From contig CAKOIM010000003.1 in NCBI GenBank assembly GCA_934086815.1, forward strand, positions 6,805 through 70,804: DNA of 64,000 nt. Direction: 5' to 3'. The position numbers were made by a program, and so were the translations under genes. Below, piece by piece: positions 1 through 64,000 of the stretch; within the stretch, counting starts at the first letter, position 1; each line of letters starts with the position of its first letter. The notes beneath the pieces were generated by a model. That model was not told the origin of the DNA and ran no database searches. It saw nothing but the letters and a program-made list of their open reading frames with translations. Source of the stretch: an uncultured Bacilli bacterium (GTDB lineage Bacteria > Bacillota_I > Bacilli_A > RF39 > UBA660).

Positions 1-648
1 TCTTTAGGTATAATAACAAGCGTTGCCCCAGTTTTTAAAGCTGTATATATATCTTTTACAGATACATCAAAATCAAATGGAGCTTGATTACCAATTACAT
101 CTTTATCAGTAAAATTAAATGTAGTTGTAAAGTTTTCTATAAAATCTATAATTGACCTGTTACTAACTAAAACTCCCTTTGGCACCCCGGTAGACCCACT
201 TGTAAAATTAGCATAAACGGGATCTACATCAACCATATTTTTTCTAACACTTAATAGTTTTTCTTCATCTATTTTAGTATTAATAATATCTTCATATAGA
301 TATATTTCTTTATCTGAAAAATATGTACGGGCCATTTCTTCATTTTCTTTATCTGTTATTAAATAATTTACCTCTAAAACACTCATTATTTGATCTAATC
401 TACTTTTAGGTAATGAAGTATTTAGTAAACTATAAAATCCTCCGGCATATAAAATTCCTAAAAATGTTCCTAAAGTTTCTTTGCTTTTTTCCATAAAAAC
501 AGGAACTGGATCATTCTTATTAATTTTATCAACTAAAAAGCTCCCTATTTTTTTCGAGTTTTCTAACAATATTTCATAACTAATCGCCCCATTTTTATCC
601 ACGATTAAATTGTTACTTTTATTATTTTCTAAATATTCTAAAACACAT
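1..648 (-). CDS. dltA: D-alanine--D-alanyl carrier protein ligase (adenylate-forming, AMP-binding) N-terminal part; the gene continues beyond the window start
   Basis: Minus-strand translation from ATG at 646-648: MKCVLEYLENN...ANFTSGSTGVPKGVLVS...GNQAPFDFDVSVKDIY. This contains the TSGSTGxPKG core and the NQAPF(S)FD motif typical of DltA. Confidence 0.7.
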
Positions 649-708
649 TTCATTTTAACACCTGCTCACATTATAAATCATTTTTATTAAATATATCTTT
701 ATGTTTTC

Positions 709-2268
709 TTAAGATTTCTTAAGATTTATCCTAAATTCTGTTTTCAAATTCTTTTTCTTCTTTGAAATTAATCTAATATTTCCCCCATGAAGAAGTACAA
801 TAGATTTTACTATAGACATTCCAAGACCTAAACCAGAACCTGAAGTTCTTGCATCATCCCCAGTTACAAAAGGCTCAAACAAAGTTTTACTTAATTTTTT
901 TGAAATGCCACATCCATCATCACCAATAAATATATTAACATCATTTTTATTTTCAACAATACTAAAATATATCTTTGTCCCTTCTTTATTATATTTAATA
1001 GCATTATTTATCAAATTATCATAAACCCTTTTAAACTCTTTTTCATCAATATTTACCCATATTGCTCTTGTCGGAATACTAACTTCTAGTTGCATATTAT
1101 TAAATTCTATTTCATCATATTTTAAAGCCAAGTACTCTTTTGAAAATTTACATATATCAACTCTTTCTTTATTTAATTCATATTTAGGATGCTCTAACTT
1201 TGCATATGCACATAAATCATCTATTAATTCTACAGTTAAATTGCATTTATTATTTATTATTTGCATATACTCATTTATTCTATCCTTTGGTACAACACCA
1301 TCAATAAAAGCTTTGGAATAACCCTTAATTACTGTTAAAGGTGTTTTTAAATCATGTGATAAATTAGCAATTACCTTTTGTTTTTCTAAATAACCACTTT
1401 CTTTTTCTTTTTCAGCTTTATCAAGCTTATGCATTAATTCATCAAAACTATTTACAACGCTTTGAAACTCTTTTGGCAATAAAATATCTTCTTTAGTTTG
1501 ATAGTTACTAATTTTTCTTTTCAAAACACTTAAATTAGCTTTTAATTTTTTATTAAAAAAATATGTCTCAATTAAAACAATTAACAAAATAAAAGGAAGC
1601 GATAAAGCCCACATTTGTCTAGAATCCTTAATAGCTTCATCATAACTTTTTGAACTAACACTAGGCATAGAAAACAATAAAATTCTTATATTCCCATCGT
1701 TATCTTCATATGTATATTTTTCAATTACTTTATCACTTTTATATATTCCCTTTATTAAATCTATTTCTTCTTGCGTTAATTTTTCTTTATCTTGTAATAT
1801 GTTTCCTCCGGTAATTTTCAAATCGTCATTAAGAATCGCATACCCAAGCATTAATTCTTCCCCATTATCATCTAAAGTATTTTGAAATAATACATAACTA
1901 TATTTATTATCAACATCATAAGTATATATTGAATAATAAGTATTATCATAATAATCATTTATAAAATTTATCTCATCTTTATCTATTACTTTTGTTATTT
2001 CATCATTTGAACTATATAATACATTTTTATCTTCATCATAAACAGCAAAACTACAATTTTTCATTTTTTCAATTGGTATATTTCCATAATCTTCACTCTT
2101 TAAATATTCTTCATATATTAATATATCATCAAAAACTACAAAACTATGATCAAGTTTCCAATTAACAAGTAAACTAATTAAAAAACATACCACTACAATT
2201 AATGTTGCACAAATTAAGAATTGCAATAAGCAAATATTTATAAAACTATATCCTTTATTTGTTTTCAA
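709..2268 (-). CDS. Sensor histidine kinase (HisKA + HATPase_c) with N-terminal TM/extracellular domain
   Basis: H-box LSHDLKTPLTVIKGY; G-boxes GDDGCGISKK and GSGLGLGMSIVKSIV. Confidence 0.85.
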   Translation of the reverse strand: MKTNKGYSFINICLLQFLICATLIVVVCFLISLLVNWKLDHSFVVFDDILIYEEYLKSEDYGNIPIEKMKNCSFAVYDEDKNVLYSSNDEITKVIDKDEINFINDYYDNTYYSIYTYDVDNKYSYVLFQNTLDDNGEELMLGYAILNDDLKITGGNILQDKEKLTQEEIDLIKGIYKSDKVIEKYTYEDNDGNIRILLFSMPSVSSKSYDEAIKDSRQMWALSLPFILLIVLIETYFFNKKLKANLSVLKRKISNYQTKEDILLPKEFQSVVNSFDELMHKLDKAEKEKESGYLEKQKVIANLSHDLKTPLTVIKGYSKAFIDGVVPKDRINEYMQIINNKCNLTVELIDDLCAYAKLEHPKYELNKERVDICKFSKEYLALKYDEIEFNNMQLEVSIPTRAIWVNIDEKEFKRVYDNLINNAIKYNKEGTKIYFSIVENKNDVNIFIGDDGCGISKKLSKTLFEPFVTGDDARTSGSGLGLGMSIVKSIVLLHGGNIRLISKKKKNLKTEFRINLKKS

Positions 2269-2938
2269 ATTTATAACCTAACCCCCTTACGGTTTTAATA
2301 TATATGGGATTTGCGGGATTATCCTCTATCTTACTTCGAATATTGGAAATATGAACCATCATTGTATTATCATCTATTTCATAGTAATCACCATTTAAAC
2401 ATTCGTATAATTGAGACCTTGTAAAAACTTTTCCCGGGCTTTGCATCATACATGCAATAATTTTAATTTCTGTAGATGTTAAGGGAATAATTCTATCATT
2501 CTTTTTTAAAATGAATTTATCTAAGTCTAACTTTAATTCCTTAACTGTAATAACTCTTTTATCAAGTTCAAATTCATAATATCTTCTTATTATTGTTTTA
2601 ACATAGGCAACAACTTCTAACGGATTAAAAGGTTTTGTTATGTATAAATCTGCTCCTATATCTAATCCAAGTATTTTATCACTGTCCATATTCTTTGCAG
2701 ATATAATTATAATAGGTATATTAGTAAATAAACGAGCCTCTTTTATAAGTTCATATCCATTTTTTAAAGGAAGCATTAAATCAGCAAGTAAAATATCATA
2801 CGTATTTCTTTTTAGCATATCTAAAGCACTTTCTCCATCACTTACACTATCTACAATAAAACCATTATTCTCTAAATATAATTTTAAAAGTTCAATAATA
2901 TCTATATCATCTTCAGCTATTAATATTTTATTATGCAT
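2255..2938 (-). CDS. OmpR-family response regulator (REC + winged-helix)
   Basis: MHNKILIAEDD...DLMLP receiver motifs; C-terminal YIKTVRGLGYKF. Overlaps the upstream kinase, suggesting an operon. Confidence 0.85.
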   Translation of the reverse strand: MHNKILIAEDDIDIIELLKLYLENNGFIVDSVSDGESALDMLKRNTYDILLADLMLPLKNGYELIKEARLFTNIPIIIISAKNMDSDKILGLDIGADLYITKPFNPLEVVAYVKTIIRRYYEFELDKRVITVKELKLDLDKFILKKNDRIIPLTSTEIKIIACMMQSPGKVFTRSQLYECLNGDYYEIDDNTMMVHISNIRSKIEDNPANPIYIKTVRGLGYKFENK

Positions 2939-3003
2939 ATAACGCCTCCCTAAATAAGTCTATTATAACAAAAAAAGCTAGATAATAAAATCTAACTTTA
3001 TCA

Positions 3004-5277
3004 TTATAATTCAAATTGTGAATTATACAATTCTTTGTAAAATCCATTTTGCTTCATTAAATCTTCATGATTACCTTGTTCAATAATATTTCCATCTTTC
3101 ATAACTAGTATTAAATCAGCATTTTTTATTGTGGATAATCTGTGTGCAATTATAAACGAAGTTCTACCCTCAGTTAATTTATCCATAGCTTTTTGCACCA
3201 ATTCTTCCGTACGCGTATCTACATTACTAGTTGCTTCATCTAAAATTAAAAAAGGAGTATTTTGCATCATAGCACGAGCAATAGTTAATAATTGTCTTTG
3301 TCCGGCAGAAATTGACTCATTATCGCTAAGTACTGTATCATAGCCATTTGACAATGTTTTAATAAAATGGTCTAAACCAACAGTTTTACATATACTTCGG
3401 ACATCATAATCGTTTACATCCTTATGATTATAAACGATGTTTTCTTTAATACTGCCTTCAAAAACCCAAGTGTCTTGTAATACCATAGTAAATAAATCAT
3501 GTATATTACTTCTTGTTAAATCCTTAGTTGAAACATTATCAATTAGGATATCTCCGGAATTAATATCATAAAACTTCATTAACAAATTAACAATTGTCGT
3601 CTTACCTGCTCCAGTCGGACCAACAATAGCAACTTTTTGACCAGGTGTTGCTTTAGCACTAAAATCTTTTATTGTAGGATTTTCATTACCATCATATTTA
3701 AACACAACATTTTTAAATTCAATATTTCCTTTTACTTTATCTTTATCTAAATGTTTCACTAAATTATCTTCCGAAGACATTTCTACTTCATCTAAAAACG
3801 CAAATACTCTCTCAGATGCGGCTGCTGTTGATTGAAGACTAGTCATAGCTTGAGCAATTTGTGTAAGAGGTGATGTAAATAGTCTAACATATGTTATAAA
3901 TGCTACAATTACTCCAAAACTAATATGTCCATTAATTGCAAGTAATGCTCCAACAATACATACGGCAACATAACCAAAATTACCAATAAAACTCATCATA
4001 GGCATCATTAAACCAGATAAAAATTGACTCTTCCAGTTTGATTCATATAAATTATTGTTTAGTTTTTCAAATTTTTCATAAGCAGAATCTATTCCATTAT
4101 ATGTTTTAACAACATTTAAACCAGAGTAAATTTCTTCAATATGTCCATTTAATTTCCCTAGTTCACTTTGCTTAGCAACAAAATATTTTTGTGATTTTCC
4201 AAGAACTACAAACATAAATATAAAACCAATAAGACTAGCACCTATGGCAGTTAAAGCCATTATAGCATTTGTTGCAAACATCATAATTAATGTCCCAACG
4301 AATAATGTAATTGCACTTACTAATGTCGATAGTGATTGATTCATTGATTGTGCTATAGTATCTACATCATTTGTTACTCTTGACAATGTATCTCCATTAG
4401 CATGACTATCAAAGTATTTAAGCGGTAACTTATTAATCTTTTTAGATATATTATTTCTTAATTTACGAGCAAAATTATTAGAAACACTAGTCATCGTTAT
4501 TGCTTCAATATAATTAAATAATGCACTTACCAAATAAATTGTTACTAGTATTAAAGCAATTTTATTAACCTTGTTAATATTCATTTCAGACTTTACTAAT
4601 TTTTGTATACTTTCTGGCGCATCATCTATTTTTTTATAAATATCCTTAACATTTGCATCTTCGCCTAATGAGCTAAATTGCTCTAAATATTTTGCTTGAT
4701 CTATTTTAGATATTATAGTTCCATCAATTTCTAAGTCCGTAAAAATATAGTTAGCTACACTTGTAGGAATTTCTATATTTGTATTTAAACTTTTTATAAA
4801 TGTAATTTTATCATCAATACTTATAACTTCACTTTCCACAAGTACTTTTCTTAATATTGATTCCGGTATATTAGCTAAATCTTTCATTGCATCTTTTGAT
4901 GAATTCATATTTTTGATTATATTTTGAAACTCATTAAGATCTTTAGGATTTATACTAGAATCAGCCATTAAAAGCATCATTTTTTTATCGCTTAAATCCA
5001 TAGCAAATACTTTTTTTGCTTTATCACCGCTTAAAGATGATGAAATATCCGTAGATATTTTTTCTAAATTATCTTTATTCACTACTAGACCATCAGATAT
5101 TGTATCAGTTAAGTTTGACAAAATATTAGGAGTAAAAATAGTTAATATTGATCCTAATACGGCAAGAGTTAAAGCTATAGCAATTAATTTTTTAAACCCA
5201 TGTAATTCTTTAAACAATCTTTTTATTGCTATTTTAAAATCTTTAGCTTTTTGATTTCCCATAGTTCTCTTAGGCAT
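3004..5277 (-). CDS. ABC transporter ATP-binding/permease (exporter-type half transporter)
   Basis: Walker A GPTGAGKTT, signature LSAGQRQ, Walker B ILDEATS; N-terminal 6-TM domain. Confidence 0.85.
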   Translation of the reverse strand: MPKRTMGNQKAKDFKIAIKRLFKELHGFKKLIAIALTLAVLGSILTIFTPNILSNLTDTISDGLVVNKDNLEKISTDISSSLSGDKAKKVFAMDLSDKKMMLLMADSSINPKDLNEFQNIIKNMNSSKDAMKDLANIPESILRKVLVESEVISIDDKITFIKSLNTNIEIPTSVANYIFTDLEIDGTIISKIDQAKYLEQFSSLGEDANVKDIYKKIDDAPESIQKLVKSEMNINKVNKIALILVTIYLVSALFNYIEAITMTSVSNNFARKLRNNISKKINKLPLKYFDSHANGDTLSRVTNDVDTIAQSMNQSLSTLVSAITLFVGTLIMMFATNAIMALTAIGASLIGFIFMFVVLGKSQKYFVAKQSELGKLNGHIEEIYSGLNVVKTYNGIDSAYEKFEKLNNNLYESNWKSQFLSGLMMPMMSFIGNFGYVAVCIVGALLAINGHISFGVIVAFITYVRLFTSPLTQIAQAMTSLQSTAAASERVFAFLDEVEMSSEDNLVKHLDKDKVKGNIEFKNVVFKYDGNENPTIKDFSAKATPGQKVAIVGPTGAGKTTIVNLLMKFYDINSGDILIDNVSTKDLTRSNIHDLFTMVLQDTWVFEGSIKENIVYNHKDVNDYDVRSICKTVGLDHFIKTLSNGYDTVLSDNESISAGQRQLLTIARAMMQNTPFLILDEATSNVDTRTEELVQKAMDKLTEGRTSFIIAHRLSTIKNADLILVMKDGNIIEQGNHEDLMKQNGFYKELYNSQFEL

Positions 5278-7036
5278 TTTCTAATTCCTCCTTTGATAAT
5301 TGTGACAAAGCAATTTCTTTATATACTTCACAACTTTTTAATAGTTCTTTATGAGTTCCCATTCCTACACATTCACCATTATCTAAAACAAGTATTTTAT
5401 TAGCATTCATAATAGTTCCAATTCTTTGAGCCACAATTAAACTAGTTGCATCACTAGCATATTTTTTTAAATTCTTTCTTAATACAGCATCAGTCTTATA
5501 ATCTAACGCTGAAAACGAATCATCAAAAATAAATATTTCCGGATTCTTAGCAATTGCCCGAGCAATAGATAACCTTTGTTTTTGCCCTCCAGAAACATTC
5601 GTTCCCCCTTGAGCAATATGTGTTTCATACCCATCATCCATATTTAATATAAATTCTTGAGCTTGAGCAATTAAAGCCGCGGACTTAACCGTTTCATCCG
5701 TCTTTTCATTTTTACTTTCACCATATCTAATATTGTAATCTATCGTACCATCAAACATTACAGCTTTTTGTGAAACATATCCTATTTTTTTGTATAATGT
5801 TTCAAGTTTATAATCTTTAACATTAATTCCATCAACCAAAATTTCTCCTTCTGTTACATCATAAAATCTAACAATTAAATTTAGCAAAGTAGATTTACCA
5901 GAACCAGTCGAACCAATAAACGCAACAGTTTCTCCTTTATTAGCCTTAAATGATACATTTTTAATTAAATACTCTTCCGCATCCGGATATTTAAATGAAA
6001 CATTTCTAAACTCAACCGTACCTATTTCTTCGGTATTAATTTTTGCATATTTCCCATCTTTAACACTTATTTCCGTATCTAAAACCTCATTAATTCTATT
6101 CGCAGAAACTTGAGCTCTTGGTAAAATCATAAAAATCATCGCTAACATTAAGAAAGCCATAATAATTTGCATCGCATAACTTGAAAATACTACCATATCT
6201 CCAAATAATGCTATTTTATCAGCCATCATTGCTTCATTTATAAGTTTAGCACCAATAAAATAAATAGATAAAGTTAACATATACATTACTAAATACATTA
6301 CCGGTGACAATATTGACATAGTTTTTTGATTAAATAATTGTAAATTAGTTAAATCATTATTTACGTTTTCAAACTTATCTTGTTGGTAATCTTCAGCATT
6401 AAAAGCTCTCACAACTCTTATACCATTTAGATTTTCTCTTGTTACACCATTTAACTTATCTGTAAGCTTTTGGACAATTTTAAACTTTGGCATAACAAGC
6501 ATTACTAAAATACCAATAACACTTAGTAAAATAACAACAGCAACAGCTGTTACGGCGCTCCATTCCCAACTTTTATTTAATATCTTAGTAATAGCCCATA
6601 TCGCTGTAATCGGAGCTTTCAATAATAATTGTAAACCCATACCAATAAACATTTCTACTTGTGTTACATCATTTGTTGTTCTAGTAATTAAACTATTCGT
6701 AGAAAAATTTTTAATTTCACTCATAGATAGATTTTCTACCTTATTAAAGATTTTATTTCTTAATTTTTTTGAAAAACCAGCAGATAACTTAGCAATTATA
6801 AACCCTACAATAAATGCTCCAAGTAAACTTCCAAAAGCGCAAAGTAACATATATCCACCATTTTTCAAAATATCACTCATTTTACTACCCTCAGTTTCCA
6901 CTAAAACAGTAATTTGTGACATATAATCTGGCATTTTCAAATCTAACCAAACTTGCATAAATATCAATACTAAACTAATTCCAATAATTAACCAGTCTTT
7001 TTTTGTAAAATTCTTTATTAATTTTAACATAATCAT
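5270..7036 (-). CDS. ABC transporter ATP-binding/permease (heterodimer partner)
   Basis: GSTGSGKST, LSGGQKQRLSIARA, IFIFDDSFSALD; 8-bp overlap with the partner. Confidence 0.85.
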   Translation of the reverse strand: MIMLKLIKNFTKKDWLIIGISLVLIFMQVWLDLKMPDYMSQITVLVETEGSKMSDILKNGGYMLLCAFGSLLGAFIVGFIIAKLSAGFSKKLRNKIFNKVENLSMSEIKNFSTNSLITRTTNDVTQVEMFIGMGLQLLLKAPITAIWAITKILNKSWEWSAVTAVAVVILLSVIGILVMLVMPKFKIVQKLTDKLNGVTRENLNGIRVVRAFNAEDYQQDKFENVNNDLTNLQLFNQKTMSILSPVMYLVMYMLTLSIYFIGAKLINEAMMADKIALFGDMVVFSSYAMQIIMAFLMLAMIFMILPRAQVSANRINEVLDTEISVKDGKYAKINTEEIGTVEFRNVSFKYPDAEEYLIKNVSFKANKGETVAFIGSTGSGKSTLLNLIVRFYDVTEGEILVDGINVKDYKLETLYKKIGYVSQKAVMFDGTIDYNIRYGESKNEKTDETVKSAALIAQAQEFILNMDDGYETHIAQGGTNVSGGQKQRLSIARAIAKNPEIFIFDDSFSALDYKTDAVLRKNLKKYASDATSLIVAQRIGTIMNANKILVLDNGECVGMGTHKELLKSCEVYKEIALSQLSKEELENA

Positions 7037-7503
7037 TTCCCTTCTATATAATTTATTAAATTGTTTTGCATTTTATCAACAATATTATTAAACACTTTTA
7101 ATTCCTCATCACTTATATTTGTAAGTAATACTTTTTCTAATTCTAAAAACTTATCTTTTCCTTGCATAAATACATTATATGCATTTTCATTTAAGATAAT
7201 TTTTTTGCATCTTACATCATCATTACATATAACTCGTTTTATAATATCATTTCTTTCCATCGTATGTAATATTCCCGATACACTAGCGCGACTTATATTT
7301 AATACATTTTCTAAATCTTTTTGATATATATCTTCATTTTGATGAGTAAAAATATAATGCATTATTCGCATTTGACTAGGACTAGGTCCATGTAAAACTA
7401 CACATTTATCAACACTATTTATAAATTCCTTAGCAATTAATTTCTCTAAAGAATTTATTTTCCACAACACTCTACTTTCTTTCACTTTACCACCAGATAA
7501 CAA
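7033..7503 (-). CDS. MarR-family transcriptional regulator
   Basis: Winged-HTH segment LENVLNISRASVSGILHTMERNDIIKR; 4-bp overlap with the ABC operon. Confidence 0.75.
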   Translation of the reverse strand: MLSGGKVKESRVLWKINSLEKLIAKEFINSVDKCVVLHGPSPSQMRIMHYIFTHQNEDIYQKDLENVLNISRASVSGILHTMERNDIIKRVICNDDVRCKKIILNENAYNVFMQGKDKFLELEKVLLTNISDEELKVFNNIVDKMQNNLINYIEGK

Positions 7504-7552
7504 TATTACAACATATAACTAATATTGTCAAGCGCCTTACAATTATTTTTAA

Positions 7553-7580
7553 TTGACTTTTTTTAAAAAAAGAATATAAT
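7553..7580 (+). promoter_or_regulatory. Sigma-A-type promoter for the 7608 gene: TTGACT-16 nt-TATAAT, followed by RBS GGGAGG
   Basis: -35 at 7553-7558, -10 at 7575-7580. GGGAGG lies 7 nt upstream of the ATG at 7608. Confidence 0.5.
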
Positions 7581-7607
7581 AAAGTCATTGACAAAAGGGA
7601 GGAAAAT

Positions 7608-8171
7608 ATGGAAAATTATTGTAGCACATGTGTTCACTTAACTAGCGATAAAGACTGGTGGGGAGACTATTATTGTAATTATAGACAAAAATATATTAGT
7701 TCAAACAATAAAGCCTGTGAAAATTACACAAAAAAACCAGACCAAGGATATAGGCGCGCCGGTTGTTTTATTACAACTATAGTTTGTAAATTATTAGGAA
7801 TGCCTGATGACTGTGAAGTTTTAACAGCTTTAAGAGATTTTCGTGAAAATTATTTAAAAAATACTGAAGAAGGAAAAAACCTTTTAATAGTGTATGATGT
7901 AAAAGGGCCAATTATTAGTGATTGCTTAAATAATGAAAAACCAGATCTTGCAAAAAAAATAGCCAATGAAATTTTTGAAATATATTTAGAGCCATGCGTT
8001 TCAGCTTTTAAAGAAAAGGAGTATTCCAAAGCAATTAAAACGTACATAAAACTATTTATTAGATTAGAATATAGATATAAAGAATACTTAGATGGCTTAG
8101 AAATAGACTACTCTAAACCAAGAGATATAAATACTTTAGGAAAAGGCAGAATAAAACCAAGTAGAATTTAA
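7608..8171 (+). CDS. Hypothetical cysteine-rich protein (CxxC...C...C N-terminus; conserved AGCFITTIVCKLLGMPDDCEVLTALRDFRE block)
   Basis: ORF with consensus promoter, RBS and terminator. No family confidently recognised. Confidence 0.5.
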   Translation: MENYCSTCVHLTSDKDWWGDYYCNYRQKYISSNNKACENYTKKPDQGYRRAGCFITTIVCKLLGMPDDCEVLTALRDFRENYLKNTEEGKNLLIVYDVKGPIISDCLNNEKPDLAKKIANEIFEIYLEPCVSAFKEKEYSKAIKTYIKLFIRLEYRYKEYLDGLEIDYSKPRDINTLGKGRIKPSRI

Positions 8172-8190
8172 CCTACTCGGTTTTTTATTT
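8157..8190. terminator. Bidirectional rho-independent terminator between convergent genes
   Basis: Stem CCAAGTAG/CTACTCGG with loop AATTTAA. T-run follows on + (8181-8186) and T-rich run on -. Confidence 0.5.
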
Positions 8191-8646
8191 ACTTACATCA
8201 ATCCAATCTTCAAAGTTTGTTATATTTTCAAGTTCATCTATACTCAATTTAATAGCACTGTTATGACTTCCACAAGCCGGGTATACTATATCGTGTTCTT
8301 TTAATGATTTATCTAAATAAACTAAGACACCCTCATTTAATCCAAATGGGCACACACCTCCAGCTTCATGACCTATAATTTCTGCCAATTTATCATAAGG
8401 TACCATTTTAGCTTTTTCATGAAAATAATCTTTATATTTACGATTATCTATTTTTTTATCTCCAGCTACAACTATAACAATTGGTATATTATTAACAATA
8501 AATGATAACGTTTTGGCAATGCTTGCCTCATCACATCCTATCGCTTGCGCAGCTTCACTAACTGTTGCACTTGAAACCCCGAACTCCATTATATCATTTT
8601 CTCTTCCATATTTTTTCATATATTCTCTTACTTTATCTATTGCCAT
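8185..8646 (-). CDS. ybaK: YbaK/ProX-type aminoacyl-tRNA deacylase domain protein
   Basis: MAIDKVREYMKKYG...GHEAGGVCPFG...; family-typical size and motifs. Confidence 0.7.
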   Translation of the reverse strand: MAIDKVREYMKKYGRENDIMEFGVSSATVSEAAQAIGCDEASIAKTLSFIVNNIPIVIVVAGDKKIDNRKYKDYFHEKAKMVPYDKLAEIIGHEAGGVCPFGLNEGVLVYLDKSLKEHDIVYPACGSHNSAIKLSIDELENITNFEDWIDVSK

Positions 8647-9235
8647 TTTCTACCTCCACAACTTTTGTCCCAGCTATTATATCATGTATAGCGCGACTAT
8701 CTTTTCTAAATATAAATACTAAAAAGTTACTATACAAAAACATGTATCCAATAATATTAATTGCAATAGAACTTATTAAAAATACTTTACTACTTAAAAT
8801 AAAGGCTAAAACAATTATTAAAATAGTTACAAACAAATTATATAAAAAAATCGTTCTTAAAACATACCTATAAATACTTGGACTCTTTTCTTCTTTATCA
8901 ACAACTTTTAAACCAAATATTTTCTTACCTAAAGATTGATCTTTATTCCATTTTTGAAAACCTACAAAATAAAGTAAATAACAAATCATTGACATAACAC
9001 TTACGAAACTACCATATTTTATAACATTTTGATAAGAAATTAAATAATCTTGATTCTTATAAATATCACTTACATTATCAACATTAGTGTTGTCCATTAC
9101 ATCTTGATATACCTCATAATTATCTAAATATTTATCATAATAAGGATTAATTACTTTAATTTGTGAAAACATAATAACTAATACACTTATAAAAAAATAA
9201 TCAATTAAATATGCACCAATTCTTTTATACTTCAT
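8633..9235 (-). CDS. RDD-family membrane protein
   Basis: N-terminal RIGAYLIDYFFISVLV plus three TM helices. Confidence 0.6.
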   Translation of the reverse strand: MKYKRIGAYLIDYFFISVLVIMFSQIKVINPYYDKYLDNYEVYQDVMDNTNVDNVSDIYKNQDYLISYQNVIKYGSFVSVMSMICYLLYFVGFQKWNKDQSLGKKIFGLKVVDKEEKSPSIYRYVLRTIFLYNLFVTILIIVLAFILSSKVFLISSIAINIIGYMFLYSNFLVFIFRKDSRAIHDIIAGTKVVEVENGNR

Positions 9236-9282
9236 ATTCCACCTCTTCTTAATTATACAAAAAACTTCAAAAAAAGCAAACC

Positions 9283-10389
9283 CTATGTAGTTTGCTTATT
9301 TGTTCCTAATTTAACTGTTATATCTTGTTTTTTTCCATCTCTAAATATTGTTAATTTAATCTCATCATTTATATTATTTTGATATAAATAATATCTTAAG
9401 TAAGCAACATTTTTAACTTCTTCTCCATTAATATTTGTAATAATATCATTTGATTTTAAACCTGCTTTACTAGCCGGAGAACCCTTTTCTACATCCACTA
9501 CAATAACACCACTTGAAAGATTTGATTCTTTAATTAAATCATAATATTGATATGAATAATAAGCTTTTGATAAATCTAACATAGATATACCTATATAAGG
9601 ATAATTTGCAGTTTCTCCTTTTATAATTTGTTCCGCTTTCTTTATTGCATTTTCAATAGGAATAGCAAAACCCATACCTTCAACACCACTACTAACAAGT
9701 TTTAATGATGTTATACCAATTACTTCTCCATTTGAATTACATAAAGGACCTCCACTATTTCCAGAGTTTATTGCAGCATCCGTTTGTAAAACTTTCATAA
9801 CATAATCATTTTGACTTGATTTATCCAAAGATACTTCAACCATTCTATCTTTTCCAGAAACAATACCTCTAGTAACTGTCCAAGAATATGCACTATCAAG
9901 AGGTGCTCCAACTGCAAATGCGGTATCCCCTACGCGAGTACTTTCACTTTTACCAATAGGTGCAATTTTTACATCTTCTTTAGTTTCTAAAGATAATACA
10001 GCTATATCAGCATATTGATCAGACCCAACAACTTTCGTTTCTAAAACTTTACCATCTGTAAAAGTAACAGTAACTTTATTACCACCATCTATAACATGAT
10101 GATTAGTCAAAATATAATACTTATTATCTTCTTTTTGATACACAAAACCTGTACCTGATGCGGAATAAACATTATCCTTGTATGTAGAAACTATTACAAC
10201 TGAATCATAAACTTTTTCTACCGCATCAGCTATACCAGTATCAGTAACTGTAACGTCCTTTTCTAATTTAGTTACATTTTCAGTGATAGATGTCGGAAAA
10301 AAATATACAACCGCATACATAATCAACGCCCCGATGAATAACACCATTATATAACTAACTATATTCTTTTTATTATTTATTTCATTCAT
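9283..10389 (-). CDS. htrA: Trypsin-like serine protease HtrA/DegP with C-terminal PDZ domain
   Basis: N-terminal TM anchor; catalytic triad context HHVIDG..., DIAVL, GNSGGPL; PDZ C-terminus. Confidence 0.85.
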   Translation of the reverse strand: MNEINNKKNIVSYIMVLFIGALIMYAVVYFFPTSITENVTKLEKDVTVTDTGIADAVEKVYDSVVIVSTYKDNVYSASGTGFVYQKEDNKYYILTNHHVIDGGNKVTVTFTDGKVLETKVVGSDQYADIAVLSLETKEDVKIAPIGKSESTRVGDTAFAVGAPLDSAYSWTVTRGIVSGKDRMVEVSLDKSSQNDYVMKVLQTDAAINSGNSGGPLCNSNGEVIGITSLKLVSSGVEGMGFAIPIENAIKKAEQIIKGETANYPYIGISMLDLSKAYYSYQYYDLIKESNLSSGVIVVDVEKGSPASKAGLKSNDIITNINGEEVKNVAYLRYYLYQNNINDEIKLTIFRDGKKQDITVKLGTNKQTT

Positions 10390-11321
10390 TTTTCTAACCT
10401 CACTATTTCTTTGTAATTATTTGGAAATCCCATTTCATGTAAAACCTTATCAATATTTATAACTTCTAATTTCCCAGCTAATAAGTCAAATTCATAACTA
10501 ATCTCACTTATAAACAACTGGAAATTTCTTGAATCAAGAAGTTGTTTTAATATAATAATTAATGCAAACAAATCATTTTTACCATAAACATAAAAATCAT
10601 CTTGCTTAGGAATATATAACTGTTGATGAAATTTAGTATCGTCAATATTTTTTTGTGTTCTATTTAAATAACAAATATCCTCATGAGCACAAAGATTTCG
10701 ATAATTAGCTACAATTGGTAAATAAGAAATCATATTTTGAACACTAATTTCAAATATATCAGCTATTTCTTTTTGGTCTTGATACTGTAATATAGTATAT
10801 AATTCTCCGACTATCCCAAAAGATAAAACTTTCACAACAACCCAAAGTGGTATATATCCATAATTTATTAAGTAATGCGCTGTTGCAGTGTGTTGTTTTC
10901 CATTAACACTTATTTGTCTTTTCATCTTTTTTATTAAATCGTTAATTTGTCTATTTTTACGAGAATCCTTCACAAAATTGTGGGGATTTAAATAATTATT
11001 TTCCTTAAACCCATGATTTTTACTCATTACATATGCTAAAATACTTTTTAAATTATTTTCAACTATTAATAAGTTTTTAAATATTATATTTCTTAACTTT
11101 CTATCAAAAGAAAACATAGCATATAACTCTTCAAATTTTGTTCCTTCTAAATACTTTCTATTATTAAAAGGATCCAAAAATAAATGACGGTAACCACTTA
11201 GAAAGAAATAATTTTCTCTTAAAAGCGTAGTTTTAGCACTCTCTATATCGCTAATGATAAGCCCTTTACTTGCAAGTATGTCAATTTGTTCATCTAATGT
11301 TTTAAATGTCTTTGTTTTCAC
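10386..11321 (-). CDS. Abi_2-family abortive-infection protein (AbiD/AbiF-like)
   Basis: N-terminus KTFKTLDEQIDILASKGLIISDIESAKTTLLRENYFFLSGYRHLF matches the Abi_2 family signature. GTG start; stop overlaps the htrA start (ATGA). Confidence 0.65.
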   Translation of the reverse strand: MKTKTFKTLDEQIDILASKGLIISDIESAKTTLLRENYFFLSGYRHLFLDPFNNRKYLEGTKFEELYAMFSFDRKLRNIIFKNLLIVENNLKSILAYVMSKNHGFKENNYLNPHNFVKDSRKNRQINDLIKKMKRQISVNGKQHTATAHYLINYGYIPLWVVVKVLSFGIVGELYTILQYQDQKEIADIFEISVQNMISYLPIVANYRNLCAHEDICYLNRTQKNIDDTKFHQQLYIPKQDDFYVYGKNDLFALIIILKQLLDSRNFQLFISEISYEFDLLAGKLEVINIDKVLHEMGFPNNYKEIVRLEK

Positions 11322-11420
11322 ACTATACCGCCTTTACTTTAAACATTATATCACACTTGACATAATAAATATATAAAAAAATAATGTTGTAAATGTAAAT
11401 AAAAAGTGATTTTTATGTGA

Positions 11421-11964
11421 TTAAATATAATAATCACTTAATGCTTCGGCTATAGCCTGAGCAATTTCTTCTTGATATTTTTTTGTGACTAACTTTTCCC
11501 TTTCATTTTTATTTGATAAAAAACCACACTCAATTAGTATTCCCTTTTTATTAAGTTTATTATACATATATGTAGATGTAGGTATTTTTTTAATTTCTCT
11601 ATCCCCATTTAATTTCTTATTCAAGTGATTTTGAACAAAGTGAGCTAAATTCTTATTTTCTTTATTATAAAATACTTGAGGTCCATAATATTTAGTGTCC
11701 AATAAAAAATTCAAATGAATTGATAAATATAAATTTGTTTTTTCTTGATTTATAATTTTTATCCTTTCATCAAAATCAGCTTTTTTACGATGATTTTTAA
11801 CTCCTTTACTTAAATCTTTATCACTATCCCGAGTTAAAATAACAGTCGCACCCATCTGGCTTAAAATTTTTTCTAAATACAAGCTTATATTTAAAGTTAT
11901 ATCTTTTTCATAAATATCTTTATAAATAGCTCCAGGATCTAGTCCTCCATGTGGAGGACTCTGT
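11421..11964 (-). pseudogene. cwlD: N-acetylmuramoyl-L-alanine amidase (Amidase_3, CwlD-like), 3' fragment lacking a start codon; truncated by the element insertion
   Basis: The reading frame opens directly after a TAA (11965-11967): QSPPHGGLDPGAIYKDIYEKDITLNISLYLEKILSQMGATVILTRD...ECGFLSN.... The gene-derived part ends at the 9-bp core 11944-11952. Confidence 0.8.
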
Positions 11965-11978
11965 TAAATCCAAACTTT

Positions 11979-12812
11979 TTATTTCATTTCTATTTTTTCT
12001 TGTCTTTTCTGTTCTTTTTCTAATTCTTTTAAAGACTTTTTAGGTGTAGGTAAATCTTCAGGCATGACACCTCCAAGTCTTTTAATAGTATTTCTAACTT
12101 CTTGACCTACTTCATAATGCGTTTCTTTTGCTTTACTTTCACCTTGTATATTATCTCTTTTCAATTTTTGTTCAGTTTGTGAAATTCTAAATAGATTAGC
12201 AATTAATTCATCACTACCCATATTGTCTAAAATATCTTCTCTATATCTTAAACCTTTTCTTTTAGCAATATCATCGGCTGTTTCACCATTATATAACCCT
12301 TTATAACCAGCATTATGAAATTGATCAAAGTTTTTAACACCTGCTTTTCTAGCTGCTTGGTTTAGAGAATAGTTTCCTTTTTTGGTTAAACTTCTTTGAT
12401 AAAATCTTTTTTCGTCTTCAGTTAACATAGAATACTCTTTTTCAGTTAATTCCTGACGTCTTGTTTGTACTGCAAAGTAAGTTTGACCTAGTGCAACAAC
12501 TTCTTTTCTAGGATCTGAATTTTGTACTATCAAATAGCATATATACCTTGATAGTTTATAATCTTGTATATTAGCAGTTGCATTATTGTTTCTTTTTGAC
12601 AACTTGTTGACCTCAACAAGTTGTTCTTCTACATTATATCCTGAATTTATACAAGCCTCTTTTGCTTTGTTTAAAACTTTTAAAAAATTTCTCCAATCTC
12701 TATATTCTAAAACTTTTGCAAGTTCTCTAGCTAACCAATACTCATTACCATAATCATCAATATGTTTAATACCTTCAAATATTATTTCATTATATTCTTT
12801 AATTTCGTTCAT
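11979..12812 (-). CDS. DinD-like DNA-damage-inducible protein (Bro-N-related) plus basic C-terminal tail
   Basis: N-terminus NEYWLARELAKVLEYRDWRNFLKVLNKAKEAC resembles the DinD family. Confidence 0.5.
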   Translation of the reverse strand: MNEIKEYNEIIFEGIKHIDDYGNEYWLARELAKVLEYRDWRNFLKVLNKAKEACINSGYNVEEQLVEVNKLSKRNNNATANIQDYKLSRYICYLIVQNSDPRKEVVALGQTYFAVQTRRQELTEKEYSMLTEDEKRFYQRSLTKKGNYSLNQAARKAGVKNFDQFHNAGYKGLYNGETADDIAKRKGLRYREDILDNMGSDELIANLFRISQTEQKLKRDNIQGESKAKETHYEVGQEVRNTIKRLGGVMPEDLPTPKKSLKELEKEQKRQEKIEMK

Positions 12813-12872
12813 CCATTAACTCCTATTTTTCTGTATTTCTCATTTTGTAGAAAAGTCCAAATCACTGCTTTA

Positions 12873-14492
12873 TTAAAATTCAAAATTCCATTCTATTTCA
12901 ATATCTCGTGTTTTTGTAATTTTATCATAATTTCCAATATAAATTTTATCAATAAATTCATCAATTATTACTTTATTAAGTTCTTTAATGTGTTTATATT
13001 TTTTTAATATTTTATCAGTCTCTTTTTTGTCATCTGCGAGTTTTTTTAAATTTTCTATTTCAATATCAATTAATTCTATTCTTTTCATCATATTTTCAAT
13101 TTCACTAAAATACTCTTTTGACATAAACCGAAACATTTCCTCTTCTATAACACCATTAACTTTTTCTTCAAAAAGATTTCGATAATAATTTTTATTACTT
13201 TCTACTCTCTTTGTAAGATTTTCTTTTTCTTTAATTAATAAATTTATCTTTATCTCATTATCAAAATTATTTTTATCTTTTTGTTGATAGAGTTCTTTTA
13301 AGTTATTTTGATCATAATAATTATTTAGTAAATCATTGATAGCATTAAGTAAAATAGTTTCTAATTCATCTATTCTAATCGCTTTATTATTATCGCATAT
13401 GTGATATTTCTTTGCTCCCTTACACTGCAAGTATGCCCTTTTACCATCGTGAGCATTATATACATTTCTCATAAAAGATTTATTACAACAACTACAATAC
13501 ACTTTTCTACTTAAATAATGTACTTCACCACTTTTAATAGGTCTACTATGTGTTCCTAATATTTTCTGCACTTTATTCCATGTTTCCATGTCAATTATAG
13601 CTTCGTGTGAATTTTCTATTCTACACCAATCACTTTCTGGTACTTTTTTAAATTTGTGCACCTTGTATCCTAATGATGCTTTTTTTCCTTGAACTAAATT
13701 ACCAATATATGCCTCATTTCTTAGTATCTGTGCGATTGTATCAGGGCTCCACCTAACTGTATTTAAATCACAACTTGAGCAAACATACTTGCTACCTTTT
13801 TGTTTTTTATAAACAGACCTAGGTGGTATATTATTATTGTTTAGATATTCACAAATTTTGTGATAACCATAACCATTTGCATACATTTCAAATATTTTTC
13901 TAACAACTTCAGCAGCAACTGGGTCAATAACTAACTTATGTTTATCTTCTGCATATTTTTCATAACCATAAGGAGCAAAACTTCCCATAAACAAACCATC
14001 TTCTCGTTTATTTTTTAAAGACTTTTTGATATTCGTTGACAAATCATCTAAATACCATTCATTAATAAGTCCATTTATTTGTCTTGATTTCTTATTAGAC
14101 TCAATACTTGTATCAGCATTATCAACAATACTTACAAATCGAACTTGCCATTCTATGAACTTATTGTGTAAATATCTTTCAATAACTTCCATATCTCTTG
14201 AAAATCTTGATTGACTTTTGCATAAAACTAAATTAATTTTCCCACTTTCACAATCTTTGATAAGTCTTTCAAAGTCAGGTCTATAAGTCCCTGCGCCTGA
14301 AAAGTCATCATCAGAATAAATATCTACAACATTCCATCCACATTGACTTGCATATTTTAAACACATACTTCTTTGGTTTATTATACTATTACTATCATCA
14401 TTTTTATTTATTTTATCTCTATCTTCATCAGATAACCTACAATATACACCTACCTTTTCTATCATAGCCATTCCTCCAATATATAAGAACAA
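12873..14492 (-). CDS. Large serine recombinase (resolvase catalytic domain + recombinase domain + zinc ribbon + coiled coil)
   Basis: N-terminus VGVYCRLSDEDRD...QRS (resolvase); central Cys cluster CSSC...CSCC...C; long C-terminal coiled coil; 539 aa. Confidence 0.85.
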   Translation of the reverse strand: MFLYIGGMAMIEKVGVYCRLSDEDRDKINKNDDSNSIINQRSMCLKYASQCGWNVVDIYSDDDFSGAGTYRPDFERLIKDCESGKINLVLCKSQSRFSRDMEVIERYLHNKFIEWQVRFVSIVDNADTSIESNKKSRQINGLINEWYLDDLSTNIKKSLKNKREDGLFMGSFAPYGYEKYAEDKHKLVIDPVAAEVVRKIFEMYANGYGYHKICEYLNNNNIPPRSVYKKQKGSKYVCSSCDLNTVRWSPDTIAQILRNEAYIGNLVQGKKASLGYKVHKFKKVPESDWCRIENSHEAIIDMETWNKVQKILGTHSRPIKSGEVHYLSRKVYCSCCNKSFMRNVYNAHDGKRAYLQCKGAKKYHICDNNKAIRIDELETILLNAINDLLNNYYDQNNLKELYQQKDKNNFDNEIKINLLIKEKENLTKRVESNKNYYRNLFEEKVNGVIEEEMFRFMSKEYFSEIENMMKRIELIDIEIENLKKLADDKKETDKILKKYKHIKELNKVIIDEFIDKIYIGNYDKITKTRDIEIEWNFEF

Positions 14493-14532
14493 CTATAAAT
14501 ATTTGTAAATACAAGTATATTATAAACCAAAC

Positions 14533-14676
14533 TCACGAATTATTTAACCTTAATTCTTGACTTTCTAGTTTTAATATAATATTTAACAATTTTTTATTAA
14601 ATAACTCCTTTAATTCTTTATTAGTTTTATTATCATTGTTCTTAAATTTATATTTTACTTTATATACTACCTCCAT
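14533..14676 (-). CDS. Small basic ORF (47 aa, not in the ORF track) between recombinase and HTH gene; possible excisionase/RDF or regulator
   Basis: ATG at 14674-14676 preceded by GGGGGA RBS (7-nt spacing): MEVVYKVKYKFKNNDNKTNKELKELFNKKLLNIILKLESQELRLNNS. Confidence 0.3.
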   Translation of the reverse strand: MEVVYKVKYKFKNNDNKTNKELKELFNKKLLNIILKLESQELRLNNS

Positions 14677-14743
14677 ATTCTAATCCCCCTTTTTCTCATA
14701 TTTTATAAATAGATTCCTCCTATCGTATAACGTCGTCTCCTTT

Positions 14744-15337
14744 CTAACTAAATTCTTTTAACATATCTTTCATTACTGCAATTTCTTCTGGATTTGCTGG
14801 TGTTGATTTACAAACTTCAGGATGTTCCATCCAATAAGGAACTTTTCCTTCCTTTTTAAACTTTTTAAATTTATTATTATATTTATTTTTATAATTATTA
14901 TTTATATTATGGTCGCAATCTATTGCACTCTCACTACTGCAATCTGTTGCACTATCATCTGCAACCTTTGTCGGTATCTTTTCTTTATTAAGATATATTC
15001 TTCTTTGTCCATCAACTTTTTTTACAAAGACATATTTTAATTCTTTGAACTTAGACAATGAATAACTAATAGTTCTTTCTGAAGTATTAATACAGTCTGC
15101 TAAATATTTATTAGTTGCAAAGCAATAAGCTCTTTTTAAGGTAAGTGAAATAATAAGACTTAATAGATCTGTATCAGTTCTTGTTAAGTTCTTATCATTA
15201 AATAATATTCTAGGTTTTATGATAAAATCACAATCTAATTTATTAATATTATTCTCCTTTAAAATAAGTAAAGACTTTTCACTCTTCCCAAATTTGACAA
15301 TAATAATTCTAAGAGGATTTTTTACATCTATTCTCAA
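14744..15337 (-). CDS. HTH-domain protein, putative replication initiator/regulator of the element
   Basis: Winged-helix-like segment NTSERTISYSLSKFKELKYVFVKK; Cys/acidic linker; basic C-terminus. Confidence 0.4.
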   Translation of the reverse strand: MRIDVKNPLRIIIVKFGKSEKSLLILKENNINKLDCDFIIKPRILFNDKNLTRTDTDLLSLIISLTLKRAYCFATNKYLADCINTSERTISYSLSKFKELKYVFVKKVDGQRRIYLNKEKIPTKVADDSATDCSSESAIDCDHNINNNYKNKYNNKFKKFKKEGKVPYWMEHPEVCKSTPANPEEIAVMKDMLKEFS

Positions 15338-15435
15338 AGATATTATTTTGATTTATTCTATATATCTTATAGAAAAGGTACTAACATAAATCTCCGAACA
15401 TTTACTGTACCTTATTTGTTAGCGATAATTCAATT

Positions 15436-15702
15436 CTAACAAATTGCAAACTCATATAATCCTGTATCATATTCTCTAAACTTAATATAGTTGTATTTTT
15501 CTAATTGTTTCAAGTTTTTTCTAAATGCGATATTTTTTATACTCTTAACTTCTTTTTTTACTCTACCAATATTGATATTTGATATAGTTTTATCAAATCC
15601 TTCTGAATATAGATAAGCAAATATTTCTTTTGTTTCAGGTTTGATATTTTTATCTTTCCATATCATATGGTCTGTTATATCTAGTTGTTTTCTTTTAGAC
15701 AT
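15436..15702 (-). CDS. Hypothetical small protein (88 aa) in element
   Basis: ORF only. Confidence 0.35.
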   Translation of the reverse strand: MSKRKQLDITDHMIWKDKNIKPETKEIFAYLYSEGFDKTISNINIGRVKKEVKSIKNIAFRKNLKQLEKYNYIKFREYDTGLYEFAIC

Positions 15703-16014
15703 TCATTTTCTCCAATTTAAATAATAACATTAACGATGGAAATTTATCAGAAGAAGATAAAGAGACGGCTCTTGAAACTATACAAGATTTAGAATACCAA
15801 AATACAACTAACAAACTCATTATAGAAATATTAGATAATACAAGATATAAGGAGGCGAAGAATAATGCAAAAAATAAAAAAGGCAACATTATACTTACAT
15901 TAGTTTGCATTATGTTGCTTATGGAGTTTCAAAAGGGTTCTCCCTTTGCACGCTATTCCTAGTTGACTTGTCCAACTTAGTAGTATGTTACTATCTTGTC
16001 TAAAAGATAGTTTA

Positions 16015-16644
16015 TTAATTGTCATTATGATATAAGTATTCATCAGGAACATCTGGATAACCTGATATATAAAAATTAAAAATATCATTTAAAATTTGGA
16101 TACATATACCGTAACTCTTGTCATCTATTAGATTTTGATTTAAATATTTACTATTTAATTCATTTCTTATTTCGTTATATAAATATTCATATTCATTAGA
16201 ATCTATATTTTTTATTTTTCTTATTGTATTAGTAAGTTCTGAAATCTTATCAATTTCTAGATTTATCCTATTATCAACTGTTTTTTCTATTTCTTCTAAT
16301 AGTTCATATAATGATAGTGCTAAATAATAAGATGTACAATCTTCATTAGAAGATTTTTCATATCTAACTAAATAGTTTTTCAGTTCATTTATTGTATAAT
16401 CTAATATATTATTTTCTTTTAAGAACGAACAACAAGAAGAATCTAAGATATATCCTTTCAAAGAAATTTTGTTCAATTTAATTGTTTTTTCTATTTGATA
16501 CATATTTTCAGATAATTCAACAAGTTCATTTGCCTTAGTTATAAATTGAAACATTTTATTATTTATAGAATCATGAATTTTATTTATATCCATGAATGCT
16601 TCTAAAATTCTTACACTATAATTATTATCCATATAAGACTCCAA
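16015..16644 (-). CDS. Hypothetical protein (209 aa), downstream partner in a two-gene cargo module
   Basis: The stop of the 716-aa gene (16646) abuts this start (16644). No recognisable motif. Confidence 0.5.
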   Translation of the reverse strand: MESYMDNNYSVRILEAFMDINKIHDSINNKMFQFITKANELVELSENMYQIEKTIKLNKISLKGYILDSSCCSFLKENNILDYTINELKNYLVRYEKSSNEDCTSYYLALSLYELLEEIEKTVDNRINLEIDKISELTNTIRKIKNIDSNEYEYLYNEIRNELNSKYLNQNLIDDKSYGICIQILNDIFNFYISGYPDVPDEYLYHNDN

Positions 16645-16645
16645 T

Positions 16646-18796
16646 CTATTTTAAAATATTATATATGATCATAAATATCGCACCAGCAATAAAACCTGTA
16701 ATTAATGTTAATGTTAATATATTGGCAAAGCCACTAGAGAAACCACCATTACCACCATTTGAACCTTTACTTAATGTTTTGACTTTAGGCTTTTCCTTGC
16801 TTTTTTGCTGTTCTTTTTGTTGTTTAATAATCATATTTCTTTGTTTTATTTGTTGTGCTATTTGAATTTCAGAAGCACTTCTTTTTGTAAAACTTACAGA
16901 TTTAACTTCAGGACCTCTAATAATTTTTGTTTGAGAAACATTTTCCTGAAATTGTTTCTTATTTTCTTTCTCAACTTTACTTTTCCAATTATTGAAATCA
17001 GTAATATCCTTGTTTATTCTTTGACTATTATCTTTTCTAGCCATTTCACTGATTCTTGTATACTTTCCCATGTATGCCTCTTTTGTTATCTGCTTATCTT
17101 TAAAATAATCACCTGAAATGTTATCAATTACTGTCCATTCACATTCCCTTTTAAATGGAACATCATCAAATATTTCATTATGCTTATTCTGTAATAATTG
17201 TTTATATTTTAATATATCATCTTTAGATTTTCCTTGCTGTTCCATATTCCTAACTTCTTCTTTAGATAAATATAAATCTCTTTCACTACATTCCAATTTA
17301 AGTTTTATATCTTTTCCATCCAATGTTTTTCCAATAACAATTTGTGACATTTGTTTGTCAAATTCAGCAGTTTCCTTCAATTGTTCAATTTTTTCTGGTG
17401 TATAATCAGAACTAAATGTATGATCTTGATCACCAAATACTGTAATCAATCCTGGTGCAAGTCTTTGTAATTCGTTCATAGCTTCCATTACTTTTGCTCT
17501 TTTTTCCGGAGCTTCTTGAAGCATTGTTTCATTATACATAAAATCAACATTTTTATTTTTTAATTCCTGTATTAATTGCATATTAGGTCCAATAACTTGT
17601 TTAACCATATCTTCTAGTGTAATCCCAAACTTTTCTTCCCATACTAATTTAAAGTTTTTATCTGCTTTTTTGATTTCAACTAACTCATTAAACAATTCAA
17701 AAGATCGATTTTTTCCATCATTTTTAATATTAGAATTAAAATTTATTAAAGATGAATTTAATGAGTTTCTTAATATTTGGATAACTAATTCTTTATCTTT
17801 TGATGATAATCCTTTTTTTGATATTTCTTCTGCTGCATTTCTATTAATCATACTCCTTAATCTATAAGAAGCACCTAATTTTTCTGAGAGATTTTGACCC
17901 ATAGAACTTATATCGTAATTATAGACATATTCAATTGAATTATTATCATTTAATTTACTACTAACAGTATTTTCATAACCGATAGATCTTAGTACTAATT
18001 GAAAATCACCACCCATTGAATTACATTTTTTAATATTTTCTTTAATTTGGTTATTTAAAGCAACCATTTGTTCATAAGTAGAAGAATTAAAATTCTCATA
18101 GTCCGTTGTAAAGTAATAAACTATCTTTGAAGAAATTCTTTTTCCTGTTTCTCGCCCAAATTTATCAATACATATTCTTTCAATTTCTTTATACATAGAT
18201 GGTAATCCTTTAGAAAATCCAATATTTCCAATATCAAGTTCATTTTCAATTGAAAGATTAAGCCCACTTAGTTTTTTATGTAATGCATATCTCATTGCTT
18301 CTTCTTTGTTGCTAGAATTGATGTCATTTACCACTTGTGTGCTAATCATTGAATCCTCATATATTTCAAACAATTTTCTTTTAATAGAATCAATTTGTTC
18401 AGTTGAATAATTACCATTAGGTAATTGTGATATCATATATAAATTTGGAACAGAATCAATCCACTTATTAATTTCTGAAATATTAGAACAATTTATTAAA
18501 GATAGTGATGTAATCATCAAAGAAGATAAATACATTCCTTGATGATTAGTTTTTAACCCAGTATCTAACTCATTAGGATTTAATGAAAGATAGGTACTTT
18601 CCATTTTTTCTAACTCAAATGTTAATTCTTTATCAATATCTTCACTTGTTTTTCCACTATTTACATAAATTGCAATTGCCTTTTGTCTTAATTCTTCAGA
18701 TACTAAACCTGGATATTTTGAATTTGTAGCATCTATTTTTGAATTAATTAAATTTAGTAAATTCTGATAAGTATTTTCATTAGACATAAATATCAA
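16646..18796 (-). CDS. Hypothetical 716-aa protein with a single C-terminal TM helix preceded by a Gly-rich segment (tail-anchored); no recognisable catalytic motif
   Basis: C-terminus ...KGSNGGNGGFSSGFANILTLTLITGFIAGAIFMIIYNILK. The rest is hydrophilic and charged/coiled-coil rich. Confidence 0.6.
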   Translation of the reverse strand: MIFMSNENTYQNLLNLINSKIDATNSKYPGLVSEELRQKAIAIYVNSGKTSEDIDKELTFELEKMESTYLSLNPNELDTGLKTNHQGMYLSSLMITSLSLINCSNISEINKWIDSVPNLYMISQLPNGNYSTEQIDSIKRKLFEIYEDSMISTQVVNDINSSNKEEAMRYALHKKLSGLNLSIENELDIGNIGFSKGLPSMYKEIERICIDKFGRETGKRISSKIVYYFTTDYENFNSSTYEQMVALNNQIKENIKKCNSMGGDFQLVLRSIGYENTVSSKLNDNNSIEYVYNYDISSMGQNLSEKLGASYRLRSMINRNAAEEISKKGLSSKDKELVIQILRNSLNSSLINFNSNIKNDGKNRSFELFNELVEIKKADKNFKLVWEEKFGITLEDMVKQVIGPNMQLIQELKNKNVDFMYNETMLQEAPEKRAKVMEAMNELQRLAPGLITVFGDQDHTFSSDYTPEKIEQLKETAEFDKQMSQIVIGKTLDGKDIKLKLECSERDLYLSKEEVRNMEQQGKSKDDILKYKQLLQNKHNEIFDDVPFKRECEWTVIDNISGDYFKDKQITKEAYMGKYTRISEMARKDNSQRINKDITDFNNWKSKVEKENKKQFQENVSQTKIIRGPEVKSVSFTKRSASEIQIAQQIKQRNMIIKQQKEQQKSKEKPKVKTLSKGSNGGNGGFSSGFANILTLTLITGFIAGAIFMIIYNILK

Positions 18797-19266
18797 CTTC
18801 CTTTTAAAGATCTATCTTATATGAATATTATATCATTTATTTATTCTTTTTTTAAATTTTTATTGCTATGATTAAAATTATTTTTATCTACATATATCCA
18901 AGTCATCTGTCTTATCATAATTAGAAACAGCTTTGACTTTTTCCTTGTAATAATTTGGTGCATTAACATAGTTAAATAATTCATCTTGTTTAGTAGTACC
19001 TCGTGATATTTTAATAACATCTTCCATATCAAAATCTTCATTATCATAATAATTTTTTACTTCAATAGTAGTTTCATCTTTTGCATATTCATTACCAAAT
19101 TGTAATATCTATCTAAAGAACTTTTTAATTTCCTCCAATATAACATCAATATAATTTTTTAATTTGTTATTTTCGACTGTTAAATTTTGATTTCTAGTAA
19201 CAAGTGATTTCACTTCTCGTTTAAGGTTACTATTTTCCTTTTCTTCGTACTTCAATCCAGAAAAAT

Positions 19267-19797
19267 CTAAAATACATCAATTTTATGGCTACTGCTGATA
19301 TATTCATATATTTTTTCTTTTGTATTATCTAATTTTTCAGAGACAAATTTAGAAAACATTTTAATATTAAAATCTAATTCATCGGCATAATCTAATTCAC
19401 CCTTATTTATATATTCATATTTAAATATATTAGCAACTTTATCCATAATAGGTGACAACTCATATCTAATATTATTTGATAATTTATTTTTATAAAAATC
19501 TGTATTAAAAATATAAATAGGAACTCTTTTAGCAAAACAATATCCAATTTCAAATCCTACACCAGCGTCATAAGATAATCCATTAAGTCTAGTTATAAAT
19601 ACATCAGTATTATTTAAAGACTTCATATCTGCTTCAAATATATTTTTAGAAACATTACCTGCATCGCTAACCTTCAAATTACTATCTTTAAATGGTAAAT
19701 AAACATTGTCATTTCTAAATCTTTTGTTATTTAAAACACTATTATACATAACAACAGAAACTTGTCTATCAAAAAAGCTATACAATTTTATAGCCAA
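19267..19797 (-). CDS. Nucleoside 2-deoxyribosyltransferase-family protein. The start is ambiguous: TTG at 19797 or ATG at 19749.
   Basis: DAGVGFEIGYCFAKRVPIY matches the NDT D-x-G-x-x-FE-x-GY catalytic-Glu motif. Confidence 0.6.
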   Translation of the reverse strand: MAIKLYSFFDRQVSVVMYNSVLNNKRFRNDNVYLPFKDSNLKVSDAGNVSKNIFEADMKSLNNTDVFITRLNGLSYDAGVGFEIGYCFAKRVPIYIFNTDFYKNKLSNNIRYELSPIMDKVANIFKYEYINKGELDYADELDFNIKMFSKFVSEKLDNTKEKIYEYISSSHKIDVF

Positions 19798-19802
19798 ATA
19801 TA

Positions 19803-20117
19803 TTATTTTTCTTCATATTCCTTAACTCTTGTATTTACTCCATCAATTATTTTATATTCCCTATGTCTATTTTTATTTATTTTCTTTAAAATTTCACTTT
19901 CTAAATCAACATTTAAAATTTCAGATAATCCTAATAAGTAAATCACTACATCAGCGATTTCTTCACCAACATCATCTTTTTTCTTACGCCATGCTTCATA
20001 TGCCTCAGCCATTTCACCATATGTTAAACAAAACTCTTTATTAATATCTGTAACATTAAATCCTTTATCCAATTTATTTTGATAAACTTCTTTTTGCATT
20101 TGTTTTAAATCTATCAT
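19803..20117 (-). CDS. MazG-like nucleotide pyrophosphohydrolase (small, single-domain)
   Basis: EEIADVVIYLLGLSEIL...NRHREY matches the MazG/house-cleaning NTP-PPase helix pair. Confidence 0.65.
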   Translation of the reverse strand: MIDLKQMQKEVYQNKLDKGFNVTDINKEFCLTYGEMAEAYEAWRKKKDDVGEEIADVVIYLLGLSEILNVDLESEILKKINKNRHREYKIIDGVNTRVKEYEEK

Positions 20118-20118
20118 T

Positions 20119-20754
20119 TTATTCTTCCTCCAATACTTTATTTATTATTTTTCTTATTTCGAATATTCTTTTTTCCATAAATTCCGGATGATTTTTAAAC
20201 CATTTTATATTAAGTGGTGATGGATGTGGCAATACAATTGCTAATTTTCCATTAATATAAATCAAATTATTTTCATCAAGAATAGATAAATATGCATTTC
20301 TAACTTTTCCTAAACATTCAGGTGCCATCTTTATATTAAATTTTGTATTGGTATTTCTGTTAACAGATTCGTTTGATGTTATATCAATAAAAAATCCTAT
20401 ATCAGCTTTCGGGAAAACTGAATTAATATTAGTTACCCAATTTTTATCAACACCTTCCGCCATACGATAAGCAAGAGCGAATGGAACATATCTATCAAAC
20501 AACATTATTTTATTTTTTAAGTCTTTTTGAGTTATATTTTTCATTCTTATATATCTATCAGTTGCAAATAAATACGCTTTTAAAATTGAATCTAAAGTTC
20601 CTTCTTTCGCCATGTACTTTAGTTCTCAACCAATATTTGTTTCAAATTCTTTCGAGATTTCAAAATCTACATCTAATTCTAAATAATAATCTTTTCTTAT
20701 TTGCACCAATGCAGTTTTTCCACAATTATCTAATCCTTCAAAAATTACTAACAC
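20119..20754 (-). pseudogene. dNMP (thymidylate)-kinase-like gene interrupted by an in-frame TGA at 20626-20628 (codon 43). It is either a nonsense pseudogene or a recoded/readthrough gene.
   Basis: GTG start at 20752-20754 with GAGGTG RBS. N-terminal P-loop MLVIFEGLDNCGKTALV; then ...ETNIG-TGA-ELKYMAKEG...LFATDRY...DRYVPFALAYRMAEG (tmk DRY/lid regions) in the same frame, 211 codons in total. Confidence 0.6.
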
Positions 20755-20885
20755 ACTAATCACCTCATCTATGTTTATATTATAACATTGAACAAAAGAT
20801 TTTACAAAAAAGATACTTTCTTTAACAAAGTACCTTTATTACTTGTATTTACTTATCCTTATAACTATTCTTTTCATTTTTGGAT

Positions 20886-21023
20886 TTATCCTATTCCTCC
20901 ATGTCCAGCATCAACAATTATAATTTTTCCTTGCAAAGGTAAACTTGCCTTAACAGGAAAAATACTAAAAAGGCTAATAAGAACGCAAAAAGACAAAACC
21001 ATATTAATGTAATAATTTTTCAT
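20886..21023 (-). pseudogene. cwlD: N-acetylmuramoyl-L-alanine amidase (CwlD-like) 5' fragment: signal peptide + GKIIIVDAGHGG, running into element sequence (..IG*)
   Basis: Minus-strand ATG at 21021-21023: MKNYYINMVLSFCVLISLFSIFPVKASLPLQGKIIIVDAGHGG|IG*. The core repeat is at 20895-20903. Confidence 0.8.
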
Positions 21024-21130
21024 ATTAAAATTTTATGTTTTTTATTACTAATTATTTACAATTCAATAAAATCAAATCGCAAAAAAATTCAAACTAGTAG
21101 ACAATACAATCAAAAATAAAAAAGAATTTA

Positions 21131-21976
21131 TCAGTCTTTATCATAGTCATCTAAAAATGATTTATAAACCCCATCTTCTTTTGTTCCTAAAACACAATTT
21201 AAATTAATATTATCTAATGATTTAAATATATTATAATCAATATCCGAATTTTCTTTTCTTAATTTTGTTATTAATTCCTTTATAACTTGTCTTTTACTAT
21301 GATTTGAATTTTCATCAACCTTTAAAGAAAACTTACATGCACAATTAATAAATGTTAAATCATTATACTTAGCCCATGAAATAATATCATTTTCTTTTAC
21401 CATATAAAGAGGTCTTATTAATTCCAAACCAACATAATTATCACTATGAAGCTTAGGCATCATTGTTTTAACTTCTGAACCATAAAACATAGATAATAAT
21501 GTAGTTTCTATAACATCATCAAAGTGATGACCTAGGGCAATTTTATTACAACCTAATTCTTCGGCTTTACTATATAAAAAACCTCTCCGCATCCTAGCAC
21601 ATAAATAACATGGGCTTTTACCACCAGCTAAATCTACCACATTAAAAATATCACTTGAAAATATTTCTAAATCAACATTTAATGTTTTAGCATTTTCCTT
21701 TATCATATTCAAATTTTTTTCATTATATCCTGGATTCATACATACATATTTTGCTTCAAATTTAAATTTACCGTGTTTTATTAATTCTTCAATACATTTA
21801 GCAAGTAAAAATGAATCCTTACCCCCAGAAATACAAACCATAATTTTATCATTTTCTTGAATTAAATTATATTCCATTACAGCTTTTACAAATTTAGACC
21901 ATATTTCTTTTCTAAATCTTTTTATTATGCTTCTTTCAATTTCTTTATATCTATTCATTACTTTGCCATCTCCCAT
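21131..21976 (-). CDS. ttcA: tRNA 2-thiocytidine biosynthesis protein TtcA-like PP-loop ATPase
   Basis: PP-loop CISGGKDS; CxxC pairs CYLCARMRRG and CACKFS. Confidence 0.65.
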   Translation of the reverse strand: MGDGKVMNRYKEIERSIIKRFRKEIWSKFVKAVMEYNLIQENDKIMVCISGGKDSFLLAKCIEELIKHGKFKFEAKYVCMNPGYNEKNLNMIKENAKTLNVDLEIFSSDIFNVVDLAGGKSPCYLCARMRRGFLYSKAEELGCNKIALGHHFDDVIETTLLSMFYGSEVKTMMPKLHSDNYVGLELIRPLYMVKENDIISWAKYNDLTFINCACKFSLKVDENSNHSKRQVIKELITKLRKENSDIDYNIFKSLDNINLNCVLGTKEDGVYKSFLDDYDKD

Positions 21977-22820
21977 AAATACCGCAAGGTAAGATAAGAT
22001 TATTATTAGTAATTGGTAACCCTACTTCACCAGAATCTACCATTCCACCATATTTCTTTTCCATTTTTAATTTTAATATATTATATAAAACTTGACTAGA
22101 TAAACCTGTTGTATAAGCATTAATTAAAAAGAATAAAGGCTTATCACTTAATATTAACATACATCTTTCAATTAATTGATCTAAATTTTTTTCTAACTTC
22201 CAAACTTCACCGCTCGGACCTCTTCCATAACTTGGCGGATCCATTACTATCGCATCATATTTATTACCCCTTCTAATTTCCCTCTCAACAAATTTTAAAC
22301 AATCATCAACTAAAAATTTAATATAATTATTTTCTATGCCACTTAATTTTGCATTTTCTTTAGCCCAATTAACCATTCCTTTAGATGAATCAACATGAAC
22401 TACTAATTCTGCGCCAGCCCTACTACAGGCAACCGTTGCTCCACCTGTGTAAGCAAATAAATTTAAAACCTTTATATTTCGTTTAGACGCTTTAATCTTG
22501 CTCATCATAAAATCCCAATTAGTAGCTTGCTCCGGAAATAAACCGGTGTGCTTAAAATTAGTCGGACTTACTTTAAAACGTAAATCTTTATATTTAACTG
22601 TCCAAAAATCTGGTAAACTTCTTTTAAAGTCCCAATGTCCTCCACCATCATTAGATCTAACATAAGATGCATTTACATTATCCCAAATTTTATTTTCTAT
22701 TCTTGGCCACATAGCTTGAGGTTCTGGTCTTCTTAAAATAATATTACCCCAACGTTCTAATTTTTCACCATTTCCAGCATCAATACATTCATAATCTTTC
22801 CATTCATTACTTAATCTCAT
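21951..22820 (-). CDS. Class I SAM-dependent RNA methyltransferase (RlmI/RlmK-like)
   Basis: Rossmann methyltransferase motifs VLNLFAYTGGATVA and VMDPPSY; 26-bp overlap with ttcA-like gene. Confidence 0.55.
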   Translation of the reverse strand: MRLSNEWKDYECIDAGNGEKLERWGNIILRRPEPQAMWPRIENKIWDNVNASYVRSNDGGGHWDFKRSLPDFWTVKYKDLRFKVSPTNFKHTGLFPEQATNWDFMMSKIKASKRNIKVLNLFAYTGGATVACSRAGAELVVHVDSSKGMVNWAKENAKLSGIENNYIKFLVDDCLKFVEREIRRGNKYDAIVMDPPSYGRGPSGEVWKLEKNLDQLIERCMLILSDKPLFFLINAYTTGLSSQVLYNILKLKMEKKYGGMVDSGEVGLPITNNNLILPCGIYGRWQSNE

Positions 22821-22871
22821 AATTTCGCCTCTTCCATATTTTACTAAAATAACTACTAATTAGCAATAAAA

Positions 22872-24239
22872 TTAATACAAAGATAATATAACTCTAAAAG
22901 TTTTATCTCCTCTTGATAAGGCATCAGTTATACCAAAGTCAAATATTCCCGAATAACTTCCACCTCTAAAAGAACCTCCTCTTTTCACCCAGGGATAAGA
23001 TACCGTTGCAAAATAAGCATTATTTCCATTCCATGTTTTATTAGCAATTTTATTTGATATAACTTCCCCCATCATATCTCCGACTTGACTTCTACTATAA
23101 TCAAATTTATCACTTGGTTTATAAAAAGTATAATATCTTTTATTTTGTGGTAAAGCTCCATAAAATCCTCCCAAATTATTATTAATTGGATAGTCACTTA
23201 CAATTCCCATTACACATTCCCAAGAACCTCCGGCTAAATCATATATTCCATAAATAGTACCAGTCGAAGAAGCACCAGTTCCGTAATATGGATAATCATA
23301 AGTATATGGGCATCTATAACTTCCTCCATTAATCGCAGTACCCGCTGAACATCCAGTTACAACTTTATCCCAATTGTCATTTCCCATTGCAGTATTTAAA
23401 AATATTAATCTCTCACTACCTGTATACTCTGAATTATTTCTTTTCCCATAATTAGAATAAGATAAAGCAGCCATTGCTCCATATTCCATATTAGTTATAA
23501 TTCTTGTTGAAACATCTAAACCATAACTATCTTTAATACTAGTCGCATACGTCCACATTTGTGCCATGTTTAAGTTAACAAGTGTTGGCTTAGTAGCTAA
23601 TATTTTAATAATACCATCTTCTAAAGTAGGTTCAAATTTAGCTATCCAAAAACCGTTTAATTCTTTTGTTTCTCCATTAACATTAACACTAAAAGCCGGA
23701 TGTGTATAAAATAGCCCATTTTTAACATCGGTTTTTTTAAGAGTTTCATTATTTACAAAATTAACTTCAAGCATTTGTTCTTCAATAGGTTTAAATTCAA
23801 CATTAAATAATTTATATTCAAATCGAGGAATCCACACAAAAAAACCTAAAACATCACTCTTATTTACTACTGTATTTGCATCACTATTTTCATAATACTC
23901 TTTTTTCTCATCTTTTACTACTACAGCATTTGCCCAATTAAATTCTTTATAAGAATACCACTTTTCATGAATATTTGCTTTTTTCCATGCTCCGCCATCA
24001 TAATAAACAGGTATTAAATTTTTATAAACTTCCGGATAAGCTCCATTTAACACATCTTCTTTATATATTGCATATTCCATTGGCTTTCCATCAAAAACTG
24101 GTTTTACTACTTCAATATCATTACTTTTATATACTATATTATTTTTTGTTTCATACTTATAATAAAAAACACCTAAAAATATGCCTAAAAAAATACTAAA
24201 ACACAATATAAAAAACTCACTTTTTCTTATTTTTACCAC
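22872..24239 (-). CDS. Formylglycine-generating-enzyme (FGE/SUMF1) domain protein with N-terminal TM anchor
   Basis: C-terminal GGSWEC...KRGGSFRGGSY resembles the FGE-sulfatase fold signature. Confidence 0.5.
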   Translation of the reverse strand: MVKIRKSEFFILCFSIFLGIFLGVFYYKYETKNNIVYKSNDIEVVKPVFDGKPMEYAIYKEDVLNGAYPEVYKNLIPVYYDGGAWKKANIHEKWYSYKEFNWANAVVVKDEKKEYYENSDANTVVNKSDVLGFFVWIPRFEYKLFNVEFKPIEEQMLEVNFVNNETLKKTDVKNGLFYTHPAFSVNVNGETKELNGFWIAKFEPTLEDGIIKILATKPTLVNLNMAQMWTYATSIKDSYGLDVSTRIITNMEYGAMAALSYSNYGKRNNSEYTGSERLIFLNTAMGNDNWDKVVTGCSAGTAINGGSYRCPYTYDYPYYGTGASSTGTIYGIYDLAGGSWECVMGIVSDYPINNNLGGFYGALPQNKRYYTFYKPSDKFDYSRSQVGDMMGEVISNKIANKTWNGNNAYFATVSYPWVKRGGSFRGGSYSGIFDFGITDALSRGDKTFRVILSLY

Positions 24240-24291
24240 GATATTTACTCCCTATACTACTATTTAAGTATAAAATAATAATTACATTATT

Positions 24292-24325
24292 GCAAACAAA
24301 AACTCCATAACTCAACGTTATGAAG
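24292..24325 (-). terminator. Rho-independent terminator after rpsI
   Basis: Minus strand: CTTCATAAC-GTTGA-GTTATGGAG followed by TTTTTGTTTG. Confidence 0.55.
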
Positions 24326-24334
24326 TTTAAAATA

Positions 24335-24754
24335 TTATCTCTTAGAGAATTGTGGAGCTCTACGAGCTTTTCTAAGACCATATTTTTTACGTTCTTTAAC
24401 TCTTGGATCTCTTGTAATAAATCCAGCATTTTTAAGAATATGTCTATAACTATCTTCTCTAGTTTGATCAGTATTAGCATCAAATTTTAATAATGCTCTA
24501 GTAATACCTAAACGTATAGCACCAGTTTGACCTGAAAAACCTCCACCGTTAACTTTAATGTCAATATCAAATCTATTTTCATTATTTGTTGCTACAAGTG
24601 GTTGTTTTAAATCCATTACTAAAGTAGCATATGGCATATATTCATTAACATCAACACCATTAACTGTAATATTACCAGTTCCACCTACTAATCTTACTTG
24701 TGCAACACTTCTTTTTCTTCTTCCAGTCGCAGTCCATTCTTGTTTCTTACTCAT
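24335..24754 (-). CDS. rpsI: 30S ribosomal protein S9
   Basis: [12 protein letters not shown]...[17 protein letters not shown]. Confidence 0.95.
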
Positions 24755-24762
24755 AATTCCTC

Positions 24763-25194
24763 CTATTTAATTTCCATAACCATTGGTTTTTGTGCTTCAT
24801 GTTTATGTTCAGCACCACTATAAACAAATAGTTTTTTACCCATAGCTCTTCCTAAACGATTGTGAGGAAGCATTCCTTTAACAGCTCTTTCTACCATTTC
24901 TTCTGGATATCTTTCGATCATAACTTTTGCAGTTCTTTCTCTTAATCCACCTGGATATCCACTATGATTGTAATACTTCTTATCTTCTAATTTATTACCA
25001 GTTAAAACAACTTTTGAAGCATTAACTATAATTACATAATCACCACAATCAACATGAGGAGTATAAGTAACTTTATGTTTCCCACGTAATACGTGAGCAG
25101 CTTGAGTAGCTATACGACCTAAAGTCTTTCCTTCAGCATCAATAACATACCATTTTCTTTCAATATTTTCTTTTTTTTGCATAAATGTTTTCAT
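24763..25194 (-). CDS. rplM: 50S ribosomal protein L13
   Basis: [27 protein letters not shown]... Confidence 0.95.
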
Positions 25195-25278
25195 AAATAC
25201 TATCCTTCCATTAACATATGTTCACAGTTTAATTTTCCCACGACTAAACCACTCACATAAATAAAATGTACCGATTAA

Positions 25279-25309
25279 AATTATATGAAAAAAAAAGCAA
25301 AAAGTCAAA
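25279..25309 (-). promoter_or_regulatory. Consensus sigma-A promoter for rplM-rpsI (TTGACT-17-TATAAT on the minus strand) followed by ~80-nt leader
   Basis: Minus strand: TTGACT tttt gc ttttttttt ca TATAAT. The leader may be an L13-type autoregulatory leader. Confidence 0.6.
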
Positions 25310-25349
25310 TCATTTTAGCCATTTTCTTAAAATAATGTATATTTTTTTA

Positions 25350-26006
25350 CTATTTTCTTCTTTTTAAAGAAAAATCATCTCTACATAATAATTCTTCATC
25401 ATCTATTTTACCGCTTTTGGCATAATATAAAAGATTTATTAATTCTAAGAATATTGCTTTTTTACCTGACAATGATTTATCCCAAGAATCAATATCTGTA
25501 ATTCCATCTTTTGCTCCCCAGTATTGAATTACCGAAGTATTACCTAACAATCCTAAATAGTGCATTAATAACATAGTACATCTTCTAATATGAAAATCAG
25601 ATGTTATTACTGTGAATGTTGTATTTTTAGGATTTTCCATCAGTTTTATTGTGTTTATTACATTTTCAAACGTATTTCTTGATTGATCTTCTAATACAAT
25701 GTCTTTTAATATATCCATACTAACGCCTTTACTAATAATATAATTAAACATTTTCAAAGCTTCAGTTATCGATCTATCAGTATTAAGAAACCCAACACCT
25801 CCAGATAAGACAATTTTATCAAGCAACCCCTTTTCATATAATTTTAATGCCGCATCTACTCTATTATACATAGAAATTCCGCCAAAAACTAAGCCAACAT
25901 TTCTTTGAATAATAGTTTTAGGTTCTTTTGCAAATACTATTTTTTCTTTAATATCTTTATCAAATCCGATTATTTCTAAATAACTTGTTTCAGATAATTT
26001 TTTCAT
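25350..26006 (-). CDS. DUF218/YdcF-family (ElyC/SanA-like) protein
   Basis: Rossmann-like LSGGVGF...TSDFHIRR pattern of the DUF218 family. Confidence 0.5.
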   Translation of the reverse strand: MKKLSETSYLEIIGFDKDIKEKIVFAKEPKTIIQRNVGLVFGGISMYNRVDAALKLYEKGLLDKIVLSGGVGFLNTDRSITEALKMFNYIISKGVSMDILKDIVLEDQSRNTFENVINTIKLMENPKNTTFTVITSDFHIRRCTMLLMHYLGLLGNTSVIQYWGAKDGITDIDSWDKSLSGKKAIFLELINLLYYAKSGKIDDEELLCRDDFSLKRRK

Positions 26007-26576
26007 ATTTCCCCCATTAGTTAATCATATATTATATTATTTTAGACTTTATGTCAATTTTTTTGTAACAACGAAATTGTTATAAATTACCAAAAATTAC
26101 GCAAATATTACAACTTATGTTGAACTTTGACGAGCACTTTTACTTGCTTTTTTAATTATTGAGATTTATTATATAAACTTATTAAAGGATGCTTTTATGC
26201 CTACTAATTAATCGCCAAAAATAAAACAAAAGATATCTTTTATAGATTTAATTATGATAAGATGTTTAAAGCAATATTCATAGGATTTAACGAAAATCGA
26301 ACTCATTTACTGTGTGAACTTTTAAAAAATAGATAAAATAATTAAATTTATTCCAGTTGGATTAAATGCCAGACAAAAAATAAAAGAAGCAAAAGATTAG
26401 CTCTCCTTGTTGAAGCAGAAGGAAGAAAAATAAATCTAGAACTTAATTCATCGTACAATGAAAGTACAAAAAAAAGAAATATTAATTTTTATTTTTCTTT
26501 TTGAAGTCAAAAAACACTAGTAAGTGAAGCATATGATATTGTTCCAGAGTTTATCATTAAACTATAATAGATTCAT

Positions 26577-26615
26577 TAAAAAAAATAGCAAACCTATAGT
26601 ATCTTGCTATTTTTT
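26577..26615. terminator. Bidirectional rho-independent terminator downstream of truA
   Basis: ATAGCAA-N12-TTGCTAT hairpin flanked by A8 (26577-26584) and T5 (26611-26615). Confidence 0.6.
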
Positions 26616-27333
26616 AATAAACAATTTTTTTTAAATATAAACCAGATGCCGGAACAACACTTAATTTTTTACAATTACCAGGATTTTCAAGCATTTGTAT
26701 AATTACTTCATCATTCACTTTTCCTCGCCCAACATCAATTAAAGCTCCGACTAAATGACGAACCATATACCTAAAAAATCCCACTCCCCAAAAGGTTATC
26801 TCTATAATATCGTTTCTTTTCTTTATTTTTATTTTATATATCGTTGATAAATAACTATCTCTATACCCACTAACAAAATTTTGAAAATCATGAGTTCCTA
26901 AAAATAATTTACTCACTTTTTTCATTTTTTTTATATCTAACGGATATCTTAGTTGATAATAATAACCATCATACTCCTTTTTAAATGCACCATTATTAAT
27001 TTTATAAACATAACACTTCTTTTTAACACTATGCCTAGCATGAAAATTACCATTTACTTCTTTAATACTTTTAATAATTATTTCCCCACCAAGCATTTTA
27101 TTAATTTCTAAAACTTCTTTTTTTGTAACCTTTTTTATTGCATCGAAATGGGCTGCTTGACATTTAGCATGCACTCCAGCATCAGTTCGCCCACTTCCTT
27201 TTATAAGTATTTCTTCGCCTATAACCTTACTTATATTTTTTTCTAATGTTCCTTGGACATTTTTTACATCTTTTTGTCTTTGAAATCCATGGAACTTTGT
27301 TCCATCATAACTAAACTTAATCAAATATCTCAT
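26614..27333 (-). CDS. truA: tRNA pseudouridine(38-40) synthase
   Basis: MRYLIKFSYDGTKFHGFQRQ...GSGRTDAGVHA. Confidence 0.9.
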   Translation of the reverse strand: MRYLIKFSYDGTKFHGFQRQKDVKNVQGTLEKNISKVIGEEILIKGSGRTDAGVHAKCQAAHFDAIKKVTKKEVLEINKMLGGEIIIKSIKEVNGNFHARHSVKKKCYVYKINNGAFKKEYDGYYYQLRYPLDIKKMKKVSKLFLGTHDFQNFVSGYRDSYLSTIYKIKIKKRNDIIEITFWGVGFFRYMVRHLVGALIDVGRGKVNDEVIIQMLENPGNCKKLSVVPASGLYLKKIVY

Positions 27334-27878
27334 GATTTAATCCTATAAATAGCTTTTAATAATTCATCTATTTCTTTATACTCATTTATTTTAACCCCAT
27401 TTTCTAATGTTTTTTGGGTAAACTCTACTATTTTAGGTAGCTGTATCCAATTAACTAAATCATTATCATAAAGACTTTTAAAATTCAATACTTCCTCGTT
27501 GTTGAAAACATATATGTTATCAACCAAATTTATAAATAATTCGCCATTTTTATCAATCAATATTATTTTTCGGTCATACTTTACTACTTTTTTAAACAAA
27601 CCTTTAAAAAACTCAATGTCCTTTTTAGTTAATCCCCGACTAAAGTTATTTAAAACAATAATTTTTTCTTGTAATTTACTCGCTAAGATTATTTTATTTT
27701 TATCTCTAAAACTTAAATCTTCAAAATTTTTATCTAACATTTCTTCCGTTAACCCGACCATTTTTAAAGCTTGTTCTGGCTTCTTTAAAACAATATCTTT
27801 TACTAATCCATTGTAACTTTCCTTAATATCATAGTTAATAACCCCGATTATATTTCCATTTAAACTACTTAATTCCAT
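27330..27878 (-). CDS. Hypothetical protein (182 aa), operon member
   Basis: ORF with 4-bp overlap to truA. Confidence 0.4.
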   Translation of the reverse strand: MELSSLNGNIIGVINYDIKESYNGLVKDIVLKKPEQALKMVGLTEEMLDKNFEDLSFRDKNKIILASKLQEKIIVLNNFSRGLTKKDIEFFKGLFKKVVKYDRKIILIDKNGELFINLVDNIYVFNNEEVLNFKSLYDNDLVNWIQLPKIVEFTQKTLENGVKINEYKEIDELLKAIYRIKS

Positions 27879-28342
27879 AAGATATCCACCAATTCCTTCA
27901 TATCATAATAAGTTTTATTAAGTACATCATAATAATTTAATTTTTTAGAAAGTTCAACTACAAATGGGATACCATATCCAAGTTCTTGAAGCTTTTTTTC
28001 GTTTTTTAAAACTTCATCAATAAATCCTTCCATAACTAAGTTATCATTATCATAAACATAAACATAATCTGAATACAAAACATCTTCAATATTACTTGTA
28101 ATATTTATAAATCCTATTTTTTGTAAATTTAATAAAGCAAATATTTGTTTCTTTTCTTGTTCCAGTAAATTATACCAAGCTTCATTAAAAACTACTTGTC
28201 TACTTGGAAACATCTCTAAACGTTCTTTTAATTTTTCAAATACCCCTTCATCAATAATCATATAAGTAGCAAACTTTTTTAAAAAATTTGCATCACAATT
28301 ATTAACTAATACAGTATAATTAAATTCTTGTTTAAACGTCAT
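27869..28342 (-). CDS. Hypothetical protein (157 aa), operon member
   Basis: ORF overlapping both neighbours. Confidence 0.4.
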   Translation of the reverse strand: MTFKQEFNYTVLVNNCDANFLKKFATYMIIDEGVFEKLKERLEMFPSRQVVFNEAWYNLLEQEKKQIFALLNLQKIGFINITSNIEDVLYSDYVYVYDNDNLVMEGFIDEVLKNEKKLQELGYGIPFVVELSKKLNYYDVLNKTYYDMKELVDILWN

Positions 28343-28829
28343 ATAACACCACTTTACCTTCTTTTAAACTTTTTGCAACATCAATTAATCTTTGATTTGT
28401 ACTACCTCGAAATTTACAATCTAAACTTTTGTTAGCAATTTCAAATTTACCATCTACTAAAACATCAATGTTTTCTAAAAGTTTCCTTCTTTCTTTCGTA
28501 CCACTTATTAAAGCTTCATACAAAAAACCTGTGTATGCCCATACATTTAAGCCAATACTATGTGCAAACTTAGCTATTTCTAAAGCTGCTTCTGGTTGAA
28601 AAAATGGATCCCCTCCAGATAAAGTAATACCATTTTGATATTTCAAACTAGCAATTTCTTTTATTATGTCTTCCGAAGTAGATTCATAACCACCATTTAA
28701 ATCATGAGTTTCTGGATTATGACAAAATGGACAATTATGTAAACAACCTTGAAACCATATAACTGTTCTAATTCCTGCCCCATCAACAATACTATCTGGT
28801 TGAATTTTTCCTGCTAATCTAACTTTCAC
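28332..28829 (-). CDS. nrdG: Anaerobic ribonucleoside-triphosphate reductase activating protein (radical SAM)
   Basis: DGAGIRTVIWFQGCLHNCPFCHNPETH and LSGGDP motifs. Confidence 0.8.
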   Translation of the reverse strand: MKVRLAGKIQPDSIVDGAGIRTVIWFQGCLHNCPFCHNPETHDLNGGYESTSEDIIKEIASLKYQNGITLSGGDPFFQPEAALEIAKFAHSIGLNVWAYTGFLYEALISGTKERRKLLENIDVLVDGKFEIANKSLDCKFRGSTNQRLIDVAKSLKEGKVVLYDV

Positions 28830-29748
28830 TTTTACTCCTGCTTTCTTGATATTTTTTTACTAAATTACTTATTTTAATAAAATGATGATTTACCCCAGAT
28901 TTTCCAATTTTATATCCTTCTTCTAACGAAATTATTTCAGCAAGTTCATTCATGCTCACTTCCGGATACTTAATACGACTATTAGCAACTATTTGCGTTT
29001 TTTCATCTAATAAACTAAATATATCTTTTTCTTTTAAATATTTAATGTTATTTATTTGTATTTGCCCACTTTTAAAACTTTTTTCTTGGTTAGCAATCTC
29101 ACAATTATTAAGTCTATTAACCATATTTTTATGATCTTTATAAATTCTTATATCTTCAAAATAAAACAAAGAATTAATTGCTTTAAACCGTTTTATTAAA
29201 TCACTAATACACTCACTAGACTTAATATAAACAATATACTTATAACCACGTTTTATTAATTTAGCTTTTAAATTATATTCATTCAATAAATTTAAAACTT
29301 GTTTTGCTAAAATTTCCTTTGAAAAAATATATTCTAAGTGATATCCACTAGTACTAGGATTAGATATATTTCCCACTGCTAAAAAAGCACCTTGTAAAAA
29401 AGCATTTTTTTCTTCTTCTGTTACAAATTTTTCCAACTTTACTTTATTATCTAATTTAATACTTTCTTTTATAAACTTTATTTTTTCTTTAACAGTCAAT
29501 ATATATATTTGCTTAACTTTAAATCTCTTTTGAATTCTTATTATAACACTAACATTTACATTATATATCTCCTTTAGTTCCTTGTATATTCTTCTTGCAA
29601 TACTTGCATTTTCTAGTGTTATACTAATTTCATTTTTATTAAACTTAGCAACAGAATTTAAAAAACCTTCTAATTCACACCTTGCTTCAATAATATTAAA
29701 ATCATTTTTAGCTATTTCTTCTTTTAAACTTATTGTAAAAGTAATCAT
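28819..29748 (-). CDS. whiA: DNA-binding sporulation/cell-division regulator WhiA
   Basis: Typical length; N-terminal LAGLIDG-like domain and C-terminal HTH. Confidence 0.8.
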   Translation of the reverse strand: MITFTISLKEEIAKNDFNIIEARCELEGFLNSVAKFNKNEISITLENASIARRIYKELKEIYNVNVSVIIRIQKRFKVKQIYILTVKEKIKFIKESIKLDNKVKLEKFVTEEEKNAFLQGAFLAVGNISNPSTSGYHLEYIFSKEILAKQVLNLLNEYNLKAKLIKRGYKYIVYIKSSECISDLIKRFKAINSLFYFEDIRIYKDHKNMVNRLNNCEIANQEKSFKSGQIQINNIKYLKEKDIFSLLDEKTQIVANSRIKYPEVSMNELAEIISLEEGYKIGKSGVNHHFIKISNLVKKYQESRSKSES

Positions 29749-30701
29749 TTCTTACCTTCCATAAGATATGAAAATATTAAGTATCCTGTTTTTAATGAAT
29801 CATGACGATAACATCCATTTTCAATGGTAAATAATTTATCTTGTATTACATAAACATCTTTTAATTCTCGAGTATCTAATATTACCGGATCTTTTTGTTC
29901 CTTATTAGCATACTTTTTAGATAATTTACTATCTATTAAAGCATTATTAGCCATAACTATATTTATTTTACCTTTACCTAAATATTTTTCTAAATAATCG
30001 ATATGGTCCTTTACTGAAAAATCATCAGTTTCCCCTGGTTGGGTAAATAAATTACAAATATACATTTTATCAGCTTTAGATTTATTTATTACATCTACTA
30101 ACTTTTTATTAATTAAATGAGGAACAATACTAGTAAGTAAACTACCAGATGAAAAAATTATTAAGTCAGCTTCATTTACTGCTTTAATAACTTTAGGATT
30201 AACATTAATTTCTTTGTCATATCTCACTTCTTTAATTTTACTTGCACATTTAGTTAATTGTTCTTCTCCTTTAATTACCTTTCCTGCTTCGGTTATACCT
30301 ACTAAATTAACATTATCTTCTGTTAAAGGTAATACTTTTCCCTTTACATCTAATAAAGTTTCCATAACAGGCATAGCCTTTGTAAAACTTCCCTTTAAAT
30401 CAAGTAAAGCCATTAATATCAAGTTTTTAACTGAGTGAACTCCTAAAGACTTAGACTTAGAAAAACGATAATTCATTAAGTTAATAACATCATCCCCTGC
30501 ACTAGACATACTAAGCATAACCTTAGTTATATCACCAACCGCAGGTATATCTAATTCTTTTCTTAAAAGCCCCGTACTTCCCCCATTATCTGCAACAGTT
30601 ACAACCGCAGATATTTCCACGGGAAATAATTTTATTCCTTTTAATAACTGAGAAAGACCACTTCCTCCGCCAAAAATAACTATTTTTTTCATATCCATCA
30701 C
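29745..30701 (-). CDS. yvcK: YvcK/CofD-like gluconeogenesis factor (UPF0052)
   Basis: KKIVIFGGGSGLSQLLKG...VADNGGSTGLLR. Confidence 0.85.
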   Translation of the reverse strand: MMDMKKIVIFGGGSGLSQLLKGIKLFPVEISAVVTVADNGGSTGLLRKELDIPAVGDITKVMLSMSSAGDDVINLMNYRFSKSKSLGVHSVKNLILMALLDLKGSFTKAMPVMETLLDVKGKVLPLTEDNVNLVGITEAGKVIKGEEQLTKCASKIKEVRYDKEINVNPKVIKAVNEADLIIFSSGSLLTSIVPHLINKKLVDVINKSKADKMYICNLFTQPGETDDFSVKDHIDYLEKYLGKGKINIVMANNALIDSKLSKKYANKEQKDPVILDTRELKDVYVIQDKLFTIENGCYRHDSLKTGYLIFSYLMEGKK

Positions 30702-30733
30702 AAATTAAGTTTAACACAATTATATTTAAATTT

Positions 30734-31624
30734 CTATATAAATGGTAAGTTTCGTCTTTTTACACCGTTATTTACTTCATAACAAGTATCAATTACAATA
30801 AAAGCATTCGGATCTATTTCTAATATTCTTTGTTTCAATAAATAATAATCATTGTTTGCAACTACACACATAATCATATAATCATGAATTAAACTAAAAC
30901 CACCCTTACTAGGTATACAAGTAAGTCCTGTATTAAAATCTTGCATAATTATTTTCATAACTTCTTTTCTTTTTTTCGTTGTAATATAAAATAACTTACT
31001 TGTTTCTATCCCAAACATTATCTTATCAACAAAATAAGTCGAACCAATAAGTATTATAAATGAATAAATACCTTTATTTAAGCCAAATACTATAATACCC
31101 ATTAATATTATAAAAGCATTAGTATATAACATAGATTTAGATTCACTTATTTTCATGTATTTATTTATAATTTGCATAATAATATCTGTTCCACCCGTAG
31201 TAAATCCACTACGATATATTAAACCCGAACCAACACCAAATAATATGGTAGCAAGTAATATTTGTATTAAAAAATCATCAAATACTAAATACTTCATTAA
31301 ATAATTAGAAATTGGCATTGTTACAGTTATCATAAAGGGATAAAGTATAGAACCTAAAATATTTCTTTTAGTTTTATTTAAATCTAGTAAGAAAAAACCA
31401 ATAAAGAGAACTAATATATTAGCAACATATATAAATACATTAGCATTAATATTAAAAATTTTATGAAAAACAATAGCAAGTCCACTAAAACCTGATACCA
31501 CTAAATTATTTGGTGTTAAAAACAAATTAAAGCACATAGCATATATAAATATACCCAATACTAAAGTTAAACCGTTAATAATAATTTCTTTATAATTTTC
31601 ATTTTTCATATACTCACCTATCAT
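30734..31624 (-). CDS. YitT-family (DUF161/DUF2179) membrane protein
   Basis: Multi-TM N-terminus plus C-terminal DUF2179-like domain. Confidence 0.55.
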   Translation of the reverse strand: MIGEYMKNENYKEIIINGLTLVLGIFIYAMCFNLFLTPNNLVVSGFSGLAIVFHKIFNINANVFIYVANILVLFIGFFLLDLNKTKRNILGSILYPFMITVTMPISNYLMKYLVFDDFLIQILLATILFGVGSGLIYRSGFTTGGTDIIMQIINKYMKISESKSMLYTNAFIILMGIIVFGLNKGIYSFIILIGSTYFVDKIMFGIETSKLFYITTKKRKEVMKIIMQDFNTGLTCIPSKGGFSLIHDYMIMCVVANNDYYLLKQRILEIDPNAFIVIDTCYEVNNGVKRRNLPFI

Positions 31625-31689
31625 AATAATTATAAAACATTAACATATTTTTAGCAATGCTTACATAAATTAAAGAGAGGTGAATTTTA

Positions 31690-32046
31690 ATGAATGGTAA
31701 TTATTACCAAAATCCTACATTTCCAAATCAAGGTTTTCAAACCCCACCTGGAAATGTGTCTGTAACTGAAGTGAGTAATAACATACCCCAAGAACAAAGT
31801 TATATAGAAAACATTTTAAGACTTAATAAGGGTAGAAAAGCTAAAGCTTATGTATCTTACCCAGATAGTAGTGCTTGGCAAAATAAAGTATATGAAGGTA
31901 TTATTGAAGAAGCTGGTAAGGACCATCTAATAATAAGGGATAACACCAATAACCTTTGGTACTTAATAAGAATTATTTATTTAAACTATGTTGAATTTAT
32001 GGAACCAATAATATACTCGCATAGTTATTCGGAAAAAACATACTAA
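31690..32046 (+). CDS. gerQ: GerQ-like spore coat protein
   Basis: QSYIENILRLNKGRKAKAYVSYPDSSAWQNKVYEGIIEEAGKDHLIIRD...YLIRIIYLNYVEF matches the GerQ/YwdL family pattern. Confidence 0.6.
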   Translation: MNGNYYQNPTFPNQGFQTPPGNVSVTEVSNNIPQEQSYIENILRLNKGRKAKAYVSYPDSSAWQNKVYEGIIEEAGKDHLIIRDNTNNLWYLIRIIYLNYVEFMEPIIYSHSYSEKTY

Positions 32047-32133
32047 TTAAAAAGAAGATAAAACATTTATTCTTAGCTTTATCTTCTTTTTGCGTTTTAC
32101 ATTTTAAAACAGTAATATCTATTTCTAGCACAA

Positions 32134-32676
32134 TTAAAAGTAATATTCAAACCTTTTAACTTCATTACCTAAAATAGTTTTACTTCCATGTCCAGGATAA
32201 ACAACTGTATCTTTTGGATATTTACTTATTAACTCTAAACTATCTTGCATAGCAATCTCACTACCTGTTGGTAAATCCATTCTGCCAATAGTTCCATAAA
32301 AAATAAAATCTCCACTGAATAAAACTTTTTCTTTTTCAAAATAAAAGCTTACACTATCACTAGTATGCCCAGGAGTCTTAATAACTTCATAATCAAAGTA
32401 TGACGTTTTTACATTTTCTTCTAAATTAAAATGTTTTTTTAATTCTTCTAATGCTCCGACATGATCAAAATGATAATGAGTAACTAATATTTCCTTAATA
32501 TTTTTATTACTACATGCTTTAATTATTTCTTGAGCTTCATCCCCTGGATCAACAATAAAACTATAGTCTCCAATGGTACAAATATAACAATTTTCTTGTA
32601 ATGAACCCACTACTAACGTTTCAATTTTCACTTTATCACCTGAAATAATATTATCATAACAAAAAAAAGACTTCAA
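32134..32676 (-). CDS. MBL-fold metallo-hydrolase (glyoxalase II-like)
   Basis: HYHFDHVG metal-binding motif. Confidence 0.75.
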   Translation of the reverse strand: MKSFFCYDNIISGDKVKIETLVVGSLQENCYICTIGDYSFIVDPGDEAQEIIKACSNKNIKEILVTHYHFDHVGALEELKKHFNLEENVKTSYFDYEVIKTPGHTSDSVSFYFEKEKVLFSGDFIFYGTIGRMDLPTGSEIAMQDSLELISKYPKDTVVYPGHGSKTILGNEVKRFEYYF

Positions 32677-32709
32677 TAAACACTTGAAATCTTTATTTTA
32701 TTTTACAAA

Positions 32710-33927
32710 TTAAAACCATTGAGTTCTAGCATAAAATGAAGCCCCTTTTCCAGGAAATCCTGGCGGATTCATTAAGTTTGTATAAAAGTGCGACCAACTA
32801 GTCCAGTTACTTTTAGAAACACTATAGTGTAAATGCGCACCAAATGTACACCTATCATAACCTCCATACTTTACAGATGTTGATTTTCCACCTGAAGAAC
32901 CAATTACTGTTTGATTAGTGACAGTTTGATTCATACTTACATTTATAGATAACAAATGTGCATAAAGCATTGTATAAGTAACTCCATTTACTTTTGATTC
33001 AATATAAACTTGATTTCCACCACAACTAGCCCCTCTAATAATATAAACTACTTTTCCATTAGTAGATGAATAGACCGTAGTTTTTTCAGGTATACTTATG
33101 TCTATTCCGCTATGATTACTAGATTTACCATTTAATGTTCTCCAACCATATAAGCTACTTATAGTTCCTTTAACAACTGGTTTTAACCAAGTGCTATTAT
33201 ATGAATATGAAGCACAATCAGTAAACTTTTGATTTTCTTTACAGCCCATAGCTACATAATTTTTAATATTAGTTTCAACTATCTTAATTTCTTCATTGAT
33301 GTCCATCGAAATATCTTCTAACTCTAATAAACTTGAATCTAAATTTTCTATTTGTTTTTCATAACTTGCAATATTGTTATTAAGTTGAACTTCATAATTT
33401 TTTAAATCTACTTGTTTTTGTTCATTAGTTTTAATAAGTTCTTCCATCTCTGTTAATTTATTTTTATTATACTGAGATATTTGTTTTACAGCATCTACTC
33501 GCATAATTAATTCTGTCATTGAAGAAGAATCAGTTACAAATTCAAGATATGAATTATCCCCTAATAAAAGTTGATAATTTTCCATTAATTCATTAGTTTG
33601 TGCATTCAGTTCTTCTATCTTTTTATTAGTTTCTTCAATTGATGCCTTTGCTTCAATTATTTTATTTTCTGAATTAACTATTTCTTGGTTAGCATTTTTT
33701 ATATCATTGTTTTTTTGTCTTTTTTGTGCCTCAGTATAAGCTTTTTGACTTTGCGTCTTTTGTTTTTTTGCTTGCAATTCTTTTAACTCTTGCCTTAATT
33801 CTGCCAAAGTCGTAGCTTCGCTTTTCGCAGATACATCACTAGTTTTAAAAACAAAACATGAAACAAACAATAATATAGCTAACATATACCTAATAAAATA
33901 TTCACTTAACTTATTTATATTCATCAT
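32710..33927 (-). CDS. M23-family peptidase with N-terminal coiled-coil (PcsB/EnvC-like divisome hydrolase)
   Basis: Signal peptide and long coiled coil; C-terminal HSGIDI and GAHLHYSV LytM motifs; lies downstream of ftsEX. Confidence 0.8.
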   Translation of the reverse strand: MMNINKLSEYFIRYMLAILLFVSCFVFKTSDVSAKSEATTLAELRQELKELQAKKQKTQSQKAYTEAQKRQKNNDIKNANQEIVNSENKIIEAKASIEETNKKIEELNAQTNELMENYQLLLGDNSYLEFVTDSSSMTELIMRVDAVKQISQYNKNKLTEMEELIKTNEQKQVDLKNYEVQLNNNIASYEKQIENLDSSLLELEDISMDINEEIKIVETNIKNYVAMGCKENQKFTDCASYSYNSTWLKPVVKGTISSLYGWRTLNGKSSNHSGIDISIPEKTTVYSSTNGKVVYIIRGASCGGNQVYIESKVNGVTYTMLYAHLLSINVSMNQTVTNQTVIGSSGGKSTSVKYGGYDRCTFGAHLHYSVSKSNWTSWSHFYTNLMNPPGFPGKGASFYARTQWF

Positions 33928-34841
33928 ATCTTTAAATACTTCCTTACTGCTTTAATACTTCCATACATACCTACTAAAGCCCCTATTGCTACTAATATAC
34001 CTGATACAGCAAAAACAAAATTATATGGTTTAATTAACATAATTAAGTTTGAAAATAATTTACCATGTAATCTAGAATACAAAATTACATAACCATATAT
34101 TGTTATACAAACAGGAATAATAGCTCCAATTATACCAATTATAAATCCTTCAAACAAGAATGGTAATTTAATAGCTATATTACTAGCCCCTACTAAACGC
34201 ATTATCTCTATTTCATTTCTTCTACTAAATATTGTAAGTTTAATAGTATTACTAATTAAAAATCCTGTTACTAATACTAAAGCAATAACTATTACAATAA
34301 CTACTTTTTGAACTACATCAAACACAGATATTACAGTTTCAACCATTCCTTCTCCATATTTTACCGTATCAACTCCATCAATACTTTTAATGTATTCACT
34401 TGTATCACTTAATTTTTTTACATCTTTTACTTTAACAACAAAGGAATTAAGCAAAGGATTTTCATCTAAATAATCAAGCACTGTTTTAAAAGCATCATCA
34501 TACTTACTCATTTCCATTTTCCATTCATCTTTGCTTTTATAAACAACTTCTGAAACATTTCTTTGACTATTTAAATCATCTTTTACATTTTGTATTTGTT
34601 CATCAGTTACATCTTTTTTTAAGTAAATAACTATTGTTAACTCATCTTCAATTACCTTTGTTGCATTATCTATATTACAAGCACAAACTATTGCCACAGC
34701 TACTAATATAAGTGTTATAGTAGTACACATAATAGATGCAAAACTTAAAGAAAAATTTCTTACAACACTTTTAAAAGCATCTCTTATACTTCTTAAAAAA
34801 ATTCTACACGCCCTCATTTGTCTTATAACTTCCTTTCGCAT
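33924..34841 (-). CDS. ftsX: Cell-division ABC transporter permease FtsX
   Basis: Topology and position after ftsE. Confidence 0.85.
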   Translation of the reverse strand: MRKEVIRQMRACRIFLRSIRDAFKSVVRNFSLSFASIMCTTITLILVAVAIVCACNIDNATKVIEDELTIVIYLKKDVTDEQIQNVKDDLNSQRNVSEVVYKSKDEWKMEMSKYDDAFKTVLDYLDENPLLNSFVVKVKDVKKLSDTSEYIKSIDGVDTVKYGEGMVETVISVFDVVQKVVIVIVIALVLVTGFLISNTIKLTIFSRRNEIEIMRLVGASNIAIKLPFLFEGFIIGIIGAIIPVCITIYGYVILYSRLHGKLFSNLIMLIKPYNFVFAVSGILVAIGALVGMYGSIKAVRKYLKI

Positions 34842-35505
34842 AATCTCCAGCTAATACACCGTTATCGATAAGTAAAACTCTTTTCTTCATTCTATTTACT
34901 ATATCTTTATCATGAGTAGCCATAATTATTGTTGTTCCCAACTCCTTATTAATTCTATCAATAACTTCCATTATTTCTTCACTCGTTTTTGGGTCTAAGT
35001 TTCCTGTTGGTTCATCACATATAAGAAGCTTTGGTTTATTTACAATTGCCCGAGCAATACATACTCTTTGTTGTTCTCCACCAGAAAGTTCCCCTGGAAA
35101 TGATCTTACCTTTTCTTTTAAACCAACCCGGTCTAAAGCATTTAATACAAGGGGTCTTATTTCCGAACTTTTCATACCTACACATTCTAAAGCAAAAGCA
35201 ACATTTTCATAAACAGTCAATTTTGGCAATAACTTAAAATCTTGAAATACAATACCTAATTTTCTTCTTAATTTATAAACTTTACCATTCCTTAGTTTAC
35301 CAACATTTAGCCCGCCTACATAAACTGTACCACTTGTTGGTTTTTCTTCTCTATAAAGCATTTTAATAAATGTTGACTTTCCACTTGCTGTAAGTCCAAT
35401 AACAAAGACAAATTCCCCTTTAGTTATTTGTACATTTAAATCAGCGATAGCAGTTATCCCATTTTTATATGTCTTATTTACTTTCTTTACTTCTATAAAC
35501 TTCAT
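34804..35505 (-). CDS. ftsE: Cell-division ATP-binding protein FtsE
   Basis: GLTASGKST, LSGGEQQRVCIARA, LLICDEPTGNLD. Confidence 0.9.
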   Translation of the reverse strand: MKFIEVKKVNKTYKNGITAIADLNVQITKGEFVFVIGLTASGKSTFIKMLYREEKPTSGTVYVGGLNVGKLRNGKVYKLRRKLGIVFQDFKLLPKLTVYENVAFALECVGMKSSEIRPLVLNALDRVGLKEKVRSFPGELSGGEQQRVCIARAIVNKPKLLICDEPTGNLDPKTSEEIMEVIDRINKELGTTIIMATHDKDIVNRMKKRVLLIDNGVLAGDYAKGSYKTNEGV

Positions 35506-35591
35506 TATGAACCTCCACTATAAGTATAACATTCCTTAAAATATTTATAAATCATAAATTATTTTAGTTGACACTTTTAGATGAAGTTTTC

Positions 35592-35620
35592 TTGCAAGAA
35601 ACTACTTATTTTACTATAAT
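35592..35620 (+). promoter_or_regulatory. Sigma-A-type promoter TTGCAA-17-TATAAT for the flippase gene
   Basis: -35 at 35592-35597, -10 at 35615-35620; RBS GAAAGGA before the ATG at 35644. Confidence 0.5.
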
Positions 35621-35643
35621 TAATTAGAAAGGACGAACACTTA

Positions 35644-37266
35644 ATGAAAAAAAATGAATTTATGGAAGGAGCAATGATTGCAACAATTGCTATTATTGTA
35701 TCTAAAATACTCGGAGTATTATATGTTATTCCCTTTTATCGAATAATCGGCGAAAACGGTGGTTCATTATACGGTTATGCCTATAATATTTACAACTTCT
35801 TTTTAATTATTTCTTCCGCTGGTATACCACTTGCTATAAGTAAGATTACTAGTGAGTATAATACTCTAGGAAAAGTAAAAGAAAAAACTTACATGTTTAA
35901 GTATTCAGAAAAAATAATTAGAATATTTTCAATTATTTCTTTTGCTATATGTTTTCTAGGAGCTAACTTAATTGCCACGGCTATTGTCGGGGATTTATCC
36001 GGAGGTAATTCTATTAGTGATGTTGCTTTTGTTATAAGATGTGTATCATTCGCTATTTTAATTGTTCCTATATTAAGCATACTAAGAGGTTATCTACAAG
36101 GTCATAAATATATTGCCGCGCCATCTATTGGTCAAGTAATAGAACAGTTTGTAAGAGTTTTAGTAATTATTGTCGGATCTTTCTTAGCTTTAAAAGTATT
36201 TCATTTAAGTGTTGCCGAAGCCGTAGGTATAGCAGTATTCGGAGCTTGTGCCGGAGCTTTAGTATCATATGGTTATTTATTACTTAAAACAAGAAAAATA
36301 AAAGATACATTATTTGTTCCTTATGAAGAAGTATCAAAAGAAGAAAAAAAAGAAATACTAAAAAAACTTATCGGTTATTGTATACCATTTATAATTATTA
36401 ATGTTGCTAATAGCATTTATAATTCTGTTGATATGATTTTGGTAATAAAAGGACTAAATTGGATAGGATACCCTGCCCAAGACATTGAAACAATTTCCTC
36501 TGTTTTTACAACCTGGGGAAGTAAGTTAGTAAGTGTTGTTACAGCAATAGCAACAGGACTTGTCATAAGTTTAATTCCATCTATCGTAGAATCTTATACT
36601 AAAAATGATATGGAAGAAGTTAATAACCAATTTAATAAAACGCTACAAGTATTACTATATGTTATTTTACCATTTTCAATTTTCTTAAGTATATTTTCTA
36701 AACAAGTATGGACAATCTTTTATGGCGAAAGTTTTTATGGCCCTTTAATATTTAAATACACTATTTTATTAGCTATATTAGATTCCGCATATATAATGAT
36801 ATGTAGTGCTTTACAAGGACTTTCAAAAACAAAATTAATATATATTTCTTGTGCTACAGGGTTAATAACTAAAACTATACTAGATATACCATTAATATTC
36901 TTGTTTAATAAACTGGGAATTTATCCATTTTATGGAGCAATACTTGCAACAACAATAGGTTACTCTTTATCACTTGCAATACCTTTAATTACATTACATC
37001 ATAAGTATAACTTTAGTTACAAAAAGACATTAAAGTCTATACCTAAACTAATAATAACGATTTTAATTTTAGTAAGTATTTGCTTATTATTTAAAGCTAT
37101 TATATTTAGTCATATAACAAATAAATTATACATGTTAATAACATTAGCTTTTATTGGAATAATTTCTTTAATATTATATTATTTACTAAATAAAGATTTA
37201 TTAAATGAACTTGTAGGAAATAAGATTATAAGTAAATTTAAAAAGAAAAAAAATACAGATAAATAA
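35644..37266 (+). CDS. MOP-superfamily oligosaccharide flippase (MurJ/SpoVB-like)
   Basis: 540 aa with ~14 TM segments; polysaccharide biosynthesis protein family architecture. Confidence 0.7.
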   Translation: MKKNEFMEGAMIATIAIIVSKILGVLYVIPFYRIIGENGGSLYGYAYNIYNFFLIISSAGIPLAISKITSEYNTLGKVKEKTYMFKYSEKIIRIFSIISFAICFLGANLIATAIVGDLSGGNSISDVAFVIRCVSFAILIVPILSILRGYLQGHKYIAAPSIGQVIEQFVRVLVIIVGSFLALKVFHLSVAEAVGIAVFGACAGALVSYGYLLLKTRKIKDTLFVPYEEVSKEEKKEILKKLIGYCIPFIIINVANSIYNSVDMILVIKGLNWIGYPAQDIETISSVFTTWGSKLVSVVTAIATGLVISLIPSIVESYTKNDMEEVNNQFNKTLQVLLYVILPFSIFLSIFSKQVWTIFYGESFYGPLIFKYTILLAILDSAYIMICSALQGLSKTKLIYISCATGLITKTILDIPLIFLFNKLGIYPFYGAILATTIGYSLSLAIPLITLHHKYNFSYKKTLKSIPKLIITILILVSICLLFKAIIFSHITNKLYMLITLAFIGIISLILYYLLNKDLLNELVGNKIISKFKKKKNTDK

Positions 37267-37283
37267 TAAAATTCTGTATTTTT

Positions 37284-38588
37284 TTATTTAATAATAAATG
37301 GTAAATCTTTTGTACCGTTTCCAGAAACATACGTTACATTAGGATTAAGGTAAAAAACAGGTCTCATTGCATACATACAATGTTCTGGACCATTCGACCC
37401 ACAATTAAATACTTCTCCAAAAGAAACAATAACAAAACCGGTTGCCGAATAATTTCTTTCTGGGGTAATTGTAAATTCATATAATCCCATATAAATCCAA
37501 TTTACACTTGTTACGGAAGATAATCGATAGTCATTTCCCCTACTATCATATAATGGAGTTGTCCAAGCACTTGGGGCAGCTGCATAAGCGTAATCACTTA
37601 AATACATAAGCCCTATAACATCGGCATAAGTATCTGAAGAAAATGGGGTTAAAATTTCATTATTATATATATTTGAAGCAATCTCGTTTACTACTTTATT
37701 AGTTTTATTTCCTCCAACAATCCATTCATTTATTTCTATTTTTTTTCTCCAATTTACATTAAAGGTTTTATAAAAATTTGTATTTAAATTAATTTTATTT
37801 AATCTGCTTTCACTCCATAAAGCAGTACTTGAACTTCCAGTACTATAATTCCAAAAATATATACCAATATCTTTTGTAGAATTATTGCCTAATGTATTTT
37901 TACCCGACATAGCATCTGAATAATTTTTATAATAATCTCCATCAGAACCAAGATTAGTCGTTAATGCATAATCGTATTTAATTAACTTTACTCTACCATC
38001 AAAAACACCTATTATTCTATATAAATAGTCTGTTGCACATGTCCCATCCGTTGAATCATATCCAAAACATACAAAGTTATTTGTGGTATCACTTGGACCT
38101 GCATAACGATATGAGTTATCTCCCGCTCCATTTTCTAATGTACTATCATGATAATACATATTGTTTTCTCCCTGTACTCCAGTAAATAATTTTGCTATTT
38201 TGCAAGAAATCAATGAATTATCACACTCAGCATCATATCTTTTAGGTACATATACATCAAAATATACGTAACATTTATCAGAACTATTACCCTCCATTAT
38301 TACTTTTTTAGTAACATCATCCCATTTTAAATCTCCACCATTTTCACATCCAGACAAATTTTCATTAAATACATAATCATCACTTGGCCAAGCTTCAGAA
38401 GTTACTTCTTTATATTTACCTGATTTAGCTTCTGTTTCTAACATCATTGATAAAAAATCTATTTTTTCTGATTTAAAATTAATATTTTCCTTAACAGATA
38501 AATTTTTATAATAGTTTAAATCGATTATTAAATAAATCATAAAAAATAGCATGATTACACTAAATATTATTTTTCTTTTCTTATTCAT
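37284..38588 (-). CDS. Large secreted/anchored protein of unknown function, paralog A (probable start at MNKKRK, 38588; the ORF track extends to 38723)
   Basis: N-terminal signal-anchor. Conserved blocks shared with 46701..47987: SMMLET, KCYVYFD, GENNxYYHDxTLENGAxDNSYRYAG, NNFVCFGYDSxDG, DYLYRIIGVFDxxVKLIKYDY, MYLSDYAYAA, NVNWIYMGL, GNGxKxLPxII. Confidence 0.7.
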   Translation of the reverse strand: MNKKRKIIFSVIMLFFMIYLIIDLNYYKNLSVKENINFKSEKIDFLSMMLETEAKSGKYKEVTSEAWPSDDYVFNENLSGCENGGDLKWDDVTKKVIMEGNSSDKCYVYFDVYVPKRYDAECDNSLISCKIAKLFTGVQGENNMYYHDSTLENGAGDNSYRYAGPSDTTNNFVCFGYDSTDGTCATDYLYRIIGVFDGRVKLIKYDYALTTNLGSDGDYYKNYSDAMSGKNTLGNNSTKDIGIYFWNYSTGSSSTALWSESRLNKINLNTNFYKTFNVNWRKKIEINEWIVGGNKTNKVVNEIASNIYNNEILTPFSSDTYADVIGLMYLSDYAYAAAPSAWTTPLYDSRGNDYRLSSVTSVNWIYMGLYEFTITPERNYSATGFVIVSFGEVFNCGSNGPEHCMYAMRPVFYLNPNVTYVSGNGTKDLPFIIK

Positions 38589-38710
38589 ATATTTCTCTCT
38601 CATTTTCACAAACAACCACAAGTTGTATAATAATTTCATTATACTACTTGTGGTTGTATCAGTCAATACAATTGTGAGTTGTATAGTAAAATTTAGTTGA
38701 GGTGCAACCC

Positions 38711-38941
38711 ATGAATATATCAAGACTTAAGGAAATAAGAGAAGATAATGATTTATATCAAAAAGATATAGCAAATTTATTAGGAATAACTCAACAACAA
38801 TATAATAAATATGAGCTAGGAATTAATGCTATACCATTAGAAAAAATAAATATACTTGCAGATTATTACAAAACAAGCATTGATTATCTAACGTTTAGAA
38901 CTGATGAAAGGAAAGCCTATCCTAAATCCATTTTAAAATAA
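38711..38941 (+). CDS. XRE-family HTH transcriptional regulator (76 aa), divergent from paralog A
   Basis: LYQKDIANLLGITQQQYNKYELG; RBS GAGGTG 6 nt before the ATG at 38711. Confidence 0.75.
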   Translation: MNISRLKEIREDNDLYQKDIANLLGITQQQYNKYELGINAIPLEKINILADYYKTSIDYLTFRTDERKAYPKSILK

Positions 38942-38944
38942 ATT

Positions 38945-39090
38945 GTTAATATACCATTTTTAAGCAGATTTAACAAAAGATTTTTGGCTTAGAATCTAGC
39001 TTCTTTCAGCATTTTGTAAATTTGCTATACCATTTTTAAGACTTTCACTATACCATTTTTAAGACATTTGCTATACCATTTTTAAGAAAA
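38945..39090. repeat. Direct repeats of ATACCATTTTTAAG (4 copies; three as GCTATACCATTTTTAAGA with 21-bp phasing at 39026, 39047, 39069)
   Basis: Read directly from the sequence between the HTH gene end and the gap stop. Confidence 0.7.
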
Positions 39091-39118
39091 TTAAAACTCT
39101 CAATTAAGAGAGTATTTT

Positions 39119-40123
39119 TTATTGAAACATTTTTTTAGCAGTTCTAAGCATTTGAGCCGTATAACCATATTCGTTATCATACCAAGCTACAACTTTAACT
39201 AATTGAGTATCATTATCTTCGACAATATTTGTTAATAATCCATCAACTACAGCTCCATACTTTTTACCTAAAACATCGCTAGAAACTATTGGATCCAAAG
39301 TAAATTTAATTGTTTCATTTTGATTATCTTTAAAATAATTATTGATTTCTTCTACACTTGTTTTTCTTGATAATTCTAAAGTTAAATCAACAATTGAACC
39401 ATCCGCAACAGGTACCCTTAAAGCACTTCCATCTAATTTGTTTAATAACTCAGGAATAACTAAACCAATTGCTTTTGCAGCACCTGTACTAGAAGGAACA
39501 ATATTTTCCCCACAAGCTCTTCCACGTCTAGATTTAATTCCTTTTTTATGAGCAATATCAAGTGTTGCTTGATCATTAGTATATGCATGTACCGTAGTCA
39601 TGAAGCCTTTTTTAATACCAATATTTTTATGAATTACATTTAATACTGGCGCCAAACAGTTAGTTGTACAACTAGCCGCACTAACTATAGCATCATCACT
39701 ATTTAAAATATTATCATTAACATTATAAACAACTGTTTTCATATCTCCTTTACCAGGAGCTGATATTAAAACTTTCTTAGCCCCAGCAGTAATATGTTTC
39801 ATAGCATCTTCTTTTGCTGTAAATTTACCAGTACATTCTAAAACTAAGTCGACACCCAATTCACCCCAAGGTAGATTAGCTGGGTCAGTTTCACTATATA
39901 CCCTTATTCTTTTAACTCCAGCTACAACAATTTCATTTCCTTCAGCTTTTATTTCATCTTCATGAAATGAACCATGTACCGTATCATATTTAACTAAATA
40001 GGCTAAATCTTCCGCACTAGTTAAATCATTAATAGCTACTATATCAAAATCTGTTTGTGTAACTATTTGTCTAAACGCTAATCTCCCTATTCTCCCAAAA
40101 CCATTAATTGCTACTTTAATCAT
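39119..40123 (-). CDS. gap: Glyceraldehyde-3-phosphate dehydrogenase
   Basis: INGFGRIGR...ASCTTNCLAP. Confidence 0.95.
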   Translation of the reverse strand: MIKVAINGFGRIGRLAFRQIVTQTDFDIVAINDLTSAEDLAYLVKYDTVHGSFHEDEIKAEGNEIVVAGVKRIRVYSETDPANLPWGELGVDLVLECTGKFTAKEDAMKHITAGAKKVLISAPGKGDMKTVVYNVNDNILNSDDAIVSAASCTTNCLAPVLNVIHKNIGIKKGFMTTVHAYTNDQATLDIAHKKGIKSRRGRACGENIVPSSTGAAKAIGLVIPELLNKLDGSALRVPVADGSIVDLTLELSRKTSVEEINNYFKDNQNETIKFTLDPIVSSDVLGKKYGAVVDGLLTNIVEDNDTQLVKVVAWYDNEYGYTAQMLRTAKKMFQ

Positions 40124-41759
40124 TATATTTTCCTCCTATAAATTCTCTTAATATTGATTCATCACTTACATACTCACTTGGAATAGGAAAGAATTGCTTT
40201 AAAAAACCTAATAATCTTCTTGCTTCTTCATAGTATTTTGAATTAACACTAACAGATAAAAGAAGTGGTTCAACATAAACTTTCAATACTCCAAGTTCAT
40301 ATGGTAACGCCGTATTTATAATTGTTTCTGCTTGATGTATATATGGAAATATGTATTTTTCTTCGCCATTTCTAACATCTTGCCAACTATCAATAGTTTC
40401 TACAACACTATATCCTCTAGTTCTATTATCTCTAACAATTCTTCTTAGTAACCTTAAATCTAATGTTGAAACATAATTATGTCTATCTACCGATAAAGGT
40501 ATAAACGGACTTAAATAAATCTTATACTTATACTTATTTTCGATATTTATACTTAATTCATCGTTTAAAGCATGTAATCCTTCTATTAAGAAAATACTAT
40601 TTTCTTTTATCTTTATCTTTTCTTTTGATTCTTCACTTTTACCAGTTAAGAAATTATATCTTGGTAAACTTATTTCTTCACCTTTTAATAAATTAGATAA
40701 ATCTTCATTAAATCTTTCAGCATTTAATGCTTTTACACTTTCAAAATCAGGTTTACCATTTTCATCCAACGGAGTAATATCTTTATCTAAAAAATAATCA
40801 TCTAAACTAATATTAATGGCATCATAGCCTATTGCTTCAAAACAAGATGATAATCTTTTTGTCGTAGTTGTCTTTCCGCTTGATGAAGGCCCTGCTATCA
40901 TAACAAACTTAATATCTTTTTTATCCACAATATCATTTATTACTTTAGTAATATTTAAATAAAACTTTAACTCACTAGAATTAATAAATTTCTTTATTTT
41001 ACCATTACTAACAGTTTTATTTAATTGTGTAACATATGGCATATGTAAATTATTTAACCATTTTTTTCCTTCGTAAAAACTATCTATAATATTATCATAA
41101 TGAACATATTCAGGTACTACACCATCACTTTTAACTGTTGGAAACAAAAATATAATATTATTTTTACCTAAATAAACTAATTCAAATTTATCAAGTAAAG
41201 ATGTATTATATGGCATCAAAGAATAAAAATAATTTACTTTATTTCTTAATCTATATAAATTTACTACCTTATCATTTATATTTTGGATATTATCTGCTTT
41301 TTCATACTCTTTTTTTTCTTCATAAAAAGTAATAGCTTCTTTTGGCAAAATATTTAATTTTGTAATAATATCTTTGGCTTCAATAATTTCCACCATTTTA
41401 TTTTTAATTTTTGATATATCTTCATTATTTAATATTTTATCTCCGCATACTTTACCTAGCATTCCACGAGGAACACTATGTTCATAATGGACATCTAATG
41501 CTGGATATACCTCTTGTAATGCTACTTGAAACAAAAATTTTATACCAGCTTTATATATTTTGTTACCAATTATATCATTTGTATTTATAAATTCAATTTC
41601 TTGATTAGCATTAACTTTTTCATCTAAGCCATAAACTTCATTATTAACTTTAAAACCCATAATATTTGACATATTACAATCCTTACTTACTTCATAAAAT
41701 GTAATTCCTTTTTTATATTCATGAGTTTTACCATCAAAAGTTATTAACACATTATTCAT
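40116..41759 (-). CDS. PRK/uridine-kinase-family nucleoside kinase with N-terminal TGS-like domain
   Basis: Walker A IAGPSSSGKTTTTKRL in the C-terminal half; N-terminal ThrRS/TGS-like domain. Confidence 0.6.
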   Translation of the reverse strand: MNNVLITFDGKTHEYKKGITFYEVSKDCNMSNIMGFKVNNEVYGLDEKVNANQEIEFINTNDIIGNKIYKAGIKFLFQVALQEVYPALDVHYEHSVPRGMLGKVCGDKILNNEDISKIKNKMVEIIEAKDIITKLNILPKEAITFYEEKKEYEKADNIQNINDKVVNLYRLRNKVNYFYSLMPYNTSLLDKFELVYLGKNNIIFLFPTVKSDGVVPEYVHYDNIIDSFYEGKKWLNNLHMPYVTQLNKTVSNGKIKKFINSSELKFYLNITKVINDIVDKKDIKFVMIAGPSSSGKTTTTKRLSSCFEAIGYDAINISLDDYFLDKDITPLDENGKPDFESVKALNAERFNEDLSNLLKGEEISLPRYNFLTGKSEESKEKIKIKENSIFLIEGLHALNDELSINIENKYKYKIYLSPFIPLSVDRHNYVSTLDLRLLRRIVRDNRTRGYSVVETIDSWQDVRNGEEKYIFPYIHQAETIINTALPYELGVLKVYVEPLLLSVSVNSKYYEEARRLLGFLKQFFPIPSEYVSDESILREFIGGKYND

Positions 41760-41858
41760 CTTTATCCCTTCTTTATTCTAATTAATTATATCAATTATTT
41801 ACAATTTTGTGAATAAATTTATCATTATTTTACTATTATTTAGTTAAGGAGACAATTT

Positions 41859-42437
41859 ATGAACATAATACCAACTATATTAGAAAAGAAAAACAATAAG
41901 GAATATGCTTTTGATTTATATTCACGTATGCTACAAGATAGAATCATCTTTTTAGAAGGAGAAATAAACGATGCAACATCTGTTATTATAGTAAGTGAAC
42001 TATTATATTTAGATAACATTAATAATGATGATATTTACGTATATATTAATAGTCCCGGTGGTTCTATTACATCGGGTATGGCTATATATGATACAATGAA
42101 ATTTATAAAAAGCAATGTTATTACAATTGGACTAGGAATGTGCGCAAGTATGGCAGCATTTTTACTTTCTAGTGGAGATAAGCGTTATGCTCTTAGTAAC
42201 ACTGAGGTAATGATTCATCAACCTCTCGGAGGTTTTCAAGGACAAGCAACAGATATTAAAATAGCCGCGGAAAGAATTATTAAACTAAAAGAAAAGCTAA
42301 ATAATATTTTAGCTCAAAATACAAAACAAAAGTTAACAAAAATATATGAAGATACAGAAAGAGATAATTACCTAGATGCTAATGAAGCTAAAGAATATGG
42401 ATTGATAGATGAAGTAATAACAAAAAATAACTTTTAA
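41859..42437 (+). CDS. clpP: ATP-dependent Clp protease proteolytic subunit
   Basis: [11 protein letters not shown] (active-site Ser), HQP (His); AAGGAG RBS. Confidence 0.9.
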
Positions 42438-42718
42438 TCTATTCTTATAATTACTTCACCATCCGCAGAATACATATATTTTTCTTTAGCATATCTAGCT
42501 ATATAATCATTATCTTGCAATTTAGTAACTTCACTTAATAATTTCTCTTCTTCACTTAATAAATTATTATAATTTTCATTCAATTCTGTTATTTTACTTT
42601 TATTTTCTAAAATTTTTGTCCAATCATTAGCAACAGAACTAATTAGTGAAACAATTAAAAAGATAATACAAGCACTTATAAAAAACAATCTTTTCTTCTC
42701 TTTCTTTGTTTTCTTCAT
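42434..42718 (-). CDS. divIC: Septum formation initiator (FtsB/DivIC-like)
   Basis: TM helix plus coiled coil; position after yabP-yabQ. Confidence 0.65.
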
Positions 42719-42754
42719 ATATCCATCCCCATTTTATTTAATTATAACAAATAT

Positions 42755-43063
42755 CTAGGATTTATGTTTCCTAGATATTATTTTATTTACAATATATTTA
42801 CATTTTTTAGCATATTTATATCCAAACCAAAAACCTAATACTACTAAAACTATATAATAGGCATGTATTTGTCCTTGATTTATATGATACATTAGATAAA
42901 TATAAATAAATACGATATCTAAAATAAATATTAAATTAATAATAAATTGTTTAAGTATACTTTTATCAAGTAATAAAGTCTTGTTAAAAGATGAAAAACA
43001 ATAAAAAATTATTCCATAAAGTAAAGATACTAACAGGGATATGACTTGAATATAACTACTCAT
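42755..43063 (-). CDS. yabQ: Spore cortex biosynthesis membrane protein YabQ-like
   Basis: Small three-TM protein between yabP and divIC. Confidence 0.5.
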   Translation of the reverse strand: MSSYIQVISLLVSLLYGIIFYCFSSFNKTLLLDKSILKQFIINLIFILDIVFIYIYLMYHINQGQIHAYYIVLVVLGFWFGYKYAKKCKYIVNKIISRKHKS

Positions 43064-43338
43064 TTAAATAACTTATTAAGTAAACTATCTTCTTTTACTT
43101 TAGTTTTCCCCTCAATATACATAAAAGAATTTATCTTTCCCTTAATTTTGACATTACCATCCGTAGTATCAAGTTTTAATAATTCTAAATTGTTTCCCAA
43201 TATTCTTAAATTTCCCATATTAGTTTCTAATAAAAATTCTTCATCATCAAAACTTACTATTTTACTTACTCCGGTTAAACTTATACTAGCTCTATCAACT
43301 ATTTTTATTTCTTGATTTCCAAATGTTTTAATATCCAT
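43060..43338 (-). CDS. yabP: Sporulation protein YabP
   Basis: LTGVSKIVSFDDEEFLLETNMGNLRILGNNLELLKLD... YabP family pattern. Confidence 0.7.
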   Translation of the reverse strand: MDIKTFGNQEIKIVDRASISLTGVSKIVSFDDEEFLLETNMGNLRILGNNLELLKLDTTDGNVKIKGKINSFMYIEGKTKVKEDSLLNKLFK

Positions 43339-43380
43339 ATAATCACCATTAAATTATATGAAAAAAGTAGATAATTAATA

Positions 43381-43884
43381 CTATCTACTTGACGCTTCTC
43401 TTTTTAAATTATAACCATATAACTCTACTAAAGGATCTTCCGGAGCTAAATCATTAATTCTTTCATCTAATTCTTGTATTTTTTTAAAGTAATTATCAAC
43501 ATCTCTAATTGTATAATGTTTATTTATATAATTATCTAAAGTTTCTTGTACTTTATCCTCACCAGTCCAAGGTAACACTACATCCCCTTCTTGTAAAAAT
43601 CCATATTCTTGTGTTTGAGGAAAGTAAACAATACCTGTTGCCATAGCCGAATTATATCTTCTAATAAACCTATCTTTATCATCGATATTAAGCATTTTTA
43701 CATTTTCTTCTTTATCCAAAACATCTTCTAAAGCAAAATTCCATCCTACATAAACTTCTTTTTTAGTAATCGGAAGTTTAGAACGGTCAATAATATAAGC
43801 CCCAGTATATACTTTTTCTCCTTTAGCATTATAATTTTCTATGTATCTTATTAATATATCTAACATTTTATCTCTCCTTTTCAA
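43381..43884 (-). CDS. Hypothetical protein (167 aa)
   Basis: ORF only. Confidence 0.4.
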   Translation of the reverse strand: MKRRDKMLDILIRYIENYNAKGEKVYTGAYIIDRSKLPITKKEVYVGWNFALEDVLDKEENVKMLNIDDKDRFIRRYNSAMATGIVYFPQTQEYGFLQEGDVVLPWTGEDKVQETLDNYINKHYTIRDVDNYFKKIQELDERINDLAPEDPLVELYGYNLKREASSR

Positions 43885-43951
43885 GCAACGAAATTAATAA
43901 TATCACACTTAATAAGCGTATGTCAAGAATAAAATTTTAGACCCCTTTTTA

Positions 43952-44212
43952 TTATTTTATTTCTTCATTATATTGATTTAAAATATAATTTTCTATTTTT
44001 TCCCGTGTTTCCTTATTTAAAGGAAACACAATGTTTTCTTCTTTTCCTTCTTTATTAAGTTTACTTGGCATTGCCACGAATAACCTTTTATTTCCTTCGA
44101 TTATTTTAGCTCCTCTTATTATAAAACAATCATCTATAATAAAGTCTACAAAAGCCTTTAATCTTGCCCCTTCTTTTTCTCTATGAAATATTTTTGTTTG
44201 TGTTATTTCCAT
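43952..44212 (-). CDS. spoVG: Septation protein SpoVG
   Basis: ...LFVAMPSK... SpoVG signature. Confidence 0.85.
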   Translation of the reverse strand: MEITQTKIFHREKEGARLKAFVDFIIDDCFIIRGAKIIEGNKRLFVAMPSKLNKEGKEENIVFPLNKETREKIENYILNQYNEEIK

Positions 44213-44266
44213 AAGTCCTCCTATAAATTTATTTTAAAACATATACACATTATTTGCAATAATTTA

Positions 44267-44479
44267 TTATAAATATTTTATTTTTACATCCCCAATTATT
44301 AAATCACGATAAGAAAAACTTTTTTCTTCACCATTTACTAGTACGGTAAAAATATTTGGATAAGTCTTATATAAAATACCTTCTACTCTACTAACTTTAT
44401 TACGCATTCCGTAAACAGAAACTAAAACTTTTCTATTTAACTTTTTTTCTATTTCTTCTCTAACTATATTAATATTCAA
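44267..44479 (-). CDS. veg: Veg-like biofilm/sporulation small protein
   Basis: 70 aa; ...ILYKTYPNIFTVLVNGEEKSFSYRDLI similar to Veg. Confidence 0.65.
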   Translation of the reverse strand: MNINIVREEIEKKLNRKVLVSVYGMRNKVSRVEGILYKTYPNIFTVLVNGEEKSFSYRDLIIGDVKIKYL

Positions 44480-44491
44480 AAATATCCCTCC

Positions 44492-45283
44492 TTACCTTGG
44501 ATAACCTACATACATTAAACCATTACAAATAATACCACCCATACCATCTTCTTTATATTTTGTTTTATTTAGTAATTCCCTTAAATCTATTTCTTTATTT
44601 CTTTCTGTTAAAGAAATAGTACTTGCTATAATCGCTGGATCTAGGGCATGAATATTAACTCTTTTCGGACTTGAAGCAAAATTTGCTCCGGCCTTAATAA
44701 GTTCTTCATAATCACTTTGACAAGCTCCGGCTATAATAACTAACTTCTCGTGACTCTTCTCGTAATTACGTGCTACTTTTACTGCTTTTACAAAAAAACC
44801 AGAATTTTTATAGTTCTTTATATCATTTACATTCCCCTTTTTCTTATAATAAGCATCATGACCAGTAATAATAACTATATCTGGTTTATATTCCTTAAGA
44901 AGTAAGGGCAATTGTTCATAAATATTTCTTTCATTTATTTTTTTTCCAATTGCAAAAATACCATTTCTTTTATAAAATTTTAAACACCTCGTTAAATATT
45001 CCTCATCTGCATCTATATGTAAAATCTTTGCAGGTAAATAAAAATATTCCCCTCGAGTTAATAACTCTTCTTTTATTTCAATATCATCTAATTCATCCTC
45101 TGTAAATATGTCTTTTTCTATTCTTAAGTCTGTAATATCAGCATCCGCTACTAATCTTACATCAACACCTTTTAAATAAACAACATTATTCTTTATGTTA
45201 ATAACTTTAAAAACAGTATCATTATCATAACTATTTCTAGTTACATAATCTCCTTTACTTATTTCCAAAATATACATCACCAC
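44492..45283 (-). CDS. yabG: Sporulation peptidase YabG
   Basis: Position between veg and ksgA; family-typical length and motifs. Confidence 0.65.
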   Translation of the reverse strand: MVMYILEISKGDYVTRNSYDNDTVFKVINIKNNVVYLKGVDVRLVADADITDLRIEKDIFTEDELDDIEIKEELLTRGEYFYLPAKILHIDADEEYLTRCLKFYKRNGIFAIGKKINERNIYEQLPLLLKEYKPDIVIITGHDAYYKKKGNVNDIKNYKNSGFFVKAVKVARNYEKSHEKLVIIAGACQSDYEELIKAGANFASSPKRVNIHALDPAIIASTISLTERNKEIDLRELLNKTKYKEDGMGGIICNGLMYVGYPR

Positions 45284-45326
45284 TTAACTATATGCTTATT
45301 AAAATGAAATATACAAAAAAACATCA

Positions 45327-46112
45327 TTAACTGATGCTTTTAAAAATATCTAAAATTACTTGTTCCTCTAATTCTTCGGCTCTACATGATTCACTTATAT
45401 TATATTTTACTAATACTTTTATTATCTTATCCCAATTATATATATTACTAACATTATTTTTTAAAGTTTTCCTTTTTTGTCTAAATATTATTTTTAAAAA
45501 ATCAAAGTATTTATCAACATCTATTTTTTCTTTATTTTCCTTAGGTATAAAAGATATTACTGCACTTTCTACTTTAGGAACTGGATTAAAAGAATACTTA
45601 GAAACATCACATACTTTGAAAGTGTCAAAAAAATACTTTAAAACTAATGTAATATACCCATAATCTTTACTTTTCGGTTTAGCCATAAATCTATCCGCGA
45701 CTTCCTTTTGAACCATTATCGTAAATTTTTTAAATACTAAATTTTGTTTTATAATATGCTCAATAATCGGCGTAGTAATATAATACGGTAAATTACCAAC
45801 AATATACAAATCACTATAATTTATATTATTAATATCTTCCTTAATATTAGTTGTTAAAATATCTTTAAATATTACTTTAACTTTTTCGTTTTCTAGTTTT
45901 TCTAATGTTCTTACTAAATCTGTATCTATTTCATAAGCAATAATATAACTATCCTTCTTTTTTAATTCTTTTGTTAAAGCCCCTTTTCCCGGCCCTATTT
46001 CAATTATTAAATCACTAGAAGAAGAAGATACCTCATCAGTTATCTTCTTTATTATATTATTATCTATTAAAAAGTTTTGACCATATCTTTTTTTAGCTTT
46101 CATTATGCCCAA
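45327..46112 (-). CDS. rsmA: 16S rRNA (adenine1518/1519-N6)-dimethyltransferase
   Basis: YGQNFLID..., IIEIGPGKGALT. Confidence 0.9.
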   Translation of the reverse strand: MGIMKAKKRYGQNFLIDNNIIKKITDEVSSSSSDLIIEIGPGKGALTKELKKKDSYIIAYEIDTDLVRTLEKLENEKVKVIFKDILTTNIKEDINNINYSDLYIVGNLPYYITTPIIEHIIKQNLVFKKFTIMVQKEVADRFMAKPKSKDYGYITLVLKYFFDTFKVCDVSKYSFNPVPKVESAVISFIPKENKEKIDVDKYFDFLKIIFRQKRKTLKNNVSNIYNWDKIIKVLVKYNISESCRAEELEEQVILDIFKSIS

Positions 46113-46630
46113 CCATTTCTTAAAACATCGTATGTAATGGAACTACGCCCAATATAATCAGATGCATATTTTTCTGATGATGATAAAAAGTCTATTGCAT
46201 TTCCTTTTACACCACGATCAAGCACTATAGCTAATATTTTACCTTCACCAATACGATTGCTATAAAAACTAATTATAGAACCACAAGCTAAATTTTTACT
46301 AGAAGCTACTATATAAACAGTTCCATATTCTATATCATTATATGTATTAGTACCATTCATTACATTGTATGTTGGTAAACAAGCAAGCTTTCCACTACAT
46401 AATGGACAATTAGCTGCATAACCAGTTAAATCACCTGTATATGTATCAACAGCATTAAACTTCATTGCTTGTTCAACTTCAATAACTTTCATAGCCATTG
46501 TTGATAAATTTATTGTTTTATTAACATTATCATTTTCTACCGCAGCACTTCTTATATCAGTACTACTTTTAGCAATTATTACAACAAATATAATTACTGC
46601 TAATCTAATAAAATAATTTATTACTTTCAT
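46103..46630 (-). CDS. 3D-domain (RlpA/MltA-like double-psi beta-barrel) cell-wall protein, YabE-like position
   Basis: Signal peptide plus C-terminal 3D-like domain. Confidence 0.5.
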   Translation of the reverse strand: MKVINYFIRLAVIIFVVIIAKSSTDIRSAAVENDNVNKTINLSTMAMKVIEVEQAMKFNAVDTYTGDLTGYAANCPLCSGKLACLPTYNVMNGTNTYNDIEYGTVYIVASSKNLACGSIISFYSNRIGEGKILAIVLDRGVKGNAIDFLSSSEKYASDYIGRSSITYDVLRNGWA

Positions 46631-46700
46631 AACTTAATATCCACCTCACTGGATGACTAAATTATAGCATTTATAAGTAGGAAAATCAATTGCCAATAAC

Positions 46701-47987
46701 TTACATTGCAATTATGTAAGGAAGTGTTTTAGACCCATTACCAGTTTGTAACAAAATACTATTATCAAGGTAAAAACTAGGTCTTATTGCATTCTTTAAA
46801 TAATTAACTCTATTACTATAAATATTTCCTTCGTTATCAGCATGAAAAACAAGATTATTGTTATCAGTTCGTGGAGTTATCATCCATTCCCACAATCCCA
46901 TATATATCCAATTTACATTTTTGACACTAGATAAACGGTAATCATTACCACTATTTGCAAAAAGAGGAATTGTCCAAGCAGTCGAAGTGGCAGCATAAGC
47001 ATAGTCGCTTAAATACATTAAACCAATTTTAGAATCATAAGTTAAACTCACTGAAGGAGATATTAATTCATTTTGATAAGCAATATTTGCTACTACTGTA
47101 CCAATATTTGTCCATGAATTTCCTCCGACTTTCCACGAGTGTGTCGTTATTTTATTTTCCCATTTACTTCCAAGTTTATTTAAATAATATGTATTTAAAT
47201 TTATTTTATTAAGTTTGCTTTCACTCCACACATTTATACCAGTGTCATTATTCCAATAATATGCTCCAATTTGTGAAGATAAATTTACCCCTTTTGTAGT
47301 ACCTTTATTACCTGTATTTGAATAGACCGAAGCATACTCACCATTTGTACCTAAAAAATCAGATTTTACATAATCATATTTTATTAGTTTCACTTGATTA
47401 TCAAATACACCAATTATTCTATATAAATAATCATTTGGACAACTTCCATCCGAAGAATCGTATCCAAAACATACAAAATTATTTGTAATGTCACTTGAAC
47501 CAGCATAACGATAAGAATTATCATTTGCTCCATTTTCTAATGTATTATCATGATAATATAAGTTATTTTCTCCTTGAGTACCAGTATATAATGATTTTAT
47601 GTAATTTGCTAATTTTTCTTGGTCTTTATCAAAATAAACATAACATTTATCAGAAACATTTCCATTCATAATAACTGTTTTTTTATTTTCATCCCAACTC
47701 AAACTACTTCCATGTTCACATTCTGATAAATTTGAATTAAAAGAATAACCCTCTGACGGCCATCTCTCATTTTTAGATTTTTCGTATATACCTGTATTAT
47801 ATTTTGTTTCTAGCATCATGGATAACGATTCAGAACTATGATACTTTTTTTCAGTTGAATTTTTATATACCTTATTATTGTAATTATTTAAATAAATAGA
47901 AAAAATAAAAGCAAGTAAAAAAAATGCTATCACAATTAAAAGTTTATTCTTTATTTTCATACATTTCACCTTATCTTTTATATTCAA
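46701..47987 (-). CDS. Large secreted/anchored protein of unknown function, paralog B
   Basis: Shares all conserved blocks with 37284..38588. Confidence 0.7.
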   Translation of the reverse strand: MNIKDKVKCMKIKNKLLIVIAFFLLAFIFSIYLNNYNNKVYKNSTEKKYHSSESLSMMLETKYNTGIYEKSKNERWPSEGYSFNSNLSECEHGSSLSWDENKKTVIMNGNVSDKCYVYFDKDQEKLANYIKSLYTGTQGENNLYYHDNTLENGANDNSYRYAGSSDITNNFVCFGYDSSDGSCPNDYLYRIIGVFDNQVKLIKYDYVKSDFLGTNGEYASVYSNTGNKGTTKGVNLSSQIGAYYWNNDTGINVWSESKLNKINLNTYYLNKLGSKWENKITTHSWKVGGNSWTNIGTVVANIAYQNELISPSVSLTYDSKIGLMYLSDYAYAATSTAWTIPLFANSGNDYRLSSVKNVNWIYMGLWEWMITPRTDNNNLVFHADNEGNIYSNRVNYLKNAIRPSFYLDNSILLQTGNGSKTLPYIIAM

Positions 47988-48053
47988 AATATAACATTAA
48001 GCAAATCAAAAGTCAACGGATATCCGTAATAAAGAATTTTTATTTACGCTAAA

Positions 48054-48311
48054 ATGAATTTAAAAGAGGTGCGAATGATGAAACTTAATGAAGCTACAAG
48101 TCAACGAATTATAGAACTTTGCAACAAATCACCATATACATTAACAAAACTTGCAGAATTATCTTATATACCAGCTTCTACATTTAGCGATTTATTAAAC
48201 AATAAAAGGGAAAATCCTAGTTCATTAATTATTTATAAAATATGTAGAACTCTAGATATTGAATTAAAAGATTTTTATAACTCTAACTTATTTAAAAATT
48301 TAGACGATTAA
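48054..48311 (+). CDS. XRE-family HTH regulator divergent from paralog B (probable start at ATGATG 48075/48078 after GAGGTG)
   Basis: LTKLAELSYIPASTFSDLLNNKR HTH. Confidence 0.7.
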   Translation: MNLKEVRMMKLNEATSQRIIELCNKSPYTLTKLAELSYIPASTFSDLLNNKRENPSSLIIYKICRTLDIELKDFYNSNLFKNLDD

Positions 48312-48313
48312 AA

Positions 48314-48346
48314 ATGACCATTGAATTAATCAATGATCATTTTTTT
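48314..48346 (+). terminator. Rho-independent terminator after the XRE gene
   Basis: ATGACCATTGA-ATTAA-TCAATGATCAT followed by TTTTTT. Confidence 0.55.
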
Positions 48347-49087
48347 ATACATTTTTTTAACATTATTATTTGTAATTTTAGCAACATCTTCTAAAGAAAC
48401 ATTAAATAAATGAGCTAAATACAAAGCTATATCAAATATATGTTCCGGACCATTAGTTTTTCCACGATATGGCTCCGGTGTTAAATACGGACTATCTGTT
48501 TCTAGGACTATATTTTCTAAACCTACTTCTTTAATAATATTTTTTAATTTAGAATTTTTAAATGTCACAACACCATTAATTCCTAATAAATAACCCATTT
48601 TTATATATATTCTAGCAGTTTCTAAACTACCTGAAAAAGAATGAATTACCCCTTTAACACTATAATCTTTTAATACATTAATAGTATCTTCGGTAGCTTC
48701 TCTACTATGAATTATGACTGGTAAATCATACTCTTCGGCAATCTTTAATTGATTTCTTAATAATTCAATTTGTTTTTCTTTATTATCTTTAGTGTAGTGA
48801 TAATCTAAACCTATTTCACCAATGGCCACTATTTTTTGATGATTCAAATTACTTCTAATAAAATCTATTTCTTTAGAACTATATTTTTCTACTTCTTCCG
48901 GATGTATGCCTAAAGCTCCATACATAGAATCATAATTATCTATTAATTTTAATACTTCTTTATTACTTTCATAATCACTACCATTATTAATATAATACGT
49001 TACTAAATTAAATTTTGCACGTTTTATAACTTTATCAATATCATTATAGTAACTTGAAAATATGTGACAGTGAGTATCAACAAACAT
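48326..49087 (-). CDS. tatD: TatD-family metal-dependent DNase/hydrolase
   Basis: MFVDTHCH... Confidence 0.85.
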   Translation of the reverse strand: MFVDTHCHIFSSYYNDIDKVIKRAKFNLVTYYINNGSDYESNKEVLKLIDNYDSMYGALGIHPEEVEKYSSKEIDFIRSNLNHQKIVAIGEIGLDYHYTKDNKEKQIELLRNQLKIAEEYDLPVIIHSREATEDTINVLKDYSVKGVIHSFSGSLETARIYIKMGYLLGINGVVTFKNSKLKNIIKEVGLENIVLETDSPYLTPEPYRGKTNGPEHIFDIALYLAHLFNVSLEDVAKITNNNVKKMYKKMIID

Positions 49088-50607
49088 TATTTTTCCTCTA
49101 TTCTATCAAATAAATGTACTGCTTCTTTTAAGTTAACAGGTAATGTTAATGGTTCACTTTCAATTGTATTATTGCAAGTATTAAGTACATCAAATATTTT
49201 CTCAGCAGTATCTGGTAAAAATGCTTGTAAATATACGGCACTTACTCTTATTGCTTCTAATAAATTGTATAAAATAGTTTCTAATCTTTCTTTTTTATTT
49301 TCATCTTTTGCTAATATCCAAGGCATAGTTTCATCTATATATTTATTACATCTTTTAAGTACTATAAATATCTCATCTATAGCTTCACCAATTTGTAAAT
49401 CATTCATTTTTTCAACTATATTTGGGTGTAAATCGTTAATAACTTTAAATAATTGTTCATCAATTTCTTCTTTTGTATCATTTGTGTTAATAACTCCATC
49501 AAAATATTTATGAGCCATACTTACAGTTCTATTTACTAAATTACCCAAAATATTAACAAGATCACTATTAATTCTTTCTGTTAATAATTCCATTGAAAAT
49601 ACTCCATCATTACTATAAGGCATTTCATGTAAAAAATAATATCTTATTGCATCTACGCCATATTTTTTTACTAAATCATCCGCATATATAACATTACCTT
49701 TACTTTTACTCATTTTACCATCTGCCATAATTAACCAAGGATGGCCAAAAACTTGCTTAGGTAATTCTAAACCTAAACTCATTAAGAAACAAGGCCAATA
49801 AATTGTATGGAAACGAATGATATCTTTACCAATCAAATGTAAATCAGCGGGCCATAACTTATTAAATTGTTCCGTACTATTATCAACATCATATCCAATA
49901 TTAGTAATATAATTAGTTAACGCATCAAGCCAAACATAAACAACGTGATTAGTATCTATAGTAACAGGTATTCCCCATTTAAATGATGAACGTGAAACAC
50001 ATAAATCTTGTAACCCGGGCTTAATAAAATTATTAATCATTTCATTCTTACGAGCTTCTGGTTTTATAAAATCTGGATGAGTATTAATGTAATCTTCTAG
50101 TCTTTTTTGATATTTTGATAATCTAAAGAAGTAAGCTTCTTCACTTTTTTCTTCGACATCTCTTCCACAATCCGGACATTTTCCATCAACTAATTGAGCT
50201 TCTGTCCAAAAAGATTCACATGGAGTACAATACATTCCCTTATATTCACCTTTATAAATATCATCTTGTTTATACATCTTTTCAAAAATATGTTGAACTA
50301 CCATTTTATGATGTTTATCCGTAGTTCTAATAAACTTATCATAACTAGTATTCATAATATCCCATATACTTTTTATTTCTCCGGCAACATTATCAACAAA
50401 TTCTTGTGGATCCAAATTAGCTTCACGAGCCTTAATTTCTATTTTTTCACCGTGTTCATCAGTTCCAGTTTGAAAATATACATCATATCCTTGTAAACGC
50501 TTAAACCTTGCTATAGCATCTGCTAAAACAATTTCATAAGTATTTCCAATATGTGGTTTTCCTGATGTATAAGCTATTGCAGTTGTAATATAATATTTTT
50601 CTTTCAT
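49087..50607 (-). CDS. metG: Methionine--tRNA ligase (short form)
   Basis: HIGNTY (HIGH-type motif), KMSKS, Zn-knuckle CxxC...CxxC. Confidence 0.9.
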   Translation of the reverse strand: MKEKYYITTAIAYTSGKPHIGNTYEIVLADAIARFKRLQGYDVYFQTGTDEHGEKIEIKAREANLDPQEFVDNVAGEIKSIWDIMNTSYDKFIRTTDKHHKMVVQHIFEKMYKQDDIYKGEYKGMYCTPCESFWTEAQLVDGKCPDCGRDVEEKSEEAYFFRLSKYQKRLEDYINTHPDFIKPEARKNEMINNFIKPGLQDLCVSRSSFKWGIPVTIDTNHVVYVWLDALTNYITNIGYDVDNSTEQFNKLWPADLHLIGKDIIRFHTIYWPCFLMSLGLELPKQVFGHPWLIMADGKMSKSKGNVIYADDLVKKYGVDAIRYYFLHEMPYSNDGVFSMELLTERINSDLVNILGNLVNRTVSMAHKYFDGVINTNDTKEEIDEQLFKVINDLHPNIVEKMNDLQIGEAIDEIFIVLKRCNKYIDETMPWILAKDENKKERLETILYNLLEAIRVSAVYLQAFLPDTAEKIFDVLNTCNNTIESEPLTLPVNLKEAVHLFDRIEEK

Positions 50608-50609
50608 AA

Positions 50610-51092
50610 TTAACCTTCTTTCTTATTAGTACTTCCAATACCACCTGTTCTTAAAGTATTTACATCATCATCAGATGTAGTTAAAAACTTTGTAAATATT
50701 CCTTGAACATAAGCATCCCCTTTATTTATAACAAATTCTTTACTACCTTCATTTTGCAAAGAAACAAATATATGTCCTTCATTATCTAAATTATTGTAAT
50801 AATCACTTTCAACTACTCCGACTTGATTAGTTAGTCTTACATTCCATTTAAACCCAAGACTACTTCTTACCATAATAAATAAAACTTCATCTTTTAAAAA
50901 AGTAGCTTTATAACCAGTCGGTATAATTATTTTTTCATGTGGCTTTAAAACATAATCTTGTATGGCATAAAAATCATAACCTGCACTAAATTTAGTAGCT
51001 CTTTTTGGCAACTTATATTCTTCATACAAATTTATATCATCACAAATTTCTTTTTGAAACTCCTTAAAACTTATTTTTTCAAATTTACGCAT
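50610..51092 (-). CDS. dut: dUTP diphosphatase (probable start at MMRKF after AGGAGG; the ORF track extends to 51155)
   Basis: SAGYDF, RSSLGF, GVVESDY, RTGGIGSTN dUTPase motifs; 2-nt gap to metG. Confidence 0.75.
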   Translation of the reverse strand: MRKFEKISFKEFQKEICDDINLYEEYKLPKRATKFSAGYDFYAIQDYVLKPHEKIIIPTGYKATFLKDEVLFIMVRSSLGFKWNVRLTNQVGVVESDYYNNLDNEGHIFVSLQNEGSKEFVINKGDAYVQGIFTKFLTTSDDDVNTLRTGGIGSTNKKEG

Positions 51093-51109
51093 CATAACCT
51101 CCTTTTTTA

Positions 51110-51335
51110 AACAAAAAAAATCATAAACTAAGGACGAGTTTTCCCGCGGTACCACCTTAATTCATGAATTTCATGCAACTTAAATTTATAACGTAATTAC
51201 CCGTTTTAACTCCAGAACCATGTTCAATATATCCATTAATTCTTTTTCACCAACCAAGAACTCTCTACTTAACTTTTATATTTACTCTTTCCTTCTTCGT
51301 TAATTCAATTTTATTTTAACATATATATTTAAGAT
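51110..51335 (-). ncRNA. Candidate T-box leader upstream of dut-metG
   Basis: Minus strand AATTAAGGTGGTACCGCGGG (51143-51162) matches the T-box core 18/19, with exact GGTGGTACCGCGG. An AGAGAG stem-I element lies upstream, a possible TTGAAT-17-TAAAAT promoter at ~51296-51335, and a U-run before dut. The terminator helix is not clearly resolved. Confidence 0.5.
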
Positions 51336-51341
51336 ATTCAA

Positions 51342-52790
51342 TTACATTTCTAAATAACGTGGACTCTTTGGTAAACCTGGCATTGTAATTATATTATCTA
51401 GTAATACTACAATTAACTTACTACCCGTGTGTATTTCAATATTTTTAACAGTTACTTCTTTTACATCATCTTTATATGCATATTGTGTTTTAGCCATACA
51501 AACAGAAAATTCTTCATTACTTTTAAAGTTATTAATAACATCCATTGCTTCTTTTGTAAAGTTTACTTTTGGAATTAAATAAACATTATTAACTAATTTT
51601 TCTATTTTTTCTTTTAAAGTATCACTATCACTATAAACATAGTTCGGTTCAGTATCAAATAAATTTAAACTTGTAATATATCTAGCTAATTCTAAAGCTC
51701 CAGATCCACCTTCGCTATACACATTATTACGTATACACACAACATTTTCATTTTTACAAATATCTTCGATTAACTTGAAATCTTCTTCTGTATCATCCAA
51801 AAATTCATTAATAGTAACACAAAAAGGTATATTAAACTTCTTTAAATTATTTATATGTAATAATAAATTTTTGCATCCATTATATTTAAAAGCTCTACAA
51901 GTAGCAATTAAAACAATATAATTAGGATTTAAATCATAATGTTTACCTAAAATATCAACAAACTTTTCACAACCTAAATCACTTCCAAATCCAGCTTCAG
52001 TAATAACATAATCTGTAAGTGATAATCCTAAGTTTAGTGAAGTAACACTACTACAACCATGGGCAATATTAGCAAAAGGACCTCCATGAACAATAATTGG
52101 ATTTTCTTCTAAACTTTGAACTAAATTAGGATACATAGCCATTTTAAGTAATTTAACCATTGCATTAGTTACATTTAAACTCTTAGCATATATTGCTTTA
52201 CCATCTTTGCTATAAGCAATTAAAATGTTATCTATCTTCATTTTTAAATCTAATTCATCTTTTGCTAAACAAAATATTGCCATTAATTCACTAGCCGCGG
52301 TAATATTAAATTTATCTCTTAGTGTTCGATCATTCATATCTAAACACCTTTTAAAGCATATTTTATTTTCATCTATATTTAATTCATTACCTTGATAAAT
52401 ATGATTATCTATAGCTGCTGCTAAAAGGTTATTAGCACTTGTAATAGCATGAAAATCGCCAGTAAAATGTAAATCTATTTCTTCACTTGGTATCATACAA
52501 GATTTTCCACCACCTATTGCTCCTCCTTTCATACCAAAAACAGGACCAAGCGATGGTTCTCTTAATACAGCTATAGAATTTTTATCCAACTTTTTCAAAG
52601 CATCATTTAAACCAATTGAAACAGTTGTTTTTCCTTCTCCATAAGGTGTTGGATTAACTGCGGTTAATAATATTAACTTACCTCTTTTTTCATTACATTT
52701 CTTTGTAATTTTTGCCATATAATTTCCATAACAAAATATGTCTTTTTCATTTAAATTAATTTCTCTTGCAATACTTTTTATATCTTTCAT
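51342..52790 (-). CDS. fhs: Formate--tetrahydrofolate ligase
   Basis: PTPYGEGKTTVSIGL. Confidence 0.85.
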   Translation of the reverse strand: MKDIKSIAREINLNEKDIFCYGNYMAKITKKCNEKRGKLILLTAVNPTPYGEGKTTVSIGLNDALKKLDKNSIAVLREPSLGPVFGMKGGAIGGGKSCMIPSEEIDLHFTGDFHAITSANNLLAAAIDNHIYQGNELNIDENKICFKRCLDMNDRTLRDKFNITAASELMAIFCLAKDELDLKMKIDNILIAYSKDGKAIYAKSLNVTNAMVKLLKMAMYPNLVQSLEENPIIVHGGPFANIAHGCSSVTSLNLGLSLTDYVITEAGFGSDLGCEKFVDILGKHYDLNPNYIVLIATCRAFKYNGCKNLLLHINNLKKFNIPFCVTINEFLDDTEEDFKLIEDICKNENVVCIRNNVYSEGGSGALELARYITSLNLFDTEPNYVYSDSDTLKEKIEKLVNNVYLIPKVNFTKEAMDVINNFKSNEEFSVCMAKTQYAYKDDVKEVTVKNIEIHTGSKLIVVLLDNIITMPGLPKSPRYLEM

Positions 52791-52845
52791 TTATTTCACC
52801 CATTATTAATATACAATAAAGTAATTTATAATGTCAAAATAATTA

Positions 52846-53367
52846 TTAACTATTTATTTTTTCTATAATAATACTTACTAGCAATTTAGCTAAAGAAAGA
52901 TATTTATTATCTTCATTAGAAACTAATATAACTAGTCCAATTGAATCACTTTCATTAATTAAAGGAACAATAGTAAAATATCCATTTATTTGATTATCCT
53001 CAAAACTTAATATATCTATACTTTTACTAATATACTGTTCTCTATTATCAATTAAATTAATGCATAATTCACTAATTATTTTTCCTTTTAATTCTTCATT
53101 ATAAGAAGTAGCAATAACTTTTTCACGATCTGTAATAATAATATCTATATTAAATATATTGTTTATTAATTCACAAAGATTTAAAACTTTATCTTCAATT
53201 TTTTTAACTTCAAAATATTTTTTTAAAATAATAGAATCTTCATTTGTAAATATCTCTAAATACTCACCATCTCTAATTCCTAAATTTTTTCTTATTTCTT
53301 TTGGTATAACAACCCTACCTAATTCATCTATTTTTCTAGTAACACCAGTTGATTTCAATAAATTCAC
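52846..53367 (-). CDS. spoVT: Stage V sporulation protein T (AbrB-N + GAF)
   Basis: MNLLKSTGVTRKIDELGRVVIPKEIRKNLGIRDGEYLEIF. Confidence 0.85.
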   Translation of the reverse strand: MNLLKSTGVTRKIDELGRVVIPKEIRKNLGIRDGEYLEIFTNEDSIILKKYFEVKKIEDKVLNLCELINNIFNIDIIITDREKVIATSYNEELKGKIISELCINLIDNREQYISKSIDILSFEDNQINGYFTIVPLINESDSIGLVILVSNEDNKYLSLAKLLVSIIIEKINS

Positions 53368-53411
53368 TCCACTTCTTTATTATTGTGGAATATTTTTATA
53401 AAGTTATTCTC

Positions 53412-56400
53412 TTAAAGTATTTTTTCTAATAAAGAAACTATATAAAATATATAATGTTTAGCTAAATCTTTAGTGTATAAAATAATAGTTATTTTTTCAT
53501 TTTTATATTTAATATTAAAGTTTTTTGTTAAAGAAATTGCTTCCATTAACAGCTTATCACCCTTAATATTTTTAGATACTATAACTGGTAAAGTAATTTC
53601 AACACTTCTTGGTGTTTCTAAAACATCTTTAATATTATATTTTAAAGCAATCTTTTCAAACCATTCTTCATACATATAAACTAGCATATCTTCAGTTATT
53701 TTTCCAAATCTATCTTCTAATTCATTTTTAATTAACAATAACTTATCATATGAATCAATTTCATTAATTTTTTGATGTATTTCAATTTTAATATCTTCAT
53801 CACTTACATAATCATCACTAATATGCGTTGAAACATTTAAAAGTGTAATATTATCTTCATCTTCTTCGATTACTTCTTCACCCTTTTGTCTTTTAATTTC
53901 ATCTTCAATCATTTTCATATAAAGGTTTATACCAACACTATCAACAAAACCTGCTTGAGAAGCCCCAAAAATATCACCAGCACCTCTTAAACTTAAATCA
54001 CGCATAGCAATTTTATAACCACTACCAAGTTCTGTAAATTCCTTTATAGCATTAAGTCTTTTAATAGCAATATCATTTAACATTTTATTTTTATTATACA
54101 TTAAATATGCATAAGCTATTTTATCACTTCTTCCTACTCTACCTCTAATTTGATAAAGTTGACTTAAACCAAAATATTCAGCATCATGAATTATTAAAGT
54201 ATTAACATTTGGTATATCTATACCACTTTCAATAATTGTTGTACAAATTAAAATATCATATTTATTCTCAATAAAATTAGTCATTACATTATCTAATTTA
54301 TTTTTATCCATTTGCCCATGAGCATATTCTACCTTAGCATCAGGTACTAAATTCTTAATATAACTAACATAATTAAGTATTGTTTCTACACGATTATACA
54401 AAATAAATATTTGTCCATTTCTACTTAATTCTTTATATATTGCATCTTTAATTATAAAGTCATCTTCACATACAACATAAGTTTGTACCGGATATCTATT
54501 TACTGGTGGTGTATCAATAATGGATAAGTCTCTAAGTCCAGATAAAGACATCTTTAATGTCCTAGGTATAGGTGTTGCACTAAGTGTTAAAACATTAACA
54601 TCGTTTTTCATATTTTTAATTTTTTCTTTGTGAGTAACACCAAATCTTTGTTCTTCATCAACGACTAATAAGCCTAAATCCTTACACTTAACCGCATCAT
54701 TCAATAACTTATGAGTTCCAAATAATATATCTATTTTACCATTTCTTAAGTTTTCAAGTATTTCCTTTTCTTTTTTTAAGCTAACATGTCTATTAAGTAA
54801 AGCTATTTCTATCGGCCAATTTTTAAATCTTTCTAAAGCTACTTTATATTGTTGTTTAGATAATATAGTCGTCGGACATAAATATAATACTTGTTTATTA
54901 TTAAGTACAGTCTTAAACATGGCACGCATTGCTACTTCAGTTTTTCCAAAACCTACATCCCCGCATAATAATCTATCCATAGGAATATTACTTGATAAGT
55001 CATTATTTATATCATTTATACTTTTTTGTTGGTCAACTGTTAAATTATAAGCAAATTCACTACCAAAAACTAATTCTTCCGGATATGTTTTAAAAGGTTC
55101 TTTTTTAATCTCTAATCTTTTTTGATATAATCTTATTAATTCCGCGGAAATATCTTTTACTTTTTCGCTAATATATTTTTTAGTCTTTTGCCAATTAGTA
55201 CTTCCTAACTTGTTTAATTTAACATTATTACCATCTTTATCATTATATTTATAAATTGTGTTTATTTTTTCAACAGGTACGTATATCTTATCCGAACCAG
55301 CATAAGAAATAGTTAAAAAATCTTTTAATACTCCCTTTACTCTAAGAGTTGTAATACCTTTATAAATACCTATCCCATGAGCTAAATGAACAACATAATC
55401 TCCATTTTCTAATTGATTAAAATCTTTAATTCTTTTTCCTATATGAAAATTATTCTTATAATTATTAGTAACTTTTTGCGTATTTTCAATATCATTACTA
55501 CCTATGACTACATATTTATCTAAAATAAAACCATTAGTAATACTTTTTATAGTTATATTTGCTAAAGGTATTACTTCTAATATTTTTTTCTTTTCTGCAT
55601 CACTATTTAAATAAAAATAAACAGACTTCCCAGCGTTTATCCACGCTTCATAATCCTTAGCTAATTTTTCTAAGTTTTCATTATAATTAATAATTTCATG
55701 AGCATCGAAATTATTTTTTCCCGAGCTAAAAGAATTAACATAAATTCGTTTATTATCAGGTATTTCTTCCAATTCAAACATCAATTTATCTGTAATAGAC
55801 TTATCTTGCTTATAATTTGAAATATCTTCAAATAATTTTGTATAAGCAGCTTCTATTTGACTTTTATCATAATATACAACTATAGCATCATTTGCATAAT
55901 CATATAATGAACTTTTATTATTTGTTTCAATTTCTTCAATTGCCTTAACTTTTAATGTATCAACATTTTCAAAAGACATTTGTGTATTTTCATCAAAGTA
56001 TTTTATACTTTCAACTATATTTCCATCAAATTCAATTCTTAAGGGGTGCTTTTCTTCAATAGGGTATATATCTACAATAAAACCACGAACTGCTATTTCT
56101 CCACTAGTTGTTACAATTGTTTCCTTTTTATATCCAAGATCAATAAATTTATTTACCAGATCATCTCTTTTTATATTTAAATTTTTGTTTATAACTACAC
56201 TATTATCAACATCTTTATTTGGTAAATACTTTAAATACCCCATTAAATTAGTTACTATTATATTATTATTGTTTGATATTTTGTCTAATGTTTCTAATCT
56301 CTTATATTTTAGCTCCGGACTTTTAGCAACTATAACTGATGATAAAAAATCATCCATTGGGAAAATTAAAGTAGAATTATTTATAACTGATAAAGCATTA

Positions 56401-56558
56401 TATAATTTATTAGCTTCATATAAGGAACTTGTTAAAACAATAATATTTTTTTTATAATGTAAAAATAATTTATAAATGTAAAAAACGTTTAACTGAAAAG
56501 TTAAACCAGATACTTCGGTATTATAGTCATATTTAAAATAATCATCTAAAAAATTCAT
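53412..56558 (-). CDS. mfd: Transcription-repair coupling factor
   Basis: DVGFGKTEVAMRA, DEEQRFGV helicase motifs; 1048 aa. Confidence 0.9.
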   Translation of the reverse strand: MNFLDDYFKYDYNTEVSGLTFQLNVFYIYKLFLHYKKNIIVLTSSLYEANKLYNALSVINNSTLIFPMDDFLSSVIVAKSPELKYKRLETLDKISNNNNIIVTNLMGYLKYLPNKDVDNSVVINKNLNIKRDDLVNKFIDLGYKKETIVTTSGEIAVRGFIVDIYPIEEKHPLRIEFDGNIVESIKYFDENTQMSFENVDTLKVKAIEEIETNNKSSLYDYANDAIVVYYDKSQIEAAYTKLFEDISNYKQDKSITDKLMFELEEIPDNKRIYVNSFSSGKNNFDAHEIINYNENLEKLAKDYEAWINAGKSVYFYLNSDAEKKKILEVIPLANITIKSITNGFILDKYVVIGSNDIENTQKVTNNYKNNFHIGKRIKDFNQLENGDYVVHLAHGIGIYKGITTLRVKGVLKDFLTISYAGSDKIYVPVEKINTIYKYNDKDGNNVKLNKLGSTNWQKTKKYISEKVKDISAELIRLYQKRLEIKKEPFKTYPEELVFGSEFAYNLTVDQQKSINDINNDLSSNIPMDRLLCGDVGFGKTEVAMRAMFKTVLNNKQVLYLCPTTILSKQQYKVALERFKNWPIEIALLNRHVSLKKEKEILENLRNGKIDILFGTHKLLNDAVKCKDLGLLVVDEEQRFGVTHKEKIKNMKNDVNVLTLSATPIPRTLKMSLSGLRDLSIIDTPPVNRYPVQTYVVCEDDFIIKDAIYKELSRNGQIFILYNRVETILNYVSYIKNLVPDAKVEYAHGQMDKNKLDNVMTNFIENKYDILICTTIIESGIDIPNVNTLIIHDAEYFGLSQLYQIRGRVGRSDKIAYAYLMYNKNKMLNDIAIKRLNAIKEFTELGSGYKIAMRDLSLRGAGDIFGASQAGFVDSVGINLYMKMIEDEIKRQKGEEVIEEDEDNITLLNVSTHISDDYVSDEDIKIEIHQKINEIDSYDKLLLIKNELEDRFGKITEDMLVYMYEEWFEKIALKYNIKDVLETPRSVEITLPVIVSKNIKGDKLLMEAISLTKNFNIKYKNEKITIILYTKDLAKHYIFYIVSLLEKIL

Positions 56559-56566
56559 AACTACTC

Positions 56567-57118
56567 CTATTTAGTATTATAAATATTCATCGTTTTATCT
56601 ATACCACTTACTACAAAAGAATCAATAATTTCATTAAAAACTTTACAATTATTTGTAATTATCTTAAGTTCACTATGCGAAAACTTACCTAAAACATAAT
56701 CTATTACTTCATCTTTTTTGACAGAACTAATGCCTATTTTAAGTCTAGCAAAACTTTGAGTATGAAGACAATTTATAATAGATTTTATCCCATTATGTCC
56801 TCCACTTCCTGAGTTAATCTTTAGTTTATATAGGCCAAATTGTTGATCTAAATCATCTTGAATAATTAAAATATTTTCAATTGGTATAGCAAAATAATTA
56901 ACAAATTCATAAACAGCTTGTCCAGATAAATTCATATACGTTTGGGGTTTTAAAAATATAACCTTTTCACCACTTATATTAGTTTCAAAATATAATCCAT
57001 TAAACTTCTTTGACCATTTTTCGTTACCTACATAATTATCTAAAACCATAAATCCAATATTATGCCTAGTATTATCATATTTTTTTTCCGGATTTCCTAA
57101 TCCCACTATTAACTTCAT
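56567..57118 (-). CDS. pth: Peptidyl-tRNA hydrolase
   Basis: MKLIVGLGNPEKKYDNTRHNIGF. Confidence 0.9.
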   Translation of the reverse strand: MKLIVGLGNPEKKYDNTRHNIGFMVLDNYVGNEKWSKKFNGLYFETNISGEKVIFLKPQTYMNLSGQAVYEFVNYFAIPIENILIIQDDLDQQFGLYKLKINSGSGGHNGIKSIINCLHTQSFARLKIGISSVKKDEVIDYVLGKFSHSELKIITNNCKVFNEIIDSFVVSGIDKTMNIYNTK

Positions 57119-57120
57119 AA

Positions 57121-57837
57121 TTACACCTCTTTAAATAAATGTTGATAAGTACTTAAGTTATTAACACACATTTCTTTATTAAAAATTACACCATATTTAC
57201 TTGCTTTAATACATTTTATAAGAGCTATTGTTGGTTTAGAATTTTCTTTTGTTCTAATTAATTGTATTACCTTAACATTTATATTATATTTATGAGCTAA
57301 AATAATAATTTCATCAATTCTTGTAACACGATGACTTAAGTAAAACTCTCCCTTATTTTTTAGCATTTTCGCAGCAATTTTAAAAACATTTTCTAATTTT
57401 AAACTTATTTCATGACGAGCAATACTTAACATCTTAGTATCATTAATATAATTTTTATTTTCCACTTTAAAATATGGAGGATTACAAGTAATAATATCAA
57501 AAAATTCATTGGGAAAATAATTGTCAATTTCATTCACATCAACATTAAAAATATCTATCTTATCAGTTAACTTATTTTCTTCAACCGACATTTTAGCTAA
57601 ATTTGCTATTTCTGGTTGAATTTCTACCCCTACTATATGAGAATTATTATATGTTGATAAAACTAGTGGTATAACGGCATTACCTGTACACATATCAAGT
57701 ATCTTATAATTCTTATTATTTATGTTAACAAATTCTGCAAGTAATAGTGAATCTAACGAAAATTTAAAACCATTTTTTTCTTGATAAATATATCTATTCT
57801 TATAATCGTATAAATCATTTTTCACTATCAATGACAT
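57121..57837 (-). CDS. N6-adenine-type class I methyltransferase (tRNA1(Val) m6A37 methyltransferase-like)
   Basis: MCTGNAVIP (motif I) and NPPYF (motif IV). Confidence 0.6.
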   Translation of the reverse strand: MSLIVKNDLYDYKNRYIYQEKNGFKFSLDSLLLAEFVNINNKNYKILDMCTGNAVIPLVLSTYNNSHIVGVEIQPEIANLAKMSVEENKLTDKIDIFNVDVNEIDNYFPNEFFDIITCNPPYFKVENKNYINDTKMLSIARHEISLKLENVFKIAAKMLKNKGEFYLSHRVTRIDEIIILAHKYNINVKVIQLIRTKENSKPTIALIKCIKASKYGVIFNKEMCVNNLSTYQHLFKEV

Positions 57838-58585
57838 AATCTATTTTTTCTCCATCAACTAACACTTTGCATTTTTTATTTAAAACATCACGACTAATTA
57901 CAGTTCCTTCAGTTTCATTTATTGTTATTTTATCTCCAATGTTTGGCATATCTTTACTTGCTTCTAAATAATTTTGATCTTCATACATTAAACAACAAAG
58001 CAATCTACCACACGATCCATTAATTTTATTGGGATTTAAAGCTAAATTTTGATTTTTAGCCATATTCATTGATATTGTATCAATTTTATTTAAAAAACGT
58101 AAACAACAAAGTTCTCCGCCACAAACTCCAATTCCGCCAATTTCTTTTGCTTTATCTCTAGCCCCAACTTGTCTTAACTCAATTCTTGTATGATAAATAT
58201 TAGCAAGTTTTTTGGCTAAATCACGAAAATCAATTCTACTATCCGCTGTAAAATTAAATAGTAATTGACTTCGATCTAAATTATATTGAGCATTTAAAAC
58301 ACTCATTTCTAGCTTTAAGTCTTTAACCATTTTCAAACATTTCTTATACGCTTTCATAGCATCTTTTAAATTGTTCATATAATTTTCGTAATCTTCTTTT
58401 GTAGCTTTTCTAATTATTTTTAAATCTGTTGTTTTCTTTAAATTACCTTGAATGGAAACTACTTTTGCCACATTTTCTCCTCTTTCAGTTAAGACTACGA
58501 CTAAATCATCTAAAATATAATTAGCTTCACATTCTACATACTCTCTTTTTTTATTATCGTTAAAAACTATTCCATATACATTCAT
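57815..58585 (-). CDS. ricT: PSP1-domain protein YaaT/RicT
   Basis: PSP1 C-terminal region with the Cys cluster GVCGGELCCLRF...CGRLLCC. Confidence 0.7.
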   Translation of the reverse strand: MNVYGIVFNDNKKREYVECEANYILDDLVVVLTERGENVAKVVSIQGNLKKTTDLKIIRKATKEDYENYMNNLKDAMKAYKKCLKMVKDLKLEMSVLNAQYNLDRSQLLFNFTADSRIDFRDLAKKLANIYHTRIELRQVGARDKAKEIGGIGVCGGELCCLRFLNKIDTISMNMAKNQNLALNPNKINGSCGRLLCCLMYEDQNYLEASKDMPNIGDKITINETEGTVISRDVLNKKCKVLVDGEKIDYVIDSEK

Positions 58586-58587
58586 CT

Positions 58588-59406
58588 TTATTCACCCAAT
58601 TCTATAACAAACCTATCTAATAATAATTCTATATTTGCATTATAATTTAAATCTTCAATTATTCTCGTTGTTAATTCTATTCTATCTAAAATATTTTTAT
58701 AATTCAATTTATTCTTAAAATTTATTCCATTTATTTGTCCATAATGCAAAATATCTTCATAAACAAATAATATTAATGAAAATATTTCCTTTATGTCTTC
58801 TCTGTCATTATATTTTAAAAACATTTCTTTATTTTCTATTATAGATTTATTTTCTTCAATATTATTTAAATAGTTTATTACATCATTTAACTTTGTATTT
58901 TCATATATTTTTTCTAAATTATCATCTAAATTATAATAAACTTTTAATGTTTCACATCTACTTTTTATTGTTGGTAAAACATTATTAATGTTGTTTGTTA
59001 TAAAAAAACCAATAATATGTTCTTCCGGTTCTTCTAAAAATTTTAACATTGTATTAGCTGATGAAGATGTTAATTTTAAAGTCTCTTTAATAACGTATAT
59101 ATTTTCTTTTGTATAAGTTGGCATATTACTAAAAGACTTTTTTAAATCTAATACTTGTTCTTTTTTTATAGTGCTATCAATTGCTTCAATAACTTTAAAT
59201 GATGGAAGATAGTTTTGATCAATTAAATTACAAATATTACACTTTTCGCATTTTTCTGTAAAACAATCCAAGCAAAAGATTTCTTTAATAACTTCTTTTA
59301 GTTCTTTAAAACATTTTTCAACATCATTTGTTTCAATCAAATAAGCATGAGATAATCTATTCTCATGATATAATTCAACTAAATTTTTAAGACTACTATT
59401 TTTCAC
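58588..59406 (-). CDS. holB: DNA polymerase III delta-prime subunit
   Basis: SHAYLIETND; zinc module CxxC; position beside yaaT. Confidence 0.7.
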   Translation of the reverse strand: MKNSSLKNLVELYHENRLSHAYLIETNDVEKCFKELKEVIKEIFCLDCFTEKCEKCNICNLIDQNYLPSFKVIEAIDSTIKKEQVLDLKKSFSNMPTYTKENIYVIKETLKLTSSSANTMLKFLEEPEEHIIGFFITNNINNVLPTIKSRCETLKVYYNLDDNLEKIYENTKLNDVINYLNNIEENKSIIENKEMFLKYNDREDIKEIFSLILFVYEDILHYGQINGINFKNKLNYKNILDRIELTTRIIEDLNYNANIELLLDRFVIELGE

Positions 59407-59414
59407 TATACCTC

Positions 59415-59603
59415 CTACAACAAAACAAAATAAATAGCTATTAACGATAAAAGACCACTCATTCCCAAGGTTGAAACTACTAATATAGTTATATAATTAA
59501 TAGGTATAAATATTTTTAACCCTGATACTACTAAATTAAAAGCATAAACTAAACATACAGCAAATACTATTTTTTTAATAATTAAAAATATTATCTTTTT
59601 CAT
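59415..59603 (-). CDS. Small two-TM membrane protein (BofA-like?)
   Basis: 62 aa with two hydrophobic helices; position after recR as in Bacillus (yaaL/bofA region). Confidence 0.3.
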   Translation of the reverse strand: MKKIIFLIIKKIVFAVCLVYAFNLVVSGLKIFIPINYITILVVSTLGMSGLLSLIAIYFVLL

Positions 59604-59631
59604 ATCTAAAATTTATGCTATTATCTAAAAA

Positions 59632-60231
59632 TTATTCACTTATTTTTTTTCTATCTTCTAATGCTTTATCTAATGTTATGACATCTAAATAATCTATTTC
59701 TGCTCCCATAGGTATTCCATAGGATAATCTAGATATTAAAACATTTTTATTTTCAAAAATTTTCTTTATATATAATGTAGTAGTTTCTCCCTCAATCGTA
59801 GATTTTAAAGCCAATATTAATTCCGGATTTTTACTACAATTTACGCGATTAACTAATGACGCTAAATTAATATCTTCCGGATGAATATTATCTATTGGAC
59901 TAATGAGACCATTTAAAACGTGATAAACTCCTTTGAAATTACCAACTTTTTCAAAAGAAAATACACTTTTAGAGTCTTCAATTACACAAATTAAATTTTT
60001 ATTTCTCGATTCATCACTGCAAATATTACATATATCATTTTCTGTTAAATGTCCACATATACTACATTTATGAATTTTTTTTATGTTATTAAGTGCATCA
60101 GAAAAATTATCTAATTCCTCATCTTTAAAATTTAATGTTGCTAAAGCTAATCTTTCAGCATTCTTTTCACCAATCCCTGGTAACTTTTTGTAATAATTTA
60201 TTAAATTTTCCAAACTTGGTGGATAAATCAT
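59632..60231 (-). CDS. recR: Recombination protein RecR
   Basis: C4 zinc finger CSICGHLTENDICNIC; Toprim domain. Confidence 0.9.
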   Translation of the reverse strand: MIYPPSLENLINYYKKLPGIGEKNAERLALATLNFKDEELDNFSDALNNIKKIHKCSICGHLTENDICNICSDESRNKNLICVIEDSKSVFSFEKVGNFKGVYHVLNGLISPIDNIHPEDINLASLVNRVNCSKNPELILALKSTIEGETTTLYIKKIFENKNVLISRLSYGIPMGAEIDYLDVITLDKALEDRKKISE

Positions 60232-60528
60232 TTAAAATAAACCACCTAAAGATGAATATTGACCTAATTTATTTTCTGTTTCTTTATCAATTTTATTAAA
60301 TGCATCTTTGATTGCCAACATAATCATATCCTCTAACATTTCCTTATCGTCTTCAGATATTTCACCATCTTTTAAAATTTTAAATTTTTTTATTTCTCTT
60401 TTACCATTAAATTCTAATTCAACCCATTCGGATTTACCTATAAAACTCATAGCATCGATTTCATCTTTCTTTTTAGTTATATCCCTTTGCATTCTTTGTG
60501 CTTGTTGCATTAATTGTTGCATATTCAT
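60232..60528 (-). CDS. ybaB: Nucleoid-associated protein YbaB/EbfC
   Basis: MNMQQLMQQAQRMQ... Confidence 0.85.
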   Translation of the reverse strand: MNMQQLMQQAQRMQRDITKKKDEIDAMSFIGKSEWVELEFNGKREIKKFKILKDGEISEDDKEMLEDMIMLAIKDAFNKIDKETENKLGQYSSLGGLF

Positions 60529-60543
60529 ATTATCATTCCTTTC

Positions 60544-62142
60544 TTATTCTACAACGATTTTATCTAAATCAAATACATTTGATATATCATTACCTATAGT
60601 TTCATTTTTTTCTTGTTTTTGTTCTTCTTGTAATTCATATTTATATCCACTTCTTACTTTAACAATATATTCTCTTTTTTCTCGTTCCCACCTATCTTCA
60701 CTTATAAAAACTAATTTATAATTATTACCAAAACTACTTTCAATTTCATTTGACTTTTTATTTAATTCCATTTCATTATGGAGAATTGTCGTTACAATAA
60801 TTACATATTTATCCGAAGAAGCAACTACAAAAGTATCGCTTACCAACCCTTTTAAAGCAATATTATCTATATTATTTATAAATGTATTCCATAATTCTTT
60901 TACTTTTAATAAATCATTTTTATTGGCATTAACAAAACAATTATTTATACGTATATCAACTTTATTTTCATTACTATTTATATTTATTTTATTTTCTTCT
61001 ATTTTTGTAATTATTTCTTCCTTATCTACTTCGTTTTTATCAGTTATAACCTGAGTTTCCATAACATTTTTTGATATTTTTTTTTCCATTTTTGGTAATT
61101 TCTCGTCATTCATTTTCAAATAACTTAATATAACCATTTTTATCAATAAATATGGATTAACATAAATATTTACTTTGTTCAAAATATCATTTAAGTCTAT
61201 TACTAAATTTTTACAATCATCATACGTTATTCTTTGACTTACATTATCCTCAAGTATTTTAATAGCAAATTCACTTAACATATAAACAATTTTCTTAATA
61301 ACTACTTTATAATTCAAGTTAATATTCTCAAAATCTTTAAAAATATTTTCTATTTGTTGTAAATCGTTTGCATCCAACGCTTCAATTAATTCCTCAATTT
61401 TTTTGTTAGATATACTTCCTATTTCTTTTGTTACTAATTCTAATGATATTTTTTCATTATTTTTTGATAATTGATCAAGCATACTTAAAGCATCCCTTAA
61501 TCCACCATCTGAAAGTACTGCTATTTCATTCAAACCATCTAATTCATAATTAATATTTTCTTTTTCACATACATTTTTTAAAGTGTTTATAACATCTTCA
61601 TCTTTTATTTTGTGAAACTCAAATTTTTGACATCTAGACACAATTGTTATTGGCACACTTTCCAAGTTAGTTGTAGCTAAAATAAATATAACATGTTGAG
61701 GTGGTTCTTCTAAAGTTAATAATAACGCATTAAATGCACTTTGACTTAACATATGTACTTCATCAATAATATATACTTTATACTTTAAGCTTGTTGGCAT
61801 TATTTTAACATTATTTATTAATTCCCGAATCTCATCTACACCATTATTCGAAGCCGCATCTATTTCAATAATATCCGGACTAACACTAAAAGATAAACAG
61901 TTTTCACACTCATTACAAGCTACCCCATTTTGGTTGTTTAAACAATTTATAGATTTAGCAAGAATTCTTGCCGTCGAAGTTTTACCTGTTCCACGGGGGC
62001 CAGAAAACAAATACGCATGGGCAACTCTATTTTCTTTTATAGAATTACTTAATATTTGCACAATATGTTCTTGTCCTACTAAAGAATTAAAATTATCCGG
62101 ACGGTATTTCCTATATAAAACTTTATAATTCACATTTTTCAC
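60544..62142 (-). CDS. dnaX: DNA polymerase III subunits gamma/tau
   Basis: GPRGTGKTSTARILA, zinc module CNECENC, DEVHML. Confidence 0.9.
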   Translation of the reverse strand: MKNVNYKVLYRKYRPDNFNSLVGQEHIVQILSNSIKENRVAHAYLFSGPRGTGKTSTARILAKSINCLNNQNGVACNECENCLSFSVSPDIIEIDAASNNGVDEIRELINNVKIMPTSLKYKVYIIDEVHMLSQSAFNALLLTLEEPPQHVIFILATTNLESVPITIVSRCQKFEFHKIKDEDVINTLKNVCEKENINYELDGLNEIAVLSDGGLRDALSMLDQLSKNNEKISLELVTKEIGSISNKKIEELIEALDANDLQQIENIFKDFENINLNYKVVIKKIVYMLSEFAIKILEDNVSQRITYDDCKNLVIDLNDILNKVNIYVNPYLLIKMVILSYLKMNDEKLPKMEKKISKNVMETQVITDKNEVDKEEIITKIEENKININSNENKVDIRINNCFVNANKNDLLKVKELWNTFINNIDNIALKGLVSDTFVVASSDKYVIIVTTILHNEMELNKKSNEIESSFGNNYKLVFISEDRWEREKREYIVKVRSGYKYELQEEQKQEKNETIGNDISNVFDLDKIVVE

Positions 62143-62177
62143 CTCCCGATAAACTCACATTAATTATATCATAAAAG

Positions 62178-62603
62178 TTAGCTTTTATCTCTTATTTCTT
62201 TAAAAAAATTATTAAGTATTTCTTTATATACTTTTTCTTCTTTATCATCATTAATTTTATGTAATAAAGTTTTAGAAAATTCTTTTTTATTTTCTGGTTT
62301 ATCCAATAAATAATAGACATTTCTTATCCTTGTTTGCTTTATTATTTCCATACACATTGAACATGGTTTTAGTGTCACATATAAGTCGTATTCGGATAAA
62401 TTCCAGTTATTATTTTTCTTACATAGTTCGTTTATAGCATTAATTTCAGCATGACCTAATATACAATTAGTTAATTCTCGTGTATTGTAACCAGCTGATA
62501 CAATTTCGCCATTTTTTACTATAGCCGCCGAAATAGGAACATCTCCATTCTTATACGAGTAATCAGCCAATCTCATCAAATATTCAAAAAATGCTATATT
62601 CAC
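62178..62603 (-). CDS. tadA: tRNA-specific adenosine deaminase (probable GTG start at 62601-62603 after AAGGAAG; the ORF track extends to 62672)
   Basis: HAEINAI and PCSMC zinc-binding motifs. Confidence 0.75.
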   Translation of the reverse strand: MNIAFFEYLMRLADYSYKNGDVPISAAIVKNGEIVSAGYNTRELTNCILGHAEINAINELCKKNNNWNLSEYDLYVTLKPCSMCMEIIKQTRIRNVYYLLDKPENKKEFSKTLLHKINDDKEEKVYKEILNNFFKEIRDKS

Positions 62604-62993
62604 TTTTAAACTTCCTTTCAATATCAAAAAAAGTGCACACAAACATAGACTGATGTGGCTGCTATTTTCCAATCCTGACCAAGTTACAGCATATTTGTTG
62701 CACGATTAAATACTAACAAATATTTTTTTTAATGTCAATAGCAAAAAAAAGCCAAAAAATTATATAAATTATTTCCCGGGAAATATTTATCTATTAAAAA
62801 AATATATCGATTAACAGTTTTATTTGTTATTTTTTTTATGATTTTTTACCTAAAATAAAGCAAATACAGTGTATTATTTTAAAATTTTTCTCTTTTTTTT
62901 CTCTTTTTTTTCTCTAGTTATATTGTGTATACTATGTATATACAATGTTTAACTGAGTTATATGTTAATAACAAGCATTAAAAAAAACATTTA

Positions 62994-63964
62994 TGTTTCA
63001 CGTGAAACATAAATGTTTTTCTAAATTAACTCAAATACATTTTTTATTATAAATAATTATTAATTAACTTTGGTTCCACGTGAAACATTAAATAAAATAT
63101 AACCAAGGTAAATACTCAATATACAATTAACTATGTTTCACGTGGAACATTACTTATAATTTTTTAATATGATTATTTGGTGTGTAAGTTATTTTGCAAC
63201 TTATATTATTGCAAAAGGTTTCACGTGAAACATATGATACAATAGCAAGATTATGAGGTTTAAATTATTAAAAAATACACAGTGTTTCACGTGAAACATT
63301 GCATAATAAAAAGATCAACTTATTCAATAACAATATTTATAAAAATAATGATATAAATTAATCATTCACTTATCAACAAATTGTTTCACGTGAAACATTA
63401 CTTATAAATTTTAATATGATTCTTTGGCTTAAAAGTTATTTTGCAACTTATATTATTGCAACAATGTTAAGGTTTCACGTGAAACACATAATACAAATGG
63501 TGTTAAAATCATAAAAAAATACACAGTGTTTCACGTGAAACATATTTTTTCTTATATATTTAATAAATAATCATAAGTATAGGTTATTTCAAATAAATAT
63601 GGATTAAAAATGATTTTTCACGTGGAACATTACTCATAATTTTCAATATGATTCTTTGGTGTGTAAGTTATTTTGCTATTTATATAATTTCAACAGTATT
63701 AATGTTTCACGTGAAACATTGCACAATTAAAAAGACTGACTTATTTAATAGCATTATTTATAAAAATAGTATTATATAAATGAATCTAGATTAAACTAAT
63801 CGTTTATAATTGATTTAGCATAATCATTTACTTAATATCTAAGATACTTTATCAACAAATTGTTTCACGTGAAACATATTTTTACTTATATATTTTATAA
63901 ACAATCATAATTATAGGTTATTTCAAATAAAAATTGATTAATAATTAATGTTTCACGTGGAACA
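62994..63964. repeat. Array of 12 parS-like 16-bp palindromes (TGTTTCACGTGAAACA / TGTTCCACGTGAAACA and one-mismatch variants) embedded in higher-order ~90/250-bp repeats; candidate ParB/Spo0J centromere cluster
   Basis: Sites at 62994, 63072, 63134, 63217, 63283, 63382, 63471, 63527, 63614, 63703, 63861, 63949 (each 16 bp). Seven are perfect matches to the parS consensus and five differ at one position. No ORF >=60 aa between 62700 and 64000. Confidence 0.8.
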
Positions 63965-64000
63965 TTAATTATAGATTTTTAATATGATTCTTTAGTGTGC

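What the first reader, a model, noticed from the sequence alone, without database searches (positions are those of the whole stretch)
11421..21023. cwlD-like spore-cortex amidase gene split by an 8.9-kb serine-recombinase element with 9-bp direct repeats; candidate developmentally excised sporulation intervening element
Seen in sequence: the minus-strand fragment 11421..11964 encodes an Amidase_3 body beginning ...PHGGLDPGAIYKD with no start codon (TAA immediately upstream). The fragment 20886..21023 encodes MKNYYINMVLSFCVLISLFSIFPVKASLPLQGKIIIVDAGHGG and then runs into foreign sequence (IG*). Both junctions carry the 9-mer TCCTCCATG (11944-11952 and 20895-20903). Splicing at that 9-mer yields a continuous ~220-aa CwlD-like ORF (...IIIVDAGHGGLDPGAIYKD...). 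The element ends carry TAAATCCA in inverted orientation. A 539-aa large serine recombinase lies ~0.9 kb inside the left end. Established knowledge: large serine recombinases such as SpoIVCA/SprA excise skin, SPbeta and other intervening elements from sporulation genes (sigK, spsM, spoVFB, gerE and others) in the mother cell, reconstituting the gene. CwlD produces muramic delta-lactam in spore cortex. The surrounding genome encodes spoVT, spoVG, yabP/Q, yabG and gerQ, so it belongs to a spore former. Inference: this may be a new intervening element in cwlD. Alternatively it is a simple gene-inactivating insertion.
Basis: partly seen in the sequence, partly recalled or inferred. Interest (0 to 1): 0.85.

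Follow-up and report, generated by a model that had tools for sequence, protein, structure and literature searches.

The report
Serine-recombinase mobile element splitting spore amidase cwlD
An 8.95-kb mobile DNA element with its own serine recombinase sits exactly inside the spore-cortex gene cwlD of an uncultured gut spore-former, and it belongs to a previously undescribed element family that always lands on the same catalytic-site codons of spore-related cell-wall amidase genes, so the gene can work only if the element cuts itself out again.

Summary
A minus-strand cwlD-like gene is split at its His41-Gly-Gly codons by an 8,952-bp element. The element is bounded by a 10-bp direct repeat (TCCTCCATGT, 11943-11952 and 20895-20904). 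It carries an intact large serine recombinase (LSR). Joining the fragments at the repeat gives a 216-aa protein, and that exact protein exists in public assemblies. Two empty-site contigs are 99-100% identical to the window flanks and break exactly at the repeat.

The target there is either cwlD or a leaderless Amidase_3-LysM gene. One relative was assembled as a circularly permuted contig carrying the predicted attP. Relatives are small mobilizable elements with a MobV relaxase, a CI-like repressor, a Rep-like protein and variable cargo. The window copy has lost the relaxase and repressor but keeps the LSR, a conserved 47-aa ORF and both att sites.

Mother-cell excision is plausible, because cwlD is sigma-E controlled in model species and has a CATA-type -10 here. 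It is untested, and no sporulation promoter was found on the recombination genes. Verdict: a new member of the gene-intervening element class, in a target gene that six full-text searches did not find reported.

The parts
20895..21023 (-). cwlD 5' fragment. It encodes a 43-codon leader and membrane anchor plus DAGHGG, then reads into element DNA (IG, stop).
   Evidence: It aligns to residues 1-43 of intact 216-aa homologues.
20878..20927 (-). attL in gene orientation. It consists of the host B arm (GTTGATGCTGGA), the crossover CA (complement of 20902-20903) and the element P' arm (TGGAGGAATAGGATAAATCCAAA). The 10-bp core copy is at 20895-20904.
   Evidence: The same P' arm occurs in 9 other elements and in the attP of the circular contig L087.
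20119..20754 (-). Thymidylate-kinase-like cargo gene with one in-frame TGA at 20626-20628. It is a likely pseudogene.
   Evidence: Pfam and NCBIfam dTMP kinase matches. The in-frame stop is shown. The same TGA is present in three other samples.
19803..20117 (-). MazG-like pyrophosphatase (cargo).
19267..19797 (-). Nucleoside 2-deoxyribosyltransferase-like gene (cargo).
18890..19243 (-). Remnant of a MobV (Mob_Pre) relaxase. Only the C-terminal ~117 aa remain.
   Evidence: tblastn gives 60% identity to residues 309-424 of the L011 relaxase and 44% to the L020 one. The full-length relatives match Pfam Mob_Pre positions 1-196 of 196.
16646..18796 (-). 716-aa protein of unknown family with a C-terminal hydrophobic anchor (cargo).
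   Evidence: No hit in Pfam, NCBIfam or PHROGs. A 63%-identical partial copy lies next to the LSR in L009.
16015..16644 (-). 209-aa protein of unknown function.
15436..15702 (-). p88, a small protein of the conserved core module.
   Evidence: It is conserved at 42-89% identity in about 20 related elements, always upstream of p197.
14744..15337 (-). p197, a replication-initiator or DnaD-like HTH protein of the core module.
   Evidence: PHROG replication-initiation families at 5e-12, and a weak HTH_36 match. It is conserved across the family.
14533..14676 (-). p47, a 47-aa ORF directly upstream of the recombinase. It is a candidate recombination directionality factor by inference only.
   Evidence: It has a good Shine-Dalgarno sequence. 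It is conserved at 48-100% identity, and at 39-48 aa long, in about 30 loci at the same position.
12873..14492 (-). Large serine recombinase. It is full length and has the YCRLS catalytic motif.
   Evidence: Pfam Resolvase, Recombinase, Zn_ribbon_recom and DUF4368. PHROG integrase at 1e-107. Relatives at 72-92% identity align end to end. A conserved TTAAAT-17-TATAAT promoter-like site lies upstream.
11979..12812 (-). DinD / Bro-N family protein, an optional module between the recombinase and attR.
   Evidence: NCBIfam DinD at 346 bits, above its cutoff of 242. It is present in 7 relatives.
11926..11975 (-). attR in gene orientation. It consists of the element P arm (TTTGGATTTAACAGAGTCCTCCA), the crossover CA (complement of 11950-11951) and the host B' arm (TGGAGGACTAGATCC). 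The 10-bp core copy is at 11943-11952.
   Evidence: A homologous arm followed by CAYGGNGG occurs in 22 related loci.
11421..11951 (-). cwlD 3' fragment, 176 codons from His41 to the stop.
   Evidence: It is 100% identical over 531 nt to the uninterrupted genes in L085 and L086.

Best explanation
**What is shown.** The window carries a site-specific integrative element whose large serine recombinase (LSR) recombined an element attP with a chromosomal attB. The attP is about 48 bp, has near-palindromic arms and a central CA. The attB is the DNA encoding the Amidase_3 catalytic motif D-A-G-H-G-G-L-D-P-G of cwlD.

The insertion separates the signal anchor and the residues before His41 from the rest of the enzyme. 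Neither fragment can make an active CwlD. The reaction is precise and reversible in nature: conspecific contigs have the exact empty site, and a family member was assembled as a circularly permuted molecule with the predicted attP.

The element belongs to a family of 6-11 kb mobilizable elements. Their parts are an LSR, the small ORF p47, a Rep-like protein, p88, a MobV relaxase, a CI-like repressor and variable cargo. The family targets the same codons in cwlD or in a leaderless Amidase_3-LysM gene. The window copy is a degraded derivative: its relaxase and repressor are lost and its tmk carries a stop codon. It keeps the recombination module and both att sites intact.

**What is inferred.** During sporulation, the LSR together with a directionality factor (the best candidate is p47) excises the element in the terminally differentiated mother cell. 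That restores cwlD there, where its CATA-type (sigma-E/K-like) promoter is active. The forespore chromosome keeps the element and passes it on. This is the same logic as skin, SPbeta, vfbin and gin.
For: **Shown**
- The split, the repeats and the in-frame splice.
- CwlD identity. TIGR02883 is by far the best model, at 190 bits and full length, against 56 bits or less for other amidase models. rplM and rpsI lie 3.3 kb upstream. NCBI names a fragment of this gene CwlD.
- Intact homologues at 92% and 76% identity align across the junction without a gap.
- The exact spliced protein is on record. Empty sites L085 and L086 are 99-100% identical and break at the core.
- The occupied state is seen on 16 contigs from several human-gut samples, plus L088 and L089. 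Alleles P0124/P0121 and P0127/P0131 each occur in both the occupied and the empty state.
- 22 related loci have the same element arm abutting CAYGGNGG. Nine relatives plus the window have both ends. L087 is a circular-form attP contig.
- The LSR is full length with all its domains.

**Supporting the developmental step**
- The host has yabG, yabP and yabQ above the NCBIfam cutoffs.
- cwlD is sigma-E, mother-cell controlled in C. difficile and in the sigma-E regulon of B. subtilis (PMC6021603, PMC3789822, PMC517825).
- cwlD here and in 5 relatives has CATAnnnT 13-24 nt before the start codon. yabG and yabP in this window have the same motif. Only 5 of 69 ORFs have it at that position.
- The second target gene has AC-N16-CATAnnnTA upstream in 5 of 6 cases, against a background of 0.075 per kb.
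- The window copy lost its transfer and repressor functions but kept the LSR, p47 and the att sites.
- All element genes are co-oriented with cwlD, and no intrinsic terminator is predicted across 9.9 kb.
- All previously studied LSR elements in sporulation genes excise during sporulation (PMC4191935, PMC5595907, PMC5025042, PMC10747680).
Against: - No experiment or read-level data show when excision happens.
- The LSR has a conserved sigma-A-like promoter.
- No sigma-E/K-type motif is conserved upstream of p47 or the LSR. The only recurrent sigma-K-like motif lies inside the p88 coding sequence and may reflect coding constraint.
- Most relatives carry a divergent CI-like repressor and a MobV relaxase. 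Excision in the family may therefore be tied primarily to horizontal transfer.
- cwlD-targeting and LysM-amidase-targeting LSRs are intermixed in the tree. Target choice follows a conserved DNA motif rather than a specific gene function.
- Six LysM-amidase targets carry a second insertion and may simply be dead genes.
- The CATA and AC motifs overlap what a sigma-A promoter could look like.
- The role of p47 as a directionality factor is inferred from its position and conservation only.
- The spore_cwlD equivalog cutoff (221.55 bits) is not reached.
- A second cwlD elsewhere in the genome cannot be excluded.
Confidence: 0.55

Rival explanations
1. This is an ordinary insertion of a mobilizable element with no developmental role. 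The LSR family uses the conserved Amidase_3 motif only as a reliable landing site. Carriers are cwlD-null, or rely on another amidase. Excision happens sporadically or when the element's own switch fires for transfer. The empty sites are naive or cured strains.
For: - The family is built like a mobilizable element, with a MobV relaxase, a CI-like repressor facing a TTGACA-type promoter, and a Rep-like protein.
- The LSR has a sigma-A-like promoter.
- The same LSR lineage sits in two different genes.
- Some target genes carry two insertions.
- No sporulation promoter was found on the recombination genes.
- Occupied and empty alleles are identical in sequence, as expected for recent gain or loss.
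Against: - Loss of CwlD abolishes normal spore germination in model species (PMC6021603, PMC8496864). Despite this, the occupied allele is at least as common as the empty one in the data held: about 37 contigs occupied against 24 empty, inferred from cluster members.
- The split gene shows no frameshift or stop in any of 5 occupied alleles or in the cwlD copies of 5 other species.
- The window copy has lost its relaxase and repressor yet keeps an intact recombination module, which is hard to explain if excision serves only transfer.
- Both target genes carry mother-cell-type promoter motifs.
Confidence: 0.33
2. This is a fixed relic. The window copy can no longer excise, cwlD is permanently inactivated in this lineage, and sporulation is either being lost or is rescued by a paralogue.
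For: The element shows decay: a relaxase remnant, loss of the repressor and an in-frame stop in tmk. Only 64 kb of the genome is visible.
Against: - The LSR is full length and aligns end to end with relatives.
- p47 is intact.
- Both att arms match the family consensus and the attP of the circular contig.
- Empty sites 100% identical to the occupied allele exist, and the same alleles occur in both states.
- yabG, yabP and yabQ are intact.
Confidence: 0.08
3. This is an assembly chimera or a prophage mis-join rather than a real insertion.
For: None was found. It is considered only because the source appears to be a metagenome-type assembly.
Against: - The same junctions appear on 16+ independent contigs from different samples and assemblers.
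- 22 other genome-collection loci show the homologous junction.
- No phage structural genes are present in the element.
Confidence: 0.01

Closest known systems
skin element with SpoIVCA (B. subtilis sigK) and skinCd with CD1231 and the RDF CD1234 (C. difficile sigK)
   Same: A large-serine-recombinase element lies inside the coding sequence of a mother-cell sporulation gene. It has a short direct-repeat core flanked by inverted arms. Precise excision restores the ORF. It is a defective element that has lost its own propagation genes but keeps the recombinase.
   Different: The target is cwlD, not sigK. The element derives from a small mobilizable element with a relaxase and a Rep-like protein, not from a prophage. 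The recombinase has no close relative among annotated phage or plasmid records (38% or less). Developmental timing and a directionality factor are not demonstrated here.
SPbeta prophage with SprA/SprB in spsM (B. subtilis)
   Same: In relatives the element is still active. It has its own repressor-type switch, which could coexist with sporulation-triggered excision. Direction control by a separate small factor is proposed here for p47. The LSR's sigma-A-like promoter suggests constitutive expression, which from my own knowledge resembles sprA.
   Different: SPbeta is a 134-kb functional phage. SprB has a mapped mother-cell promoter (PMC4191935), and nothing equivalent was found upstream of p47 or the LSR.
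gin element with GirC/GirX in gerE of B. cereus ATCC 10987
   Same: It is a non-viral gene-intervening element in a small sporulation gene, and its recombinase works with an additional element-encoded factor, GirX (PMC5595907).
   Different: gin is 28.6 kb with three serine recombinases. The element here is 9 kb with one recombinase. It belongs to a family that lands on a catalytic-motif sequence shared by two paralogous genes.
Tn4451/Tn4453-type integrative mobilizable elements (TnpX large serine recombinase plus TnpZ Mob/Pre relaxase). The description of their biology is from my own knowledge.
   Same: Both are small (6-11 kb) Firmicute elements that combine a large serine recombinase with a Mob_Pre relaxase and have a circular form. 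The TnpX catalytic domain is among the best solved-structure matches.
   Different: As I recall it, TnpX inserts at many loosely defined sites and the elements carry catP. This family has one strict site (CAYGGNGG within DxGHGGxDPG codons). It carries nucleotide-salvage or defence cargo. The window copy has lost its relaxase.
XisF fdxN-element recombinase of heterocystous cyanobacteria
   Same: It is the best-scoring named NCBIfam model for the recombinase. The concept is the same: a serine recombinase restores a gene in a terminally differentiated cell.
   Different: The score is 103 bits against a cutoff of 375, so this is not an orthologue. The phylum, the target gene and the element type all differ.

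Membership tests
Sporulation gene-intervening element (skin / SPbeta / vfbin / gin class; regulated gene integrity) | The element interrupts the coding sequence of a sporulation gene that is expressed in the mother cell. | tested here: met
   The split gene is cwlD-like. cwlD is sigma-E controlled in C. difficile and B. subtilis (PMC3789822, PMC517825). It has a CATA-type -10 like yabG and yabP in this window. Expression in this organism is inferred, not measured.
Sporulation gene-intervening element (skin / SPbeta / vfbin / gin class; regulated gene integrity) | The element encodes its own site-specific recombinase and is bounded by att sites with a shared core. | tested here: met
   The LSR is at 12873-14492. 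The 10-bp core and inverted arms are shown.
Sporulation gene-intervening element (skin / SPbeta / vfbin / gin class; regulated gene integrity) | Precise excision reconstitutes an intact, functional ORF. | tested here: met
   The in-silico splice gives 216 aa, identical to P0121, which is on record. Natural empty sites L085 and L086 exist. Function of the product was not tested.
Sporulation gene-intervening element (skin / SPbeta / vfbin / gin class; regulated gene integrity) | Excision occurs during sporulation and only in the mother cell. | not testable with these tools
   This needs time-course or compartment-resolved DNA from a culture, or spore-fraction against total-DNA read data.
Sporulation gene-intervening element (skin / SPbeta / vfbin / gin class; regulated gene integrity) | The recombinase or its directionality factor is under sporulation-specific control. 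| tested here: inconclusive
   The candidate factor p47 is conserved. No sigma-E/K-type motif was found upstream of p47 or the LSR. The LSR promoter looks sigma-A-like. Read-through from the cwlD promoter is possible because no terminator is predicted.
Sporulation gene-intervening element (skin / SPbeta / vfbin / gin class; regulated gene integrity) | The host is an endospore former. | tested here: met
   yabG (281 bits against 270.4), yabP (88.4 against 75.4) and yabQ (35 against 32) pass the NCBIfam cutoffs. spoVG and a spoVT-like gene are present. This is genotype only.
Large serine recombinase (serine integrase) | An N-terminal resolvase catalytic domain with the serine nucleophile, followed by a recombinase domain and a zinc-ribbon/coiled-coil domain. 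| tested here: met
   Pfam Resolvase (3-143 of 145), Recombinase and Zn_ribbon_recom. The YCRLS motif is in the sequence. PDB matches include the TnpX and TP901-1 catalytic domains.
Large serine recombinase (serine integrase) | att sites of about 40-50 bp with imperfect inverted arms around a non-palindromic central dinucleotide. attP is more symmetric than attB. | tested here: met
   attP arms are 16-19/24 symmetric and attB arms 2-9/24. The central CA is invariant in 10 elements.
CwlD (NCBIfam TIGR02883, spore cortex muramoyl-L-alanine amidase) | The score is above the curated equivalog cutoff. | tested here: not met
   The score is 190.2 bits against a cutoff of 221.55. TIGR02883 is nonetheless the top model, covers positions 1-189 of 189, and stands far above the next model at 55.6 bits. 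The related target genes score 161-213 bits.
CwlD (NCBIfam TIGR02883, spore cortex muramoyl-L-alanine amidase) | A single Amidase_3 domain of about 210-240 aa with an N-terminal signal or membrane anchor. | tested here: met
   The protein is 216 aa, with Amidase_3 at residues 35-212 and a hydrophobic N-terminus.
CwlD (NCBIfam TIGR02883, spore cortex muramoyl-L-alanine amidase) | A genomic position near rplM-rpsI, as in Bacillus and Clostridioides. This synteny rule is from my own knowledge. | tested here: met
   rplM is at 24763-25194 and rpsI at 24335-24754. That is 3.3 kb upstream on the same strand, with three genes in between.
CwlD (NCBIfam TIGR02883, spore cortex muramoyl-L-alanine amidase) | The protein is required for muramic delta-lactam in the spore cortex. 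| not testable with these tools
   A biochemical or genetic test is needed.
Integrative mobilizable element of the LSR + MobV type (Tn4451-like architecture) | The element encodes a Mob_Pre/MobV relaxase. | tested here: not met
   The window keeps only the C-terminal ~117 aa (18890-19243). Relatives L005, L011 and L020 have full-length Mob_Pre. The family qualifies as this type, and the window copy is a non-mobilizable derivative.
Integrative mobilizable element of the LSR + MobV type (Tn4451-like architecture) | An excised circular intermediate exists. | tested here: inconclusive
   L087 is a 9,859-bp circularly permuted contig of a relative with an intact attP and no host flanks. A collapsed tandem array would look the same. 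No such contig was found for the window element itself.
Prophage or phage-like element | Phage structural, packaging or lysis genes are present. | tested here: not met
   PHROGs and Pfam give only integrase, replication-initiator, nucleotide-metabolism and Bro-N/DinD hits. No attP match was found in IMG/VR.

The most novel reading that the evidence does not exclude
A whole family of small mobile elements has specialised on the DNA that encodes the catalytic DxGHGGxDPG motif of mother-cell-expressed sporulation amidases. The targets are cwlD and a leaderless CwlC-like Amidase_3-LysM gene. One recombinase lineage can therefore hop between two developmental genes. Because att-site polarity forces every copy to be co-oriented with its target, excision would be timed by read-through from the interrupted gene's own sigma-E/K promoter into p47 and the recombinase. 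In that reading the broken gene drives its own repair, with no dedicated sporulation promoter on the element.
Probability: 0.15. Interest if true: 0.8.

Novelty: new member of a known kind. Interest (0 to 1): 0.62.

Why it matters
cwlD would join sigK, spsM, spoVFB, spoVR, gerE and yabG as a sporulation gene interrupted by a recombinase element. It would be the first cortex-modification gene among them. Six full-text searches found no prior report.

The family-level picture adds three things:
- **Prevalence.** The phenomenon is common in uncultured, very AT-rich gut and rumen Bacillota, so it bears on spore-based transmission of gut commensals.
- **Origin of a domesticated element.** It shows a non-phage, mobilizable element family alongside a degraded copy that has kept only its recombination module. 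That pairing offers a model for how skin-like domesticated elements arise.
- **A defined recombination system.** It supplies a natural LSR with clearly defined attP and attB sites, about 25 sequence variants, and a candidate 47-aa directionality factor. This could be of use for recombinase engineering.

If excision is not developmental, the finding still identifies a widespread natural knockout of a gene needed for spore germination.

Tried and rejected
- **Prophage or satellite origin.** Rejected, because no structural or packaging genes were found.
- **The 18890-19243 remnant as adenylosuccinate synthetase.** I first suspected this because L087 carries a PurA-like gene. It is rejected: the homologous full-length proteins are Mob_Pre relaxases and do not match the L087 PurA-like protein.
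- **Genetic code 4 as the explanation for the in-frame TGA in tmk.** Rejected for the host. Long ORFs are intact under code 11, TGG is used, and TGA ends 5 of 39 long ORFs.
- **Sporulation-type promoter upstream of the LSR or p47.** None was found. The region is conserved but looks sigma-A-like.
- **Generic sigma-70 promoter scan of the element.** Uninformative: it found fewer sites than the shuffles did.
- **attP search in IMG/VR.** No match. In the JGI metagenomes only a relative matched, not the window element itself.
- **dN/dS between occupied and empty alleles.** Uninformative, because the alleles are 100% identical over 531 nt.
- **Same-sample co-occurrence of occupied and empty forms.** This could not be established from the look-ups.
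- **Named relatives in the phage and plasmid collections.** None is closer than 38% aa identity, and the element has no DNA match.

Full report
**1. The observation**

On the minus strand, 21023..20895 encodes MKNYYINMVLSFCVLISLFSIFPVKASLPLQGKIIIVDAGHGG and then reads IG-stop into unrelated DNA. The stretch 11951..11421 encodes HGGLDPGAIYKD...SDYYI. It is preceded by a stop five codons upstream, with no start codon in between.

The two junctions share a 10-bp core, TCCTCCATGT, on the + strand at 11943-11952 and 20895-20904. These are the only two copies in the window. Shuffles give an expected 0.05 copies, and 0 of 100 shuffles reached two.

Deleting one core copy and everything between gives a 651-nt, 216-aa ORF. 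The element is 8,952 bp between the crossover dinucleotides.

**2. Identity of the split gene**

- The spliced protein matches Pfam Amidase_3 at E = 1.7e-43.
- Its best NCBIfam model is TIGR02883 spore_cwlD at 190.2 bits, covering positions 1-189 of 189. The next amidase model scores 55.6 bits. The strict equivalog cutoff of 221.55 bits is not reached.
- More than 2,000 homologues were found. Most of the best 120 listed are 216 aa long. The top hits are 92% and 76% identical and align across the junction without a gap, through the invariant GHGG-DPG motif.
- rplM and rpsI lie 3.3 kb upstream on the same strand.
- NCBI itself names a fragment of this gene CwlD.
- The host carries yabG, yabP and yabQ above the NCBIfam cutoffs, plus spoVG and a spoVT-like gene.

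I accept the gene as the cwlD orthologue of a spore-former genotype.

**3. The junction is a real, precise and reversible recombination site**

The exact spliced 216-aa sequence exists in public assemblies as P0121. Its contigs L085 and L086 are empty sites. They are 99.0-99.9% identical to the window's upstream flank and 100% identical to the downstream flank. The two alignments meet exactly at the core.

The occupied layout recurs on 16 contigs from several human-gut metagenomes, including Hadza samples, and on two more contigs.

Within the 90% protein cluster, five C-terminal fragments that gene callers begin at Met73 sit on about 37 contigs. I take these as occupied alleles; this was verified for L079-L083 only. 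Nine intact 216-aa alleles sit on about 24 contigs. Two alleles occur in both states: P0124 = P0121 and P0127 = P0131.

Occupied and empty genes are 100% identical over 531 nt. The polymorphism is therefore recent or ongoing.

**4. Anatomy of the sites**

The reconstructed attP, in gene orientation, is TTTGGATTTAACAGAGTCCTCCA-CA-TGGAGGAATAGGATAAATCCAAA. Its arms are 19/24 symmetric around a non-palindromic CA. The reconstructed attB is GTTGATGCTGGA-CA-TGGAGGACTAGATCCTGG, which is the codons for V-D-A-G-H-G-G-L-D-P-G. This is textbook large-serine-recombinase geometry.

The recombinase (12873-14492) has Resolvase, Recombinase, Zn_ribbon_recom and DUF4368 domains and a YCRLS catalytic motif. Its nearest solved relatives are the TnpX and TP901-1 catalytic domains. 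No annotated phage or plasmid record has a relative above 38% identity. The element has no DNA match among plasmids.

**5.

A scan of one genome per species found 25 loci with recombinases 61-92% identical to the window's. They come from gut or rumen MAGs labelled uncultured Bacilli, Mollicutes, Tenericutes or Clostridiales.

In 22 of these loci (LSR 72-81% identical), a conserved arm (TTGGAYTT...N...CA) is followed immediately by CAYGGNGG. That is the His-Gly-Gly of an Amidase_3 gene.

Both ends were located in nine relatives plus the window. Element sizes are 6.0-11.3 kb.

There are two target classes.
- **(i) cwlD-like genes.** These have a signal anchor and score 161-213 bits on TIGR02883. 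They occur in the window, L005, L016, L022, L024 and L028. In L005, L024 and L028 the 311-aa gene lies close downstream as in the window (farther away in L016), and L005 and L024 also have HtrA after it. L031 is the cultured Candidatus Stoquefichus massiliensis AP9. There a recombinase only 36% identical abuts cwlD at the same codons.
- **(ii) A leaderless Amidase_3 with four or five LysM repeats**, 415-467 aa where it could be reconstructed. It is the target in about 16 loci.

A neighbour-joining tree of the recombinases intermixes the two target classes: L005 groups with L006 and L007, L016 with L015 and L017, and L028 with L008. One recombinase lineage therefore uses both genes. What the two targets share is the DNA encoding DxGHGGxDPG.

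**6. A free form exists**

A degenerate attP pattern found nothing in IMG/VR. It found one JGI metagenome contig, L087 (Ga0352976_1036818, 9,859 bp). That contig runs from the p197 C-terminal end through p47, the recombinase, an intact attP and cargo genes to p88 and the p197 N-terminal end, with no amidase flanks. Its two ends are about 22 nt apart on a reference p197 gene.

This is what an excised circle looks like. A collapsed tandem array would look the same. Either way, it shows that the recombination system is active in nature.

**7. What kind of element it is**

The conserved core is p88, then p197 (PHROG replication-initiator or DnaD-like), then p47, then the recombinase, sometimes followed by a DinD/Bro-N gene.

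Most relatives also have a divergently transcribed XRE/CI-like repressor facing a TTGACA-type promoter. They also have a full-length Mob_Pre (MobV) relaxase.

Cargo varies:
- nucleotide and cofactor salvage genes: dTMP kinase, MazG, nucleoside deoxyribosyltransferase, PnuC, a PurA-like gene and an NrtR-like gene;
- a CBASS-like pair, a DncV-like nucleotidyltransferase with an SUa-2TM effector;
- a sigma-70-family gene.

No phage structural genes were found. The family is therefore a set of integrative mobilizable elements. Its architecture resembles Tn4451/Tn4453 (from my own knowledge), but with a strict target site.

The window copy is a degraded derivative.
- Only the C-terminal ~117 aa of the relaxase remain, at 18890-19243.
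- The repressor is gone apart from a marginal trace.
- tmk carries an in-frame TGA, also seen in three other samples.
- The recombinase, p47, p197, p88 and both att sites are intact.

**8. Mechanism: shown and inferred**

*Shown.* Integration is site-specific at the cwlD HGG codons. Both fragments are inactivated: the 5' piece is 45 aa long. The 3' piece lacks a start codon and its export signal, and the first usable start lies downstream of His41. In nature the reaction is reversible and precise.

Support for the inference:
- cwlD is controlled by sigma-E in C. difficile, and is listed among the sigma-E-controlled cortex genes in B. subtilis (PMC6021603, PMC3789822, PMC517825).
- In this window cwlD has CATAAAAT 14 nt before its ATG. 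yabG has CATATAGT at 11 nt and yabP has CATATAAT at 22 nt. Only 5 of 69 ORFs of at least 100 aa have such a motif at -45..-5.
- All six cwlD genes examined have CATAnnnT 13-24 nt upstream.
- The LysM amidase has AC-N16-CATAnnnTA in 5 of 6 cases, against 0.075 per kb background. That fits a late mother-cell, CwlC-like lytic enzyme. C. difficile sigma-E and sigma-K promoters share the -10, with ATA against AC at -35 (PMC3789822).
- Decay of the transfer genes alongside retention of the recombination module is the pattern seen in domesticated elements such as skin.
- The occupied allele is common and undecayed, although cwlD loss blocks germination in model species (PMC6021603, PMC8496864).
- All element genes are co-oriented with cwlD, and no terminator is predicted over 9.9 kb. 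Read-through from the cwlD promoter is therefore conceivable.

Against the inference:
- The recombinase promoter is conserved and sigma-A-like, TTAAAT-17-TATAAT.
- No sigma-E/K-type motif is conserved upstream of p47 or the recombinase.
- The only recurrent sigma-K-like motif lies inside the p88 coding sequence.
- The family's repressor and relaxase point to a transfer-linked life style.
- Target choice follows a DNA motif rather than a function.
- Six LysM-amidase genes carry a second insertion after NHINAGGG(D/E) and may be dead.
- The AC...CATA motif overlaps what a sigma-A promoter can look like.

I put the developmental model at about 0.55. An ordinary non-developmental insertion gets about 0.33, an immobile relic about 0.08, and an artefact about 0.01.

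**9. Comparison with what is known, and novelty**

Reported sporulation genes interrupted by recombinase elements are sigK, spsM, spoVFB, spoVR, gerE and yabG (PMC4191935, PMC5595907, PMC10747680). Six full-text searches found no report of cwlD, or of any Amidase_3 gene, as such a target. The regulated-gene-integrity survey does not mention it either (PMC7192596).

Mechanistically this is the known kind: a large-serine-recombinase gene-intervening element. What is new is:
- the target gene;
- the origin from a mobilizable element;
- the use of one catalytic-motif sequence shared by two paralogous amidase genes;
- the breadth across uncultured gut Bacillota.

I rate it a new member of a known kind, with interest 0.62.

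Noticed in passing
L006 ~11919, L015 ~11910, L019 ~10879, L007 ~7391, L012 ~7563, L021 ~11895: In six related loci the Amidase_3-LysM target gene breaks a second time. The break comes right after the conserved NHINAGGG(D/E) motif (about residue 95) and is followed by unrelated DNA. In L015 a second Rep-like gene and a DinD-like gene lie downstream. This looks like a second insertion hot spot for another element in the same gene.
   Followed up: partly
window 20626-20628 (minus strand), within tmk 20119-20754: The element's thymidylate-kinase gene has a single in-frame TGA. The same TGA is present in L079, L088 and L089, which come from other samples. One source's gene caller read through it. 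The host otherwise uses code 11.
   Followed up: partly
window 18890-19243 (minus strand): This is the C-terminal remnant (about 117 aa) of a MobV/Mob_Pre relaxase that is full length in related elements. The window copy has probably lost the ability to be mobilized.
   Followed up: yes
window 15436-15702, 5' end; also L011, L015, L020, L025: A sigma-K-like motif (AC-N16/17-CATAnnnTA) recurs inside the first codons of p88, in the same orientation as the recombinase. It may be an internal promoter, or merely a consequence of the conserved ..LDI(T/S)(D/N)H.I.. coding sequence.
   Followed up: partly
window 45283 (yabG start) and 21023 (cwlD start): The CATA-type -10 boxes of yabG and cwlD end only a few bases before the start codons, and neither gene has a Shine-Dalgarno sequence. 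The mRNAs may be leaderless.
   Followed up: no
window 10386-11321 (minus strand): The 311-aa gene between cwlD and htrA has a precomputed Pfam Abi_2 (abortive infection) hit. It is syntenic with cwlD in several related species. The two empty-site contigs both end at its start.
   Followed up: no
L020 3338-5715; L028 7864-8523; L087 2744-9395: Cargo of related elements includes a CBASS-like pair (a DncV-like nucleotidyltransferase plus an SUa-2TM effector). It also includes a sigma-70-family gene inside a cwlD-borne element. A third set is a salvage module: PnuC, an NDT-like gene, a PurA-like gene, an NrtR-like gene, a radical SAM gene and a Ham1-like gene.
   Followed up: partly
L014 544-1177: This genome has an uninterrupted cwlD that appears frameshifted (two tblastn pieces in different frames). 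Its recombinase element sits in the neighbouring Amidase_3 gene. The frameshift could be a MAG error or a pseudogene.
   Followed up: no
L031 (Candidatus Stoquefichus massiliensis AP9, NZ_HG005297.1) 3933-6093: In this cultured gut isolate, a 543-aa serine recombinase only 36% identical to the window's also abuts a cwlD 3' fragment at the HGG codons. The other end lies beyond the contig end. It is a possible experimental system.
   Followed up: partly
window 16646-18796 (minus strand): This 716-aa ORF has a C-terminal hydrophobic anchor and a Gly-rich tail, and matches nothing in Pfam, NCBIfam or PHROGs. A partial 63%-identical copy lies next to the recombinase in L009.
   Followed up: no
window 11300-21200: No intrinsic-terminator-like site was found on either strand across the whole element and the cwlD fragments. 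Every credible element gene is co-oriented with cwlD.
   Followed up: partly

Follow-up and report, generated by a model that had tools for sequence, protein, structure and literature searches.

Two paralogous, membrane-anchored proteins with predicted DUF6273-type domains and their small divergent HTH regulators in an uncultured gut Bacilli lineage

Treponema TvpA and Legionella LdtA are examples of cellular variable proteins of diversity-generating retroelements (DGRs) with a C-type-lectin (C-lec) fold. To our knowledge, none of the cellular DUF6273 domains has a known function. DUF6273 is reported to adopt a C-lec fold whose C-terminal end holds the DGR variable region (VR) (PMC10743442, PMC11792537, bioRxiv 2024.10.15.618418), and DGRs of cellular genomes typically target binding proteins that are anchored in the membrane (PMC8144416). 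[quoted passage not shown]

We analyzed a stretch of 64 kb, hereafter the window, from an uncultured Bacilli bacterium. Two large genes in it are paralogous:

37284..38588, minus strand: paralog A, 434 aa (ORF, alignment to B)
46701..47960, minus strand: paralog B, 419 aa, with the domain layout of A (ORF, alignment to A)

The two proteins share 49% identity across ~444 residues (protein alignment, E = 7e-137), and ~1 kb of their DNA can be aligned with 67% identity. Every shared motif block listed in an earlier, sequence-only reading is seen in the protein alignment, and no third copy exists in the window, so that the copy number is two. Both ORFs were confirmed on the minus strand, and two start codons had to be corrected. 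Its 479-aa version of A, beginning at TTG 38723, was rejected because this codon lies upstream of A's own promoter. The start of A was moved to ATG 38588 (434 aa) on the basis of homologue alignment, RBS and promoter position; B starts at ATG 47960. An identical 419-aa B product is annotated on 12 public contigs from different samples.

The domain architecture was examined by sequence inspection, profile searches and structure prediction. The following parts were distinguished:

38511..38570, minus strand: membrane anchor of A, residues 7-26, after MNKKRK (sequence; helix 4-27 is its equivalent in the B model)
47880..47951, minus strand: membrane anchor helix of B, residues 4-27 (AlphaFold2 model)
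47625..47825, minus strand: small all-beta stalk domain of B, residues 46-112 (alignment, AlphaFold2 model)
46704..47624, minus strand: predicted enlarged C-type-lectin-like / DUF6273-like domain of B, residues 113-419 (Foldseek, BFVD, relatives)

In A and B alike, one hydrophobic helix comes after a basic N-terminus, where a signal-anchor had been proposed before; they have no LPXTG motif, as had also been noted, and sequence inspection found no lipobox Cys. The AlphaFold2 model of B, built from a 122-sequence alignment (pLDDT 91.7), consists of helix 4-27, a disordered linker (26-42), a beta domain (46-112) and an alpha/beta domain (113-419). The stalk domain begins at an invariant SMMLE motif and includes Cys81 and Cys106; the structure search gave no significant match for it. 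The sole significant PDB match of B was 9qa6, the T. ramosa IgA peptidase N-terminal domain (Foldseek, E = 7.3e-8, probability 1.0, 303 columns), with modest TM-scores (0.35) and 16% identity. Its structural matches in BFVD were phage DUF6273 proteins. Neither A nor B has a Pfam profile match of its own, even at E <= 1, and the DUF6273 assignment is therefore based on predicted structure and on relatives: full-length relatives with 42% identity pass the Pfam DUF6273 cut-off across the region equivalent to B 236-415. The profile and structure searches that had been suggested thus replace "unknown family" with a predicted assignment, in which the C-terminal ~300 residues of A and B form a DUF6273 / enlarged C-type-lectin-like domain of divergent sequence.

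The most variable part of this domain lies near the C-terminus of both proteins:

37365..37469, minus strand: hypervariable loop of A, residues 374-408, corresponding to a DGR VR (alignment, entropy)
46785..46880, minus strand: hypervariable segment of B, residues 361-392, equivalent to a DGR VR (entropy, TR-Asn columns)

The B segment directly precedes an invariant Arg-Pro and has the highest entropy of the globular part. In one relative, L054, the target, TR, accessory ORFs and reverse transcriptase (RT; RVT_1, 5e-19) are found together, and all VR/TR mismatches (17/17) are at TR adenines; L054 is a genuine DGR target. Its 13 TR-Asn codons map onto the most variable columns of the family, with a mean of 3.5 bits against 2.1 for the other columns (p = 9e-5), and the residues found there (Y/N/S/D/G) are those expected from AAY codons. 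Paralogs are only ~11% identical at these 13 mutable columns, compared with 61% elsewhere. All 13 positions are unchanged in B orthologues down to 76% overall identity, and the A loop is identical in its near-identical homologue P0090. The loop looks as if a hypermutating retroelement had diversified it in the past, with later fixation in A and B.

We also followed the earlier suggestion to examine the phylogenetic distribution. The family is large, with at least 7,993 sequence matches and at least 5,906 representatives at 50% identity clustering, and it is confined to an uncultured low-GC gut Bacilli lineage: the 501 family loci in species-representative genomes all belong to uncultured Bacilli-type MAGs, one of which holds up to ~11 members. 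Between the A and B modules lie gap, a PRK-family kinase gene, clpP, divIC, yabP, spoVG, yabG and ksgA. This arrangement is conserved in close relatives, and the placement of the modules on both sides of the gap..ksgA block appears to be incidental.

Taken together, A and B are probably surface receptors or adhesins whose loop was fixed after DGR loss, each under its own divergent HTH repressor. An uncleaved N-terminal signal-anchor would hold them in the membrane with the N-terminus inside, and the disordered linker and small beta stalk would push the DUF6273-type domain outward for extracellular display. The ligand-binding face would then consist of the loop region near the C-terminus (B residues 361-392). 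In the ancestral family this loop would have been diversified by DGRs; after loss of the retroelement, its fixation may have left each paralog with one stable, differing specificity. Among the functions considered in the sequence-only reading, "adhesin / receptor-binding" fits best; a sensor with a cognate repressor does not, as the large protein has no cytoplasmic domain.

It is unlikely that A and B are instead phage-interaction devices, which either block or decoy phages, much as in superinfection exclusion, or are themselves a phage receptor shut off by the repressor to escape infection. The idea draws on DUF6273 being best known from phage receptor-binding proteins. Lysogeny modules of temperate phages can likewise place a repressor next to an exclusion protein anchored in the membrane. 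Virus-host arms races have also been raised as a driver of diversification of cellular targets (PMC8144416). However, no phage or toxin-like gene accompanied the modules in the neighbourhoods examined, the housekeeping surroundings are conserved, and viral contigs yielded no relatives of the large protein. Up to ~11 copies per genome also speak against such devices, and the strong purifying selection on the loop in orthologues is more in keeping with a stable ligand than with an arms race.

We then considered the regulation of A and B as surface receptors or adhesins. The relevant features are as follows:

38711..38941, plus strand: XRE1, 76-aa HTH_3 protein, putative private repressor of A (profile match, homologous regulators)
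48075/48078..48311, plus strand: XRE2, 77-78-aa HTH_26/HTH_3 protein, putative private regulator of B (profile match)
38638..38666, minus strand: A promoter TTGACT-N17-TATAAT, 11/12 consensus positions
38603-38631, plus strand: candidate XRE1 promoter TTTTCA-N17-TATAAT, spacer containing O1 (sequence)
38612..38626, no strand: putative operator O1, exact palindrome ACAAC-N5-GTTGT, in A's leader (sequence)
38643..38657, no strand: putative operator O2, one mismatch, filling the -35/-10 spacer of the A promoter
38668..38682, no strand: putative operator O3, one mismatch, abutting the A promoter -35, upstream of XRE1
47988..48016, minus strand: B promoter TTGACT-N17-TATATT with TG, kept in orthologue L004 (sequence)
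48016..48027, no strand: perfect 12-bp palindrome ACGGATATCCGT, putative XRE2 operator, abutting the B promoter -35
39096..39113, no strand: bidirectional terminator-like hairpin, common to XRE1 and convergent gap (sequence)
48314..48340, minus strand: terminator-like hairpin that closes the upstream tatD/metG operon and insulates the B module (sequence)

Profile searches matched XRE1 to HTH_3 (E = 2.5e-12) and XRE2 to HTH_26 (E = 2.5e-7), and the GAGGTG RBS reported for the divergent genes is present at 38700-38705 (XRE1) and 48066-48071 (XRE2). On every public contig shown, XRE2 is annotated as 78 aa and adjoins B, while 12 regulators homologous to XRE1 occupy the equivalent position beside family members in other genomes. 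Sequence comparison detected no similarity between XRE1 and XRE2; therefore only the large genes are paralogous, and the two modules are not paralogous units as had been supposed.

A small divergent ORF was found upstream of 28/72 family genes compared with 9/270 other genes (Fisher p = 2.6e-14), although ORFs were called by a simple longest-ORF heuristic and, because several compared loci are orthologues, independence is overstated. Relative to the other genes of the same loci, this is an 18-fold enrichment of the pairing. At least 23 of the 29 small ORFs beside family genes encode HTH proteins and two encode RHH proteins, and the distance between regulator and family gene is constant at 80-150 bp. 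These results support the small divergent regulator as a conserved partner of the A/B family.

The A promoter element, as TTGAC[AT]-N17-TAnnnT, also occurs upstream of homologues. Three sites of the ACAAC-N5-GTTGT type lie within 70 bp, where 1.3 are expected per 64 kb, and O1 and O2, each with its -10 element, form a 20-nt inverted repeat with 95% complementarity. ACGGATATCCGT occurs once in the window, is kept in orthologue L004 (shuffle p = 0.016-0.02), and is centred near -41.5 of the B promoter, a position used by activators too. Across 16 family modules palindromes overlap promoter cores (combined p = 7e-7), and recognition helix and palindrome change together from module to module.

A and B would each be transcribed from a near-consensus sigma-A promoter. 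XRE1 may bind the three palindromes, repressing A through the spacer site O2 and regulating itself through the same sites; XRE2 may bind the palindrome touching the B promoter -35, and we infer that both act by repression rather than activation. Since the operators differ and neither is found at the other module, A and B could be switched independently. Duplicated, membrane-anchored extracellular proteins with individual regulation, as first envisaged, are thus supported by the pairing conserved across the family and by palindromes inside the target promoters.

The small HTH genes might also be neighbours without a role in A/B regulation, such as mobile-element relics or antitoxins. XRE1 and XRE2 share no relationship, XRE1 weakly matches phage RstR and antitoxin families, and about half of the anchor-type family genes, as well as nearly all longer variants, have no such regulator. 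We nevertheless hold this to be decidedly unlikely, because it is opposed by the enrichment within the same loci, the constant spacing, the locus-specific palindromes in the -35/-10 spacer of the large gene in many independent modules, and the lack of accompanying toxin-like or phage genes and of viral relatives noted above.

That A and/or B are active targets now, hypermutated by a DGR elsewhere in the genome, is very improbable. L054 gives the family a precedent, DGRs are known to act on remote targets, which surveys at contig level miss (PMC8144416), and the part of the genome inspected was 64 kb. However, neither a TR-like repeat nor an RT was found within the window, and the GC-rich TR could not be aligned with the loop DNA of A and B, which is AT-rich. 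B is found with an unchanged protein sequence in different samples, orthologues with 76-85% identity elsewhere do not differ at any of the 13 positions, and the A loop equals that of P0090. Finally, secreted or membrane toxins with XRE as the cognate antitoxin-like regulator are hardly credible: the sole hint is weak N-terminal similarity of B and 2/10 relatives to the NCBIfam "putative toxin" SAR2788 (E = 8e-4 to 5e-3), which reaches 17-19 bits against a 50-bit cut-off and covers mainly anchor helix and stalk, whereas the protein bulk has a predicted lectin-like binding fold, in which neither catalytic nor pore-forming features were seen, and varies in the manner of a binding loop.

By homology, A and B would share their domain with DUF6273 (PF19789) proteins, including the gut-phage DGR variable proteins ("tentaclins", Mtd-like). 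The predicted C-type-lectin-like fold and the variable segment at its C-terminal end are alike, and a TR and RT of its own accompany one member of the family. In contrast, A and B score below Pfam detection, are cellular proteins with a signal-anchor and family-specific stalk rather than virion proteins, and have fixed loops, no retroelement in the window and putative private repressors.

The T. ramosa IgA peptidase (IgAse/ThomasA; 9QA6) likewise has an enlarged C-type-lectin-like domain of ~300 residues, is surface-exposed, carries the annotation DUF6273 and belongs to a low-GC Bacillota species of the gut. However, its domain, with a structural zinc site D78/H90/C126, is an accessory part of a sortase-anchored metallopeptidase, whereas in A and B it would be the entire functional ectodomain, anchored N-terminally. 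The C-terminal core of B also shows a weak local likeness to the Legionella Lcl C-terminal domain / DUF1566 C-type-lectin-like adhesin domains (8q4e, rmsd 3.1 A, 51 columns), a comparison likewise reported for the IgAse domain (PMC12237041); this similarity falls short of significance (E = 4.4), the Lcl-type domain is only half as large, and there is no sequence relationship.

Like cellular DGR variable proteins, A and B would be binding proteins that are tethered to the membrane, displayed on the surface and variable in a C-lec region at the C-terminus. Unlike the TvpA/LdtA type, the family does not generate its diversity continuously but keeps it in numerous fixed paralogs per genome, and its anchor-type paralogs have their own transcription factor (~half are without the small regulator). 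The XRE1 and XRE2 modules resemble Cro/CI- and SinR-type XRE repressors, being small HTH_3 proteins at divergent promoters, and the XRE1 module further resembles them in its multiple palindromic operators over back-to-back promoters and probable autoregulation. They differ in having no sensor or oligomerisation domain beyond ~76 aa, and no Cro-like partner or anti-repressor was identified for either. Moreover, the regulated gene here encodes a single surface protein, whereas Cro/CI- and SinR-type repressors control a lytic or matrix operon.

We compared the two large genes of the window and the small regulator genes that face them. They lie as follows:

37284..38588 (-), paralog A, 434 aa
38711..38941 (+), XRE1, small divergent HTH gene beside A
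46701..47960 (-), paralog B, 419 aa
48075/48078..48311 (+), XRE2, small divergent HTH gene beside B

The products of A and B, both minus-strand ORFs, were 49% identical over ~444 residues (protein alignment, E 7e-137), and their DNA was 67% identical. The sequence-only reading had described two related large proteins with common motif blocks, and every block that it quoted is present in our alignment. No third copy was found within the 64-kb window by tblastn. Both start codons were corrected. A had been read as a 479-aa protein from TTG 38723; its start is placed at ATG 38588 (MNKKRK..., 434 aa), because this is where all homologues begin, it has an RBS in front, and the promoter spans 38638-38666. 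The 428-aa start of B was moved to ATG 47960 (MKIKNK..., 419 aa), and exactly this 419-aa product is called on 12 public gut-metagenome contigs. Each large gene does face a small divergent HTH gene preceded by GAGGTG, as had been noticed. The term paralogous modules holds for the large genes and fails for the regulators: since XRE1 and XRE2 show no detectable similarity to one another, only the large genes are paralogs.

Between the modules lie gap, a PRK-family kinase gene, clpP, divIC, yabP, spoVG, yabG, and ksgA, and the G+C of the window is 22-30%. The same gene arrangement recurs in close relatives (family loci L001 and L004 on one Hadza MAG contig; L081-L084). A 167-aa ORF between yabP and spoVG (window 43381-43884) has a conserved context, as does a 175-aa ORF (46103-46630) that overlaps the start of ksgA and is found after B in relatives too; neither has a Pfam match. 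No terminator was found between the B stop codon and the next gene (46631-46700), so transcription of B may run on into the ksgA operon. Downstream of B there is also a promoter-like TTGATT-N17-TATAAT (with TG) at 46689-46661. The convergent spacer between XRE1 and gap (38944-39087) contains four exact copies of TATACCATTTTTAAG, three of them in tandem with a 23-bp period, and the window has no exact copy elsewhere. The orthologous spacer of L001 (about 3440-3620) contains four copies of TATACC[AG]TTTTTAA[AG]. The motif is conserved, and it could form a protein-binding array.

The large proteins had been considered assignable to no known family. Profile and structure searches now place their ectodomain as a divergent DUF6273, enlarged C-type-lectin-like domain: relatives reach the DUF6273 cut-off, and the fold matches PDB 9qa6. 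A and B had no Pfam match even at E <= 1 and did not reach the gathering score of DUF6273 (PF19789, 23.5 bits), and NCBIfam scans gave nothing usable. Full-length relatives 42% identical to B scored 23.5-25.6 bits on DUF6273 in the region equivalent to B 236-415, and longer relatives, which also carry fn3/Ig domains, scored up to 45 bits. Because the scores of A and B lie below the cut-off and those of their relatives above it, their DUF6273 membership holds by transitive homology only. A profile search against PDB sequences gave no match at E <= 10.

The family is large and modular, with an N-module, a middle part, and a C-module in the profile search. At least 7,993 database proteins match it, all unnamed or called "hypothetical", and 5,906 representatives at 50% identity match at E <= 1e-3. 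For its distribution, 501 loci were found in species-representative genomes. The best 80 of these come almost entirely from uncultured gut Bacilli-type MAGs, namely of Hadza, Brazilian, chicken, and mouse metagenomes, "Clostridium sp. CAG:609", "Firmicutes bacterium CAG:460", "Tenericutes UMGS1410", and Ca. Onthocola. Up to about 11 copies are present in one MAG.

The structure of B was predicted with AlphaFold2. An earlier input of 22 close homologues, which gave a pLDDT of only 60 in the C-terminal half, was superseded by a 122-sequence alignment with hits added from a search seeded by a more distant relative, and the resulting model had a pLDDT of 91.7. It contains a membrane helix (residues 4-27), a disordered linker (26-42), a six-stranded beta domain (46-112) that starts at an invariant SMMLE and includes Cys81 and Cys106, and a single large alpha/beta domain (113-419). 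Foldseek against solved structures gave one significant match, the IgA peptidase of Thomasclavelia ramosa (PDB 9qa6; E 7.3e-8, probability 1.0, 303 columns, 16% identity). Among predicted viral structures (BFVD), nine matches had E <= 1e-3; they are mostly named DUF6273 and comprise DUF6273 proteins and receptor-binding or tail-fibre proteins of gut phages. An enlarged C-type-lectin-like fold is common to the B model and the solved and predicted DUF6273 domains. The matched N-terminal domain in 9qa6 is described as enlarged C-type-lectin-like with a structural zinc, not required for cleaving IgA, and of no known role (PMC12237041); it has been labelled DUF6273 (PMC12402451).

We also read the two protein sequences directly. 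Each begins with a positively charged N-terminus followed by one hydrophobic helix. Neither has an LPXTG with hydrophobic tail, a lipobox Cys, or a G/FTLxE prepilin motif, which agrees with the earlier statement on LPXTG and prepilin motifs. There is no Cys before residue 81, and the C-termini end in ...LPYIIAM and ...LPFIIK. Because of the charged end, the single helix, and the lack of lipobox, LPXTG, and prepilin motifs, A and B are read as type II signal-anchored proteins, whose lectin-like domain would lie outside the cell. The earlier description as secreted or anchored stands for the anchor-like N-terminus. A has cysteines absent from B at residues 122, 129, 396, and 404 (window about 37375-38225), of which two belong to an insertion that follows the stalk domain and two to the variable loop; they may form extra disulfides that shape the binding site.

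Other identities were considered for the large proteins. Origin as a prophage remnant is weakened by the housekeeping gene context and by the lack of family relatives in viral contigs (none found in IMG/VR). A prepilin or pseudopilin would fit the long helix followed by beta sheet and was rejected, as there is no G/FTLxE and the conserved SMMLE comes after the helix, not before it. The toxin-like option of the sequence-only reading fell away, as matches to the SAR2788 toxin (NF038340, cut-off 50 bits) were sub-threshold: 19.3 bits for B, none for A, and 16.6-16.8 bits for 2 of 10 relatives.

Diversity-generating retroelements (DGRs) are known to mutate DUF6273, a C-lec fold, at its C-terminal end (PMC10743442, PMC11792537, bioRxiv 2024.10.15.618418). 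In 122 family members, B 361-392, immediately before an invariant Arg-Pro, was the part of the globular region that varied most, and 16 of the 30 most variable domain positions fell within 364-390. In the 80 related loci we looked for repeated copies of the 3' end of each gene. One locus, L054 (CAKORY010000018.1, 1-4014), from the MAG that carries about 11 copies, is a complete cellular DGR, whose target gene is a family member 47% identical to B. Its parts are:

28-1464, target gene, cut by the contig end
1291-1390, variable region (VR)
1718-1817, template repeat (TR), 100 nt, 260 bp downstream of the target
between TR and RT, 126-aa ORF, marginal MutS_I match (21.3 against a cut-off of 20.6 bits)
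2709-3788, reverse transcriptase (RT), RVT_1, 5e-19
also downstream of the TR, 114-aa ORF of Avd-like size, no Pfam match

All 17 differences between VR and TR were at template adenines, though the template is only 30% A. The template has 13 Asn (AAY) codons, and the 13 equivalent columns of the family alignment each had 3.2-3.9 bits of entropy (mean 3.5), compared with a mean of 2.1 bits in the other, conserved scaffold columns (Mann-Whitney, p 9e-5). The residues at these 13 columns were dominated by Tyr, Asn, Ser, Asp, and Gly. Hypervariability at the codon positions of template adenines, with conserved scaffold positions in between, is the pattern of a historically DGR-derived family, and the columns agree with it. 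Many paralog loops still align with the L054 template as DNA, with 50-70% of mismatches at template adenines. Judged from these alignments, the diversity of the family carries a DGR signature. Another locus, L006, contains the 5' half of a TR-like copy (2036-2096), at a distance of 220 bp downstream from a family gene that is XRE-coupled. There is no RT within 4 kb, and the half copy resembles a DGR cassette that has decayed. This half repeat ties the repressor-coupled gene type to the retroelement.

For A and B themselves, no repeat of their 3' regions and no template-like repeat was found anywhere in the 64 kb, and tblastn with the L054 RT found no RT in the window. Their AT-rich loop DNA did not align with the L054 TR. 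In B orthologues that are 76-85% identical elsewhere, all 13 mutable positions and 30-32 of the 32 loop residues were identical to those of B; the A loop was identical in A's near-identical homologue. Between paralogs, identity was ~11% at the 13 mutable positions vs about 61% elsewhere. In an active DGR target, variation between populations would be concentrated in the VR, and B is the exact same protein on 12 contigs; a cognate TR with adenine differences is present in L054 and absent for A and B in the window. Because TR and RT are lacking in the window, the loop DNA does not align with the template, and the loops are conserved in close homologues, A and B appear, by sequence comparison, as fixed alleles under purifying selection within a DGR-signed family. 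A remote DGR elsewhere in the genome that still targets them is unlikely (the 64-kb window was inspected).

Both regulators scored above the Pfam cut-offs: XRE1 (76 aa) matched HTH_3 at 2.5e-12 (47.1 bits, cut-off 23) and XRE2 (77-78 aa) matched HTH_26 at 2.5e-7 (31.3 bits, cut-off 22). We then asked how often a small divergent ORF (55-110 aa, from 40 bp overlap to 200 bp upstream of the start) accompanies a family gene. In the related loci, it was present at 28 of 72 family genes vs 9 of 270 other genes (odds ratio 18, p 2.6e-14). Anchor-type genes of about 370-490 aa had it in about 25 of 46 cases, and longer variants with a different N-terminus in about 1 of 17. The 29 small ORFs comprise 12 XRE1 homologues, one XRE2 orthologue, at least 10 other HTH_3 types, and 2 ribbon-helix-helix proteins, and within one MAG (CAKORY: L010, L019, L042, L043) different paralogs have different regulator types. 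The proposal of duplicated, individually regulated factors is therefore upheld as regards conserved pairing, while repression itself is presumed from the arrangement. All XRE1 homologues keep a C-terminal tail, ...TSIDYL..RTDERKPYPKSI, although their DNA specificities differ. The tail could be a shared interaction or degradation motif, by which one signal would release many modules.

The large family gene usually has a near-consensus promoter, TTGAC[AT]-N17-TAnnnT. In the two modules the elements are:

38666-38638, A promoter, TTGACT-N17-TATAAT, 11/12 positions match consensus
48016-47988, B promoter, TTGACT-N17-TATATT
38612, 38643, and 38668, candidate XRE1 operators, 15-bp palindromes ACAAC-N5-GTTGT

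Three sites of the ACAAC-N5-GTTGT type thus lie at the A promoter, vs 1.3 expected in the whole 64 kb. Site 38643 fills the spacer of the A promoter, site 38612 fills that of the candidate XRE1 promoter on the opposite strand, and together they form a 20-nt inverted repeat with 95% complementarity. At B, a perfect palindrome, ACGGATATCCGT, adjoins the -35 of the promoter; this candidate XRE2 operator occurs only once in the window and is kept in the orthologue. Other modules have a different palindrome in the same place (for example AACTTA-TTT-TAAGTT, ATACG-N5-CGTAT, GGTAAA-TTTACC, CGGC-N6-GCCG). Palindromes overlapping the promoter core were enriched relative to shuffles (combined p 7e-7; 16 modules, some orthologous). 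In the XRE1 homologues, the residues of the recognition helix (positions 26-36) covary with the palindrome: the same helix goes with the same palindrome.

From this layout, each receptor gene would be repressed by its neighbour at its own operator, with autoregulation. Cross-regulation finds no support, as no XRE1-type palindrome lies near B and the window has the XRE2 palindrome only once; since neither operator type occurs at the other module, control of A and B is taken to be private. The position of the candidate XRE2 operator would also allow activation. In both modules (38603-38666; 47956-48016), the promoter of the large gene and a candidate promoter of the regulator have their -10 boxes on opposite strands, with 3-6 bp between them. 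With the boxes back-to-back, each promoter's recognition elements fall within the other's leader, and RNA polymerase might be able to occupy only one of the two at a time. This arrangement was seen in the two window modules and was not confirmed in other loci, hence we make no general claim.

It is possible, and we consider it rather doubtful, that these gut Bacilli maintain a germline collection of receptor variants that derive from DGRs and are each locked by a separate, orthogonal pair of repressor and operator. A cell or population would then pick which binding specificities to display, transcriptional surface variation or receptor choice would take the place of continuous hypermutation, and the DGR would act only occasionally, making new cassette alleles. 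If this holds, DGR-generated diversity would be stored and deployed in a way not described before, and dozens of orthogonal small repressor/operator pairs would exist as a natural set.

Our analysis supplies the fold, the likely role, and the evolutionary origin of a family of thousands of clusters that are publicly unnamed or hypothetical, in abundant, uncultured human and animal gut Bacilli. Cellular DUF6273, previously seen only among the targets of phage DGRs and in a gut IgA protease, where the domain is unexplained, is tied to a membrane-anchored receptor repertoire. The results indicate that DGR-made diversity can become fixed paralogs under strong purifying selection. They also point to a compact design, with a near-consensus promoter, a private operator in its spacer, and a repressor of ~76 aa, which recurs with many specificities, is directly testable, and is possibly useful as orthogonal genetic parts. 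Ligands could be host glycans, immunoglobulins, dietary particles, other microbes, or phages, and would bear on gut colonisation. The data suggest a concrete and testable regulatory and evolutionary design, in which we infer the repression itself.

Compared with known systems, XRE1 and XRE2 are ordinary members of the XRE / Cro-CI regulators. In the literature searched, no description was found of an N-terminal anchor combined with a family-specific stalk and this lectin-like domain, of DGR-type diversity stored as many fixed paralogs per genome, or of the apparent recurrent pairing of each anchor-type paralog with a private, operator-specific small repressor. Unlike the DUF6273 Pfam family, A and B themselves fail the strict Pfam cut-off, and unlike active DGR targets, they have no TR in the window and no population variability. 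Their ectodomain is distantly homologous to, and probably acts like, the DUF6273/C-lec variable proteins, which are receptor-binding in phages and membrane-tethered binders in cells (PMC8144416).

Follow-up and report, generated by a model that had tools for sequence, protein, structure and literature searches.

ParB proteins are CTP-dependent clamps that load at parS and then slide outward, and the centromere of plasmid F, sopC, consists of 12 tandem 43-bp repeats, each of which carries one SopB site. Chromosomal parS clusters known so far have between 1 and about 23 sites, which extend over tens to hundreds of kb (PMC7333895). C. glutamicum has 10 parS sites in 35 kb, corresponding to about 0.3 per kb, and this multiplicity is believed to confer robustness (PMC7083940). 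ParA is missing from some species that have ParB, parS and SMC (PMC7333895). [quoted passage not shown] Why the number of parS sites varies if one suffices and what drives parS clustering are open questions in the field (PMC7333895).

We analysed a 64-kb window (the whole stretch of DNA under study) in which a dense array of parS sites runs up to the right end. Judged from its sequence, the array is likely to be the chromosomal parS centromere of an RF39/UBA660-type gut bacterium (class Bacilli, genome-reduced), extreme in its density. The array shares its 16-bp consensus with the chromosomal ParABS/Spo0J clusters of B. subtilis, S. pneumoniae (4 sites), C. glutamicum, Streptomyces and Listeria innocua (20-23 sites), and like these clusters it is origin-proximal and mostly intergenic, with several redundant sites. 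In contrast to them, all of its sites are located in one non-coding gap as higher-order repeats instead of being dispersed among genes, and related species have anywhere from 2 to 19 copies at the locus. With about 12 sites per kb, it is about 40x denser than the C. glutamicum cluster, which ranks among the most thoroughly studied on chromosomes. Tandem ParB-type palindromes in non-coding DNA are also common to F sopC and other iterated plasmid or phage centromeres. However, the RF39 array is chromosomal, with housekeeping flanks and no adjacent parAB operon, its site is the canonical chromosomal parS and not a plasmid-specific one, and its heterogeneous units of 56-158 bp are longer and have diverged by 17%. 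The ParA-less ParB-parS-SMC systems of Streptococcus pneumoniae and Staphylococcus aureus likewise belong to low-G+C Bacilli, the absence of ParA in RF39 referring to the neighbourhood of the origin genes only, whereas the parS sites of these two species are few and dispersed. The engineered multi-site molecules resemble the RF39 array in site number and closeness, but the RF39 array is natural.

The initial annotation had placed twelve parS 16-mers in the window, at starts from 62994 to 63949, and all twelve were recovered at exactly those starts, each with no more than one mismatch to TGTTNCACGTGNAACA. It had counted seven exact and five one-mismatch sites, whereas our recount gave eight and four, respectively. 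The mismatches of the four sites were confined to the outer positions 1-2 of the 16-mer. Only 0.01 sites per window are expected by chance, none of 100 shuffles reached 12, and there was no parS match in the 64-kb window besides these 12. The suspicion that the array passes position 64000 was also correct, as metagenome contigs 1 SNP from the window carry 19 sites in 1606 bp, 7 of them past the window end, so that the full array runs about 600 bp beyond the window. In window-equivalent coordinates (window = 72134 - L001 position), the last site is at 64584-64599 and the gyrA stop at 64653, leaving 54 bp from the array end to the stop. Five independent assemblies of the window species were at most 1 SNP apart and showed no difference in copy number. 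The region from 62700 to the window end had been described as free of ORFs of at least 60 aa, which agrees with a longest ORF of 43 aa. Within the array, the Rfam search found no family, the terminator scan found no terminator, and the promoter scan gave fewer promoter-like matches than in shuffles. The features of the region are listed in Table 1.

Table 1. Coordinates of the parS sites and neighbouring features in the window.
Feature	Position	Strand	Description
dnaX (DNA polymerase III tau/gamma), 529 aa	60544-62133	-	served to retrieve extending contigs
tadA (tRNA adenosine deaminase), 141 aa	62178-62603	-	PF00383, PF14437
Small SRP RNA gene (ffs)	62620-62714	-	RF00169, 54 bits, full length; origin-distal edge of the non-coding gap
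Promoter-like TTGACA-17-TAGTAT (with TG)	62710-62738	-	directly upstream of the SRP RNA gene; consensus match only
Exact Noc-binding palindrome	62770-62785	.	TATTTCCCGGGAAATA; between array and SRP RNA promoter
Visible parS array	62994-63964	.	12 of 19 sites in the window
parS 1	62994-63009	.	TGTTTCACGTGAAACA, exact; centre of a 50-bp near-perfect palindrome (inverted repeat I12)
parS 2	63072-63087	.	GGTTCCACGTGAAACA, 1 mismatch at position 1
parS 3	63134-63149	.	TGTTTCACGTGGAACA, exact; opens type-A subunit 63134-63216
parS 4	63217-63232	.	GGTTTCACGTGAAACA, 1 mismatch; opens type-B subunit 63217-63282
parS 5	63283-63298	.	exact; opens type-C subunit 63283-63381 (short form, 99 bp)
parS 6	63382-63397	.	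exact; opens type-A subunit 63382-63470
parS 7	63471-63486	.	GGTTTCACGTGAAACA, 1 mismatch; opens type-B subunit 63471-63526
parS 8	63527-63542	.	exact; opens type-D subunit 63527-63613
parS 9	63614-63629	.	TTTTTCACGTGGAACA, 1 mismatch at position 2; opens type-A subunit 63614-63702
parS 10	63703-63718	.	exact; opens type-C subunit 63703-63860 (long form, 158 bp)
parS 11	63861-63876	.	exact; opens type-D subunit 63861-63948
parS 12	63949-63964	.	TGTTTCACGTGGAACA, exact; opens type-A subunit truncated by the window end

The window has a G+C content of 26%, nearly all of its genes are on the minus strand, and its GC skew is strongly negative throughout (lagging-strand skew), indicating that the origin lies to the right of the window. 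To extend the sequence past the window, exact look-up of the DnaX protein was used, which yielded human-gut metagenome contigs differing from the window by 1 SNP over the overlap. On these contigs, the array is followed by gyrA, gyrB, recF, a ComK-like gene, dnaN and dnaA, while the other flank is tadA-dnaX-ybaB-recR. The array thus occupies a 2-kb non-coding gap from the end of gyrA to ffs-tadA-dnaX, and dnaA-dnaN are 7-9 kb away. In the relative L009, the sign of the GC skew switches just upstream of dnaA, and the gene order and this switch together place the array 7-9 kb from the origin region. The initial annotation had located the array downstream of tadA-dnaX, which was wrong, since it lies upstream (5') of the minus-strand SRP RNA, tadA and dnaX genes, between these genes and gyrA. 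Its proposal of a concentrated chromosomal centromere near the origin is supported by the gyrA/gyrB/recF/dnaN/dnaA flank, by the skew switch and by the presence of sites in 54 of 54 relatives.

Direct repeats of 50-100 bp with 65-90% identity were found in the array. Nested units of about 90 and 250 bp had been suggested earlier; the repeats are real (families D2, D4 and D6), but a four-subunit higher-order unit of about 400 bp fits better. This structure was obtained by cutting the array at each parS site, which gave four subunit types of 83-90 bp (A), 56-67 bp (B), 99-158 bp (C) and 87-88 bp (D), and the order of the subunits in the full array was x x A B C / A B D / A C D / A B C D / x B' A'. 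The array of the window species is a higher-order unit of about 400 bp with four sites, amplified about 4x with internal deletions. Tandem Repeats Finder did not detect the array of the window because the subunits differ by indels. Across species, the start-to-start spacing of the parS sites had a minimum of 51 bp and a median of 113 bp, and no helical phasing of the spacing was found. The G+C content of the spacers was 16%.

Array periods in other species were 64, 84, 98, 101, 141/154 and 167 bp. In two of these arrays, Tandem Repeats Finder reported higher identity for the longer unit than for the monomer, namely 89% for a 449-bp unit versus 82% for a 154-bp monomer in L053, and 96% for a 191-bp unit versus 88% for a 64-bp monomer in L043. 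As the multi-site blocks are more alike than the monomers and the periods differ, the arrays have expanded by block duplication, repeatedly and independently. In eukaryotic alpha-satellite higher-order repeats, monomers are also less alike than multi-monomer blocks, a likeness in repeat dynamics only and not in proteins. Copy number would shift via unequal recombination or slippage of multi-site blocks, and the individual 16-mers would be kept intact by selection while the blocks duplicate.

To define the lineage sample, a DnaN scan with one genome per species was performed, which gave 68 loci from uncultured Bacilli/'Tenericutes' MAGs. These loci came from human, chicken, rabbit and other animal guts and include Firmicutes bacterium CAG:460, Clostridium sp. 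CAG:609, Mycoplasma sp. CAG:472 and Candidatus Onthocola. CAG-460 belongs to family UBA660 of the order RF39, which are genome-reduced Bacilli (PMC13155120). All 54 species loci that extend more than 100 bp past gyrA carry parS in the gap between gyrA and ffs. Comparison of the locus in relatives, which had been proposed as a check, gave 2-19 sites per gap with a median of 6 (45 complete gaps), although counts from short-read MAGs are possibly collapsed or inflated where repeats are very similar, the window species being exempt with its five concordant assemblies. The window species had the highest count among the complete gaps (19). Outside the gap, no parS was found in 1.93 Mb of sampled lineage DNA (origin-region DNA).

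After masking of parS, the spacers of the window array had essentially no homology in other species, apart from one weak 44-bp match in L038. Beyond parS, alignment across species was limited to the SRP RNA gene and a 23-bp block around the Noc-binding site (NBS). Among homologous subunits within the array, 4.8% of the 16-mer positions differed versus 17.5% of the spacer positions, and this 3.6x higher divergence of the spacers indicates selection on the 16-mers. Of the 315 sites compared between species, 221 were exactly TGTTTCACGTGAAACA, and the core positions were invariant, as were positions 2 and 7, which separate parS from the Noc site. Furthermore, the A and T flanking the 16-mer were 94% conserved across species, extending the site to an 18-bp palindrome.

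About 40 related species carry 1-4 copies of the NBS at the place that it occupies beside the array in the window, and the 23-bp block around it was 100% conserved across species. Most of the NBS found adjoin the parS array, and in L055 NBS and parS are interleaved. The palindromes in the sampled lineage DNA comprised 250 of parS type, 58 of NBS type, 0 parS/NBS hybrids and 4 other variants. The neighbouring Noc-binding sites are probably read by a Noc-like paralogue encoded after rsmG. The parS array and the Noc sites together would then form a two-protein, origin-proximal landmark.

In the relatives, one ParB-family gene, termed X here, was found directly after rsmG in the order mnmE-mnmG-rsmG-X. 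X lies about 8-9 kb upstream of dnaN, with dnaA between it and the array, and was seen in the relatives, not in the window species itself. The X protein has the domains ParB_N and HTH_ParB and contains the GERRY motif. Against solved structures, X scored 199 and 193 bits with Noc, just ahead of the 184 bits with B. subtilis Spo0J. On the NCBIfam Noc model (TIGR04285) and on parB_part, X reached 277-278 and 188 bits, respectively, with a cut-off of 315 for the former, while the Spo0J control reached 257 and 227 bits, respectively. In X, the conserved ILQIP motif is preceded by only about 12 residues, and the reading frame upstream of them is closed; X has no N-terminal extension and therefore lacks the membrane-targeting helix of Noc. 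Its C-terminal region is long and different from that of Noc. The specificity positions 173/179/184/201 are RTAG in ParB and QKKR in Noc; A1 and C6 of the Noc site are read by Q173 and R201, respectively, and R173 is present in every parS binder (PMC7383237). X has Q173, K179, S or T184 and R201 in the closer relatives and in all of its best 120 database homologues, from which it is predicted to read the Noc site and not parS. The Noc-NBS system of Bacillus and Staphylococcus has the exact NBS and a paralogue after rsmG with Q173, K179 and R201 in common with RF39, but X differs in having no N-terminal membrane helix, another C-terminal region and a score under the NCBIfam Noc cut-off.

In group B, the more distant relatives whose DnaN is about 60% identical, K171, S172 and N178 are lost from the recognition helix of X (GIPLSVLEGK), and NBS are absent, while perfect parS clusters are kept. 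The persistence of parS where X lost its DNA contacts indicates that its maintenance does not depend on X, a pattern in favour of a second, canonical ParB being encoded at another place in the genome. We infer that this protein is a CTPase clamp of the Spo0J type, carrying R173 and a small residue at 201. No parS-type ParB was found in the sampled stretch of about 100 kb in each genome, which spans about -20 kb to +85 kb relative to the origin. Searches of the window and 168 loci by tblastn, using Spo0J and Soj probes, returned only the Noc-like gene and no ParA, and hmmsearch of all ORFs of at least 70 aa with a ParB profile gave the same outcome. When X was used to search for homologues, the best 120 matches were all X orthologues. 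Metagenome contigs bearing the Noc-like gene were also scanned, and together with look-ups to the left of the window and near P0022 this added about 30 kb per genome, in which no ParB turned up. There was no ParA-type Pfam family among the called genes and no tblastn match to Soj in the loci or the window.

ParB would load on each 16-mer of the array, close on CTP and slide to the flanking DNA. An array of 19 sites would multiply loading and could thereby give rise to one large partition complex at the origin. By analogy with the ParA-less species, the output is likely to be origin organisation and SMC loading and not ParA-driven transport, because no ParA gene was seen near the origin genes.

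Several other explanations of the array were weighed against a chromosomal centromere. Tandem iterated centromere sites are typical of plasmids, with F sopC as an example, and the initial annotation had considered that the array might serve as centromere for an integrated plasmid or phage-plasmid lying past the window end. Its general point about tandem parS on mobile elements holds, as IMG/VR contigs carry small arrays of the canonical 16-mer, the largest of which (L155) has 8 sites with a 38-bp period and adjoins an ORF that looks terminase-like, judged by reading of the ORF sequence alone. The point does not apply to the present array, for which an origin from an integrated plasmid, phage-plasmid or other mobile element is rejected as extremely improbable. 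There are no mobile genes, integrase or tRNA in the gap between gyrA and ffs-tadA-dnaX and no parA or parB adjoining the array, the synteny is lineage-wide with sites in the corresponding gap of 54/54 species loci, and blastn gave no match in 72,556 plasmids or 50,697 phages. It is also highly improbable that the array is a replication-control element, oriC-like or DnaA-titrating, and not a segregation element. The 7-9 kb distance to dnaA would suit such a role, as would DnaA boxes (TTATCAACA) that abut parS in each type-C subunit, but there are three of these boxes in total, all with one mismatch and all copies within one repeat type. Across species parS is conserved and the DnaA box is not, and the skew switch and paired DnaA boxes are located around dnaA. 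The palindromes might instead be operators of an unrelated regulator (e.g., a CACGTG-binding factor) or a neutral satellite without binding function, given that AT-rich intergenic DNA is liable to slippage and amplification and that a binding protein for the palindromes was not found in the sampled DNA. We consider this very unlikely, as the conserved unit is the full 16-18-bp parS palindrome and more than the CACGTG core, and the palindrome is kept through complete turnover of the spacers. A single origin-proximal locus with 0 sites elsewhere in 1.9 Mb is the pattern of a centromere and not of a regulon, and the proportion of exact consensus sites (221/315) is not expected of a neutral satellite.

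A further explanation dispenses with a canonical ParB, so that the Noc-like CTPase after rsmG would read both the parS array and the NBS and have natural dual specificity. In about 30 loci the Noc-like gene is the sole ParB-family gene near the origin, X scores almost as high with Spo0J (184 bits) as with Noc (199 bits) and falls under the NCBIfam Noc cut-off (277 vs 315 bits), the two kinds of site lie side by side and in L055 alternate, and dual-specificity variants are known from mutational scans (PMC7383237). However, Q173 and R201 in X specify A1 and C6, that is, the Noc site, and in those scans parS-specific variants always had R173 while dual-specificity variants mostly had T or S at 201 (PMC7383237). 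In group B, the helix contacts of X and the Noc sites are gone and perfect parS clusters stay, and hybrid parS/NBS half-sites are lacking. Dual specificity of X is thus decidedly unlikely. A somewhat broader version, in which there is no canonical ParB or ParA at all and either a single Noc-like CTPase without the N-terminal helix reads both the parS array and the Noc sites or another protein reads parS, is still very unlikely; if true, it would represent a natural dual-specificity ParB/Noc with a two-motif regional centromere evolving like a satellite.

The preferred reading remains a chromosomal centromere served by a canonical ParB. Our literature search found no description of a natural chromosomal parS array of such density, or of parS in RF39. 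The RF39 lineage offers a natural series, in which one locus carries 2 to 19 sites in closely related species and has grown repeatedly by blocks. The array is a ready substrate for studying how the number and spacing of sites affect ParB clamp loading, the size of the partition complex and SMC recruitment. Furthermore, two features bear on the divergence of ParB and Noc, namely parS and Noc-type sites that adjoin yet stay sharply distinct, and a Noc-like protein without the membrane helix. Many MAG contigs stop within the array, indicating that short-read assemblies of RF39 genomes repeatedly break there.

The parS array of the window was accompanied by an exact Noc-binding-site palindrome, and relatives of the bacterium encoded a ParB-family protein with Noc-type specificity residues (see table). 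The palindrome was kept at the same position across about 40 species (loci L008-L072), with one to four copies in each. Additional copies were found around mnmE and mnmG, to the left of dnaA, and in the relative's locus L055 the Noc-type sites and parS were interleaved.

At the positions that set parS versus Noc-site specificity, the post-rsmG ParB-family protein carried Q173, K179, S/T184 and R201, both in the closer relatives' loci and in the best 120 database homologues (P0001-P0120). Its score did not reach the NCBIfam Noc cut-off. The protein has no N-terminal extension and thus has neither the Noc membrane helix nor a ParA-stimulating peptide; its long C-terminal region contains a conserved N(K/R)FFNxLE motif. 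In the more distant group of relatives (L057-L062, L066, L071, L073), the Noc-site palindrome was absent and parS clusters were still present. The post-rsmG gene of this group was intact, with GIPLSVLEGKLKLL as the recognition helix, and its product had lost Q162, K171, S172 and N178.

Features in and around the parS array, in relatives and on viral contigs
Feature	Location	Strand	Remarks
Exact Noc-binding-site palindrome TATTTCCCGGGAAATA	window 62770-62785		between parS array and SRP RNA promoter
ParB-family gene	L028 732-1877	-	directly 3' of rsmG; also L008, L010, L012, L024, L053, L054
Post-rsmG gene, distant relatives	~1270-1930	-	L057-L062, L066, L071, L073
One-mismatch DnaA box TTATCAACA	window 63370-63378, 63849-63857		third copy past window end
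Perfect 11-bp tandem repeat TTTTTCTCTTT	window 62885-62915		2.8 copies
parS array, viral contig	L155 6137-6460		8 sites; arrays also on L129, L136, L137, L143
Island: serine recombinase, Bro-N protein, Amidase_3, Abi_2 abortive-infection protein	window 10386-14492	-	small
T-box leader	window 51127-51306	-	Rfam, 106 bits
ComK-family gene	L001 1456-1884		between dnaN and recF
SpoVT-like and SpoIIR-like genes	L001 18776-19288; L168 11241-11744		near origin

Each type-C subunit of the array ended in a one-mismatch DnaA box directly abutting the next parS. The tandem repeat was a polypyrimidine tract, flanked by the Noc-type site on one side and the first parS on the other. The parS array is a recurrent breakpoint of short-read assembly: contigs ended at or inside it in many MAGs of the lineage (L007, L044-L046, L051, L056, L063, L069), and parS site counts from MAGs may be too low.

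On IMG/VR viral contigs, too, the canonical chromosomal parS 16-mer occurred in closely packed arrays, with three to eight sites at a 26-55-bp period. The ORF adjoining the L155 array is presumably terminase-like, judging by the look of its sequence. These arrays may function as centromeres of phages or phage-plasmids, borrowing ParB from the host.

Elsewhere in the window, the small island was surrounded by housekeeping genes and is likely to be either the remnant of a phage or a defence islet. Some 7 kb beyond the left end of the window, locus L165 contains a Mob_Pre gene. The T-box leader was followed by a dUTPase gene and then by a class-I aminoacyl-tRNA synthetase gene; to our knowledge, a T-box with dut as the first gene is unusual. 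The ComK-family, SpoVT-like and SpoIIR-like genes near the origin hint that sporulation or competence modules are retained in these genome-reduced, 'Tenericutes'-labelled MAGs.
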